A DNA stretch of 64,000 nucleotides from Octopus vulgaris. Taxonomy: Eukaryota. Made by a program: the position numbers and the translations under genes. The notes below the pieces were generated by a model. The model had not been told where the DNA came from and made no database searches. It saw only the letters and a list, made by a program, of their open reading frames with translations. Shown in pieces: positions 1 to 64,000 of this stretch (positions are counted from its first letter, which is position 1; every line of letters starts with the position of its first letter). The stretch is taken from assembly GCA_951406725.2 (NCBI GenBank), contig OX597819.1, positions 85,932,001 through 85,996,000 of the forward strand. The letters are read 5' to 3'.

Positions 1-1702
1 ACATCTTACGATAACATAAATGATGTTTCATTTTACATTTAGTGCTTGCATTATAGTTTAAAGTGTAGTTCACATCAAACGATTATCCGGTTGAAGGAAA
101 AATGGAAAAACAAAAATCACAAAAATACCGTTATATCACACAATGTTGTTAGCAGTATGATAGAAAAAAGAAACAAATAAAGAATCACTCTTTTACTATT
201 TTTCCCACCACGTTAGATAAGCTAGAATGTTTGATTAAATTTAATTTCATATACCAAGCATGGATAACCTTATAAATGTACAAGTTTGTAGCATCAAAGT
301 TTGTGTGATATACGTTTATCGAAGCCTTTTTTGCAAGAGAAAATTGTCGTTAATATTCAGAAGTTTTATTAAGGAAATCTTATTATCAAAATATTTCTAA
401 GCAAATAATTTTGAAAATTAATTACAATTTTCACTACAAGAATAATTTAACGACAGTTTGTTATGGAATGCCTTATAAAATAAGCAAAATTAAGAGGAAA
501 GAGGAAAACATTATGCCTGTAATTGAATATACGTCAAGACAGGGAGCTGCACTATTCTGTATACATACATAAATATGTATATATTTAGTATAAATTAGAT
601 AACGAAAAACATTACCGCATTGTAAGAAAAGCAGGCCGTTTAGAATTTACAACCAGCCTAAATAATGAGATATTTTAGGGGAAAACACAAGAAACTGAAT
701 AAAAAATCGATATGCTTTAATGTTATGAAACATCAGAGTGCACATTATGTGAAATCCATACCTAAAGCAATCTCTATGCTCTGATATGGCGAATTCACGT
801 TGTTCATCCTTCTTTTATTTTGTTTTGTCTTTTCTTCTCTCTTTCTTGATCTGTCTATCTCTTTTTCTCTCTCTATCTCTCCCTCCTCTTCTCTATCTCC
901 CTATTTTTCTCAATATATACCTCCAATTAAATTGCTGCATCATTATCAATTTTCCACATATCTAATAAAATGCGATAAATAACGAACAATAAATATTTTC
1001 TCGATTTACAGGCCTTACGAATATTTACTTCTTAAAGAGCAAATGTTTGTGAATTGCGTTTTACTAGGAGTAGATATTTGTCAACCAATCATATTGCACC
1101 GTATTAAAATCTTACTATAAACTACAATTTTCATACACACACTCACACACACATTATAATGCGTGTAGCAACGCATGAGATTTTTTTATTATTTTTGCAA
1201 GTATACTCATTCTCAAAATTGAATTGTTTATAATAAAAAGAGAACTCTGATTTGACAGAAACAGTAAAATGTTGTACTAAATAAATAATACGAATTTAAG
1301 TGTCAAGAGGTGACACTTTTTTCAGTACATACAGAACAAATTCTTCAAGTTGTAATTCAACATGAAAATATGAACAAGTGAAAGAATTTCAGCTGTACCA
1401 CTTAAAATTATTCTGCTGGTTTTCAGTATAAATTGAATTCTACTGGATTTTTTTTTCACTGCTCCTCAGTTTTAAACAGTGTTCCATTATCTCACTCTTA
1501 ATCAGACGATATAGACTTTACAAATATGCTTTTGGTTTGAAACCACTTTCAGTATATGACACATGAAATAAATAACTTAGGTAGATGGAAATGTAATTAT
1601 TTAACATACGATTTACAATATATTGAAGTTTTACAAAAGTACTCCATACCATAGGGAATACAAAATTTGGAAATCATATAAGAAATTTACACACACACAC
1701 AC

Positions 1703-1752
<50 letters not shown>

Positions 1753-1757
<5 letters not shown>

Positions 1758-2073
1758 GAAATGAAGAAAATGCTGACAAAATAATTTAAGTAAGGGAGAG
1801 TGTATTTAATTAGGTGAAAGTTCTTTTTACCGGTTGCGCATTTGTTATGCTTATCAAAAGATATTTTTTAAGAGAGATAGAGTTCCTTTCTGATAGATTT
1901 TTTTCTCTTATCTGATAAGAGAAAAAATCTATCAGAAAGGAACTCTATCTCTCTTTAAAAAATATCTTTTGATAAGCATAACAAATGCGCAACCGGTAAA
2001 AAGAACTTTCACCTAATTAAATACACTCTCCCTTACTTAAATTATTTTGTCAGCATTTTCTTCATTTCCTTTT
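1753..2073. repeat. Near-perfect ~320-bp foldback (160-bp arms, 1-nt loop) embedded in (TA)n; arms carry a decayed hammerhead-like motif
   Basis: 1753-1912 is the reverse complement of 1914-2073 (centre ctcttatc-t-gataagag). The right arm reads tttgataa-gcat-aacaa-atgc-gcaa-ccgg-ta-aaaag (1966-2003). (TA)n tracts flank it at 1704-1752 and 2114-2172. Confidence 0.9.
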
Positions 2074-2110
2074 TTTATATATCACAACTCGTGTTCCACA
2101 TCTCCTTTTT

Positions 2111-2175
<65 letters not shown>

Positions 2176-3919
2176 TATACTTATTCATGAAAGGGTTAAT
2201 AATCTATTTATTTTTAATGTAAAGAAAATATTAATAACAAACAACTTTATAAGGGAAAAAATCAAGAAAATCGCCACTTATTAAGTTTTATCAGTGTGAA
2301 ATAGGTAATGTGAGTAGTTTTGGCTACAAATGCAGCCTGGGACTGTTACAGAAAATCGAGAAGCCGGTCAATGACTGCTCGTTATTTGATATGCATTAAT
2401 ACATAATGTCTCGTTGTAAAATAAAAATATTTAAATGCAAACATCTTCGATAACTGATTTCCAAAATATTAAAAGGTCACATATTTTGGAGTAAGGAACA
2501 GTCTGTTAGATTGAACTCGATTTTTACCTGGTACTTATTTTATCCGCCTTGGGAAATGAAATGCAAAGAGGACCTCAGAGGTATTTCAACTAAATAACGT
2601 AAAAATTCGTAAATAAATATTGTGATGTATTTTGTCATTCAGACCCCTCATTTCATCTAGTCTGCCTCCCCATATCTCTTTGGTAATAGCTTTGATATAG
2701 AACTTCAGCAATTTCGCAGCATTTATATTACTCTGCCCCACTTCTCTATCTCTCTCGTCTATAAAATTACGTTTATTATGTTTGATACATATCAACGCAC
2801 AAAAATCTAGACTCCTTGGTCACTTCTGAAGATTTACAGTTAATAAATTAAGACATATGCTGTGTTTGGACTATGAAGGATAGAGTATGTCGTAGTAACA
2901 AATTATATCCATATTGCATACAACGTTAGCGTTAAAAATTTGTGTATTTTTAAAAATGTTTTTGTATAGGTGAACTGTTGATACCGTCTGCGTGTGACCT
3001 GCGATGTCCTAAAGTGTACTATTCCTTTGTAGTTTGTTGTAGAGAGACTTAGAGTCAAGCAATGTAAAACAAAGCAGGACGTATTCTAAGTAGTAAATGG
3101 ACATGCATTTTGATGACAGACATACAGGAATCACAGAAGTTATTCCCTTCAATGTGATAGATAGATATGCAAGAATCATAGAAGCTACTGCATTTTATGC
3201 GGTACTCAGATATACATGAATCTCGCGAACTATTCAATTCTACGTGGTAGATATACATATAAGAACCACACATTTATTTTTGTGCCTCACATCACCTACT
3301 GCGCCCTTTCCTCATTATGACCTTATGTATGTACTACGGGAGATTTATACTTCAGTTGTTAAACTCTCTCACAAAAGCAGTAGGTTAAGTATAATAAAAA
3401 AGAATTAATGACTACAATAAACTAAAATCGGCTTTCTTTAAATAATCTTTATTATAAGATGTCCAGCTGGATATAATATAAGTATGTTGAACGTTTAACG
3501 ATTGTCAGTCTGCAAGTTCCAGCCTTTTACAATTGGTTCCATTATCTTTGTAAAAGTGTATTTTTTATCTTTGCTAAAATTGATTTATTCGTTTACTCTG
3601 TGAACAATATTTCAGCGGGCAAATGCTCTCTATATCTTCTTAAATAGATATTTAGTACAATTGATACCGTGTAGCACGTATATAACTTGCGTTGCATTAC
3701 AACGATAAAATATTTATCACAGTCAACTATTTCAGTTTGAAAGTAGTAATTTCAACCTTACACATTATGACGAGCATGCCCAACAAATTATAGGTTTTCG
3801 TGAAATCGAGGTGGAAAACAAATACATCTATTCAGATGGAATCCTCATATATTGCATGATGAGACCAAACCGGAGCAGACAGAAAAAAATCAAAATTCAT
3901 AAAAGTTATCCGTAAATAT

Positions 3920-5011
3920 ATTAGGTTAGAAATTTTGGAGGAGGTTACTTTTATGATACCTTTTCAATACTCACAGTAAAACGTGTATTAAATTTTCATA
4001 TCCTAATACATGATAGTTAAACTATAGTGGTTAAACCTGTATCAATTTTACCCTTTTAAAACGAGTTTAGGTCAAATCCAAATCCGACACTGCATAATGC
4101 ATGAATTTAAACAGTGCTCTTCAGCAATGAATGCAGCAAGAAATATTCGTCTTGTCTATGGAAACGAAGCTTTTATTGATCTGATATGCCAACGTTTGAT
4201 CAGTTTCGCTCGGTAATTTTTTCTGTTACATATTCGCCTCGCCCTTGATGACATTTTCTCCTGATGTTGAGCTTCAAAAACCCTACTTAAGGAAAATCGA
4301 AATCAAAATGCATGAAAATTTGGAAAGGAGTGAAAGTCCAATTTAGATCATAAGACACCTTCATGAACTAAGAAAAGCATCTAATTTAATCTAGTAATCC
4401 GCTCATCCTCTGACTGTTTCGAAGCGTAATCAAGGAGTAGCGCTCTATATGTCATTGAAGGGAAAACTTGCTACTTAAAATTTCATGGGTAGAAGTAATC
4501 ACAAGTAATGGTGAATAGGCTCTCAATAATCATATCCAAGGAATACGACAGTAGCTAGCAGTCAATAAAAAATGTTCATTTTTCTCAAACCGGGACTACA
4601 CCCTCAAACGTTACGCTGTGTGTTTGGTGGGGTAAGAATAGTGCCGTCTCTTATAACGTGTTAAAACCAATCGAAAGAGTTAATGCGGAGATATACTGCC
4701 GTTAATTGCAAGCAGTGTACAAAGATTGCGAAATAATGCAGGACCTAATATTGACCAAATCACTTGAGGAAAGGTTATAACACTAAATACTAAAGTGAAG
4801 TCTTGCGGCATTATTCTTATTCACCTGACTTTGCTCCACCTGACAATTATCTTTTCAGATTATTTCAACATTATTTAAAGTAGAAGCTCTAATTTGCCAA
4901 TAGATGGGAATATGCAATCAATTATGAGGGAAAGTATTATCTTGATTAAATATATCACTTCCCTATTTCTTTCTCTTTTAAACTGGTCGGGACTTTCTGT
5001 TCAATCTAATA
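3920..5011 (+). mobile_element. Highly degraded mariner transposon
   Basis: Broken frames give AARNIRLVYGNEA (~4135), LCVWW (~4615) and YSPDFAPPDNYLFR (~4818, cf. YSPDLAPSDYHLF). It ends in a mariner-like terminus ...ctttctgttcaatctaata. The left boundary is approximate. Confidence 0.7.
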
Positions 5012-6637
5012 TTAAGTCATAATATTACGACAAACGTACACGTTTAACTGAAGTGATTTTTTCTTGGTTATCTAATTAGCTATAAAGAACTGCGAACCTC
5101 TTGTAAAAAAATTCTTCTTAAAGATATACCTGTATCTACTAATAAACAGAGGTTTTTTTTTTTATCTCGTCGGGTGAATCTATTTCGTAATATTCTCGAT
5201 GGGTTTCATTGAGAAAACAAAAGCTTCAATTAATGTTGCTAAGTTTCCACTTTCAAAAGAAACTGTGATGACAATCATTGACTTAAAAACAGCAATCATA
5301 GAGATTAAGTTTAAAGTAGATTAATATTCACCGTTTATCGTTAAAGCGAATGCTGCTGAAGCTGCCGTCGAGAGCCTTTAACACTGCATTCTTATTCTTT
5401 TAATTTCGCTGGGAAAATTAATTGCATAGCAGAAACAGATGCGTATAAATTTAAGGCTGTCAAGCATTATCTTCATCAAATAATAAATATTTTGTTATTG
5501 TGAGCGTTTTCTCGTGTCAACTGTAATTTCTAGCTGCAATCTCTTCTACATTTGATTTACTTCTTTCATGTTTTTTCCAACTTAAACTGTTGTTGCATGT
5601 TAATAAGGGTGACCCAACTATCCGTCCGATCTTGTCGTCTGAAAAAGTTTAACACTAGTTCTAGAATATATATATGAACAAATCACCCTGACTGAACAGA
5701 TTACCCCTGCTTTTCTTCGCTATTAAAGATCTTGCTGAGGTGATACCTCCTTAATAAGTGCAAACTTTTAGTCCAGACGTTTAAGTATTGTCTCCACAAT
5801 GGTCTCAGAGGACAAGAAAATTGCGAGGCAGTTAGAGGCTCAAGTCCATCAGGAAGTACCTATCATTAAATTAAGGTGAGATATAAAGAGAGATCGCTCA
5901 CTAGATGTATCAATATTCCTGAAAAATTGCCTTCAATTATCTACTCTGACTGCAAAGGAATCAGCAACTGATCAATTACTATAACTGAAGGAGCCAATCT
6001 ACGGGCTTTGTGCCGAGTTGGTCTTCTCACGATTAAATGAATTCTTCAAAGGTATGGTTACGCTTGAAAATTTGCTATTATGTGATAAAACTTCAAAAAT
6101 ATTAAAATTTTTAGATATAGTTCTCATCATGAGGAGAGGAATATAGGAATATATATAAGTAATTCTGTAATAATAACCACAAAAATTGTAGTCTCCAAGA
6201 ATTACTACATTTTATGCATGACTGCAACTATAAATATTGTTGTTAAATGCCACTTCTAATGACTGCCAGTATTAAATTAGTAAATGAAAGCTTGATATAC
6301 ATTGGCATTCCTTATGGTTAAATCATGCGACAATTTCTAATAGTGGCGTGCAAATACACTAACTATCCTGCGATCATTTTGACGACATCTAGTCTCTAAA
6401 TTCTTATAAATGATGTAATAAACTAAAAATAAAAAAAAAATTCTGACATCTGACGCAGTAATCTGTAAGATTCAAAATAATTATTAAATAAACAAAAATC
6501 TTAGTGCGGTACGTACTTTCTTTAGTATAAACCTACATGCTGAGGCACAAATCTAGTGTTCATAGTTCGTGTCCGAATCATGACGTTTACTTAATACATA
6601 TTTGCGTACTGTGACGTTTGCTTCATTCATCATAGAT

Positions 6638-6672
<35 letters not shown>

Positions 6673-6822
6673 TTCTTAAATATCATTATGAAATTAATAT
6701 TGAATTTTCTTTTGTGTTACTATTAAATTACTTTGAATTTGTTATTACACAACGCAAGGATTTACAAAAAGAAATATCTTCCACTGCATATATGATATAC
6801 ATATAATGTTTCACGTTTACAG

Positions 6823-6944
6823 ATTACAACTTTGAGAAGTACAAAGGCGTCCTAAACTCCGTGGGGTTACAAGAAAAGCCATGCACATGTTTTGAACGAT
6901 ATTTACTGAAATATGAAAGTACAAACAAAGGAAAGTCTCTGAAG
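6823..6944 (+). other. Possible 5'-UTR exon of the GPCR
   Basis: Bounded by an acceptor-like tgtttcacgtttacag and a donor-like gaag|gtatgc. It has an in-frame stop relative to the GPCR ORF, so it would be non-coding. No transcript evidence. Confidence 0.25.
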
Positions 6945-8249
6945 GTATGCCTTAGTATTTTGATATAAATTTAAATAACCTACGTGATAAACCTCTCAAA
7001 CAACTAATGAAATACGAAAGCAGCATAAAAGCGTAGCTGTAAAAATTTATTCAAGTTTTATAATTCTGCACTTAGAAATCTAAATATTTAATCCAAGGCA
7101 AAATAATTGTACCCATAGGCTTGTTTGGCAATTAATCCCTTGTTTTAAGATACACAACTCAATATACATGTGCCTTATGAAAATATATGTCTTCCATACA
7201 AGTGTTCATGCTCAGGCAACGGACATGCTTAGACCAGAAAATATTTATAACTCTGGTGTTCGCAAAATGTTGTTTCGGCTAGCTGGATAAAAATACCTAA
7301 TTTACAAAAACTGCAACGTTCTTTTTTATTGAGCTTAGTGTTGTGCTCTGTTATACTAATAATGGGGAGACTAATAATAGTGTTTTACTAATCATGGTGA
7401 GACTTCTCTGCAAATGCAAACTTTGCAAACTAAGCACGAAATCTCAAATGTAAGTATAAATCTACTTGTGAACCCTGAAAATTTTGTCACAATATGTTTG
7501 GGAAGTTTAACTTTTTTCCCCACATATCACGTTCTTTATAATTGAGTCGTTGTACTCTTTACGTAGCACTGTGCAATATAAATTTACGACGATTCCTATT
7601 TACCCGAATTAAAGTCGTATAATAGTCTATCTACACATTTGAATAAATTTTTGTGCTGTTTGTCAGAATCCGTATCCTATTAATGGTATTTAACTCGGTA
7701 GAAAAAGCACCAGTCAGTTCTAAAATCGATTACACATTTAAAGTTAAAGCGTTGCACCTATGTTAGGAGCTAATGTTTTTAATATAAGCTTGAATATAAA
7801 TCTACATAATCAATTTTAAATCTTTATCTCTGAGCTTGTAAATGTTAGTATAATATTTTTTCTAAAATGGGACACCAGCATATTTATATACTATTTATCA
7901 ACGCTTGGTATATTATCATCTTTCTATTTGTCCATGTGGCAATGATTGCATATATTATTCAACATTTGTCTATATTTTGAAAATCTCTTCGGGCGTAGGA
8001 TTTACCGATTCTGCAAAATACAAATATTTCATTTCAGGCTTGATTGTTCCTTATAGTTATTACATTTTTTATATAAATATAGTAAATATGAGAAAATTAA
8101 AATATTTAAAAAAATTAATTTTATAAAACGAGTGGGTTTTCATACAAGTAATAGAAAGAAATACTTATATGTAGTTACAATGACAATTTAATTCTTTTCA
8201 AATGTAGCAACATTTTAAGCAATCGAATCGATTTCTGTGTACCTAAAAG

Positions 8250-8268
8250 TCTCTATATTTATTTTCAG
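8250..8268 (+). promoter_or_regulatory. Splice acceptor of the GPCR coding exon
   Basis: Polypyrimidine tract ctctatatttattttcag|G ends about 30 nt upstream of the ATG. Confidence 0.65.
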
Positions 8269-8297
8269 GAAAAAATCTGGTACTTGAAGTAAGAAGG

Positions 8298-9359
8298 ATG
8301 GAGGTTGTGACTTCAACATTAGAGTCCAGTTTTATTAAACATCTACCAAACAGCACTGATACTAACCATGAAGACTTTTATCATATGGCTCAATACATTA
8401 CTGGACTTATTGTTTACCCAATCACTTGCGTTTTCGGCATAACTGGCAATATACTTACATTGGTCGTTCTCTCTCACAAAGATTTAGCTACATCAACTAA
8501 TGTCTATCTCTCAGCACTTGCTGTTGGAGATCTGATAAAATTGATCAATGACACGTTGTATTTCATTGTTTTGCTCATTAAGACATGGAATCCCGATAAA
8601 GGTGATGAATCCCTTTCAAGACTTTATCCATACGCCCACTATTTATTTAATTTATCTCTCTGCATAACGGGATGGCTAACAGTATCGGTTGCATTTGAAC
8701 GTTATATTTCTATATGCCATCCAACAAGAGCCAAAGAGATGTGTACTGTTTTTAGAGCTCGCATTGTGAGCACATTTGTATTTATATTTATGATAATATT
8801 CTCACTTCCGTCAGCCCTTCGATATAAAACTGTTATACGGCTACGACCTAATACTAATGACTCATACCACGATGTGGAACTAACTGATTTGGGTCGAAAT
8901 GATGCTTTTATGACTCCTTATACATGGGTACAAAATTGCTTGAGAACGCTTTTACCTTTGCTTATATTAGTTTTCTTGAATGCTCGAATTGTCCACGAGT
9001 TAAGAAGATCACGTGTCCCAGGTAAGAAATTGTCCTCAAGAAACCGTATTACTTTAATGTTAATCGTTGTCGTGATAGTATTTATTATTTGCATTACTCC
9101 AGATGCTATCATGTCGACAGTATTTGGATTTGGCTATTACGATGAAACAAACTTAGTAAGAGGAATCAGAGAAATAACTGACACTCTATTGGCAATCAAC
9201 TCAGCATGTAATTTTGTACTCTACTGTACTATGAGCAAAGTATTTCGAGATACCTTCGTTAAAATGTTTTTAAGGGATTGTACTTGGTGTCCAATGTGGT
9301 GTTCGAATAAATGGAAACTAGAATCTCAAACAAATCAGATTAATAACACGGTAAAATGA
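8298..9359 (+). CDS. Class A (rhodopsin-like) GPCR, FMRFamide/peptide-receptor-like, single coding exon
   Basis: Intact 353-aa ORF with 7 hydrophobic segments and motifs GxxGN (TM1), STNVYLSALAVGD (TM2), AFERYISICHP (E/DRY, TM3), FIICITP (TM6) and NSACNFVLY (NFxxY variant of NPxxY, TM7). N-glycosylation sequon NST near the N-terminus. AATAAA downstream (~9429). Confidence 0.95.
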   Translation: MEVVTSTLESSFIKHLPNSTDTNHEDFYHMAQYITGLIVYPITCVFGITGNILTLVVLSHKDLATSTNVYLSALAVGDLIKLINDTLYFIVLLIKTWNPDKGDESLSRLYPYAHYLFNLSLCITGWLTVSVAFERYISICHPTRAKEMCTVFRARIVSTFVFIFMIIFSLPSALRYKTVIRLRPNTNDSYHDVELTDLGRNDAFMTPYTWVQNCLRTLLPLLILVFLNARIVHELRRSRVPGKKLSSRNRITLMLIVVVIVFIICITPDAIMSTVFGFGYYDETNLVRGIREITDTLLAINSACNFVLYCTMSKVFRDTFVKMFLRDCTWCPMWCSNKWKLESQTNQINNTVK

Positions 9360-10014
9360 TAAAATACATTATTAAATATTGCATCATACGGAATTAAAAT
9401 AGAACCCTTTCTTCTATAGATCTTCTGAAATAAAATATAGTTGAAAATGTTGAATTTAACCTTTGTTACACAACATATTTTTGATGCTGGCTTATAAGTG
9501 CATCAACCGCTGGTGCTCCATACAGAAACACAAAAATCCGGTGCTTACTATACTTTTATCAAAGAAAATATATATTATTAAAAAATGATGATATTGAAAA
9601 AGAACATAATTTCATTTTAATGAAAAGTTACTGCTGAACGTATTTCTGTATATTGAACAGATACTGTTAGAAAAAAATATTAGTAGAGGCCATTACAGAT
9701 GGTAATTATTGTCAGAAGTATATTGAACATATCTGCACTCAAAATATATTATTGTAATTAGATGTAAATAAAGAGGCATATAGTTACTACAAAATAATCA
9801 TTGAAAATGGATGTCATATGCATAAAAATATATCAATGATATCATTCAGTGTAATCTACATTTATCAGACGCTACTGATATAATAAATCATTATAATACA
9901 TTAATTAATAGCAGTAATAGCTTAATTAATAGCAGTAACATTACAGTTTAAGAAAGACGTAGAATAATTTCACCAAGGTATCACACATACAAACATATAA
10001 ATATTTATATATAA

Positions 10015-10095
<81 letters not shown>

Positions 10096-10328
10096 CATTT
10101 ATATATATAAATGTATATATGCATGTATATATATATATATATATATATACAGTTATATATATATAAATGTATACAAAGTATGGGAGTTTAGTTCACAGCG
10201 ATCTAAACGATTCCTTATGCTAGGTAAGTGCTGTAACAGGGTACCAGGGCTCCAAGATTGTAGCCGAGACGGTAGTTATGGAGCCATTGCAGATTTCCGA
10301 TATAGCGGATATATAATTGTTGAACAGA

Positions 10329-10835
10329 ACAACAAACATTAAGGCAAGGCAAACAACTCGAGTCATATACATTATTATTATCGGAAAAAATTCAACGTCT
10401 TACAGCTGTTTCTGGGATATAACATAGTATGGAATATTCCGTCAACGGAGACGAATAGGGAAGATGAGAAGGTTATAGACAATGAAATGACAACATAGAG
10501 GACAAGAGTAAAGGAATAAGGAGATGAGAAAAAGAATAATGAGATAAAAAAAAGCAGCATAAAAGTTCATAGTTCAATTTCCCATGTTTTAGAAATAAGT
10601 GCATGATTCCTTATGCTCCGTTTTTGCTCTCTCTCCTCATCTCCATATTCCTTTACTCTTGTCCCCTATTTCGTCATTTCATTAATCTATACCCTTCTCT
10701 TTTTCGCTATTTGTGGCTGAAGACGGAGTATTCCAATCACTAGGATAAACCACAAACAGCTGTAAGATTTGAATTTTGTCTAATAAAAATAACGTATATG
10801 ACTTGAGATGTTTGCCTTGTCTTAAGGTTTGTTGT
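10329..10835. mobile_element. Diverged ~500-bp foldback element with hammerhead-like motifs in both arms
   Basis: Arms ~10329-10563 and ~10611-10835 are imperfect reverse complements. The minus strand of 10396-10453 reads cgtct-CCGTTGA-c-ggaatat...atatccc-a-GAAA-CAGCTG-TA-agacg. The right arm has ctgaaga...caaa-cagctg-ta. It abuts (TA)n at 10842. Confidence 0.75.
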
Positions 10836-10837
10836 CC

Positions 10838-10841
<4 letters not shown>

Positions 10842-10920
<79 letters not shown>

Positions 10921-11040
10921 ATATATATATATACAAATATATATATATGTAAGTATTATATATATATAATATATTATATATATTATATTTATATGTATAT
11001 ATTATATACATCACATCTATTATAATATATATATATGTGA

Positions 11041-11073
<33 letters not shown>

Positions 11074-11171
11074 TCTACATATATTATATATACCTCTCTC
11101 TATATATATACATATATAAATATATGTATACAAATATATTTAAATACATATATATATGCATGTATACATGC

Positions 11172-11202
<31 letters not shown>

Positions 11203-11254
11203 TAATATATATACATTTATATATGTACATATATATACATATATATATATATAC

Positions 11255-11321
<67 letters not shown>

Positions 11322-11904
11322 GATTATGACATTCTGATACGTCATTTAAATTAAGAATATGAAATGATTTTTTATTGATGCAACAACAAAACAATATTAT
11401 GTTATTTTCTAGTTCGGTCCATTTTACTAAATCCTATTCGATTTTCCTAACATGTAGTAGTTCCAATCCAGCTTTAAATGTGAGGGTTTAATCATGTTGG
11501 TGCTAACGAGTAACAAGAAATTAGAAAGTTATATTGAATCAGTGATTACTTTACATATTTGCAAAATCTGTTTATTCTAAATGGAAAATGTTCAAACTTA
11601 TTGTCACTTTTAGCGTCAACGAGTAAACTTTGCTAATTAAAAATGAAGTGTTGAAGGAGAAGACATCTAAAGAAAAAAACCATAATGAATAACTTCAACT
11701 GATTCAAAGTAAAGAATAAGCATTTCTCTAGTTTCTGAATATGTATGCACGCACACATGTATGCATGCATAGATACATACATATATACATATATACATAC
11801 ATAAATGTATACATACATAAATTTATACATATATGTATGTTTGTATAGGTATATATATATACATGGAGTGTATGCACATATATATACGAGTATATATGGC
11901 TGTG

Positions 11905-11960
<56 letters not shown>

Positions 11961-12090
11961 TATATATATGTAGAAACTGATATATTAACAAATATATGTA
12001 ATATGTGTGGTTTGTACGTCCTCTGCGTCTGTGTGTGTTTGTGATGTGTGTGTATGTGTGTGTGCATGTGTGTGAGTGTGTGTGTGTGGT
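10842..12090. repeat. Compound (TA)n/(TG)n/(TACA)n microsatellite region
   Basis: Direct inspection: 10842-11321 and ~11740-12090, separated by non-repetitive sequence. It is the source of spurious YI/HT ORFs. Confidence 0.9.
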
Positions 12091-13893
12091 GTATGAGTGT
12101 ATCAAACACACTATGATTATTTGAGAACTAATAAATAATGGCTTTTTCAAGTGACACGCATTTAAAAAATTTGAGATAACTTATGAATGTGAATAATATT
12201 CATGGATGTATGTTGAATATAATATTTAATGTCGTATATGTGTAGGTATGATGTGCGTTTTCCATGTATGTATATGTGTTGACTGTGTATATCTATGTGT
12301 GTACATAATTTTATACTCTTACATATTTTTATTGTCAGTTTCATGATATTGAATTATCACTTAAATATATTCACACAGCTATCAACAAAAACTATTCAGT
12401 TCATTAATTGCTCCTTGATATTTGACTAGTTCATTGACCTAATTTAAATATAGTCAAAATCAAATATGGTAGCATTTATAATTACAATGTAATATTAGGT
12501 GACGTATAATGTAGTCTGCCTTATCGTGTCTGTCATTATACAGTCATTATCAGTATAATAATATAAATTTATGCATTGAGGAGAACGTTATTATTTTAAA
12601 GAAATGACCAGAGTCGAGCGTAGTACTAAGAATTATTTTAGTGATCTCAGAGGATAGTAAAACAGAAAATGTTTAATTTTTAAATAAAACGATATCAATC
12701 TTTCATCGTTGTCATTTTAACTCCTTTAATTTTATACAATTTTATACTATTCATGTATCACTGCAGTATCTATAACATCCTTGGTTTTGTATATTATACT
12801 ATCAATTGGCATTGATAACAAATAATTTAAATCAATTTAAAAATATTATATATATATTTATATTAGATTTAAATGCACATAAGACCAAAAACAGATGTAT
12901 ATGTATGTGCTTCATACAGTACATCAACACCTCATATGCTTCTAAGTTCTCATAAAATAAAATATCTAGTGGTAACCCGAGTTAATTATTGTTTAGCGTG
13001 CTAAAAATAACCAGGTGAAGTAGAAATAGAAACAGGGGAAAGTAATAAAGGCAAACAACGAACGAGAGACAATGATATGAAAGAAAAGAATGTCGCAGAA
13101 ATCTGACCAAAGCTTGCACTTGGTCAGAAGTAATCATGATGAATGTATTATTACCTATAAATATGAGGTGTAAATAAATGAAATATCATACTTGTAGTCT
13201 AGCATAGTGTAAAGATATAATTGGTCTAATAGTATTTAGTTAACCGATCTCGCTGTGGTCTGGATTTGAAATCCTAGTGGCTCTGACCTAACGTCCATAC
13301 CTCTGCGACAGATAATTAGTGCAGATATCCTATAAAAATGCATGTTCTTGCCTCTATGCAATAAATCATTTTATGTAATTGCTAAAACATAACATTGAAA
13401 TAATTTTCCTGAAAAGAGTTTTGTTTTGTGAAATATAAGAAATTTAAAGGGCTTGACCAATAGTTTTATATCGTTGTTGAATGTCTTGTATTCCTTGTGG
13501 ATGATGAACGAGAAAATCGATCGCAAATTATTAAGTAAATAAGTTACGTCTCTCGGTACAAAGTTTCTATCAAGGTAGTCATCAAAGTCTTATGAATAAC
13601 TCGAACATTAATTTGAGTTTATGCTAAAAAACAAAACAAAAACACCATCAAACACGAATGTGTTTCGCAGCGAAATTGAAGAGTCTGTGAATGTGTGTCG
13701 GTACACACTAGTCTTCGGTAATGCAAACCATTCATCAATTTGTTTCGAATTCCAATCCGTGGCAAAACAAATTCTTCCATTATATTTATTTGATATACAG
13801 ACAAGCATCCTTTTCATTGAGACTCTATGGAGAAAGAAGCTTAGTATGAGGTGTGATACAGGTACTTAACATTGAATATATATATACATATAC

Positions 13894-13923
<30 letters not shown>

Positions 13924-13927
<4 letters not shown>

Positions 13928-14103
13928 AGACTTTACGAAAAAGACAAAAGACGAAGACAGGTGGTGTACAAAGCAAACAGATGTATTAGTATAACGCTCT
14001 GGAAGAGTAAAAGTCTTTTATGTTTCGAGCCTACGCTCTTATACAGAAAGGGACACAGAAAAAACAAGGAGAGAAAAATGTGTGCAGTGGCTAACAATCT
14101 ATC
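13924..14103 (-). mobile_element. Short (TA)n-inserted element with minimal hammerhead-like motif (copy 1)
   Basis: Flanked by (TA)n on both sides and near-identical to 49192-49328. The minus strand of 14015-14050 reads cttt-ctgtata-a-gagc-gtag-gctc-GAAA-ca-ta-aaag. Confidence 0.75.
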
Positions 14104-17040
14104 ATATATATATATATATATATATATATTTAGCCGACCACCTATCTCAATGTAGCATACAGAACGTATTAAGTAGTATGTTCTAGTGAATAGACATACA
14201 CTTAATTTGTGTATCAGAGAAATAATATCATTTGCTGCTATTTACATTTATTACTTAATGTATGGGCAATGAGCGTGATGTAATATCATGTGGAATTTGA
14301 ACTGAGGACATGGAAATAAAGCATTTTGTCTGTCACCAATTGTTTCTGCTAACAAACTTTTTTTTATTAATATTCAATTTTCACAAAATATTTTATGAGT
14401 TAAAAAAAGAAAAGCAATCTTACCCAAAACAGATTAAAAAATCCACCTACCTAATTATTAGAATAAAATTAAATTACATCACAAATTAATATAAGCCGTC
14501 CACTGTTATTCTGTCAAAATCATGTTGAAAACCTAATTTAGTTTGGTTTCAATGATACTATACGGCATATGAATTTTAGAATATACTGCATGGGACATTT
14601 TACTGCAAATTAGGTTTCATGGAATTCAGTGACGTAAAATGAACTGTTGATCCTCTCACATAGTTCTTTAAATTACGCAACATTGTTGATACTATGTCTA
14701 AAAAATTCCATGCAATATATTCTGTCCTGACAAAAATACTCCCTTATTATCTTCCTTTTCACACACACATGCACACACGCATGCACACACTCATAAATAC
14801 GTATATGTATGCAGAGATGCGTGTGTTTATGCGCGCGCATGTGTGTATGTGTGTATATGTATGTACAGACATGTGCACTAACACTCAGTATGTGTAGCGG
14901 AGTTTAAACATTTGCATTAACACTTTGACCAGGAGTCGAGTTGTTGATACATACATTCAATCGAGAATACATGCTTTCATACATACTTACATACACACAC
15001 ATGCACGCACGCACGCACACACATACACACAGAGGCACTCACATACATTTATGCGCACAGACATATACATGCACACACAAATACATATATATCAATCTGT
15101 GAAAGCAAATCATTATTCCGATTCCATTCTTAAAAAAAGACATTAAATGATTTTCGGAGCTGTATTTATTTGGCAAGTGCTTTAACCTGAGAACATGTTT
15201 TGAAACTGACACAACAATATCATGAATGAGTCATGACAGACGTCTATATTCACATCGTTGAAAAGTCAAAATAGCAATTTAGAATAATCTACACATAACC
15301 TTATTCATGTTTGTTTAAATTTTAAATAGCTATGATGATTTTTCAGTGATATAAAATTTAAATACTGATTTACACTAACTGTACATTTTAATCTTCCTGA
15401 CATTTCTTCTAAAACAAAATATTATTATACATATGTTTTGAGAGTGCCGTATTTTTATAGCTAATACCGGTCGTTCGTTCTTGTTTGTAGATCTATTTTT
15501 CTTAGAAATTCTCTATTCCTGTTGTGTGACAAAAAATTCTTGTTAAACCATAACTATAAACAAGAAACAGCAATCAGTACATGTGTTTGTAGATTATAAT
15601 AATGTGACTCTCTCTCAAATATAAATATATTGGCTTCATCCCACGGTTTCAGATCAAAATTCTTGCAAAACAAACCTAAAAACTAATATACAATCAATAT
15701 TGTTTCCTATAGGGGGAAATTCGTTTAAATCAAGATGTTGCTGTAATTATTACAATTTCAATTTATAAAAGCTGTATTTGCACAATAAAGAGTTGGGCCG
15801 AAAATGGGAGATGTAAAATTGTCTTTTTCTCTAATTCACTGCTGCTTGAAGCAAAATGAAGTGTTATATATTCGCTCCAAGTTATACCATAAATTTCATT
15901 GAAAATAACTATTTTGTGAAGCGTCTCGTACATAATATCTAAAAAAAAAAATATGTGACATATTTGGTAAACTTCAATTGAATGTCAACATTTTCTAATT
16001 TTCATTATTTCTGCTCATATGCCTCAGAAAAATTGCAAATGGAAGAAGTTGGAGAAATAAAATAAGTAATTTCTATTTCACTTCATATTTAAACCTTTGA
16101 TTTTTGAATTTTCTTTATAATTCCTTAATGTATTTCGTTCAGTCGTAGATGAAAGTAACATTTACTGTGTGAGCCTCGAATCACTATCTGTGCATAAATT
16201 TATTTAGATCTTAATACATTTCTTCACATTTTTACGCTGTTTACTCGGACGAGTGGAGTATTCTTTTTCCATTGACTAACCAATCCTTTTTGTCCTAATA
16301 ATTTCTTATGAAAATACTTTATGAATATATATCTAACTCTCACTAAAAGCCAATTCGTATTTTTTACAATTACAAACGATTCAATAACATATACATTGAT
16401 ATACGTGATCAAACCTTCAAGAAGAAGTGTTATTTTGGGAAAAAAAAGAAAGAAAACCCACAAGAACTATATTTCTTGTTGTGACTCCAATATGTAATGT
16501 TCTCTATGTTTCATGAAATCTTCCATCAATAAAATTGTATTTCAAATTTCATATTTGTTTCTCGTATTCTATATTGCGTTGCGTCACATTGGTGTATATT
16601 CTACCATTTCTATGTTGTGATTAGAATTTTGTTACTTATATGTTTGCCAACAAATTGATGCCAGTCCACTAACACACATACTGTAACACATATTTACATG
16701 CATTTCCACCTGAATAGTAAACTGGTAAGTCTTCATGTCACAAATGATCGTATCAATTCATTATCCTCCTTTCTTATAAAGTAGCATGGCAAAGAATCGC
16801 ATGCAAATTAGTTTACTGGGAATATTGACTTGCTTTTCATGACTGTAAGAGAAACTTCGTCAGGAGCTTCAAGAGATGAAAGGGAATCGGAAACTTTTTA
16901 TCATTACGATTTTCAGCTACAACCTTTTCGGAAATATATACAAATTCAAGAATAAAAGTATAACATTGACGATTTAGAGACACCGATAACATTCCCTCTA
17001 TAGATTAGTATAGATTTGCTAATTGAAACTCCATATATGC

Positions 17041-17895
17041 AAAATATAACGTGCCTTGAATGGCACAACAATGCAGAGTGGACGATAATAACTTTTATAA
17101 TTAAATTATGCATAGTCTGATGTACTAATGATATTTCGGAATACAAAAATTCCTTCTTCAGATACCACTAGGAAATGATCGAGTCACTGCTATAATCGGT
17201 TTTCCAACGGTTACAGAATTTTTTTTTTCGGAAGCATCTCTTCAGGGGTATTTGGTACAAAGCCACAAGAATTTAAGTTTGAGGCGTTTCTTCTCTTGGT
17301 CAACGCAGTGGTGGTAGAATCGGTCAATAGCTGCAGTTGTTCTTCGTTATGTAGTTTCAGTGGTTGACGTGATGCTGGATATTATTTCTGAGAATTTGCG
17401 TATGTGCTCATGGAGCTGGTAGTGTAGATAGTGCATGATTTTTCTGATAACAAATATATGTATTTCAGTGATCGTCGAAGGGTAAGGCTGCGGAAGCACG
17501 TGGGTAGATGTATGTTCCTGATGGTGTCGGGAATTATGTTGTTTTTTTAGGTAGCGTTTAAGAAAGTTTGTTTGGTATCCGATTTTAGCACGTTTCTCTT
17601 ATAGCTTGATTAACTACCTAGCAGTTGCGAACTCGACCTACCCCAGGCATATACATAGGAGAGTACTGTAGTTCGTTTGAAGCATTGTGTATTATTCGTA
17701 AAATATAACGTGTCCTGAATGGCACAACCATTCAGAGTGGACTATTATAATTTAATTATTCATAGTCTGACTAAGGATAATTAAATTTAACAGTTATTAT
17801 ACTGCACTCTGCATTGTTGTGCCATTCAAGACACGTTATATTTTACAAACAATACACAACGCTTCAAGCGAACTACCATACTCTCCTATCCATAT
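17041..17895 (-). mobile_element. Penelope-like relic with direct and inverted terminal repeats and a hammerhead motif
   Basis: 17041-17120 is repeated at 17700-17770, and 17655-17745 is inverted at 17800-17890. The minus strand of 17122-17165 has CTGAAGA-a-GGAAT...ATTCC-GAAA. The internal minus-strand frame FLKR..NIIPDTIR...KKRLKLKFLWL resembles PLE N-terminal regions. Confidence 0.55.
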
Positions 17896-18927
17896 ATGCA
17901 GCATGGGGCAAGTAATTTAGAGAAATGTTCAGTGAGAAAATGTTATCTAGTGTAAATTACATCTAAACTTTAAAACCAATACTTGGTAATTTTATATTAT
18001 AAAAAATCATAAACAGATGAAGAATGTTTAGCGTAAAAAAATATGTTTGTAAAACTTATACTAGAAAGTTAATGAAGTCATTCATGAAAATATAGGGAGA
18101 GGAGGATGAATTAAAAAGTATGAAGTGGAAGTGGATTAAGGAGTCTTGTTTACTCAAGATCCGTATTAAGGTAACATGGAAGTATGATAAAGGAGAAGAT
18201 GGGGAAAGTGGTAATTCAAATAGAAAAATGACGATTAATGTTGTATATACTTACGAAGTCTATTGCTGAGAACAGGGATAAGAGAACATTTTAGGAGATG
18301 TAGTAAGAAGAGAAATATAGAAGCGATAAGGTAATAAATTAGAGAGGGTGAAAAGGAAACGAAATTTTACTAGTGATGGGGAGATAAATAAGACGAACAA
18401 TAATAATAATGACCAAGTATGGGAGGTAATGAGAAGTGAATCTTAAAAATAAAAGAAAGATTAATGATAAAGGTATTGAATGCGTAGGATAAAGCTATAC
18501 AAAGAGAATATTTTGCATATATAAAGAGTTATGCCAAAAGTATTATTCTTGCTGAGTATTACGTAAGAAGGATGCAGTAGTACTATATACGATCGTAATG
18601 AATAAAAATACACGTTTTATAGGTCCAATGCATGTAAATATATTAAAGACAATAATTATTATGATCTACGAGTAGGTTGATACATGTAGTGGTACATATA
18701 AAGTTACAAAATTATAGGATACATGCATATCGTATATGGAGCAGAGTGAATGCATATGCAAATATATATATATATAGAGGCATACATACACATATAGCAT
18801 ATAGATACAGAAATATGTACATATACATACACATTGTATATACATGCATATAGATGTACAAATGTATACATATGTAAATAAACCCCTTTTTTACTTATAC
18901 ACCCACAGTATTCATATACACATACGG

Positions 18928-19000
<73 letters not shown>

Positions 19001-19020
19001 AATTCATACATATATATGTA

Positions 19021-19345
19021 GGAGCACTCCGTCGGTTGCGATGACGAGGGTTCCAGTTGATCCAATCAACGGAACAACCTGCTCGTGAAATTAACGTGCA
19101 AGTGGCTGAGCACTCCAGAAACACGTGCACCCTTAACGTAGTTCTCGGGGAGATTCAGCGTGACACACTGTGTGACAAAGCTGGTCCTTTGAAGTACAGG
19201 TACTACTGATTTTTGCCAGCTGAGTGGACTGGAGCAACGTAAAATAAAGTGTCTTGCTCAAGGACACAACACGCCGCCGGGAATTGAACTCACGACCTTA
19301 CGATCATGAGCCAAATGCCCCGAACAACTAAGCCACGCGCCTTCA
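19021..19345 (-). mobile_element. tRNA-derived SINE (CORE-like)
   Basis: The minus strand begins ggcgcgtggcttagt (A box)...gagttcaattccc (B box), then tgtgtccttgagcaagacactt. A homologue lies at 58579-58833. Confidence 0.85.
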
Positions 19346-21309
19346 CATATATATGTACATACACACGTATACACATAAAAAATATATACAAACATAGATT
19401 CACGTAGAGGTATACATAGATATGCAGATTTAGACGTAAACATCTACAACCACACTATAACATACAAGTATATATATACCAGTATTAAAAAATAAACTTA
19501 ATTGTAAAATGGAATAACTAATAACATTTGCAAGTATTTACTGATGTAGATTTGTGGGGAGTAGGGGGAAATGGGAGTACATATACGTACGTATATAAGG
19601 TATACATATAAGTAGAAATGTATATGTATACTCAAATACAAATATATAGTTTTACAAAAAACTACATACAGAAGATGATGCATCTTACACATATCTATAT
19701 GAATGTGCATACAACACCCATATACACCTGCATATAGATATATGTATATATACACACAATGGGTGTATATACTCACATGTATGTATATACAGACGCATAT
19801 AGATATGTAAGCTCATAGACAGCAAACATACACGCATACGCATGTGTGCAAAAGTATAGAAGTAAATAAGAAAACAGACAGATATAAGTTCATTTATCCA
19901 AGCGTATGAGGAAAAAGTATAGAGAGACATAGTTTGCATAATAGCCCTATATATAGACGGTCCTTCAGTTATCATAAAGGAAAATTTAAAATATAGTATA
20001 TAAAGGGAATTTATGTTATGGTAACATAGTAAGATACGGTTCTATATTGGATAAGGGAGAATGTGTGATTTTAAAAAATATCAAATTAGGAAATAAGGAA
20101 GTAAATAGTTATTTTAGATTAATGAATAGGAATTTGGTCATGTGTTTACATAAAAAAAAAAAGATTTCACCCCTCGGTTTCCATTCATTCTTTTTATATT
20201 ATTGATTTCTTCTAGACATAGTCTGCAAATTTTATTGTCATTTCTGTAAGAAGTGGCCGAAAATAGAATTTTCCAGGAAACTGAGAAATTAATATTGTTT
20301 CCTTGAGGTGCCAATTTTTTTTAAAATTTTAGTCCGGTACGGTTCTCTTTTCTATGGTCCCTAAAGATGGATTCGTGGGTCGAAATGCGCGATTTAACCC
20401 AGTTTTGCGTGCAGCCTATATAAATCTCGATGAGTCCTGCGTGATAATTGTTGTCTGGTTCTTTTTATAATTTCTTTCTAATTTGCAAGCATTAGTAGGG
20501 CACGCAAAACCATATAATATCATTTCCAGGAGATGCCGACTCTGCTCAGGGGAATACCTACCTATTCTGTGGACCAATAAGAAGATCATGAATAGAAGTG
20601 GTGAATGTTGTGGGAATGAATTTGAATTACCGTTAACCTAATAAATAATCACAATTCACCTTAAGGTATGGATGAATTAAATTTAGCTATAACCTCTCCA
20701 TTCTTATAAACATCAAGCAGCTATTTAATGCGTTATGTGAACGTAGCGCGACAAACCACACGCGTGCTTATGCCTACATCTTTGTAGATGTTTGTATGAA
20801 TGATTATATCCAACGCGAGGACGTTTATGCATTCATATCTGTTAACGGTTGTATTTAATACTTTTTCGCTGTATTGCTTGTTCGTTTCTTTTTTGCATCT
20901 ATTATTTTTTATTATTGCTCTTCTATATAAATGGAGCTATATCCTTTAATTTGCTGCTTTTCTTTACACGAATTAAGAAGATATCTTACGGAACTGTTAT
21001 TTTAATGAGTTATGTCTATTTATCACACGAAAAGTCACAGCTGCACTGTCGAATGCTCCTGAACCAGTTGGTAAGCATCCCATCTGGGAGGGATCGATGC
21101 TAGGTGGGTTGAAAGAATTGCAGTGATTAATAAAAATTCTTGTTTCTCCCATCTTCCGTCTCTCTCATTAACCAAATACGCAACAAACACTGTGAAAGTG
21201 AACGTAGTCTACCTGCAAGCTACCAGGTATAGATCATATGATTTATTATCCCCCCTCTCTCTCTGTCAATATATGGATATATATATATATATATATATAT
21301 ATTGTTTTC

Positions 21310-21568
21310 AGAATGAGATAAAAAATATCCCGGAAACAGCTGTAAGACCTTCTATTTATAAATGTCCTAAAATCTTCACAGCCTTGGTTTTTTATCTCAT
21401 TCTGAATTTTTTTTTTATATATACATATGCTGATAAATGACCTACGTTGAACTCCTTATTCGCATAATCACCGAACCTGGAACTTAACTATGGTCTGTCC
21501 ATAGCACTTACTCAGTATTACCTGACACCTTAGGGTCTTATTGACACCATTACCTCTCATAACCTACC

Positions 21569-21570
<2 letters not shown>
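21310..21570. mobile_element. (TA)n-flanked element, rearranged relative of 32185-32500
   Basis: Shares attcgcataatcaccgaacctgg...ttattgacacc with 32410-32483. It carries the 3' half of the HHR motif (atatcccg-GAAA-CAGCTG-TA-agac) inside a short inverted repeat (cagaatgagataaaaaa / ttttttatctcattctg). Confidence 0.65.
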
Positions 21571-21648
<78 letters not shown>

Positions 21649-22805
21649 TATGTGTGTGTGTCTTGAAAGCACAATTATTATACCCACTTAGTTATACTGG
21701 TTAGTTTGTTCGAGTATACAAAAGTTTTAATCAGGGAAAAACTTTACTGTAGAAAATATTATAAAGGTAATTAGCTAAACTTGAGTTGCATTTGCACCTC
21801 ATATATGAAGGATATAACACATAAACTAGAGTAAAAGATTACAATTGCACATGAAGAAGCACTAACTCACCCTTTAGTCAATGTAACTCTAAGTATATAT
21901 ATAACAGAAAATTCATAAAAATTGTTGACAAATAATCCTAGATCTAGAAATAAAGTCATGGAGTTCCACAAGTGAGATATCTATAAGATAATGGTAGAGT
22001 AATGTTTGGAGTACTCTAGTGTTAATACATGAAGGAAAAAAATGAAGAATGCATTTCAAGTCAATGTAGATCTGTGTTGTGCTGATGGTTTTACTCAACT
22101 TTAATTGCAAATTTCCTAGAGGCTATCTCCGATATAATTGCAAATAGAAAGCCTAATGTAAACATATAAAACTGTCAGACTTCAGTCATCCACCTGTAAT
22201 TTTTTAGCAAGAGTCAGTAATTCATTAGCAAAACAGAAATCCCTAAAGTTATGACTTAGCTGGAAGCAGGTCCAAAGATGAAATGTTTAACATCCTCGAT
22301 TCTCAGTCCTCTATTGTTAAGACCAGACACTGTAAGGCTATTTGGTTCACACAACCATTTCCATCAAACCTTGTCAGAAGGTTTTCGATAAAATTTGCGA
22401 ATTAACTATTACAGCACAAAAAGTTAACACGCCCAAAATGGTGATACAGACATACATCAAACATGAAAGAAATACAAAAATATATCAACCATATGAACAA
22501 AGTCTCAGAATGCATCAGGCCAGCATCAATACACACCAGCTCAACCTATTAGGCAATACAGAAGTAATAACTTATATAAAGCAGAATATACGACAGAGAA
22601 GATTGATTAGACAACATTATTTCAACCATATGACACCTTCATACTTAGAGAGAAAAACAAATTAGAAAATTGCAGAGAAGTACTTGCATAGTGGATCTGG
22701 GATTGTGTGCTGGAGCGAAAACAATTGCAGCGTAGAAGGTGTTTATAAGCCATTTAAGAAACACACAAAAACTGTTAGATTCACTTCAACGTTTGAATTA
22801 AATTT

Positions 22806-22850
22806 GCCAAAATATTTTCGTCACTTTAAGACCGCGACCTGTTCACTGAC
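22806..22850 (-). ncRNA. Minimal type I hammerhead-like motif with G3-C8 core variant
   Basis: Minus strand reads gtca-GTGAACA-g-GTCGC-ggtcttaaa-GTGAC-GAAA-ATAT-TT-tggc. It lies between inverted repeats 22717-22746 and 22871-22900. Confidence 0.6.
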
Positions 22851-23181
22851 GAAATTCCGTGCTGCACGGAATAAATACCTTCCATGCTGCAATTGTTTTC
22901 AAATTAGAAAAGAATTTCAGGAAAATTATCGGAATAATTCTTATCAAGAAAAATTTCTTGAAAACACATGGGAGATTAATGAATATTAAAAATTTCAACT
23001 TAAATACGGCATGACGAAATTATCATCAGCAATACGAAATTATCACACAAACAAATATCATATATTCATGTTTTCAAAATGGCATCATTACAGCATGCAT
23101 GAAATTTTTGAAATGCATACCTTTATTTATATCTTATAGTTTTTTCATCATACCGGAATCACACAACATATCATTAATAAT

Positions 23182-23352
<171 letters not shown>

Positions 23353-24063
23353 CTTGTTGTCTCTTGAGGTCTCTGGGTGAGACTTGGAGCCAGCTTATGA
23401 AAATGTAAAGCAAAAGTCAAATAGAATGATAATAATAATACCGATAGGTAATGTTTATCTCCACTTAACATCAGTTGATACCATGACAAAGAGTGAAATA
23501 TTGGGTTTTGGTGCAAAATGTACTTCTGTTTAAATAGCTTACGGGGAGATAAATCCCTTCCATCTCGAACACCGAGACCACTAGTTCATGTGATCTCAAC
23601 CTTCCTTGGTCTCGTCAATGCCGGACGCTCAAACTCTGAGGACAGCGGCGACTAGCCTCTCCGCCAGCGATATATAGAAAACTGTGCCAATCTGAGAATT
23701 CTCTCATGGTGTCTACCACAGTATACTTCGTTCTAACAGAGCATCTAAGTTTTAGTGCATAAATGGGTAAATATGAGAAGGAGAAGAAGGAAGAAAGGTG
23801 AAGGTGAAGAGAGCGGGACGAAGCCTTCATTGTGGGAAGAAAACTTTCGTAACATATATTGAACGGTTGTTTTTATAAGTAAATGTCAATCCTATTGAAG
23901 GAGATATGAAGAATTTTAATGCGTTTTTATGTTTGACTCCTTGGATAAAGTTGATTACAAAATTGGAAATAACATGTCTTATCTTGTGATTAATTCCATA
24001 TACGAAAACAATGGGAGAGGCAATTGTTTGCATTTCGGGAATATAGGTATCTATACATTTATA

Positions 24064-24115
<52 letters not shown>

Positions 24116-24297
24116 TTAGGGAATAAATCCAAATTTACAGGGAAAAATCAGATTTAGGATTGAATCCAATTTTATAGTAAAATATTATATTATATTAAAT
24201 TAGAGACAAAACCACTATTATGCAAATCAAACAAAGAAAGACTTAAGCCAATACATAACATAATTTATATAAATTTAGAAATTTAACAATTATAAAT

Positions 24298-24358
24298 AAC
24301 CACTACGATCGTTTCATGTCTTATTTCAGCACATCTTTGAGACATTCTTCAGGTGGTT
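24298..24358 (-). ncRNA. Type I hammerhead ribozyme (left arm)
   Basis: Exact reverse complement of 24638-24698. Confidence 0.85.
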
Positions 24359-24637
24359 TCAAAACCTTCTTGGCGAGTTTTAAACTATGAACGGTTGATG
24401 CGCAAGTATGTGTCTCAATAAAACACCCCTCAAGCGTATGACTACCAGGCCAATTTGGAAAACAGAATTACTTAAAACATATCACAATTGGTATTTTCAA
24501 CGTTCTAACCAAATTCTATCAAGAAAAGAATTCCTTCAAAACATACGCGTTACAAAGAGAACAGAGAGATGGGCGACACACCGAACAAAGATAAAGCCAG
24601 GTAGTTCATAGTTTAAAACTCGCCAAGAAGGTTTTGA

Positions 24638-24698
24638 AACCACCTGAAGAATGTCTCAAAGATGTGCTGAAATAAGACATGAAACGATCGTAGTGGTT
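24638..24698 (+). ncRNA. Type I hammerhead ribozyme (right arm)
   Basis: aaccac-CTGAAGA-atgtct-(18-nt loop)-agacat-GAAA-CGATCG-TA-gtggtt: 6-bp stem I, intact core, 6-bp stem II, palindromic stem III and GUA cleavage triplet. Confidence 0.88.
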
Positions 24699-24852
24699 AT
24701 TTATAATTGTTAAATTTCTAAATTTATATAAATTATTTTATGTATTGGCTTAAGTCTTTCTTTGTTTGATTTGCATAATAGTGGTTTTGTCTCTAATTTA
24801 ATATTATATATATATATATACGCGGTGACATATGTATCTATATGCACTTATA

Positions 24853-24964
<112 letters not shown>

Positions 24965-25592
24965 TGTGTGAGCGTGTTTGAGGCTGAGAATGAGGGAGAG
25001 AGAGTGTATGTTTGTGTGTGTGCTTTTGTATGAGTAAACTTATATAAAATGATGCGGTAGATGAGCAAGTATGTGTCTCAATAAAACACCCCTCAAGCGT
25101 ATGACTACCAGGCCAATTTGGAAAACAGAATTACTTAGAACATATCACAATTGGTATTTTCAACGTTCTAACCAAATTCTATCAAGAAAAGAATTCCTTC
25201 AAAACATACGCGTTACAAAGAGAACAGAGAGATGTGCGACACACCGAACAAAGATAAAGCCAGGTAAGCTGTTGATGTGAATAAATTGATGAGAAAATCA
25301 AATCTATATAATTATTATTCAAACTTCAGGACAATTACAAAACAGCAACATCATGAGAACAAAAGGCATTTTCATATATATAATACACATACATACAAAC
25401 TCATAAATATATAAACATACATAAACACATATGTATCTCTCTCTCTCCATATATATATATATATACATATATATATGTATGTATATATGTATGTATGTAT
25501 GTGTGTATGTATCTATGTAATATGTATACATATGTATTTGTGAACGTATGCATACATGTGCATATAGATATATAATATATATATTTATATTA

Positions 25593-25647
<55 letters not shown>

Positions 25648-26004
25648 ATGATTTAGAACAAACAGTAAGCTGTCATTATAGTAATCAGAGTTTCGAATGT
25701 CGGAGCGAAGAGCTACGATACAATCTCGTCGTCTGCTATTAATGACAATAGATGCTATGAAAAACCGTTGAATAAAAGGGGAGTTATTCTAATAGGTAGA
25801 AAAAGAAAAAATGAAAAAAATACACGTAACAATATTCTCACAATATATAGACATAAAGCTCCTGCGTTCATAACGTCTACATACATACAGACTCTCGAAA
25901 CCTGTAGACGTACATGCACATATACACACACACATATATGAGCATGTACATACTCAAACATGCACACCTATCTACACACACATGTATATATATATATATA
26001 TATA

Positions 26005-26973
26005 TCTTTATATATATAAAACTGAGAATCTGTGTCTGTCTGTTTCCCTAAAACTTGAGAACTACACAACCAATTTCATTCAAATTTTACACATGCATTA
26101 CTTAGGGTCCGGGGAGTGTCATCGGCAAAAATAATTTTGAACTTTTTGCCTAGGGCGAGCCCACAGCAATATCATATCTTCTCCACTACGATTCCCTAAA
26201 ACTTGAGGACTACACAACCAATTCCATTCAAATTTTACACATGCCTTACTTAGGGTCCATGTAATTTCATGGGCAAAAAAAATGTTCAACTCCTTGCCTA
26301 GAGCGAGCCCATAGCAATATCATATCTTCTCCACTATTTCAGTATTACGTGTTAAAAGTGAAACAAAAACGTTTCTCTATTTTATGTCAGATACTTTCAC
26401 TTTAACAATAAAAATAAGTAATAATTAAAATCAAACTAAAGTATAATATAATCGTAACATAACAAAAGTAAAAATAGCAATTGGTATAAAATTGCATCAA
26501 TGACTTGAACTTGAATAAGTGGTTTCACATGAATGGGAATAAATTAAAAATAAAATTAGCGTGCAGATATGCAATAGTCCAGATTGATAATAAAAAATTA
26601 AATTAAAGAAAAGCCTATTGTCTATAAAGTATACAATGTAGAGAAAATAGAAGATTTGAACACCTGGAGGAAAGCACCTTCGAAATGTGTCTTGGTGCGA
26701 CTATGAAAGGTATGTAATCAGAGGCGGTAAGTTCGCCACAATAGAAGCAAGTTTCAAGTCAACGGAGCGTGCAAGGGAGTACTCGACTCGAACTTGCAAA
26801 GTGGAAATATTTTACATTTACCTTTATATCTGGGACGTAGGACATCCCGGAAAAGAATTTAAAATCCCCAAACCCAGAAGTAGAGGTAGGCTGGATTGTA
26901 GCCACACTTCTATACAAGAGGGAGGACAAGATACAATTGATCGAAATTACAAGAGACGGGCTAACAATTCTAG
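26005..26973 (+). mobile_element. Non-autonomous Helitron-like element
   Basis: Starts a|TCtttatatatataaaa and ends ...gacgggctaacaattCTAG|t (A|T target, 5'-TC and CTAG-3' ends). It has an internal ~147-bp tandem duplication (26045-26190 / 26192-26337). Confidence 0.6.
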
Positions 26974-27155
26974 TCTGTTATATATTTTGAGTATTGTTAT
27001 CACTAGCGATATCAAGATATAACTTTGTATTTTGTATTTTATGTGTAGATGTATATATATATAGTTGTACATGTAATATGTACACATATATATACACATA
27101 TATACATGCACTAGCACTATGACCCGGCAACGACGGGTCTTTAATGCTAGTATAT

Positions 27156-27190
<35 letters not shown>

Positions 27191-28819
27191 CAGTTGCGGC
27201 CAAAATGTTCAGAACGGCATTGTTTTCGTCAGAACAGTAGGTATAAGTTTTTATCAAAGTTGTTTTATATTCTATAATTTTCACAGACAATAAAGACAAT
27301 ATTAATTGTTATTATCTAAGATTTTCGTGTAATTTGAGAAGATAATACAAAAGTTATGGATGATTTAGTGATTTACTGCAAAACCCATGGCGGCCAAAAT
27401 GATCAGAACGGTTGAAAAAATAAAAAAATAATCAAAAATGACAGAGAATACTGGAATTATTTAATATTTAGTGTGAAGCCTTTTAGCTTCAATCACACTT
27501 TGACATCTTCAACTGTATGAGGAAATTAAATTTTCAATTTCTTGCTGGGTGATCTTATTCTATTCTTCCTGAAAGGCATTCCATATTTGCTCAGTTGTTT
27601 TAGGATTTCTGGCTTTCGAACGTTCTCTTAGAATATTCCACACATTTTAAATAGGATTGAGATCTGGGCTTTGAGCAGGCCAATCCATAACAATAACCTT
27701 TTCAGCCTTGAGGAAGTTCATGGCCACCTTAGCCTTGTGACATGGGGCATTGTCCTGCATAAATATGGGTGGTCACTTAGTTGAATTTCTTAGCACAGGC
27801 AAGACATGATTTTTTACAAGTTGTTTATAAACTCCTGCATTTAGCTTTCCACGTAATCGCACCAAAGGGCCCACACCATCTCCAGATATCATTCCCCAAA
27901 CCATGACACTTCCTCCACCGAATTTAACACTAGTCTTAAGGCATTTAGGCGGCAATTTTTCACCTCCTGTTTTACGAACGTACCTTTTCCTATCTGAGCC
28001 AAATAACATAAACTTAGATTCGTCACTGAAATGCACCGATTGCCATTTTTCTTGAGACCACAACACATGTTCGGTTGCAAAGGTAAGACGACACTTTTTA
28101 TTCTTGGAGCTGATCAGTGGCTTCACTGCAGGTGCTCTTGCTTGTAGGTCATGTTCAACTAAACGACGAGACACAGTTTTTCGAGATAAAGTTTTCTTCA
28201 GTACAATGCTCATTTCCCGAGAAACAGCAGCAGCAGTTTTAAATATGTCCTTTTTAACCAACTTTACCATAGCACGATCTTCTCTCTTGGTCGTTTTTCT
28301 TGGCCTACCTGTAGACTGTCTTGCTTCACACGAACCACAATCATCGTAGACCTTAAGAATACCGTGAACAACTCTTTTTGACTTGTTAATAATCTTTGCA
28401 ATAGACCCAATACTTAAATTATCCTTCTTTCGAAGCTTAATAATCTTTTGACGAATTGGTAACGGAGTAAGTGGCATTATATTAACAAAGTGCACTGCAG
28501 ATATTCTTACTAATGTTTAGTAAACGAACCGTCCCGTAAACAAATTCAAAACATTAGAGTTCGCCAGTTAAATATATTAAAACACGGAGTAAAAGCAACC
28601 GTTCTGATCATTTTTGCCGCCATGGGTTTTGCAGTAAATCACTAAATCATCCATAACTTTCGTATTATCCTCTCAAATTACACAAAACTCTGGGAAATTA
28701 GCAATTAATATCGTATTTATTGTCTGTGAAAATTATAGAATATATAACAACTTTGATAAAAACTTATACCTACTTATCTGACGAAAACAATGCTGTTCTG
28801 AATATTTTGGCCGCAACTG
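27191..28819 (-). mobile_element. Full-length Tc1 (DD34E) transposon with ~223-bp IR/DR-type TIRs and TA TSD
   Basis: TA|cagttgcggccaaaatgttcagaacgg at the left and its reverse complement ...ttttggccgcaactg|TA at the right. Inner direct repeats gcggccaaaatgatcagaacgg lie at ~27390-27413 and 28597-28620. Confidence 0.95.
27461..28477 (-). pseudogene. Tc1 transposase pseudogene
   Basis: GRPRKTT, FSDESKF and GGGSVMVWG are in the ORF. Reading through the stop at 27773 gives FMQDNAPCH...WPAQSPDLNPI*NVW...HTKY*, with four internal stops, one replacing the catalytic E (34 residues after the second D). Confidence 0.93.
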
Positions 28820-28918
28820 TATATATGTGCACGCAACTTTATCCTCGTAGACACATAGGTATTTGCACGCATACACATAATATAATACATATATATTTAG
28901 ATATACATATAAATATAC

Positions 28919-28968
<50 letters not shown>

Positions 28969-28973
28969 ATACG

Positions 28974-29006
<33 letters not shown>

Positions 29007-29014
29007 GTATATAT

Positions 29015-29084
29015 AACTTAGAATAACTTAGAAAGGTTTTGTCCACTATTGGTCCAGGCCATGTCTATCTTAATAGCACCACTT

Positions 29085-29090
<6 letters not shown>
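29015..29090 (-). mobile_element. 3'-terminal fragment of the CR1-type LINE family seen at 54535-58012
   Basis: Minus strand gtggtgctattaagatagacatggcctggaccaat...tctaagtt matches 57953-58011. It sits inside (TA)n. Confidence 0.8.
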
Positions 29091-29121
<31 letters not shown>

Positions 29122-29137
29122 GCATATATAAATATAC

Positions 29138-29191
<54 letters not shown>

Positions 29192-29195
29192 ATAC

Positions 29196-29530
<335 letters not shown>

Positions 29531-29556
29531 AAAAAAAAAAAAAATAATATATATAT

Positions 29557-29597
<41 letters not shown>

Positions 29598-29670
29598 GCT
29601 TACATTCACACTCCTACTTACCTGACCGTTAGGAAGGAGAGACATACAAATAAGAAAGAAGAAACCAAAG

Positions 29671-29714
29671 GACCACTGACGAGGTCACAGGAGTGTGACG
29701 AAAGAACTCTGGCC
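29671..29714 (+). ncRNA. Minimal type I hammerhead ribozyme
   Basis: gacca-CTGACGA-g-GTCAC-aggagt-GTGAC-GAAA-gaac-TC-tggcc: intact core, 5-bp stem II, CUC triplet and near-palindromic stem III. Confidence 0.75.
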
Positions 29715-31344
29715 GAAAGAAGATTAAGATTAATGTAAAAAATGAATAACTCTGAAGCAAAGTAACACCGAATATATAGTGCGTGTTTTTATTGGCTAAA
29801 CTGGCAAAATGACCATTCCTAAATGCAACAATATCCGTTTGAACACACGATTTCACATGAAATTCTGGCAAAACAAATATATAAACGTAATTATTATTAT
29901 TATTATTATTATTATAGATGGTCTACAATAAAAATATAAACATAAAGATCTTCTATAGAAACTATAACCAGCACTGATTTTGCTACCACGTTTCGCATCG
30001 AGACGTCAGAGACGAATGAGATTTGAGACCAAAGTGTATAATTGGTGTATATGCCATACATCAGAGATTGTTGCCCCTTCATCAGCATGCATCTAACTCA
30101 TTTCTATATTTTGAACACATTGGTTATATAGCTAACCGCATACAGCAGTGTTGTTATTGGATATATCAATTTACATATTAGACGCATTCATGGCACTGTT
30201 TTGTAAACATTAAAGAGGCAACAGAAGGATCCTGCCTCTCAAGGGCCGTAGATTACAGAGTCACCCTTACACGATCAGATAGCGTACTAAGCACTATATG
30301 CGTATGCCAGCTAATGACTTTAAGGGAAGATACTCCTTGTATATGCTCTCGTTTTCTCTGGAGACTCCGTGAGCTCCGAGACGAAACACCCAACATCAAG
30401 TAGACTAACGTCAGAAAAGCGTCACTATATTCACCGGGCACCCCCAACAGCCAGCTCAGGTTCCCCGAAAAACTGTATGTGCTCCAACAACCCGCAGGAT
30501 CCATCAACAAGAAATACGATTTATCTTATTGCAGTCAACAGAGGTATGCCCTTCTTGCAGATTTCAAGCCTCTGCCTTCGACAACCCGGATATGCCATAG
30601 TACTAGCTACTACTCTACACCACCTGCACCAAGGATACCGCCACCAACCCCCCATGAGCAGGAGCGCCAATCTCCAAGGCTTATGCGCATGTATATTCAT
30701 GCATGCGTGCGCTTGCGTGTGTACATGCACACTGGTATGCATGCGTACATGAGTGCATGCATGCGTATATATATGTGTACATATAAGTGAATGTACCTAT
30801 AAATGTATATATAAATGAATACGCATGTGTGTACGTACATGTGTATGTATGTGTATGTATGCATGTGTAAAGGTGTGTGCGCACGCATGTTCATTCATAT
30901 ATGTGTTTGTGTGTGTGTGGGGGGGACATACAGGTGTACGACTTGTAAAGATGCGCACGCTTGCGCCAATATAGGCATGCACGCAAAACCATATGAGTGC
31001 GTCTACACCCACGTATACAAATATATACTTGCACATACCTTCCTACTTCCTTTCCAAAAACTTGACCGATTTTCTGTCCAGCACGCACTCGATTTCTTAC
31101 CATGCTGTATTTTCCAACTAACTGTTACCGATAGACGAACATCAAACAACGACACCGCATGATATTCCTTGACCAATAGCATCCTACTTTACTTGCGTCA
31201 TTCAAATGCAAACAGGCTGAAGACTAGCATTACGCTACCAACGAATTTGAATCACCAAGACTACGAGCAAATTTGAATCAAACTGTTTCGTTCCATACAT
31301 GTAACCCTAATAAATTTGTTGAGTGCCCTCATTCGGATATATAC

Positions 31345-31408
<64 letters not shown>

Positions 31409-31689
31409 ATAAATATTAGGGAATAAATCCAAATTTACAGGGAAAAATCAGATTTAGGATTGAATCCAATTTTATAGTAAAATATAATATAATATTAATT
31501 AGAGACAAGACCACTATTATGCAAATCAAACAAAGAAAGACTTAATCCAATACATAAAAAATTTTATATAAATTAAATATAATTATATTTAATTTATATA
31601 AAATTATATATATATATATATATATATATGGTATGTATGCATGTATGTATGTGCGTAAATGTATGTGTAGATATGTGTCAATATTTGTG

Positions 31690-31895
31690 TGTCAGTGTTT
31701 GTTCCCACAACATCGCTTGACAAACGATGCTGGTGTGTTTACGTCCCCCGTAACTTAGTGGTTTAGCCAAAGAGACCAATAGAATAAGTACTAGGCTTAC
31801 AAAGAATAAGCTCTGGGGTCGATTTCTTCGACAAAAGACAGTGCTCCAGCACGGCCGTAGTCAAATGACTGAAACAAATAAAAAGCGTAAAGAGT
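31690..31895 (+). mobile_element. 3' half of a SINE (same family as 51514-51922)
   Basis: gatgctggtgtgtttacgtccccgtaacttag...aagagaccaatagaataagtact...gtcaaatgactgaaacaa matches 51749-51900. Confidence 0.85.
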
Positions 31896-31955
31896 AATAT
31901 ATATATATATAGATCAATAAATGGTGGGGTTGTGTCGACCGCACGTGGAGAAATG

Positions 31956-32163
31956 ATAAGCAAGGAAAAATTGTAAAAATGCAGAATGCTAAATTGAAAG
32001 AAAATTTTAATGAAATGAGAAATTGATAAAATATATAAATATATATTTATTTATATATTTTTATATATAAAAATATATATTTATATATTTTATCAATTTC
32101 TCATTTCATTAAAATTTTCTTTCAATTTAGCATTCTGCATTTTTACAATTTTTCCTTGCTTAT
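31956..32163. repeat. Near-perfect ~208-bp foldback adjacent to (TA)n
   Basis: ataagcaaggaaaaattgtaaaaatgcagaatgc... is mirrored as ...gcattctgcatttttacaatttttccttgcttat, with an AT-rich centre. Confidence 0.9.
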
Positions 32164-32184
32164 ATATATATATATATATATATA

Positions 32185-32495
32185 GAATGAGATAAAAATC
32201 CAAGGGTGTGAAAGATTTTAGAAAATTTATAAATAGGTCTTATAGCTATTTCCGGGATATTTTATATATCCTTTCATTGGAGACGGTGTGAGAAAATGGT
32301 TAACCGATAGTTATTTTAGATAAGATATGAAGTGAAAACCGAATTGAAGGAATGAAAATAGACGTGAGATATACAAGGATATTGCATCTGTAGATCCATT
32401 ATTAGTTGGACTCTTTATTCGCATAATCACCGAACCTGGAGTTTAACTATAGTCTGTCCATAGCACGTCTTATTGACACCATAACACCCCCTCTC

Positions 32496-32500
<5 letters not shown>
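32185..32500 (-). mobile_element. (TA)n-flanked element with decayed hammerhead motif
   Basis: The minus strand of 32237-32284 reads gtct-CCAATGA-a-aggatat...atatccc-g-GAAA-TAGCTA-TA-agac. Same HHR type as the elements at 10329 and 21310. Confidence 0.65.
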
Positions 32501-32530
<30 letters not shown>

Positions 32531-32770
32531 GAAATGAGGTATTCAGAAATTCGGATGGTTTTATATTATTTACAGATATTTATTTGTATATTACATGTTT
32601 TTATACATCATATAACTTAGATCATATATTAGCGCTTTCTCCCATTCTAGTGGGGTTTTCAAATCGAACTAAGTTCCTGTGAAAAAGTTTTGACCATTTT
32701 ATAGAGTTATTGAGTGTGTAGTGGTGGGGAGGGACATAAGAGAGTATAAGAGGGTGATGAATGGGGAGAA

Positions 32771-32831
<61 letters not shown>

Positions 32832-33172
32832 ATGTGTGTGTGTGTGTGCGCGTGTGTGTGTTTGTATTTGGAAAAAGTGTTAAAGAAAAAGAGGGGAAGG
32901 GAGAAAAGGGAGAGAGGGAAGAAGAAACAATTGTTTTGCTGGTTAGTTGGTCAGGATGTTTACTCCAAGGGGGGTCTAAGATCCTGGTGAAAAGAATTAA
33001 AAGTTTTGACCATTTTATAGTGTTATATAGTGTTACTTTATATCCATACATGTACATTTTTCTATTACATGTATTTAATATTCTATGTAAATCTAGTACC
33101 ATATCTTGCTTCTCATTACATTTACACAGCTACGCACACACACACACACACACACACATGTAGCTGAGTGAG

Positions 33173-33224
<52 letters not shown>

Positions 33225-33944
33225 GCTCAGTGAGTGTGTGTATGTATATATATATATATATATATATATTTTTATGTATGTATGTAATATAATGTATATA
33301 TGTTTGTGCCTGTATGTACTTATACATACATCACATTTTGTTCTGGAAATTCTATCATTTTGGTGAGGGATAAAAAAATGTGTGGATGCTCCAATGTTTA
33401 TATTCTTATCGTGGTTAGCTAGTATCCCAGTGCAAATTTACACTCATTAGTGTTAGAAAAGAAAATCTCACTTTAGGGTTTTCGTTGGTGTCCAGATGGA
33501 GAGAAGTCTCCAGTATAGTTATTTCATTTTAGTTAAGCAGAGCTTTCGTATACTGCTGCTGTTAAAGTAATGTTTAAACCTTTCCAGCATACTGCACTTG
33601 ATGATATATTGCGGAGTCTTTTCCTTCAAGGTCCTTACACGCTTCACTAGAGATTTGGCATAATCCGAAACCTGAAACAGGCTAGCTATTTCTAGAGAAG
33701 TAAGAGAGTATATTATTTATTGCTTTTATAATAAACACATACATGCGCGCACACATACACACACACAAAGAAGGAGAGAGAAACAAAAAAAGTAGAAGAC
33801 TTCAAACAAATACAAATATTTAATTGACTATTTTATAAATTGCACTCATTTATATGTGCTTTCGCTGGATCTTATTTAAATGCTTCGGCATTACGGTGCT
33901 TCTTTTGTCTAGTATTGACTTTTTCGGCTTTTATGTTACAAATA

Positions 33945-33956
33945 TATCTATATCTA

Positions 33957-34055
<99 letters not shown>

Positions 34056-34135
34056 ATATATATATATATATATATATGTAGATAGATATATATTATGTAT
34101 GTATGTATGTATGTATGTATATGTATATGTATATG

Positions 34136-34168
<33 letters not shown>

Positions 34169-34217
34169 ATGTATATATATATGTATGTATGTATATATAC
34201 ATACATATATATATATA

Positions 34218-34250
<33 letters not shown>

Positions 34251-34346
34251 TACATAAATATATACATATATACATACATACATACATACATACATACATA
34301 CATACATACATACATACATACATACATACATACATACATACATACA

Positions 34347-34381
<35 letters not shown>

Positions 34382-34390
34382 GTATATATA
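33945..34390. repeat. Compound (TATC)n/(TA)n/(TACA)n microsatellite
   Basis: Direct inspection. Confidence 0.95.
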
Positions 34391-34603
34391 CAAACAAACA
34401 CAAACGCACATGCTTATTCATATGACATTTCAAGCACTACAAGTGTCACTTTCCAATTTAAAAAATCGTGACATTACGACGCATATGAATTCGAAATTCG
34501 AAAGACACGCAACGAGTGTTCTAATTGTATTGATGACGAATATATCTACTTTGCTATATATTCTGGAAAATGTTAACTTCAAATATAGTTCTACGAATCA
34601 CAT

Positions 34604-34691
<88 letters not shown>

Positions 34692-35018
34692 ACACACACG
34701 TTGATAGGTAATTGATTTCCTAAATCATGTTATATTAAAAAAATTCGACTATGCTTTATTAGTGATGTGATCTGTTTTGTTGCAGAAACTTAATATTTCA
34801 TTAATATTTTTGTTATATTTTGTTTCGAACAATAATGTTCAGAATTCTGAGAATTATGTCTATCTGAGAATTATGTTCATTAATGTATCTTCCTGTTTAT
34901 CAATGTATCTTCCTATAGGAAAATGATACATAAGCAGATATGAAAACTCCTTTATAAAAATTACCACAAGGAACACATTCGTGATTTGATTATATATATA
35001 CATATGTGTGTGTGAGAG

Positions 35019-35067
<49 letters not shown>

Positions 35068-35120
35068 GTACATATAGATATAATGTACACACACACATAT
35101 ATCTATATATATATATAGAC

Positions 35121-35812
35121 ATACAAATATTTTATGATTATAAACATAATTATAATTAGCGGGGTTCAGCGGATTGCTTCACCACATATCGAATTTAGAA
35201 ATAGGAGTTGAAAATTCCTTTTCTGCTACCGTAAGAATCTCCCAGTCAGTAATACACTCTTTTACGTATGCAAAGAGAAAAATAATGAATCAACACGACT
35301 CCGAGTAGCCACAGACGCGTTTCGAGATTAACGTATTTAATTTACTTCTCGTCATCAGTATAGCATTTCCATTATAAAATTTGAAAGTACTTGGGCTAAA
35401 TACAAACACGATCGAGCGACGTCATGCAAAAGATATCCAGCCAACACTTTCAAAATTTACACAGTGAATGTGAATACATATTTATCCCTTGTACCCACGT
35501 GTATGTTATGAGTTGTACCGCAAAAAACAAAAGTATTCGATCAGGGAGTAGATTATAATTTAAAATTAATAATAAAAGGGTAAAATTAATTAATTAATCA
35601 ATCAATTAACTAATAATTTTACCAAGTAGATCGGTATGTTAAAATAACCTTTATAGGTAAAATTATACAAATATTTTATAATTAGAAACATAATTATAAT
35701 TAGGGGTCAGCTAATTGCTTCACCACATACCAAATTTAGAAATAGGAGTTAAAATTTCCTTTTCTACTGCCGTAAGAATCTCTCAGACAGTAACGCACTC
35801 TCTTACGTAGGC
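35121..35812 (-). mobile_element. Retrozyme-like element, 1.3 units of a 544-bp monomer with a hammerhead
   Basis: 35121-35272 is repeated at 35665-35812 (period 544). It is flanked by (TA)n and shares motifs (gggtaaaattaattaatt, accaagt, ttagaaatag) with the 545-bp array unit. Confidence 0.8.
35308..35364 (-). ncRNA. Type I hammerhead ribozyme
   Basis: Minus strand reads gctata-CTGATGA-c-GAGA...TCTC-GAAA-CGCG-TC-tgtggc (6-bp stem I with G-U pairs, GUC triplet). Confidence 0.8.
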
Positions 35813-35813
35813 A

Positions 35814-35886
<73 letters not shown>

Positions 35887-35889
35887 GCA

Positions 35890-36714
35890 TACACGCTGCC
35901 GCTTTGCACATCCAAACCTTAGGCAAAATAGGATACAGAGCAGTTATCACTCTCCACCTAGAAATCAGGGTAGGCACACACACACACACACCCAGAATAG
36001 TCCACACACGTCTGCACACCAACAAAAAAGAGTGCCAAAAAGCTGTACGCAAAAGCGGTGCGATCTGTAGCAGCTGAACTGCAATATTTTTAGTATTGCA
36101 CAAACGATAACGTAGCAATTATCATAGCTTCAAAGGAAATTAAGCCATGTACACCCACCCATAAGACTACCATAAGCAATGGACCCAGGATGGCTACCTC
36201 TGCCGCCTTGTCGTCAATCACATCAATTCTATTGACGAACATCAGAAGCCTTTTGCAAAACAACAGCGAGTGCAAAATTGCATACCTGGGAGAACTGTCT
36301 GCATGCAATCAAGCTATATGTATTGCACTCAGAGAAATCATCTATATGCAAACATACACGACACAGAGATACACATACCACAAAGTATACTGTGTTGCGC
36401 ACAGGCATAAAAGAGGGAAGTCAGGTGGAGTTGCGATGTACATCCTTGAAGATGTCACAGCATTTGACATTGCAATCGCATTGGAATGCGCTCTGCGATA
36501 CACTCATAGCACATATAAAGCAATTCGACCTGCTAATATGCACATTATACCGCCTACCCAAAGCCTGAAACTACGATGGCAAGTTTGAAGAATGTCTTAG
36601 AAAGCTAAAAGAAGTACTCACAAACCTAGACCAATGCCTTAATTACAGACAAGCAATATGGCTTCCGTCCTGGAGGGAGCTGCCTAACTCAGCTTCTACG
36701 GCACTTCGATTGGG

Positions 36715-36771
<57 letters not shown>

Positions 36772-37832
36772 ACCTTTGCCAAAGTCGACCGCTTGACCTC
36801 GGTATCCCTGGTACACTAGAAGAGTGACTGTATGATTTCCTGAAATGCAGAAGTTAGGCAGTCACAGGAAATAGTGCTCTCTCTGAGGTGTCAACAATCC
36901 TCATCCACACTCACCAGCTCCGCCAACGATACAAAAGTTTTGCAGGCGTTCAAGGATCCTACTTATATCCTAAGACTGCAGAATGGCCTGAACGCAATAA
37001 CTAAACAGTCAGATGAGAATGATATGCAGTTCAATGCCGCAAAATTTCAAGCACTCCGCTATCAGCCCACAACTGAAATGTACGGGACCAGCAGGCAATG
37101 TAATCCCAGAGTTAGCGTGGGTGTGCGACTTGTGAATCCACATGAGCAACGATGCAAATTTCCATGTGCACATTGCTCATATGACAACGCTATGCAGGCG
37201 GGTGGCAGGTTGAGTCCTTAGATCCTTCAGAATCAGGAACAGAGACACAATGCTTCTGCTTTGGATAACATTTGTCCTCAGTCGTCTGGACTTCTGATAT
37301 CAATTGTGGTCACCACAGAGCGTAAAGCTAATTGCGGAACAAGAGGCAATCAAACACCACTACACAAAGAAGATAGACTCAGTAAAACACCTGAGCTACT
37401 GGGAGAGGTTAAAAGAACTGGGACTCTATTCCCTGGAGAGATGTGAGAGATATGCAGTAATATAGATATAGAAGATAAAAGAAGGTCTAGCTCCAAATTT
37501 TGGTAATCGAAATCTACAACAATCCCTGAGCTGGGTGGCAGTGCACAGTACCAAAGGTCCCATCTTCTCCATCGAGGATATGGACCCAATATTGTAATAA
37601 CTTGGGATTCAAGGGATCACAATGTTTTAACGCCCTACCAAAGAACATCAGCGATCGGCGAGGTGTAGACCTAGAAGTCTTCAAAAACGTCCAGACAGCA
37701 GAGGCGGGAGACACAATGAATACCTTCAACAGAAGCAATACTGGAAAAAATTTCCGGTTATGCAGTAAAGGCGGTTCACCAGCATGGCCTCAGCCTTTGT
37801 TTGAAACCCGTAAAGGATAAAAGATAAAAAAG
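35890..37832 (+). mobile_element. Degraded, internally deleted CR1-type LINE
   Basis: APE-like KRGKSGGVAMYI, RT-like QYGFRPGGSCLTQLL (~36655) and C-terminal YCNNLGFKGSQCFNALP, with many frameshifts. Interrupted by (TA)n at 36718-36768. Confidence 0.75.
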
Positions 37833-38789
37833 ATATATCTGTAAAATTATATGTGACAATTATTCGGTAGCCAAGATAAAACTGAGTTTCGGATGCCGAG
37901 GTTAAAATCCACAACACCGACTCTCCGGTTATCTGGCCATCTGAAAAACGCTATGAAGAAAAACCGTTATACAAAGGGAAATTACTGTGTTATAGTCAGC
38001 TACTTATATAAAAGCGCCAATTCAATGATCGCTAAGGTTAAAGGTTCATAGTAGACACGTAAGTATGCCTGCTCATAAGCACACACGTGCGTACGTATAC
38101 ATCACTATGAAAACGTAAACATCTTCACGCGCATTTTTCGCCAAATGTATATGCATATATATACAAACTCACACACATACACACGCACCGTAAAAGTTCA
38201 TACATATGTCTGCATATGCACAAGCACAAGAAAAGACACGGTTAAGGGTAACAATACAGAAAAAAAGCATAAGGAAGTATACAAAGAGTAAACCACGTTC
38301 ATATACGCATATATCCTTATGCACGCACACACACGCACACGCCCATATATGTACATACCCGCACATGTTTATATACGCATACACACACACGCATGCACAA
38401 AAAAGGATTATACATACGCCCAAAAAATAAAACCGGATAAATTGTAAAAATACTGAGTAAAATCGTGTATATATATATGTATTCTTATGCCCGCACACAC
38501 GCACACATCTATATACATACATACCCGCCCACTCGTACATATTCAGACACGCATACATGTAAATCCATATACACGTCTATGTAGGCACAAGGGGAAAATG
38601 CAGGATGGAAGGAAGAGTACAGAAAAAATTATTATGTGTAAAAATATAAAAATATATGAAAAAAATATAAGGTATAATGAGATAAAAAACTTTTGCGTGG
38701 ACAAAATATTGAGGTCTCTTTCATTCTTTTGTTATCATACCGTTTTTACAAATATATATATATGTATGTATGTATGTAAGTGTTCACGC

Positions 38790-38854
<65 letters not shown>

Positions 38855-38949
38855 AAGTGCGTGAATATATGAATATATATGACTATGTGTATTTAAGTTA
38901 TGGCTTTTTCACAAGTTAATAATCCTATACACTAATTCGATGAATAATT

Positions 38950-41553
38950 TTAGAAAAGTCAAGAAACTAACATTTACTTTGCTTTATTTGAAAACAAAAA
39001 CATCACCCACAAAATCGATCACTCCTTTTGAAATAAATCATGCAAAATTCTAGGGGGATTCTTAACACCTGCTCAATTTTTTACCAAATTTGGTGTGCAG
39101 ACACAATGCAATGCAGAAATAAAATAACTGAAATTTTAGCTTTCTAGTTGGAGTAGTTTTGGAGTTAAGGAATTTTAAAACTATAATCAATAGCCACTAG
39201 ATTCACATTTCAGTATTTCCGATGTCTAAATCGTTATAACAGCAAGAGAGGTGGAATAAAAGTGTATTTATACATTTTTAAGAGTACTGAATTGAAATTG
39301 CTCTGTACAAACGTTCAAAACCAGGCTATTTTAAGAAAGAGGCTTCAAGTTGTATTCGATCACGTAGAAGATTATGAACAATACATATTTTTAACTTTAT
39401 AGTTTTAATTCCAATTAAAAATAAAACTATGTAAGAAAAAGTGTGCTCAATGTTAAAATTTTATTAAACATACCAAAGAATTAATATATTTTGTTAGATA
39501 AAATAAATTGAAGCTGAAGTTTCTCCTCCTTTTTACAAACATCATAAAGAAATGTGAAGGCACTTGATTGCCTGTCCTGCACTCTGATTTGTTGATGATT
39601 CTCGAATCCAAACGTTTTTTACAGAGTTCAATGCTTTTTGTGAACTTGGAGGCCACCACATAACTTCTGATAATCATGGGCATTGGACATTTGATCAGTA
39701 AACCAAAAATCTACCCAGCTATAAGAGATGAATCGACAAACATTGAGAAACAAAACTCTTTTCTCTGGTAGAAGAATACATGCCAAAATAGGTAGTATTG
39801 CTCGAGAATTCCATCTTGTATTACTTAAGTTAGGTTATGTTTTGAAATTTTACAGTAGGAAATTTGTCGGTTTCTTCTAAGAAACGAAAAACTCTGGTCA
39901 ATGAAATAGAAATTTCATGTTACCTCGCCATCCCGCTGATTCAGTAATCTTTTCTGCAACATTATTGAAATTAGCCTGAAGTTTCTCGTAATTACTTAGA
40001 AGCTCTGGGATGAACGTATATTCAATATTGGGAGATGATTTTTTTATCCATTACACCACGAAGAACACTATCAAGGATATGATGCTGCTAACCAATAAAT
40101 TATGGTTCTTTCAAAATCTTTTGAGCTTTGAAACTGAATGACTATGCTATTTATTTTCCCAATGTTCACAAACGTTGTATCAGTAACGATCGTCTTTACT
40201 CAGTTCCAAAAATTGTACTCATCTAAAACAGCTGTTATTCCTTTCACAACGGTATCAGCTTTTTCATTTGGTAATTGGAGTGCTTCTAACTTAACTTCTC
40301 TTTGTTCATTCGTTAAAACTAGCACTTGGTATTCTTGGTCATCAGTATATTTGCCATCAAAATACAATAACCAGTTTCTAAATGTAGCGTTTTCTTCATT
40401 TTCATTTTTAGTTTAACAGCTTCTTTAATAGTCAAGTTGTAAATATCAGATTTGGAATGGGTCTCGACATTGATTCCATTTTGAAATAATTGTCGACAAA
40501 CTGTTGCTGCTTTTGGGGTTGATAGCTTCGACGATATTACTAACTTGGTTACAGTTCTACTTTTGCTATACTTCCTCTCTGTTTATGTGGATTCTTCATC
40601 TGACCTTTCGGACTCTTGATATTCACTTTCAGTCTCTGCTTCAGACGTTACTCTGATTGAATTTGGCATTAAGGACACTTTTTTCTTTTGGATGGATGGA
40701 TAGTTTTAGAACTGGCTGACTTTCCAGTTCCATACCCAACATGTCCCTTGCGTTCAATTCGAAGATAATACAATCTTCTATCCTCATTGCACAGCCACTC
40801 ACAGTTTTCCTTTGTGATGTCAAAAATTCCTTTCAATGAATCGTATTTTCCTCGTTTTACACACTTATCGTAGGTATTCAGAACTTTTTCTACTTTTGCT
40901 TGTACGTTTTGAATTGATAAATAGGGTAAATTAAAATTTTTTTGCCATAAAAAAGTTACTTCTTCCGAAATTTCCTTTGTTCTTTCTTTCCTTCCTTTGA
41001 TGGTACCACCAAGGAACAGGTAGCGACCGACAATTTGAAGTTTCCTGGATTTGTTTTCCAAACGAACGCTCTTCTAGAGGAACAGGTCTTCTTTTCCTAT
41101 GTGAGTCTTGAAATTGCGCAAGATTCTTGGTCCAGATTATTTGTTTCTTTGAGTGACACAAGCACTTCTCATATGAAACATTATTTTAGATACTCTAGTT
41201 GGATAAGCCCACTATTCTGAAAAACAGCTAATATAGTCAGAGTTTTTAGCGTCACAGAAATATAAAGAAGAGGAAGAGGATATTTCCTAAAGTAGGGCCT
41301 ATTAGGAGATGACTTTTTTCTCCAAGTTCATTATCCATTACAACACCCAAATTACTTAAACTTGAAAGCTGAAATTTGAAATATACTGCTTATGCATTGT
41401 ATTAAGTCAGCACACCATGTTTGGTATAAACTTGAGTAGGCATTATGAACCTCGCTAGAATTTTGAATGATTTGGGTCAAAAGTGGTGTTAGATTTCTTC
41501 AGTTAGGGGTGATGTCATTTTAAAGATTCTTAAAATAAAGGATATTGTCCCTA
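38950..41553 (-). mobile_element. Decayed DNA transposon, hAT-like (probably hATm type), with long diverged TIRs
   Basis: ~39000-39165 and ~41345-41517 are imperfect inverted repeats. Minus-strand fragments give WLLYFDGK, IVTDTT, QHHILDSVLR and SNTRWNSRAI. The N-terminal ORF piece is 40669-41061. Boundaries are approximate. Confidence 0.65.
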
Positions 41554-41684
41554 CTTCTATAAACTTGTTCATCGACGTTTGGTACAGCAAATTGTTTATT
41601 TCCAACAAATCAAAACGTCATAACTCTAATGTGTATGTATGTATATATGTATGTGTATGTATATATATGTACACACATTCATGC

Positions 41685-41765
<81 letters not shown>

Positions 41766-42351
41766 CGTGTGTATGTGTTTCTCTGTGTGTGTCTGTGTAT
41801 TTGTGTATGGATATATATACATGATGAATGTGAGTGTATATATATATATATATAATAACAAATTAATAAATAAAACATATGCATATATACATACATATAT
41901 GTACGCACCTACATCTATATGTATATATACATGCATATATGGGTACAGGACACCAAAAGAACGTCGAATACAATGAGAAACAAAACCATAAACACAAAAC
42001 CAAGAAAATGGACATTTTTCTTAAATAACGAAAAAATAGAGTACAAGACATACAACACAAGGAAAATTCCCTTCTTCAGTCGCCTCTGTTTCATCTCCTC
42101 CGCGTTTCGAAGGTAAAAGCGAGACACGACTTCGTTCAAACATTCCTTCCCGCAAAAGGCAAATTAAATAAAATTTGAGATTTTTTTGCGGAGGGGTAAA
42201 AATGGTAACAAAACAGGACAGTAAAGACAGTACAAAATATAAACAGTAAAAGACAGGACAAGGAGAATAACAGTAACACAGACATTAAGAGCTGTTAAGC
42301 CAAACGAGAGAAAATATTACGAACGCTTTTTGAGAACGGCGAGACACTCCC

Positions 42352-42633
42352 CTCCAACATCCACGACACTAACCATGCACTCTGTCTCTTCAACTCTTTC
42401 TCCTTCCCTCCTGGCATCTCTAAACTTCTTTTTACTCTAGATATTAAGAGTCTATATACTGTGGTCCCACACAGCATACTTTTTGCTCTCAAACACTTCT
42501 TAGACCCTCGAACCAACCCTCCAGCCTGACACCTTATTTTCTCCCTCAACTGCTTCCCGTTCGCGCGGCATTTTTACCAACAGTTCTCGGGAGTGGCCAT
42601 AAGAACGAGAAAGGGCCTCAACTATGAAAACAT
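42352..42633 (+). pseudogene. Penelope-like element reverse transcriptase fragment
   Basis: LPSNIHDTNHAL...LLFTLDIKSLYTVVPH and LNCFPFARHFYQQFSGVAIRTRKGLNYENM match PLE RT motifs (LDVxSLYTxIP; NxFxF...YxQxxGxAMG...PxYAN). A pLTR-like segment precedes it at ~41855-42335. Confidence 0.8.
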
Positions 42634-42924
42634 GATCTTTACTTCTACCTACCTTTCCTCTCCTCTCTTCCTCAGACATCTACTGCTTCTTTTCACTCCT
42701 ATCTGCCTTCTCTTTAAAACACCAGTTGTGTTTATTCTTTTATACCTACGTCATCCAATGACCAACCTCAGAGTTGGATCCATGGTTTAAATTCGAGCTG
42801 GTACTTATATATCTAGAGTAGCCTACCTACATTTGACTTGATCTTCTCAATATAGTTTACCGCTCTGTGAGATCTATTTTATCGTACCTAGCCATTTCTT
42901 GCGTTTAACTTGTATGTGATTCTT

Positions 42925-43130
42925 TTATTCATTTATTTCGTTCAGTCCTTCGACTGCGGCCATATACCACCTTGAATTTTTAGTCAAATGGATCGACCCC
43001 ACTAATTATTTTCTAAGCCCGGTACTTATTCTATTGGATTGTTTTGTCGTACGGCTACGTTACGAGCACATAAACACAACGACACCGGCTGTCAAGCGGT
43101 GGTGGCTGACAAACACTGATACAAAGACAC
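42925..43130 (-). mobile_element. SINE 3' fragment
   Basis: Reverse complement resembles the 3' half of the SINE at 51514-51922. Confidence 0.7.
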
Positions 43131-43407
43131 ACACACGCATGTACACACACACACGCACGCGCGCACACACGCATGTACACACACACACGCACAATACAAA
43201 AATAGAAAACTTTAGACAAATACAAATATGTCTTTGAATATTTTCTAAATTGCTCTCATTCATGTGTGCTTTCGTTTGACCTTACCACGATATATGACAT
43301 ATTTAAATAATTCAGCGTTACAGTGCCTATATAGTGTATCACATTTATGTAGTATTGAACTTTTCAACTTTTCATGCTACAAGTATAATATAATATAATA
43401 TAATATA

Positions 43408-43438
<31 letters not shown>

Positions 43439-43533
43439 GCATACATATGTGTGTGTGTCTGTGCGTGTCTGTGTGTGTCTGTGTGTGTATGTATGTATGT
43501 ATATATGTATGTATGTATATATATATATATATA

Positions 43534-46500
43534 TACATTATATAAAAGGGCTTAGTAAAATAAATTACTTTGCCGCATACTGAACTCATTAGAAATAGCA
43601 GCTAAAAAACTTTTTTAAAGCTATTTCTAATACTTAAAGAAAATCTCTCTCATATATAGTGTTTGCTTAAGTTTGGGGGTAAGGACATTAAAAAATCAAA
43701 TGCTAAGGTTATTTGAGAACGTACGTTTCAAGATTAGTCAAAACAACACTTCTATCATCAGCTCAGAAACTCCTTGGTTTGGATTTGGAAACACTGAAAG
43801 TAAGAACATACCCTTTCGAAGATCCGCTCGTAACTAACAGTGCCAACAAACCCAAATAAGCAAGCGAAGAATTTCTGTTCTCCCCTTTCCACCAGCGTGG
43901 GTTAAAATCATCAAACGCTATGCTTATTTCGGTAAAATCCGAAGCATTAATTAGAGGGAGATTAATTATAATTTCAACAATTGAGGGTAAAATTAATTAA
44001 TTATTAATCAATTTCACCAAGTGTTCAGTATGCAAAGGGACCATTTAAGGCGAATTCAAATTATTACATTATATAAAAGGGCTTAGTAAAATAAATTACT
44101 TTGCCGCATACTGAACTCATTAGAAATAGCAGCTAAAAAACTTTTTTAAAGCTATTTCTAATACTTAAAGAAAATCTCTCATATATAGTGTTTGCTTAAT
44201 TCAACTCACAAAAGTTTGGGGGTAAGGACATTAAAAAATCAAATGCTAAGGTTATTTGAGAACGTACGTTTCAAGATTAGTCAAAACAACACTTCTATCA
44301 TCAGCTCAGAAACTCCTTTCTTTAAGTATTAGAAATAGCTTTAAAAAAGTTTTTTAGCTGCTATTTCTAATTAATCTCCCTCTAATTAATGCTTCGGATT
44401 TTACCGAAATAAGCATAGCGTTTGATGATTTTAACCCACGCTGGTGGAAAGGGGAGAACAGAAATTCTTCGCTTGCTTATTTGGGTTTGTTGGCACTGTT
44501 AGTTACGAGCGGATCTTCGAAAGGGTATGTTCTTACTTTCAGTGTTTCCAAATCCAAACCAAGGAGTTTCTGAGCTGATGATAGAAGTGTTGTTTTGACT
44601 AATCTTGAAACGTACGTTCTCAAATAACCTTAGCATTTGATTTTTTAATGTCCTTACCCCCAAACTTTTGTGAGTTGAATTAAGCAAACACTATATATGA
44701 GAGAGATTTTCTTTAAGTATTAGAAATAGCTTTAAAAAAGTTTTTTAGCTGCTATTTCTAATGAGTTCAGTATGCGGCAAAGTAATTTATTTTACTAAGC
44801 CCTTTTATATAATGTAATAATTTGAATTCGCCTTAAATGGTCCCTTTGCATACTGAACACTTGGTGAAATTGATTAATAATTAATTAATTTTACCCTCAA
44901 TTGTTGAAATTATAATTAATCTCCCTCTAATTAATGCTTCGGATTTTACCGAAATAAGCATAGCGTTTGATGATTTTAACCCACGCTGGTGGAAAGGGGA
45001 GAACAGAAATTCTTCGCTTGCTTATTTGGGTTTGTTGGCACTGTTAGTTACGAGCGGATCTTCGAAAGGGTATGTTCTTACTTTCAGTGTTTCCAAATCC
45101 AAACCAAGGAGTTTCTGAGCTGATGATAGAAGTGTTGTTTTGACTAATCTTGAAACGTACGTTCTCAAATAACCTTAGCATTTGATTTTTTAATGTCCTT
45201 ACCCCCAAACTTTTGTGAGTTGAATTAAGCAAACACTATATATGAGAGAGATTTTCTTTAAGTATTAGAAATAGCTTTAAAAAGTTTTTTAGCTGCTATT
45301 TCTAATGAGTTCAGTATGCGGCAAAGTAATTTATTTTACTAAGCCCTTTTATATAATGTAATAATTTGAATTCGCCTTAAATGGTCCCTTTGCATACTGA
45401 ACACTTGGTGAAATTGATTAATAATTAATTAATTTTACCCTCAATTGTTGAAATTATAATTAATCTCCCTCTAATTAATGCTTCGGATTTTACCGAAATA
45501 AGCATAGCGTTTGATGATTTTAACCCACGCTGGTGGAAAGGGGAGAACAGAAATTCTTCGCTTGCTTATTTGGGTTTGTTGGCACTGTTAGTTACGAGCG
45601 GATCTTCGAAAGGGTATGTTCTTACTTTCAGTGTTTCCAAATCCAAACCAAGGAGTTTCTGAGCTGATGATAGAAGTGTTGTTTTGACTAATCTTGAAAC
45701 GTACGTTCTCAAATAACCTTAGCATTTGATTTTTTAATGTCCTTACCCCCAAACTTTTGTGAGTTGAATTAAGCAAACACTATATATGAGAGAGATTTTC
45801 TTTAAGTATTAGAAATAGCTTTAAAAAAGTTTTTTAGCTGCTATTTCTAATGAGTTCAGTATGCGGCAAAGTAATTTATTTTACTAAGCCCTTTTATATA
45901 ATGTAATAATTTGAATTCGCCTTAAATGGTCCCTTTGCATACTGAACACTTGGTGAAATTGATTAATAATTAATTAATTTTACCCTCAATTGTTGAAATT
46001 ATAATTAATCTCCCTCTAATTAATGCTTCGGATTTTACCGAAATAAGCATAGCGTTTGATGATTTTAACCCACGCTGGTGGAAAGGGGAGAACAGAAATT
46101 CTTCGCTTGCTTATTTGGGTTTGTTGGCACTGTTAGTTACGAGCGGATCTTCGAAAGGGTATGTTCTTACTTTCAGTGTTTCCAAATCCAAACCAAGGAG
46201 TTTCTGAGCTGATGATAGAAGTGTTGTTTTGACTAATCTTGAAACGTACGTTCTCAAATAACCTTAGCATTTGATTTTTTAATGTCCTTACCCCCAAACT
46301 TTTGTGAGTTGAATTAAGCAAACACTATATATGAGAGAGATTTTCTTTAAGTATTAGAAATAGCTTTAAAAAAGTTTTTTAGCTGCTATTTCTAATGAGT
46401 TCAGTATGCGGCAAAGTAATTTATTTTACTAAGCCCTTTTATATAATGTAATAATTTGAATTCGCCTTAAATGGTCCCTTTGCATACTGAACACTTGGTG

Positions 46501-47093
46501 AAATTGATTAATAATTAATTAATTTTACCCTCAATTGTTGAAATTATAATTAATCTCCCTCTAATTAATGCTTCGGATTTTACCGAAATAAGCATAGCGT
46601 TTGATGATTTTAACCCACGCTGGTGGAAAGGGGAGAACAGAAATTCTTCGCTTGCTTATTTGGGTTTGTTGGCACTGTTAGTTACGAGCGGATCTTCGAA
46701 AGGGTATGTTCTTACTTTCAGTGTTTCCAAATCCAAACCAAGGAGTTTCTGAGCTGATGATAGAAGTGTTGTTTTGACTAATCTTGAAACGTACGTTCTC
46801 AAATAACCTTAGCATTTGATTTTTTAATGTCCTTACCCCCAAACTTTTGTGAGTTGAATTAAGCAAACACTATATATGAGAGAGATTTTCTTTAAGTATT
46901 AGAAATAGCTTTAAAAAAGTTTTTTAGCTGCTATTTCTAATGAGTTCAGTATGCGGCAAAGTAATTTATTTTACTAAGCCCTTTTATATAATGTAATAAT
47001 TTGAATTCGCCTTAAATGGTCCCTTTGCATACTGAACACTTGGTGAAATTGATTAATAATTAATTAATTTTACCCTCAATTGTTGAAATTATA
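43534..47093. repeat. Array of 545-bp hammerhead-containing monomers: ~1.4 inverted copies then 5 tandem copies, inserted in (TA)n
   Basis: Plus-strand units start at ~44372, 44917, 45461, 46006 and 46551 and are almost identical. 43534-44316 is the same sequence in the opposite orientation. Confidence 0.97.
44571..44622 (+). ncRNA. Type I hammerhead motif of the 545-bp monomer (also + 45116-45167, 45660-45711, 46205-46256, 46750-46801; - 43714-43765, 44257-44308)
   Basis: tgag-CTGATGA-tagaag...aatctt-GAAA-CGTACG-TT-ctca: 4-bp stem I, intact core, short/weak stem II, palindromic stem III and GUU triplet. Confidence 0.75.
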
Positions 47094-47324
47094 TATATAT
47101 ACATATATACATATATATATACACATTGCAAAAGAGCTGAATTCGAAATTCGAAAGACACGCAATGAGTGTCCTATTTGTCATATTGATAACAAACATAT
47201 CTCCTTTGCTATGTATATTATAAATGTTACCTTCAATCATAGTTCTTCGAGTCACATAATATAGACATACATACATACATGCATGCATGTTTACATACAA
47301 ACATACGTACATACTAACAAGCAC

Positions 47325-48355
47325 ACATAATTTCCACATAAAAAGTGACGTAGACCGCCTCTACTTAAAACATAAAAAAAGCGGCAGAGGCTTAACATCA
47401 ATCGAAACTGCATTTGAATGTCGTATCATATCCCTTTGGCAACATCTTTTAACCACCAAGCATCGAAGTGCATCCCTTGATCAAGTTTGCATACATGAAG
47501 CTAATAACATCATAAGACTTAGAAGGCAGATCCTTGTGCAACACTCTTTGTCAGATAACCTAGAATACATGCCCAAAGAAGTCGCTCGACTCTACCACAA
47601 CATATCATCAAATAAGAGGATGCGCTTATATGAGCAGAAGACTATGTATGGAGATGTTAGTAGAAAGCTCCGTGATAATAGTAACATCGATCATCAAAGC
47701 AGTTTATCATGGATGAATATGCGGTTTACTACCTCCTACACTTTGAAGGGTATGCGTCTGCACTCCAGGAACAGGAAATATCAACCAAGTACGTGGGATA
47801 GAGTACGGGAAAAAGTACCTGGGATAGAGAGGCGAGTTAAAAAACTGTAAAATGTGACAACCGATGCAGACTTCACTGAAGATCTCACCCACATCATACG
47901 CAGTTGTCCGAAAATGTTATCACTGTATTATCTACCGATGTGACATGACGTTGTAGCTAAGACACTCTATAATGATCCGTCGGAAGGATAATCCCAAGAA
48001 CAAAGAAATAAGAACCCACACTGTGGTAGAAACCGTAGCTACTCATAATAAAAAGGAACACTGGTGGAATGAACCAGTGAAGACCTCAGTAAAATGTAAG
48101 CACAACAGACTTGTAATAAAGAAAAGAAACTGCACAGTTGTAGAAATTAGCTGCCCAGCGGATGTTAACGTAAAGCTGAAGATCAGTGAAAAAGAGAACA
48201 CTTACGCCGAAATATTGAGAGATCTACAGTTACTCTATCCAGATTACAAGTTCAGGTTTATACCTGTAATTATTGGGAGCCCTGTGATATGTAACACACT
48301 GCCTAAATAGCAATCTTGAGAAATTAGGCTTCGTAAAACCACAAAAGAAAAAGCT
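47325..48355 (+). mobile_element. 5'-truncated R4/Dong-type non-LTR retrotransposon (REL endonuclease) fragment
   Basis: HIKSDVDRLYLKHKKSGRGL (RT C-terminus), a CCHC knuckle RCRL..EDLTHIIRSCP..*HDVVA, and a REL domain WWNEPV..HNR..VEISCP..EKENTY..L..FIPVIIG. Flanked by (TACA)n. Confidence 0.8.
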
Positions 48356-49091
48356 ACATAAAACATACAAATCTGCACACACATACATACATACATACAT
48401 ACATACATACATACATACATAAATACATAGAAACAGACAGACAGACTGACATACATGCATACATACATACATACATACATACGAACATACATACATACAT
48501 ATCTACATACATACATACGTACATACATACATACATACAAACAAAAATAACCTGTTGTTGATGTTGAAATTCTAATGAAGGATCCTTGGATCTAGGTTAG
48601 AAACCGGCTCATTCAGTATTGGCAAGAAATCTTGAAATAAACTGAATAATCACACACACAAACACACATACACACATACACACATATACGTTGAAAGGTA
48701 ATTGATTTTCCTGAATCGCATATCAAAAACGATGACTATCATGAATGTGATCTGCTTTGTTTCAGAATTATTAAATGTTTTTTTAATATTTTGTTTCGAA
48801 CAATAATGTTCTGAATTTCATTCCTCTTCTTTTATCAGTCCCATTTCCTAATTTAATAGCTGTAATAACGTATTGTCATTCAGTGCAATAAAATTAATGT
48901 CGTATTTAAAATTACATGTATACGAATCATGTTTGATTTTATGATATCTTTCAATTCTTTCAAATATTTTTTCATCTGTATGTCTAAATTATTAATGTAA
49001 CTTCCCATTAGAAAATGATACATAAGCAGATTTGAAAGCTCCTTTATGAAAATTAGCACAAGGAACATATTCGTGATTTGATTATATATAG

Positions 49092-49124
<33 letters not shown>

Positions 49125-49160
49125 TGTATGTATGTATGTATGTATCTCTCTCTCTCTGTA

Positions 49161-49191
<31 letters not shown>

Positions 49192-49195
<4 letters not shown>

Positions 49196-49325
49196 AGAGT
49201 TTACGAAAAAAACAAAAGACGAAGACAGGTGGTGTACAAAGCAAACAGATGTATTAGTATAACGCTCAGGAATAGAAAAAGTCTTTTACGTTTCGAGTCT
49301 ACGCTCTTCTACAGAAAGGGGCACA

Positions 49326-49328
<3 letters not shown>
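49192..49328 (-). mobile_element. Short (TA)n-inserted element with minimal hammerhead-like motif (copy 2)
   Basis: The minus strand of 49283-49318 reads cttt-CTGTAGA-a-gagc-gtag-actc-GAAA-CG-TA-aaag. It has the same left end as the element at 13924. Confidence 0.75.
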
Positions 49329-49395
<67 letters not shown>

Positions 49396-49816
49396 CTTAC
49401 TTATAAATGTATGCGTGGCGGTCGATCATATAATAGTATAAATAATATATGTATATTTGCATATATACACACATATATGTACATTCCTACATATATATGT
49501 ATATATACATGCATATATGGGTACATGACGTCAAACACACACACACACACGTCCATTTCATATAGACGTACATAAACTTTTACTTTCTTTCTCTGTTCTT
49601 TTCGCTTTGTCTTCTTTCAATTTCTGCTCTCTTGAAATACATTTTTACATAATGAGCGTGAGAAACACAGAAAAGACGTAATCTCTCCAGAAACAAGTAT
49701 AAAGCAAGAAGGATTGTAGAAAACCGAAGGCAAGTGTCTGAAGAGAGATGAGATTTCTCAAGATCAGCAAATTCATGTTGCAGCACTTAATGCTGGATCA
49801 TTAAATCAATGTTTTA

Positions 49817-50634
49817 ATGATTAGACAGAGGTCCAGTAGTATAGCTCTCAGAAACACACTACGCACAAATTTATTCTTCACAACTCCTGAAGTTGTTTTC
49901 AGATATGATCCATCCCGTTCATATAAAAATGATAACTCTGTCCAAATTGGTGTGCTAAACACAAATTGTCGTTTATGTAGAGCTTTAAAATTTTCAAATG
50001 AACCAGACGGTAAGTGCTGCTCAGGTGGCAAGGCAACATTGCCAGCACTACCAGCTCCTTCTCAACCTCTTATGAATCTTCTAGAAGGCACTTCCATCAA
50101 GTCAAAAGATTTCCTTAACAATTTCAGACAATACAACTCTGCACTTCAAATGACAGCGTTTGGAGCATCTAAGAAGATTGATAAACATGAATTTACGCCG
50201 ACGTCAGAGTTCAAGAGCAAGTCTATCACCTCATTGGTTCTCTGTTACTCGCAAATGAACAACCACAGTTCCTCCAAACTTAGTTTATGAGTGATGTAGG
50301 ACAATAAACCCGACGGAAGTGCCAAAATTCCAGATGATGAGTCGCGTTACACACAGTGCCAACTGCTGCAAAGGAAAGTATATCCACTGACTGATTTTCG
50401 GTGCCTTCAAAAATCATATAAACCCCACATCCAATTTTCCATGACTGGTTAGGGCCTGAAATGCTTCAAACGGACGCATAGCATGTTGCTTAGTCAAAGC
50501 AGCCCATCATTTACTCCACAAATGTTTTGCTGTCAATGCTGCACTTCCCATATCACCTGTTTCAACATAACTGTAAAACATTATATACAGACTATGCCAT
50601 TTTAATCTCGAGCAATGCCGGGTATCTCTGCTAG
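49817..50634 (+). mobile_element. Helitron relic (RepHel N-terminal fragment plus 3' end), copy 1
   Basis: CRLCRALKF..E...CCSGGK.LP...SKDFLNNFRQYNSALQMTAFGA, then a frameshifted RVQEQVYHLIGSL. The 3' end is ctcgagcaatgccggg...tgCTAG|t. Confidence 0.85.
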
Positions 50635-50716
50635 TATATATACATATAAATACGTATGTAAGTATGCATATATATATGTATATATATATATATATATATA
50701 TAAATACGTATGTAAG

Positions 50717-50816
<100 letters not shown>

Positions 50817-50858
50817 AATATGTATACATATTTATATATTTATATATACATATGTATA

Positions 50859-50896
<38 letters not shown>

Positions 50897-50919
50897 CATG
50901 TGAATATCTATGCCTATGT

Positions 50920-50962
<43 letters not shown>

Positions 50963-51513
50963 TAGATAAAACATATATGTATATATGTTTGTGTGTGTGC
51001 GTGTTTGTGAATGTGTTCGTGTGTGTGCGTGCGTGCGTGTGTATTGTATTTATGATGGATAGAATTAGATGAGTCTCGATGACAGGTTTATGTTATTTGT
51101 CGACAAGAATCTCACAAATTATATCTTTTAACGAGATAATGATTTTTCGATTTTGATGACCTGATTGAATTTAAATAGTATGGTTGTTTGATCACTCTAC
51201 TTCTTACCCGTTGTAGCCACACCTAATTTTCCTATATATTCGTGCATTAAGATTGTATAACCTAGTGCTGCAACTGATGTTTAAGTTGTTCAGGTCGCTG
51301 GATGATACCTCACTTTTTTGATATTTTATCTGTTTAAAATTTTGCCTGATGATGATGAATTCTAGGTTATGACGTAATCCTTTCTGCTAGCTTTAGAAAA
51401 AATTCTACTAAAACAGCTATCACAAATTTAAAACACAAGCTGTGTTTATATTTTTATAGGACCAACCATGGAGTTGGATCCATGGTTTAAATTCGAGGTG
51501 GTAATTAAATATC

Positions 51514-51922
51514 ATGGGCGCAGGAATGGCTGTGTGGTAAGTAGCTTGCTAACCAACCACATGGTTCCGGGTTCAGTCCCACTGCGTGGCATCTTGGGCA
51601 AGTGTCTTCTGCTATAGCCCCGGGCCGACCAATGCCTTGTGAGTGGATTTGGTAGACGGAAACTGAAAGAAGCCTGTCGTATATATGTATATGTATGTAT
51701 GTGTGTTTGTGTGTCTGTGTTTGTCCCCCTAGCATTGCTTGACAACCGATGCTGGTGTGTTTCTGTCCCCGTCACTTAGCGGTTCGGCAAAAGAGACCGA
51801 TAGAATAAGTACTGGGCTTACAAAGAATAAGTCCCGGGGTCGATTCGCTCGACTAAAGGCGGTGCTCCAGCATGGCCGCAGTCAAATGACTGAAACAAGT
51901 AAAAGAGAAAGAGAGTAAAGAG
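51514..51922 (+). mobile_element. Full-length tRNA-derived SINE
   Basis: A box tggctgtgtgg, B box gggttcagtccc, CORE-like atcttgggcaagtgtctt and an (aagag) tail. The empty site taattaaatatctagag is seen in the duplicate at ~53931; tatc is duplicated at the insertion. Confidence 0.9.
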
Positions 51923-52217
51923 TATCTAGAGTACCTTACCTACACTTGATCTTCTCAATATAGTTTACCCCTCTGTGAGATCTATTTTCTCGTACCTAGC
52001 CATTCCTTGCGTTTAATGTGTTGATGTACATATGTTCTTATGAATCCATATAACTATACGATATATATATATATATGCGATTCTTTTATTGTTTTATTTC
52101 GTTCAGTCATTTGACTGCAGCCATGAACCGCCTTGAATTTTTTGTCGAATGGATCGACCTCACTTAATTATTTTGTGAGCCTGACCCTTAATGCTGGATC
52201 ATTAAATCAATGTTTTA

Positions 52218-53029
52218 ATGATTAGACAGAGGTCCAGTAGTATAGCTCTCAGAAACACACTACGCACAAATTTATTCTTCACAACTCCTGAAGTTGTTTT
52301 CAGATATGATCCATCCCATTCTTATAAAAATGATAACTCTGCCCAAATTGGTGTGCTAAACACAAATTGTCGTTTATGTAGAGCTTTAAAATTTTCAAAT
52401 GAACCAGACGGTAAGTAATGCTCAGGCGGCAAGGCAACATTGCCAGCACTACCAGCTCCTTCTCAACCTCTTATGAATCTTCTAGAAGGCACTTCCATCA
52501 AGTCAAAAGATTTCCTTAACAATTTCAGACAATACAACTCTGCACTTCAAATGACAGCGTTTGGAGCATCTAAGAAAATTGATAACCATGAATTTACGCC
52601 GACGTCAGAGTTCAAGAGCAAGTCTATCACCTCATTGGTTCCCTGTTACTCGCAAATGAACAACCACAGTTCCTCCAAACTTAGTTTATGAGTGATGTAG
52701 GACAATAAACCCGACGGAAGTGCCAAAATTCCAGATGATGAGTCGCGTTACACACAGTGCCAACTGCTGCAAAGGAAAGTATATCCACTGACTGATTTTC
52801 GGTGCCTTCAAAAATCATATAAACCCCACATCCAATTTTCCATGACTGGTTAGGGCCTGAAATGCTTCAAACGGACGCATAGCATGTTGCTTAGTCGAAG
52901 CAGCCCATCATTTACTCCACAAATGTTTTGCTATCAATGCTGCACTTTCCCATATCACTTGTTTCAACATAACTGTAATACATTATATACAGACTATGCC
53001 ATTTTAATCTCGAGCGGGTATCTCTGCTA

Positions 53030-53030
<1 letters not shown>
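52218..53030 (+). mobile_element. Helitron relic, copy 2
   Basis: Duplicate of 49817-50634 with an extra stop (TGC>TAA) and a deletion in the terminal hairpin. Confidence 0.85.
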
Positions 53031-53068
<38 letters not shown>

Positions 53069-53114
53069 CGTATGTAAGTATGTATATATATATATATATA
53101 AATACGTATGTAAG

Positions 53115-53150
<36 letters not shown>

Positions 53151-53269
53151 CGTATGTAAGTATGTATATATATATATATATATATAAATATATATATACA
53201 TATACATATATATATATATATATACATATGTATGTAAATATGTATACATATTTATATATTTATATATAC

Positions 53270-53312
<43 letters not shown>

Positions 53313-53342
53313 TGGCATGTGAATATCTATGCCTATGTGTAC

Positions 53343-53387
<45 letters not shown>

Positions 53388-54184
53388 TAGATAAAACATA
53401 TATGTATATATGTTTGTGTGTGTGCGTGTTTGTGAATGTGTTCGTGTGTGTGCGTGCGTGCGTGTGTATTGTATTTATGATGGATAGAATTAGATGAGTC
53501 TCGATGACAGGTTTATGTTATTTGTCGACAAGAATCTCACAAATTATATCTTTTAACGAGATAATGATTTTTCGATTTTGATGACCTGATTGAATTTAAA
53601 TAGTACGGTTGTTTGATCACTCTACTTCTTACTTACCCGTTGTAGCCACACCTAATTTTCCTATATATTCGTGCATTAAGATTGTATAACCTAATGCTGC
53701 AACTGATGTTTAAGTTGTTCAGGTCGCTGGATGATACCTCATTTTTTTGATATTTTATCTGTTTAAAATTTTGCCTGATGATGATGAATTCTAGGTTATG
53801 ACGTAATCCTTTCTGCTAGCTTTAGAAAAAATTCTACTAAAACAGCTATCACAAATTTAAAACACCAGCTGTGTTTATATTTTTATAGGACCAACCATGG
53901 AGTTGGATCCATGGTTTAAATTCGAGGTGGTAATTAAATATCTAGAGTACCTTACCTACACTTGATCTTCTCAATATAGTTTACCCCTCTGTGAGATCTA
54001 TTTTCTCGTACCTAGCCATTCCTTGCGTTTAATGTGTTGATGTACATATGTTCTTATGAATCCATATAACTATACGATATATATATATATATATATAATA
54101 TTTGTAAACAGGCTTTGTAAGTTACGGAGAGGAAGCTACTATGGAAACTCAGTAAAATAATAACTGTATAATATTATATATTAC

Positions 54185-54400
54185 CCGATTTGAAGCGACA
54201 ATTTTTAAATTCAGAAGAATAACCGAAAAATGATGAGCTAAGCCTTGCCAGAATCGAACCCACAAATCAACGTTATCGTGGTTCCTTGTGCATCCGATTC
54301 AAAGGAGCCTTGTTAGCGTTGATTTGTGGTTTTGATTCTGGGTAGGGTTAGCTCATCAAATTTTGGTCAATTGTAATTAAAGATTGTCACTTCAAATCGG
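54185..54400. repeat. Diverged ~215-bp foldback between (TA)n tracts
   Basis: ccgatttgaagcgacaat...tgatgagctaa...ccacaaatcaacg pairs with cgttgatttgtgg...ttagctcatca...attgtcacttcaaatcgg. Confidence 0.8.
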
Positions 54401-54424
54401 AAAACATTTATTGTTATGGTATAT

Positions 54425-54497
<73 letters not shown>

Positions 54498-54534
54498 GTA
54501 TATATATGTATATATATGTATATATATATGTGTC

Positions 54535-57500
54535 ACTAAGGATGTGCCTGAACCCAGAATGCAACCACCACCATCTGAAGGGCACAAAACGATCGCAAAA
54601 TAAATATAAACAGCAACAGAGGAGATCTACGACAACAACAAAAACAAAATACAACCACGTTTCACCTCCTACAATCAAACAACGAAGACAGAACCATGAA
54701 AAAACCATATCACCAAATAACAAAAACATGAAGTATGTATTCCCTGACCAAGTGGCAAACCAAAGAGGCAACTCTTTTTTACTGACTTACCTAGAAAATA
54801 TGAAGGCCGACCTAAGCCAGGAGATCCAACGTGCTATCAGCAACCATTCAAGCAAACCACAAGGCCCACACACCCTCTACCAACAAGAAAATCACACACA
54901 CACAGCTCCATACAAAAACTACCCACATTGTTACCACTGAACAACATAAGACATAACTTAGAACAATGCAAACATCAAACTACCCTTACCTCGACATTCC
55001 TGTTAAATGTACGTGGCATCAACCCATCAATCATTGCCCAAGAATGGAAGATCCCATATATAGAGAGTTGGCTTGCCGAAACGGCACATTGCTTCCCTTT
55101 CTTTATCCTTGCTGAAACTCACCTAAACAACACCCATATGGATGCCGAGGTGAAAATAAAAGATTTCACCATCGTTTGTTCAGATCGCACAGAGGGACAG
55201 CCATCTTTATCCATGACTCCTTTTCGCTTGATGCCAAGGACATATTTTCCAATGACTATTGTGAATCTATATCCCTATTCAACAAGGCCAAAGATATAAT
55301 CATTGTTGGTCTTTACAGGCCTCCCCAAGCACCTTTAAAGTGCTTCGAAGAGTGCCTTAACAAAATCAAGTCCTTCCTTCAAAAATACAACTCTGGAAAC
55401 ATACTAGTGATGGGTGATTTTTAACCTTCCTCATATATTGGCCCACAAATACTCTGACGTTAGGCAAATGCTCCACATCAGATAAAGCAGCAGCAGAATT
55501 ACTTTTTAATCTAATGGATAAATTCTTCCTGACTCATCTAGTGCTCGAACCAACAAGACAGAATAAAACGATCTTGGATCTAATATTAACCAACCACTCT
55601 AGCTTTGTTCACAGTATTTCAGTTGAAAAAAACTCTCCTCTCAGACCACGACATGGTACTCTGCAATTTTAATTCCCGGCATATAAAAACCAAACCAGCC
55701 ACTCCCACTCCATAGCACTCATTTGACAACATAAACTTCCACAATGCGGACTGGGGGGCAATCAGAAAGGATCTGTCTTTCATCGACTGGTCTTTTACTC
55801 TCAATTCCACCCAAATTGAGACCGCATGGCAGCACTTTGAGAACATTGTCACCTATACATGCTCTAAACACGCTCCTACGAAATCTACTAACACAAACAG
55901 AAACTGGCTCCCTAAAAAGAAAAAAACACTCATCAGGCGCATCAAAAGACTCAATAAAAAAATCAAGCAATTAAAATATTCCCACATACAACATCCACAT
56001 TCGACAACAATGAAAAGGCTAGAGTTGGAAAAACCTCATCTGCTGACCGACATGAAAACCTCCATTGAAAATCAAAGAGCTGTGGAGGAACAGTGGGTAA
56101 TCAAAAACATCAAACAGAACCCAAAAGTGTTCTATTCTTATGCAAATAAGCATAGAACCACTGTCTCACCCATTGGGCCATTGAGTAATGATAACGGCAT
56201 TCCACAACACGATGCTAAAGAAATGGCAGAAATACTGCAGAAACAATACTGCTCTGTCTTTAGTGATCCCACTGATATTGGCGTAAGAGCGAACGAAGTT
56301 GATTCCCAACATAAAATCTCAGACATAACCTTCACTGCCTCTGACACCATAGCAGCAATAAATAAGGTCAAATAATATTCTGCTGTAGGCCCTGATAGAT
56401 TCCCCGCTAGTCTCCTGAAGGAATGTAGACACCAATTTGCAGTCCCTTTGACCAACCTCTGGAGAAATTCGTTAGACTCAGGTTATATACCGAAACAGCT
56501 TCTATCCCAGTCTGTCATCCCGGTTTTCAAACAGGGAAACAGATCCCTCGCTGTCAACTATTGCCCAATCTCACTCACCTCCCACATCATTAAAGTGTTT
56601 GAAAAAGTGTTAAGATCAAGGATAGCTGACTTCCTGGAGACCCACAAACTCCTAAATGCAAATCAGCATGGCTTTCGCTGTGGCAGGGACTGTCTAACAC
56701 AGCTTTTATACCACATTGAAGATGTACTCAAAGCCTTGGGAACAGGTTCGAACTCTGATGTCATATATCTTGACTTCAGTAAAGCGTTCGACAGGGTTGA
56801 CCGTAATATCCTACTCTCAAAATTGGCAAATGTTGGAATCCGTGGAAAACTTCTACACTGGATTAAGTATTTCCTGCCGAATAGAACACAACATGTTGCA
56901 GTTGATGGAGTCCATTCAAGCCCAGCAAAAGTCACCAGCGGTGTCCCCCAGGGGACTGTCTTGGGCCCGCTATTCTTTATAATTTACATAAACGACCTTT
57001 CCAGTGTCGTACATTACTGCAAAGTAATAATATTTGCTGATGACACTAAGCTCCAGCAAATCCTCAATGAAGAAGCAAACCAAACTCAACTCCAGTCTGA
57101 TCTATATGCTGTGAGTCAATGGGCAGACAGAAACAAAATGCAACTGAACGAGGGAAAATTTGAGCTGATGCATTTTGGAAGAAATTCCTCACTAAAACAG
57201 CCATACTCTCTTCCTTCAGGGGAACCGCTCACAGCCTCTAACAATATAACAATATAAGACCTGGGTGTAATTGTTGATGACGATCTCAGTTGGAGTGCTC
57301 ACATCAACAATAAGGTCGATATAGCTCGTAGGATGAGTTCCTGGATCTTAAGAACTTTCCGGTCCAGAGAACAAGGTCTCATCATACCACTTTTCTCCTC
57401 CTTTGTACGGCCACACATCGAATACTGATGGACACTGTGGTCTCCCCATACAAGACAAAACATCTCGAGGATTGAATCACCCCAGAGGGCACCCACTAAA

Positions 57501-58012
57501 CGAATTGAAGGCATGGCTGCTCTTGATTATTGGGACCGCCTTAAAGCCTTGAAACTCTACTCTCTCCAGCGTCGCCGTGAGCGGTACATCATTTGCATGA
57601 TGTGGAGAATATACCGCCAACTTTGCCCAAACGACCTGAACATTAGCTTCAAGGTTCATCCAAGTCTGGGACCACGGGCCATACGTCCCCTACCCAATCC
57701 AAGATCACGGCATATATGTACACTGCAACATAATTTCTTTTCTTCAACAGGCCCTGCTCTATTTAACATTGTCCCGAAAGAGATCAAAGAGGAAAAGGAT
57801 CCCATCAACTTTAAACGGAGTCTGGATAGATTGCTTCAAGGAATACCAGATAAGCCACCCATAATTGGATACAATTCACTCAACCAAAGCTCACTACTTG
57901 AATGGACCATAAACAAAACTTGACTCAAACAGGATTTAGATAATCCTATCTGGTGGTGCTATTAAGTTAGACATGGCCTGGACCAATCTTTGGTCGAAAC
58001 ATATCTAAGTTT
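54535..58012 (+). mobile_element. Near-full-length CR1-type LINE (APE + RT), pseudogenised
   Basis: ORF1 tail ([10 protein letters not shown]); APE motifs LLNVRG, LAETHL, GLYRPP, VMGDF, LDLILTN and SDH; RT motifs PISLTSHIIKVFE, YLDFSKAFD, SGVPQGTVLGP and FADD; C-terminal LYSLQRRRERY. Several frameshifts and stops. (TA)n at both ends. Confidence 0.93.
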
Positions 58013-58189
58013 TATATATATATATTCATTTCACTCGTACGGCTGTGGTCATGCTGGAACACCACCGTGATTTTGCTGATTTCTTCAGTCTGGAGTGTTT
58101 CGCATCACCACTCATGTATATGTTCCTTTGTCTCAATTCTTTTCCGATTTGGTGTATGAGTTTGATTCCGTTGCCTCATCTGTACTTCA

Positions 58190-58400
58190 TGTCGGGCCAC
58201 TGGTTCAACCGATATTCTGGAGAAGAGGATGTCTAGATCCTTTTTGAAGACCTCTAATTCCACCTTATGCAGATTTCTTAATTTTCGTGACAGGACATTG
58301 AAGATTTGTGGGCCTTTGAACCCTAGACTATTGCAGTACCTTGTCCTGAATTTAGATGGTGTGGTTGGCACCTTTGGCATCCAGTTCTGGAGGATAGTTT
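58190..58400 (-). mobile_element. CR1-type LINE 3' fragment (family of 35890-37832)
   Basis: PKVP...YCNSLGFKGPQIFNVL..LEVFKKDLD matches ~37550-37690. Confidence 0.7.
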
Positions 58401-58578
58401 AGCTGGCTGAAACTTCGAAGAAAGCGTCAGTAGTGTTCTAGCTTAACAACAATAACTTATACTCTGCAAAAGTATAGTGCAATACATCAGATTAGTGTAA
58501 AACTGTATTATGACAGAACATAAAGACAAACATTAATATTATTTACATTATTTACAATTGACGGATATTTGTCCTCAT

Positions 58579-58833
58579 CAATTAACAAGCAGGTGGCTGA
58601 ATATTCCACAGACACAGATACCCGTAACGTTGTTCCGAGGAAGATTCGTGACACAGAATATGACGAGGCTGGCCCTTTGAAACACAGATACTGCTTATCT
58701 TTTCCGGGTGAGTTGACTGAAACAACGTTAAATAAAATGTCTTGCACAACGACACGACGCACCGCCTGGAATTGAACTCAACACCTTACTATCGTGAGCC
58801 AAATACCCCTAACCGCTAAGCCACGTTCCTTCA
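58579..58833 (-). mobile_element. tRNA-derived SINE, older copy of the 19021-19345 family
   Basis: Collinear similarity, including the head (ggaattgaactc...ctaagccacg..cttca on the + strand). Confidence 0.8.
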
Positions 58834-59485
58834 TATATAAAACAATGATTTGAAACATACGTATTAAATGCTTTCAAAATATGATTATTTGGTTTGATTT
58901 CATTTATATTATGTGTATGTATGTGAATGTGTGTGTGTTTGTGTGTGTTTGTGCATGTGTGTGCATGCATGTGATGTTGTGTACGTGCATCTATGTGTTT
59001 GTAAAATTATATATCTTTAGGTATAGGCACCAATTTATATCTAAATATCTGCATGCATAAATTTCCATCTTTTCTATTTCGCTTTCTATCTCCGTTTCTG
59101 CTAAATATTCTTTTATACGTCTGTTTCCAAATTCTGCCGCTGTTCACAGTTGCAAGTGATATACATTATATATTCTTTATGTTTGATATCTTACAATCTA
59201 AATTACAGTATTGACGAAATGCACATATTCATAATTTAAACATCCTCTAAACACTTAGAACGCAATTCTGAATTCAAGCTAAGTTGTTAATTTATCTTAG
59301 CTAAACATTTTGCATTTAATCAGTTCTCACCGTAAAATAAATATGACAAAATCTAAATTTAAACATCCTGTTTACATATTGCATTGTATACTGACTTTAT
59401 TTCTAACTCGTGCTACTTTTAACGCTATCATTAAATTTCATATGCTCTCTATTATCTCCAGTCACTTACATTACTAACTTGCGAC

Positions 59486-60876
59486 CAGTTCAAGAAAGGG
59501 AGCCGCGAAGACCCGCTTAACTACCGACCGGTTTCCCTTACATCAATAATCAGCAAGATGTTCGAAACCATCCTTAAGAAAAGTATGATGCTCCACCTCC
59601 TAAGCACAGCCTCGATCACTGATTCCCAACACGGCTTCGTGCCGAAGAGATCATGCTTGACCAACTTACTAGTAATGGAAGAATTGGTGACGCGCATCCT
59701 CGATGATAGTGATGCTGTTGACATCGTTTTATTGGACTTTGCCAAAGCTTTTGACTCGGTAAACCACCGCCTACTACTTGTCAAGCTTCAAGCATATAGT
59801 TTCCATCCGGATATTGTACGATGGGTTGGTGCCTTCCTCTCAGATCGCTCCTTCCAAGTTCAAGTTAATGGTTCGCGGTCCGACGTCTCCAGTGCGAACA
59901 GTGGCGTGCCTCAAGGTTCAGTGCTTGGGCCCTTGTTGTTCTTAGTCTTCATAAATGACTTGCCCGACGACCTCACGCAACACACCCTTCTATTTGCCGA
60001 CGATATCAAACTGGTCGCTCCTCGCGGTAGTATAGAGGATCTTCGTCGATGCCTCCACCAAATTTGGAAGTGGTCTAACGATTGGGACCTGTGTCTGAAC
60101 GTGTCAAAGTGCTGTCATCTGCCTGTCGGCTCTACTCCTACAACTCAACTTGATTTCGAGCCGGGTCGTCTGCTGCTGGAAGGGACCGATCAGGTAAAGG
60201 ACCTGGGTATCTTGGGTGGATTCCTCCTTTTCGCCTTCGGCCCAGTGCGTCCATGCTGCCAACAAAGCGCGCGGAATTCTGTTTTTGATTCGACGGTCAT
60301 TCGGAGTGCTCACAGCAGCCATATTCCTGCCACTCTATGTCACGCTGGTGAGACCCATATTGGAGTATGGGATTCAAGCCTCTTCTCCTTATCTCCTCAA
60401 AGACATACAGCACCTCGAAAGAGTTCAGAAGCTGGCTACCCGCCTGGTTCATGGTCTCAAAAATTTGTCCTACGAAGAAAGGCTGAGGACGCTCGACCTT
60501 TATTCTCTTGAAAAACGCCGCCGCCGTGGTGATCTCATTCTCGCCCACAACATCATAAGCGGGAAGTGTAACCTCTCGAAAGAGCTGTTCTTCGCTCCTG
60601 CTCCGGAGCGTCGGCTGCGGGGTCATTCCGAAAAGCTCTACCTGCGACGATTTCATCTCAATCGAAGGAGAGGAGCTTTCTCCGTCCGGGTTGCGGATCC
60701 GTGGAACAAGCTGCCAGATGAGATGGTGAAGATGCCGACGACCGCTTTGTTCAAAGCCTCCCTGGACCTCAAGTGGCCTGAACTCTTTACATGAACACCA
60801 CCCTGTACTTAACTCCATGTCCCCCTACATGGCCTTGCTATTTGCTTTTGAGCCAAATTAACTAACTAACTAACTA
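59486..60876 (+). mobile_element. Young 5'-truncated CR1/L2-group LINE with (AACT)n tail and probable TSD
   Basis: YRPVSLTSIISKMFE, LDFAKAFDSV, SGVPQGSVLGP, FADD and LYSLEKRRRRGDLI, with a single frameshift near 60215. GC-richer than the flanks. actaactt(g/c)cgac occurs at 59473-59485 and 60877-60889. Confidence 0.92.
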
Positions 60877-60904
60877 ACTAACTTCCGACGTATTCGAACA
60901 AGTA

Positions 60905-61150
60905 TCGTAAATCCTCGAGTATAACCCGCACTTTTTTACGAAAATTTAAGGTCAAAATCCCTATATACGAGGTTAAAAATGAAATTTATTTTCTAAGCAA
61001 TGTCCGAGTCTCTGTTTGCTGTTCGGCAATGTTTATTCAGATGCATTTTGTGATGTCGGGCGCGAAAATACCTTAAGCGAAGTCTGAAAGCAATGAGGTC
61101 ATAAAAGAATCATCCATAACTTGCAGTAAGCAACATTTATTAAATGAAAA
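60905..61150. mobile_element. Possible pogo/Tigger-type terminal fragment
   Basis: cgtaaatcctcgagtataacccgcac...tatatacgag resembles pogo-type TIRs; no partner TIR seen. Confidence 0.35.
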
Positions 61151-63902
61151 TAAATGAAAATTGACTAACAAAAAATTAGACAACCCAAGAGCTTCCATGT
61201 CATGCAGAGTGTATGACAATATGACTTCTGTTTTGTCGATTACATCAATCCCTTGCTCAATTGTTACCTAGGTCCTCGATTCCTAAAAGATAAAACGCAA
61301 GGGCATTTGAATTCAGAATGTAAATTCGGAAGGCATGCGTTAAACATTTTTCCGGCGTCGTAACGATTCTGCCTGAACGATGTCTTAGAGAGTCTTAATA
61401 TTGATTTTTCACTATAGAATCTATAATATTATAGTAACTATACTGAAGTCTATTGACTACTTGTAAAATGGGTGGTACCTCAATAATTTCAAGAACACGA
61501 ATATCTTGAAGGTAATATGAATCTTTTGTTGTCTGTTTTATTTAAGATTTTAAGCAATTACAACGGCATTATAGCTAAACTGAAAAAATGGGAATCACAT
61601 CTTTTCAGTTCGGGAAAGGATATGAAAAATTATATGAATATAATTTCCCTTGATATTATATAACATCATAGTATATAATTTTTGAAATCAGAGTTGTATC
61701 TTAGAGTGTACGGAATGCTGTATATATTCAAATATCTTAAGAAAATATTATACGATTTAAGAGAGCATATGAATAATATTAATATTTTATTTAAAATAAA
61801 AGTGCATCTAACACTAGATCGAGATAATTTCTATCTGACAACTCTCTAAACTGAAGTGACAATCCAAAGAGAATTTACGACAGCGATAACGAAACATGAA
61901 GGGTTGAAATGGCAATAGCTACAATGATAGTAACATTAGATGAAATGATATCAATACCAATGCCATGAGTGACGGTAAAACCCACTCATAAAATGCACAA
62001 AATAGTACAGCTGCGGCCAAAGTAAAACGAAAAGATTGATCACTTCAAATCAGGAACGATACCAATACAGGCCAAATGGCAAAGTTATAAAACAATGACT
62101 GTGATATCACTGACCACTGACATCAGTAGCGCTGGAATGAAAGTAGGAAAATTTGTTCAGTCCATGACAGCGGTGAACCACTGAAGCAAACGGATAACCC
62201 CAGCAAAGTGAAAATCAAATTTCCATAATGGGTCCTGGAAATGCCACTGGAAAGGTCATTGTACTTTATCTTCAAGAAAATAAGTTTACTTTTCAAGTAA
62301 ATAGGAATATTTAATTCATCCGTCTTTTCTACAATGATATTTGCAAAACAGACTTTCTGTGTGTGAGATACAGAGTACTTTAACACAAAGAATGTGAGAG
62401 AAATATACCTCGATGCTATACCCCGAGGATGGATATATTGAATCAATGTATTAAAGATGCAATACTGTTCAGTGTAGATTTTGTTGTCACATCAAGTTTA
62501 AATAAAGGAAACATATTTGTGTTAGGATGGAAGAAATAAGAATTTAATCTATTCTGCTCCAAATTAACTGGCATGGGGTAATATTTTTTACAAACACACT
62601 AACTACGTACAGACAAAAACGCCTCCCTCTCACACTACATATGTCTGTGTATGTATTTGTGTGTGTGATTGCGTTTGTATATATTTATGTATGTATATAT
62701 GTATGCATATATGCATGCAGACATTGGGTGCTCGCACACAACAGAACCTCCATGAACTTGAAAGACCTCAACAAGAAATATCTTTACCAGACTTAGAATC
62801 TATATGAATGCCAATGGCGCGTTATAAATGTATGGCATAATATATACATAAAAACTACCATAAACCGAGAAACCAATACAATACTACCTAAACTAGTTTA
62901 TCACAACCAGAACAAGAATTTCAATGAAAGACAACTTACTACCGCAATAATACAAAAAACAAAACGTTAGCAGTCAACAAGCACATTAAACTTACTCATC
63001 CATCTTCAGTTGCTAAATGGACCTCCTTATGATTTCCCCAGTTGGGGAGTGCCAGACAGCAAGATAGTGTCAACAGCGTTAAAAATATAACGCTACCTGG
63101 AAATTAATTTACAAGTAGCATAAGCAAAACATTAGCACATTACGTCTATATCTATTTAATGCTTTTCAAACACCTATATCTATTTAATGTTTCAAACGCA
63201 AACAAATCTCAAACATAAATCGTTATGTGCCTATGGCTACAAGCAAAGAAATTAAAATGTAAAATATTGAATACAAAGAAATATCATCAAAATGGACTTT
63301 TCCATAGTAGAAATTCAAATATATAGAACATTAAAGTGAACTACAGTACTAAATGTGTAAACAAAGCACATTGAAAATAGTCGAAAACAGGTTGCCAATA
63401 CATAAAACGGAAAATAATAATAATCTAACAATCTGTGTAAAACGTTAAACATATAGATTAATTAGAGATAAACAAAAGATGTGTATTATAAACTATTGCT
63501 ACCAAATAATCTATAATACGTGTTAAGAAGCAAGCAAATATAAACTAAGAGAATAGCACATCAATTTAACTTAGCTGAAGAGTCTCAGGCGTCAATCGCC
63601 TTAAAATAACACGACGCGGAAAATCAGTCAATGTTTACCAATATTTGTTAAATATAAACAGCAACTATAGTAATATTTAAGCTAACATTTCCACTTAATG
63701 AAAAGCATATACGTAATATAAAATTGAGTAAAACAGTCAAATCGTAACGAAAATACTTTCTGACGCTTAATATTTAAAAACATAATTAATACTCACTGAA
63801 TATAAACATATCATTTTAATTGTCTATAACATGGGAATAACTAAGTGTAGAGCTATAACTCGGATTATAGAAAGTATATTTAAGCCAATATTTTCGCCTA
63901 AA

Positions 63903-63952
<50 letters not shown>

Positions 63953-64000
63953 AAATTTACTAATACAATAGCAGCCATAATATGAGTCAGTAAGAACGAG

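Follow-up and report, generated by a model that had tools for sequence, protein, structure and literature searches.

Work on several animal retroelements forms the background here, and the papers are cited for parts of their content. The metazoan Penelope motifs treated in PMC4209133 include dual hammerheads on opposite strands, 100–700 bp apart; in Schistosoma the single motif showed no cleavage, and dimers showed weak cleavage. Part of PMC3846280 describes inverted pLTRs, one of which may bear a tail, and the capture of host DNA between pLTRs. In the relevant portion of PMC8557442, an inverted 5' copy, a one-sided tail and a preference for TA microsatellites have been reported. A Poseidon protein has been shown to cut AT-rich DNA on both strands and to extend both; two RT start sites define the tail, and hammerhead cleavage is dispensable for insertion in vitro (PMC11167929, in part). 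For L1, templated jumps onto genomic DNA have been reported to supply filler (PMC11702581, in part), and tandem non-LTR retrozymes have been described in sections of PMC7229834 and bioRxiv 10.64898/2026.07.22.740005. Inverted Penelope copies give rise to siRNAs in Drosophila (PMC3681739, in part). Octopus vulgaris carries 30 recently active Penelope families according to a section of PMC13282606. The octopus also has exceptional dsRNA potential, with unusually many near-perfect dsRNA loci and hyper-editing; the source of the dsRNA substrates is explained in that part of the paper for the frog and not for the octopus (PMC5625713). A literature search by title and start of abstract returned no report of an octopus hammerhead; subscription papers, Repbase/Dfam and the supplement of PMC13282606 may hold the family.

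The locus described here lies in a stretch of 64,000 nucleotides of O. vulgaris DNA that was analysed as a whole (the window), and all coordinates are positions in it. Two head-to-head copies of a high-copy non-coding octopus repeat enclose 211 nt of nearby low-copy DNA. The features are as follows.

24067–24111, no strand: TA tract, left target flank
24112–24185, minus strand: 74-nt tail, a 3' extension found only on the left copy; very high-copy
24186–24392, minus strand: left arm; 24186 is a recurrent short 3' end of the repeat family, and 24259 carries a private C
24298–24358, minus strand: type I hammerhead motif, dimer type, in the left arm
24393–24603, plus strand: spacer, low-copy DNA duplicated from 25056–25266 in the donor
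24604–24810, plus strand: right arm
24638–24698, plus strand: type I hammerhead motif in the right arm; predicted cleavage after 24692
24805–24820, no strand: TA tract, right target flank
25055–25266, plus strand: presumed spacer donor within its own flanks; a contig of sequencing run X8 carries the donor-type letters

Near-perfect inverted arms of about 200 bp had been claimed in the original prediction, and they were borne out. The arms (24186–24392 and 24604–24810) measure 207 nt each, are separated by 211 nt and differ at two positions, 24191 at the edge and 24259 inside; the core pair 24192–24392 / 24604–24804 is 99.5% identical. Both arms begin at the same repeat nucleotide, and the right arm stops at the short 3' end. 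Two features were absent from that prediction. The left copy reaches 24112, 74 nt past the inverted repeat, which is the same end point as that of the copy at 31412–31574. In addition, the spacer is a direct copy (98% identity) of 25055–25266, a donor 663 nt downstream, from which it differs at four positions (24396, 24401, 24475 and 24572); exact homology with the donor flanks amounts to 1 nt at the left junction and 0 nt at the right. That two of the four differences fall in the first 10 nt (P ~0.013) suggested an extension of the left arm 10 nt into the spacer, but this idea is not supported, no other contig covering 24401. Because the insertion sits in a TA tract, a target-site duplication cannot be read there, and no empty allele was seen. 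Loosely duplicated segments of 33–35 nt (24034–24066 and 24821–24855), each directly before a TA tract flanking the foldback, are perhaps an older duplication.

Public sequencing runs were used to compare copy number and junctions. Four of the 24 runs listed (X1, X2, X4 and X8) were compared with 24112–24603, at the level of contigs only; two of the resulting tables are listed for 24 of 216 and for 32 of 6716 rows. The spacer (24401–24570) showed flat depth from one contig per run, at the low values of 71.7, 5.8, 56.8 and 8.0 in the four runs, and in the first three depth stayed low to 24603. Summed depth over the hammerhead was ~150–1100 times that of the spacer in X1, X2 and X4 and 2–5 times in X8; over the tail it was ~3,000–140,000 times, and at the tail peak ~24,000–140,000 times in X1, X2 and X4, summed contig depth being a contrast and not a copy number. 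Depth in the arm declines toward the 5' end of the repeat, as expected for a 5'-truncated retroelement. The depth contrast identifies the arm as a dispersed, 3'-biased repeat and the spacer as local low-copy DNA. Loose ends at 24186 followed by TA letters occurred in 21, 22, 18 and 4 contigs of the four runs. A 36+4-nt tail repeat (24147 back to 24112) was present in copies of X1 and X2, and X2 also has a variant in which 24391 adjoins a piece of tail in inverted orientation.

A contig spanning 24363–24603 with the left junction was found in X1, X2 and X4, which represent three studies and three organism labels, and was absent among the pieces listed for X8; the left-junction contigs hold 30 letters on the arm side, the bridging rule being 31 letters. 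The left junction in three studies indicates that the insertion is shared and not private, so that an empty site may not exist. In X1 and X4 this contig stops at precisely 24603, a point at which a branch is expected from the window. In X1, which is possibly the sample behind the window itself, it is 1.57 times as deep as the contig that departs at 24574, and two spacer copies predict 1.52. The right junction appeared in no joint listed across the four runs, and we only infer it. The X2 contig extends 195 nt past 24603, which equals the distance from the donor end to the next microsatellite, and the extension fits the downstream flank of the donor rather than a second arm; the cause is either graph collapse at a depth of 5.8 or an allele that lacks the right arm. 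The left junction of X4 carries donor-type letters at 24475 and 24572. Graph collapse would explain the missing right junction, the X2 extension and the X4 letters alike, and one-arm alleles are also possible. The X8 spacer contig has four other letters and continues past 24392, consistent with the donor copy.

The original prediction had also placed a hammerhead in each arm with its parts named, and a motif search of both arms confirmed this. The 61-nt motif at 24638–24698 on the plus strand has an identical copy at 24358–24298 on the minus strand. It consists of a stem I of 6 bp, CUGAAGA, a stem II of 6 bp with an 18-nt loop, GAAA and the triplet GUA; stem III has 2 bp, is palindromic and closes a palindromic loop, as in the dimer type. 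The features of type I are present, namely the core CUGANGA, GAAA and UH around three helices that are open at stem I. A descriptor requiring stem I of at least 6 bp and stem II of at least 4 bp matched three sites in the 64-kb window, and raising the minimum for stem II to 6 bp left two; neither version matched anything in 100 dinucleotide shuffles. The pair 10.1–11.1, which closes stem II, is A-U and not the conserved G-C, and the motif is without the extra nucleotide after position 9 that typifies Penelope hammerheads; no common variant at either place occurred among the rows listed for the family contigs. No hammerhead was matched by Rfam in the whole window at the gathering score or in 24100–24900 at E<=10. 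Matches to Rfam microRNAs were rejected, as they fall on the TA tract below the gathering scores. An exact search of metagenome contigs with a 22-nt piece of the motif gave 0 matches. Stem II begins with an ATG (24651), from which only 20 codons are open.

Folding predictions bear on the activity of the motif. For the monomer, the predicted energy of the catalytic fold is -6.8 kcal/mol, the MFE being -10.9, and in the catalytic register probabilities of 0.05 for stem II and 0.003 for stem III are predicted. The catalytic arrangement of the dimer is predicted at -28.4 kcal/mol, with a dimer MFE of -28.8 and -21.8 for two monomers; the dimer thus lies 6.6 kcal/mol below two monomers, yet its stem II probability is only 0.3. 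For the palindromic helix III, intermolecular pairs are predicted with probabilities of 0.92–1.0, against 0.003 in the monomer. The ribozyme is therefore predicted to be poorly active alone and to cleave only as a dimer, and a motif that proved inactive in isolation would be no argument against the hammerhead reading. Among the rows listed for family contigs, all three substitutions inside the motif fall in loop II (P ~0.03), and a 7-nt deletion among the listed variants leaves five of the six stem II pairs. The confinement of changes to loop II is weak evidence that the hammerhead fold may be maintained across the repeat family. Two qualities that had been attributed to the motif proved overstated. 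"Textbook" does not suit a hammerhead with a 2-bp palindromic stem III, A-U at 10.1–11.1 and no Rfam match, and "cleanest in the window" does not agree with a stem II probability that is far below the 0.75–0.87 predicted for the hammerhead at 35364–35308.

A transcript of either strand had been expected to sequester its hammerhead in a long duplex, and the folding energies argue for this. The full foldback hairpin is predicted at about -355 to -367 kcal/mol, with one perfect stretch of 133 bp and another of 67 bp, and the probability of ribozyme stem I in the finished hairpin is predicted at ~1e-66. In read-through from either strand, the antisense arm would be made first, and the emerging ribozyme would pair with it into a duplex of ~200 bp; by the time the motif emerges, the 34 nt preceding it are predicted to be in pairs. 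Because there is one sense motif per transcript, no cis dimer can form. According to these models, the catalytic fold would be absent and the ribozyme shut off in the foldback. On editing, the contigs are neutral: none of the 24 runs is listed as RNA, A>G rows in X8, a run only guessed to be RNA, recur in DNA-type runs, and no T>C was found among the rows listed, with contigs dropping rare variants.

The preferred reading, given a probability of about 0.7, is a single insertion event in which a Penelope-like RT/GIY-YIG enzyme moved a pLTR-type RNA in trans, the ribozyme of this RNA depending on dimerisation. A Penelope-type origin as such is held with considerable confidence. The earlier claim that the inverted arrangement is of the Penelope type gains support from the one-sided tail, the TA-tract target and the 3'-biased high-copy repeat. 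Twin priming plus templated filler is adopted tentatively as the route, at slightly less than even odds. By this route, the endonuclease would cut both strands of the TA tract, and each 3' end would prime reverse transcription, one at the long start (24112) and the other at the equivalent of the short start (24186). Opposed copies would result, with a tail on one side only, and both cDNAs would halt at the same 5' point. One end would then copy 211 nt lying 235 nt beyond the cut and join the other with 0–1 nt of exact homology. No RT or GIY-YIG domain was found in six frames of 20001–27500 (0 Pfam families), and one frame of the arm gave no candidate among longer proteins, which is weak evidence. 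The foldback is not an autonomous element; it behaves like a pLTR insertion of the Penelope type and is at most a putative member of a named PLE family. One protein candidate was rejected. The spacer was considered as the end of a GIY-YIG ORF on account of two frames suggestive by eye, with nothing above cut-off in Pfam and a spacer that is low-copy; the one phmmer match of the plus frame, through spacer and arm, proved an artefact of summed mucin repeats. The foldback is most probably an insertion without function.

Several other explanations have to be weighed against a single twin-primed insertion. The same Penelope-type element could have formed its inverted arm by self-priming (fold-back) of one cDNA or of an antisense template. 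This would explain at once why both arms share a start nucleotide, palindromic junctions do occur elsewhere in the window (a perfect 46 nt at 31560–31605; 1754–2072, without a spacer), and such a model has been published for rotifer Penelope (PMC3846280, in part). However, neither junction of the foldback shows a palindrome or complementarity, 211 nt of neighbouring DNA intervene, and a second variant, in X2, joins at 24391, so that this point recurs independently; self-priming is considered somewhat unlikely. In addition, the long and short ends and the locally templated filler favour two-ended priming over it. Two independent insertions, or one insertion plus an inverted or tandem duplication through template switching during DNA repair, are distinctly unlikely. 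The arms differ at one inner site in ~200, most of the family contigs compared are less than 99% alike, and a common start base would be unexpected for independent insertions. The abundance of the repeat family speaks for such a two-step origin, as do the X2 contig, which with its left arm, spacer and 195 nt of apparently low-copy DNA could be a one-arm allele, the donor-type letters of X4, which could belong to a real one-arm allele, and the flank segment of 33–35 nt before the TA tract, which is also loosely duplicated.

An assembly artefact, through a chimeric read or the false duplication of two haplotypes, draws on the right junction that was not seen directly in contigs, on TA tracts that are hard to assemble and on evidence drawn from contigs. 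It is very unlikely, given flanks that are not mirrored, asymmetric arms, a left junction recovered in three studies, X1 and X4 contigs that end exactly at 24603 and the X1 depth ratio that fits two spacer copies. Long inverted ends and a TA context would also suit a MITE or foldback DNA transposon with terminal inverted repeats of 200 nt; already contradicted by the low-copy interior, and further by the 3' depth gradient in the arms, the 74-nt asymmetry of the ends and the presence of a hammerhead, this reading is scarcely credible. Co-option of the hairpin as a regulatory RNA, either as a source of siRNA or as an antisense-gated ribozyme switch, would find a basis in the predicted perfect duplexes of 133 and 67 bp, in the siRNAs of inverted Penelope in Drosophila (PMC3681739, in part) and in the near-perfect dsRNA loci of the octopus (PMC5625713, in part). 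It is highly improbable: no evidence of selection on the foldback copy was found, the high identity of the arms is explained by age, and similar structures occur four times in 64 kb.

The insertion had been called young, a description that holds only loosely. The arms, with one inner difference, give 0.7 My (0.02–3.9), and the spacer gives 1.4 My (0.2–5.0) on two differences or 2.6 My (0.7–6.7) on four, all with wide intervals. Gene conversion would make an arm-based age too low. The clock was JC 0.09 = 25 My, as quoted in part of PMC13282606.

The window contains three further inverted insertions that lie between TA tracts and have one side longer than the other, and the inverted arms of all four insertions add up to 2348 nt, or 3.7% of the window. 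The palindrome at 1753–2113 is near-perfect (320 nt, 98%), is flanked by a TA tract on either side and extends 40 nt further at its right end alone; no convincing hammerhead emerged when this segment was scanned for a relaxed core. A tail-only copy of the foldback repeat family at 31406–31604, also between TA tracts, ends in the perfect 46-nt palindrome (31560–31605). Units of 545 nt with a type I hammerhead occupy 43536–47089: two minus-strand motifs come first, then a fragment of 55 nt and five tandem motifs on the plus strand; this array lies in TA tracts, has a one-sided extension of 96 nt and is retrozyme-like. A 544-nt unit at 35131–35813, in ~1.25 copies, shares 31 nt with the 545-nt array, and the hammerhead at 35364–35308 on the minus strand has the extra nucleotide and a G10.1-C11.1 pair.

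The window also holds features of other kinds. Inverted repeats of 224 nt (92%) at 27191–28819 surround an ORF of 247 aa (27773–28516, minus strand), which by eye we take to be a Tc1-type transposase. A single-ORF 7TM receptor lies at 8298–9359 (ORF 8298–9356); its 90% cluster has five proteins, three of which, from Octopus sinensis, O. bimaculoides and O. vulgaris, are named FMRFamide receptor(-like). Older palindromes, 73–81% self-complementary, were found at 10329–10835, 17649–17895 and 54168–54417. Broken ORFs at 55116–57923 and 59435–60794 are by eye remnants of LINE endonuclease and reverse transcriptase, and direct duplications of ~98% identity within 49786–54063 measure 849 nt (49786–50633 / 52187–53029) and 475 nt (51043–51513 / 53468–53942).

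The foldback is of little importance as a single locus, since opposed hammerheads in inverted repeats of the Penelope type have already been described. It is of use as a clean fossil for the question of how Penelope-like elements make head-to-head repeats. If foldbacks are as dense genome-wide as in the window, they would be a candidate source of octopus hyper-editing substrates. A wider generalisation, which we regard as unlikely, would be that Penelope enzymes routinely prime both cut strands and add local filler, and that the resulting foldbacks are the main source of the exceptionally abundant near-perfect dsRNA and hyper-editing of the octopus, each inverted insertion switching off its own dimer-dependent ribozyme and feeding silencing of the family.

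Among the described systems, the locus resembles the inverted pLTRs of EN+ Penelope-like elements (PLEs; Penelope/Poseidon, Neptune) in its head-to-head repeats of ~200 nt with a hammerhead in the repeat, and also in the extension of one end, the AT/TA-microsatellite target and the host DNA between the repeats (PMC3846280 and PMC8557442, in part). Unlike those elements, it has no ORF at the foldback, its tail is 74 nt against 30–40 nt in the published parts cited, and what was captured between the inverted heads is a copy of local DNA 663 nt distant. With the Cercyon-type PLEs of Schistosoma mansoni (PMC4209133, in part) it shares type I motifs on opposite strands, here 280 nt apart, a stem II of more than 4 bp, a palindromic helix III and a dimer-type architecture; the octopus motif differs in its A10.1-U11.1 pair where those have G-C, in lacking the extra nucleotide that follows A9, and in the sizes of stem I (6 bp) and loop II (18 nt). 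Animal non-LTR retrozymes (parts of PMC7229834; bioRxiv 10.64898/2026.07.22.740005) are likewise non-coding, carry a type I hammerhead, measure a few hundred nt and are probably PLE-derived. The foldback is inverted, however, and not head-to-tail as in retrozymes, and no joint closing the unit on itself (24392 back to 24112) was found among the joints listed for the four runs. As in Poseidon PAc of Anolis in vitro (PMC11167929, in part), stem II of the octopus repeat begins with an ATG, the repeat has two 3' ends beyond the hammerhead and the target is AT-rich; the octopus ATG opens only 20 codons, and from it to the two ends there are 159 and 233 nt, compared with 111–118 nt to the preferred PAc start. 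The opposed cDNAs proposed here, from both ends of a break and with genomic filler, are also found in the twin priming and templated insertions of L1 (PMC11702581, in part), in which the two pieces are non-overlapping and carry poly(A), whereas in the octopus both arms copy the same sequence.

Follow-up and report, generated by a model that had tools for sequence, protein, structure and literature searches.

The insertion at positions 35121 to 35812 of the window (the whole 64,000-nucleotide stretch of Octopus vulgaris DNA analysed here) is most probably a diverged, non-autonomous Penelope-type retroelement copy of the non-LTR retrozyme kind, bearing a single hammerhead and likely inserted in trans into a TA microsatellite by the enzyme of an autonomous Penelope-like element (PLE). 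It is not itself an autonomous PLE: its 692 bases, read on the minus strand, are non-coding with a GC content of 31.5%, no ORF was found in the six frames and the longest stop-free frame has 56 codons. A first-pass annotation had described the locus as a diverged sister of a nearby 545-bp array that keeps the period and an intact hammerhead of the latter. Its observations were partly confirmed (terminal repeat, order of motifs, hammerhead and homology), while its statements on the period and on the ribozyme stems had to be corrected.

The insertion comprises 1.27 units. A full unit is located at 35121 to 35664 on the minus strand (544 nt with the left repeat; 541 nt when taken as 35272-35812), and beside it lies a 5'-truncated partial unit of 148 nt at 35665 to 35812 (minus strand), which forms a pseudo-LTR-like direct repeat and ends before any second hammerhead. 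Across 148 aligned columns the two repeats (35121-35271 and 35665-35812) show 17 substitutions, besides an indel of 3 nt, with a divergence of approximately 6% for each repeat (JC 0.062, if one template gave both repeats). Because of this indel the direct repeat has two offsets, namely 544 over its first ~38 nt (15 exact 9-mers) and 541 over the other ~110 nt (25 exact 9-mers); the previously given period of 544 is therefore valid for the first part only. The inferred target is a (TA)n-type microsatellite, found at 35031 to 35117 on the left flank and, in the tract listing, as (TA)33 at 35816 to 35881 on the right flank. While (TA)n occurs on both sides of all three hammerhead elements of the window, such tracts are common there (87 rows in the tract listing), the window being AT-rich and crowded with microsatellites.

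A type I hammerhead was identified by descriptor on the minus strand at 35308 to 35364 (core 35358-35314) and possesses 13 of 13 core nucleotides, in agreement with the intact motif reported earlier. Stem I (35364-35359/35313-35308, GCUAUA/UGUGGC) is accompanied by the core segment CUGAUGA (35358-35352), an extra nucleotide C after A9 (35351), stem II (35350-35347/35327-35324, GAGA/UCUC, closed by G-C), the core segment GAAA (35323-35320) and stem III, the palindrome ACGCGU (CGCG; 35320-35315), with cleavage predicted from the GUC motif to occur after C35314. Ten descriptor matches were obtained in the window (seven in the sister array, two in a third element and the one at 35308-35364), as against 0.08 false positives per shuffled window; the strict form of the descriptor gave none in 150 shuffles. 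Rfam gave no gathering hits in the window and three chance-level hits at E<=10, none of them a hammerhead, and in the 91-nt region the minimum-energy fold is a structure other than the hammerhead (z 0.09). By its extra nucleotide after A9, its G10.1-C11.1 pair and its palindromic helix III, the motif fits the metazoan PLE consensus, which has been described as CUGANGAH G..C GAAAN-palindrome-NUH for hammerheads that cleave poorly in vitro (PMC4209133). As to loop 1-loop 2 contacts, no distal extension of stem I was seen by eye in 35308-35364, and Rfam gave no match. Activity would need a second hammerhead, because the palindromic stem III leaves a 2-nt loop in the monomer; the self-duplex of ACGCGU is predicted at -7.5 kcal/mol. 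As the locus has a single hammerhead, this copy is likely inert. The intact core of a single copy is uninformative here, since a neutral copy at ~6% divergence keeps the hammerhead core approximately 40-45% of the time.

The sister array, as delimited by descriptor and period analysis, consists of near-identical units of 544/545 nt at 44365 to 47093, with five hammerheads on the plus strand. Inverted partial copies of the same family, with two hammerheads on the minus strand, lie head-to-head with it at 43534 to ~44320. The family as a whole occupies 43534 to 47093, both of its outer ends are in (TA)n and the right end carries a 98-nt extension. The periods of the array are 545, 544, 545 and 545, the units differing by one base in an A run. 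Aligning the two monomers, as the first-pass annotation had suggested, gave significant homology. The global score was 171 against 45±14 for shuffled sequences (maximum 86.5 of 50) and the local score 235 against 118±11 (maximum 151.5 of 300). Judged by these alignments, the unit at 35121-35812 is homologous to the 545-bp array, and with 325 of 597 columns identical (54%) its primary sequence is strongly diverged, as had been noted. The motifs ttagaaatag, hammerhead, gggtaaaattaattaatt and accaagt follow one another just as they do on the opposite strand of the array. Anchor-to-anchor segments measure 157/226/43/115 nt in the element and 180/230/31/104 nt in the array; the equivalent position ascribed to the hammerhead accordingly applies to its order, while its place is displaced by up to 23 nt.

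The hammerhead stems were said to differ completely between the two families while staying paired. This is correct for stem I, where four comparable core-anchored pairs show three double-sided changes and one single-sided change, whereas stems II and III are related: AGAAGT...TAATCT of stem II is common to both, and the two families have CG..CG in stem III, where the array contains an additional palindromic TA. A MAFFT alignment was left out of these pair counts because it misregistered the ribozyme core. The array has a U.U at the base of stem II, in which it resembles many ribozymes of Hydra-clade PLEs.

Outside the ribozyme, several structures were predicted on the minus strand of the element. 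Hairpin C (35372 to 35465, -32 kcal/mol) lies just upstream of the ribozyme, and a hairpin of different sequence is predicted at its place in the array. Hairpin A (35737 to 35765, with a second copy at 35196-35224) has as its 3' arm the motif that reads ttagaaatag on the plus strand. Stem D (35631 to 35733, with arms 35733-35725 and 35639-35631) spans the unit junction and shows two double-sided changes relative to the array in the direct alignment. Hairpin B (35579 to 35623), whose arms are the gggtaaaattaattaatt and accaagt motifs, is ~12 nt longer than that of the array. In both predicted folds the modules recur in one order, namely hairpin C, hairpin A, stem D and hairpin B. On circular folding (25 dinucleotide shuffles each), the ribozyme strand gave z scores of -6.2 (541-nt form), -2.7 (544-nt form) and -6.9 (array), and the opposite strand -1.1, -1.6 and, for the array, -3.4. 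By these predictions, and a further z of -3.0, the monomer RNA is highly self-paired, with a fold that is branched and not rod-like. The joint fold of element and array reached -37.9, compared with -17.7±3.8 for 60 column shuffles and -17.3 on the opposite strand. Double-sided changes over the whole unit showed no excess (12, control 9.6±3.3).

The insertion ends fall within this structured region and not at the predicted cleavage site. The 3' end at 35121 is located 193 nt downstream of the latter and stops 25 nt short of the 3' arm of stem D. At the inverted end of the sister family (43534), the distance beyond the cut is equivalent to 198 nt in a regular unit, and this end stops 31 nt short of that arm, while the other end of the array reaches 98 nt further, to just beyond hairpin B. 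In the predicted fold, the loop of stem D holds this recurrent 3' end. One end of the third hammerhead element, the left, is likewise longer than the other, by ~80 nt. It has been described that PLE insertions show partial tandems, 5' truncation, inverted copies, one-sided tails and (TA)n targets (PMC8557442, PMC3846280), and that in an Anolis PLE two internal reverse transcription start sites in a stem-loop give rise to an optional tail, ribozyme cleavage being dispensable for insertion in vitro (PMC11167929). At 35121-35812 there is a 5'-truncated partial tandem whose 3' end is shared; inverted head-to-head copies and the optional tail are absent there and present in the sister array. At the inversion point of the array (44317-44371), a strand switch at hairpin A is followed by a jump of ~190 nt past stem D and hairpin B, and 13 nt are missing from the outer inverted copy near 43670; together these look like repeated template switching. 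A 125-nt repeat, 83% identical between 34486-34605 and 47138-47259, lies near the element and the array end and is probably an unrelated dispersed repeat.

Comparison with PLE pseudo-LTRs as described (PMC4209133, PMC8557442) shows the same ribozyme consensus, 5'-truncated partial tandem and (TA)n target without visible target-site duplication, and the head-to-head inversion and one-sided extension of those sequences are shared by the sister array. The locus differs in having no RT-GIY-YIG ORF, and the extension of the array (98 nt) differs from the 30-40 nt of PLE tails. PLEs that target (TA)n and bear hammerheads are known from the genus Octopus, e.g. Hydra-1_Obim (PMC8557442), and O. vulgaris has recently active Penelope families, ribozymes being unmentioned in the main text of that report (PMC13282606). 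The ribozyme of Hydra-1_Obim lies ~30 nt from the end of the element (PMC8557442), as opposed to 193 nt in 35121-35812, and the 3' ends are unlike. Hydra-1_Obim was rejected as parent of the unit, as by eye no likeness was seen and its short 3' end is dissimilar. No autonomous partner was found in the supplement of Craig et al. using short motifs and inspection by eye; seven exact motifs from the window had no matches in this supplement, where FASTA line breaks can hide matches. The element Poseidon of Anolis carolinensis (Frangieh et al. 2024, PMC11167929) resembles the Octopus families in having its ends inside a predicted stem-loop away from the cut, two alternative ends and an AT-rich target. 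Poseidon, however, is autonomous, and its start sites lie downstream of a nearby ribozyme in a stem-loop that is AC-rich and belongs to the ORF (PMC11167929), whereas the loop of the octopus unit is AU-rich and non-coding, with a putative function.

Homologous sequences were identified in public contigs. Words of the element are shared by 20 runs (13 studies), none of them recorded as RNA; four of the runs were aligned at a likeness of at least 80%. Three DNA-type or unlabelled runs from three organisms contain 1371, 1444 and 1922 family contigs at this level, and a 220-nt contig identical to the 35121-35812 locus is present in runs X1 and X2; the family is thus multi-copy. Its deepest part is the stem D module: depth over 35622-35741 was 47-66 times that over 35334-35525, contig depth not being equal to copy number, and this 3' bias may be due to 5' truncation, stronger conservation or both. 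Ribozyme position 2.2 is C in ~90% of depth, giving a Watson-Crick C-G pair in place of the U.G of the 35121-35812 copy, and the extra nucleotide after A9 (35351) is C, U or absent across the contigs. Scoring 38 of the 40 variants listed out of 160 (two minority variants were excluded), pairing in the whole-element fold is kept at 16 of 21 paired variant positions and broken at five. In hairpin C, among the variants listed, it is kept at six of seven, including one double change (35396/35440), and broken at one.

Loose contig ends at 35731 (19 contigs in run X2 and 11 in X6) continue as array-like hairpin A sequence, which links the two families. Fourteen X6 contigs continue past 35121 into sequence resembling the next unit, and two X15 contigs end at 35664 in a CA/TA tract. 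Six of the 15 joints listed (38 in total) are strand switches, each found in single contigs and possibly artefacts at 80% likeness; the ribozyme core is deleted in three of the 15, again in single contigs. Joints going back 532-542 were rejected as evidence of a tandem period, as an alignment that changes from one reference repeat to the other would produce them. Run X15 (68 contigs) covers the 3' module and not 35334-35477, a gap that was not used as evidence because this run was only presumed to be RNA and ends are not visible in contigs. A 619-nt X15 contig with 544 letters ahead of its aligned part was set aside, the aligner masking 35579-35618. The shared ribozyme pattern had no matches in metagenome contigs or in viral contigs, a weak null result given that these collections are not animal genomes.

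Several other features were observed in the window. The third hammerhead element (24110-24810) is a head-to-head inverted pair between (TA)n tracts, its hammerheads reading CUGAAGA...GAAA CGAUCG UA with 6-bp stems I and II; by eye, the start of stem II resembles that of Hydra-1_Obim. A 3' fragment of its family is found at 31412-31574. The 212-nt spacer between its inverted copies (24392-24603) is a 98% copy of 25055-25266, 450 nt downstream, suggesting that flanking DNA was captured or that a local duplication occurred at insertion. As kin of the 545-nt families this element was rejected, as it could not be aligned with them (scores of 90 and 108, within those of shuffles). Two tandem copies of a 148-nt unit, 88% identical to each other, are located at 26044-26336, and the descriptor found no hammerhead in them. 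A near-perfect palindrome of 318 nt (98%) lies between TA tracts at 1754-2072. A single-ORF GPCR at 8298-9359 (plus strand) groups with FMRFamide-receptor-like proteins from three species of Octopus. Terminal inverted repeats of 231 nt and a frame resembling a transposase (27776-28516, minus strand) are present in the element at 27184-28826, which is taken to be Tc1/mariner-like. Broken endonuclease/reverse-transcriptase frames at 54748-57920 and 59435-60791 are presumably of LINE type, and a local duplication (49786-51513 and 52187-53942, ~98% identity) contains a frame at 49805-50287 that we assume, from its looks, to be Helitron-like.

Non-LTR retrozymes have been described as circular RNAs of 170-400 nt in coral, mussel and axolotl (Cervera & de la Pena 2020, PMC7229834), and as sequences of 51-972 bp that derive from PLE pLTRs and include many monomer copies (Li, Clavereau & Pollet 2026, 10.64898/2026.07.22.740005). 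The Octopus units share with them a unit that is AT-rich and non-coding, carries one type I hammerhead and has no LTR-type organisation, the occurrence of tandem arrays together with dispersed monomer-type copies, a predicted self-paired RNA and a proposed mobilisation by PLEs. At 541-544 nt, the present unit is outside the former size range and inside the latter. Its ribozyme is of PLE type and not clearly of the canonical type with loop-loop contacts, and the retrozymes are known as RNA, whereas 35121-35812 is known from its sequence. Li et al. define as active a locus in which two or more units in a row have complete hammerheads (10.64898/2026.07.22.740005). The array has five such hammerheads; 35121-35812 has one and for this reason is a monomer-type copy and not an active retrozyme. 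No report of a cephalopod retrozyme was found in full-text searches, which leave most subscription papers outside, and the supplement of PMC7229834 may list one.

The following series of events may account for these features. Transcription on the ribozyme strand would take place at source loci made up of several units, of which the sister array is an example, and neighbouring hammerheads, as in other animals, would pair via their palindromic stem III and cut out monomers of ~545 nt. The monomers may be circularised; the chances that a circle or an uncut multimer served as template seem about equal. The next step would be a nick in (TA)n, made by a Penelope-type RT-endonuclease; target-primed reverse transcription would then start from the stem D module inside the RNA, either in the stem D loop or past hairpin B, ~100 nt further on, rather than at the ribozyme cut; for this step the end positions are observed and the suggested cause is drawn from the Anolis element. 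Copying beyond one unit followed by an early stop would yield the partial tandem, and strand switches would yield head-to-head inverted copies, an architecture observed in the array. The single-ribozyme locus at 35121-35812 would release no monomer, and its sequence has likely decayed from the time of its insertion onwards. The length of the array extension relative to PLE tails, and that of the unit relative to the retrozyme RNAs of PMC7229834, speak against this reading. Further points against it are that no autonomous partner turned up in the supplement of Craig et al., that the hammerhead is missed by Rfam and differs from the local minimum-energy fold, that double-sided changes over the whole unit do not exceed their control, that five of 21 paired variant positions break a pair, that insertion of the Anolis element in vitro did not require ribozyme cleavage, and that in Xenopus eight of nine dimers were without cleavage (10.64898/2026.07.22.740005).

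The first-pass annotation held that unit length and ribozyme fold are under selection and that this points to a replicating RNA family. Its interpretation is supported as regards spread through RNA and retention of the ribozyme fold, and lacks support as regards selection on length. The alignment of element and array contains 31 gaps totalling 107 nt, which net to 1-4 nt; with random gap signs, a net difference of <=1 nt was obtained in 5.2% and of <=4 nt in 10.5% of trials. The match is at most suggestive, as it consists of two points with shared ancestry, one of which itself has a period of 541-544, and similar unit lengths are already predicted by common descent. The ribozyme fold, on the other hand, is kept between both families, as seen from the compensatory changes of stem I, the C-G majority at position 2.2 and the strand-biased joint fold. 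A family spreading through RNA fits Penelope-type retrotransposition in trans, but nothing points to RNA-to-RNA replication.

Three other explanations were weighed against this one. The unit could be a pseudo-LTR or an internal-deletion derivative of an autonomous PLE, copied from uncut linear read-through RNA with no monomer or circle, so that the ribozyme is a mere passenger. This would agree with the poor in vitro cleavage of PLE-type hammerheads (PMC4209133), with the normal insertion of Anolis PLE ribozyme mutants in vitro and the absence of RNA-seq reads ending at the cut (PMC11167929), and with insertion ends ~195 nt from the cut site, a deepest module that has no ribozyme and the core deletions among the joints listed. 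However, the core and the pairing of stem I are retained across two families at 54% identity, the entire unit and not only its ends folds better than shuffles, and the unit shows no trace of an ORF; we consider this explanation unlikely, although it keeps some weight. Far less probable is a viroid-like RNA of ~545 nt that replicates from RNA to RNA under length constraint, the genomic copies being its reverse-transcribed fossils. Unit lengths within 1-4 nt of each other despite 107 nt of indels (P 0.05-0.10) and the self-paired predicted fold are in line with such a replicon, and RNA-to-RNA steps have been raised as possible for retrozymes and PLE ribozymes (PMC7229834, PMC4209133). Yet the lengths are only two and of common ancestry, the element's own period being 541 or 544, the ribozyme is found on a single polarity, the fold is branched and not rod-like, the shared ribozyme pattern is unmatched in viral or metagenome contigs, and PLE-type insertion fully explains the genomic architecture.

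It is equally hard to credit that the repeats are a neutral satellite, or a rolling-circle or hairpin-ended element moving at the DNA level, with the hammerhead-like motif as a relic or product of chance. The near homogeneity of the sister array (one indel over four periods) is as would result from unequal crossing-over or recent amplification, and DNA also forms AT-rich hairpins, but the low false-positive rate of the descriptor (0.08 per window), the bias of folding to the ribozyme strand, the covariation of stem I and the dispersed copies with 3'-biased depth and strand switches all argue otherwise. A radiation in Octopus of large hammerhead circular RNAs of constant size (~545 nt), in which hairpins trade length and stem D with hairpin B acts as a portable signal for a Penelope reverse transcriptase to start within the circle, is a speculative reading that we think improbable. 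Were it true, the families would represent an RNA replicon under a size constraint, and nature would have mapped in them the cis-element for Penelope mobilisation.

The finding of a probably Penelope-type, single-hammerhead copy adds an Octopus example to a known class, in which tandem repeats with type I hammerheads derive from Penelope-like elements or are mobilised by them. Predicted hairpins outside the ribozyme are common to the two families, which are 54% identical, and the insertion ends of both fall in the same loop, which makes these modules candidates for a signal recognised by the Penelope enzyme. The shared modules and ends would also offer a cheap test of whether retrozyme copies come from circles or from uncut multimers.
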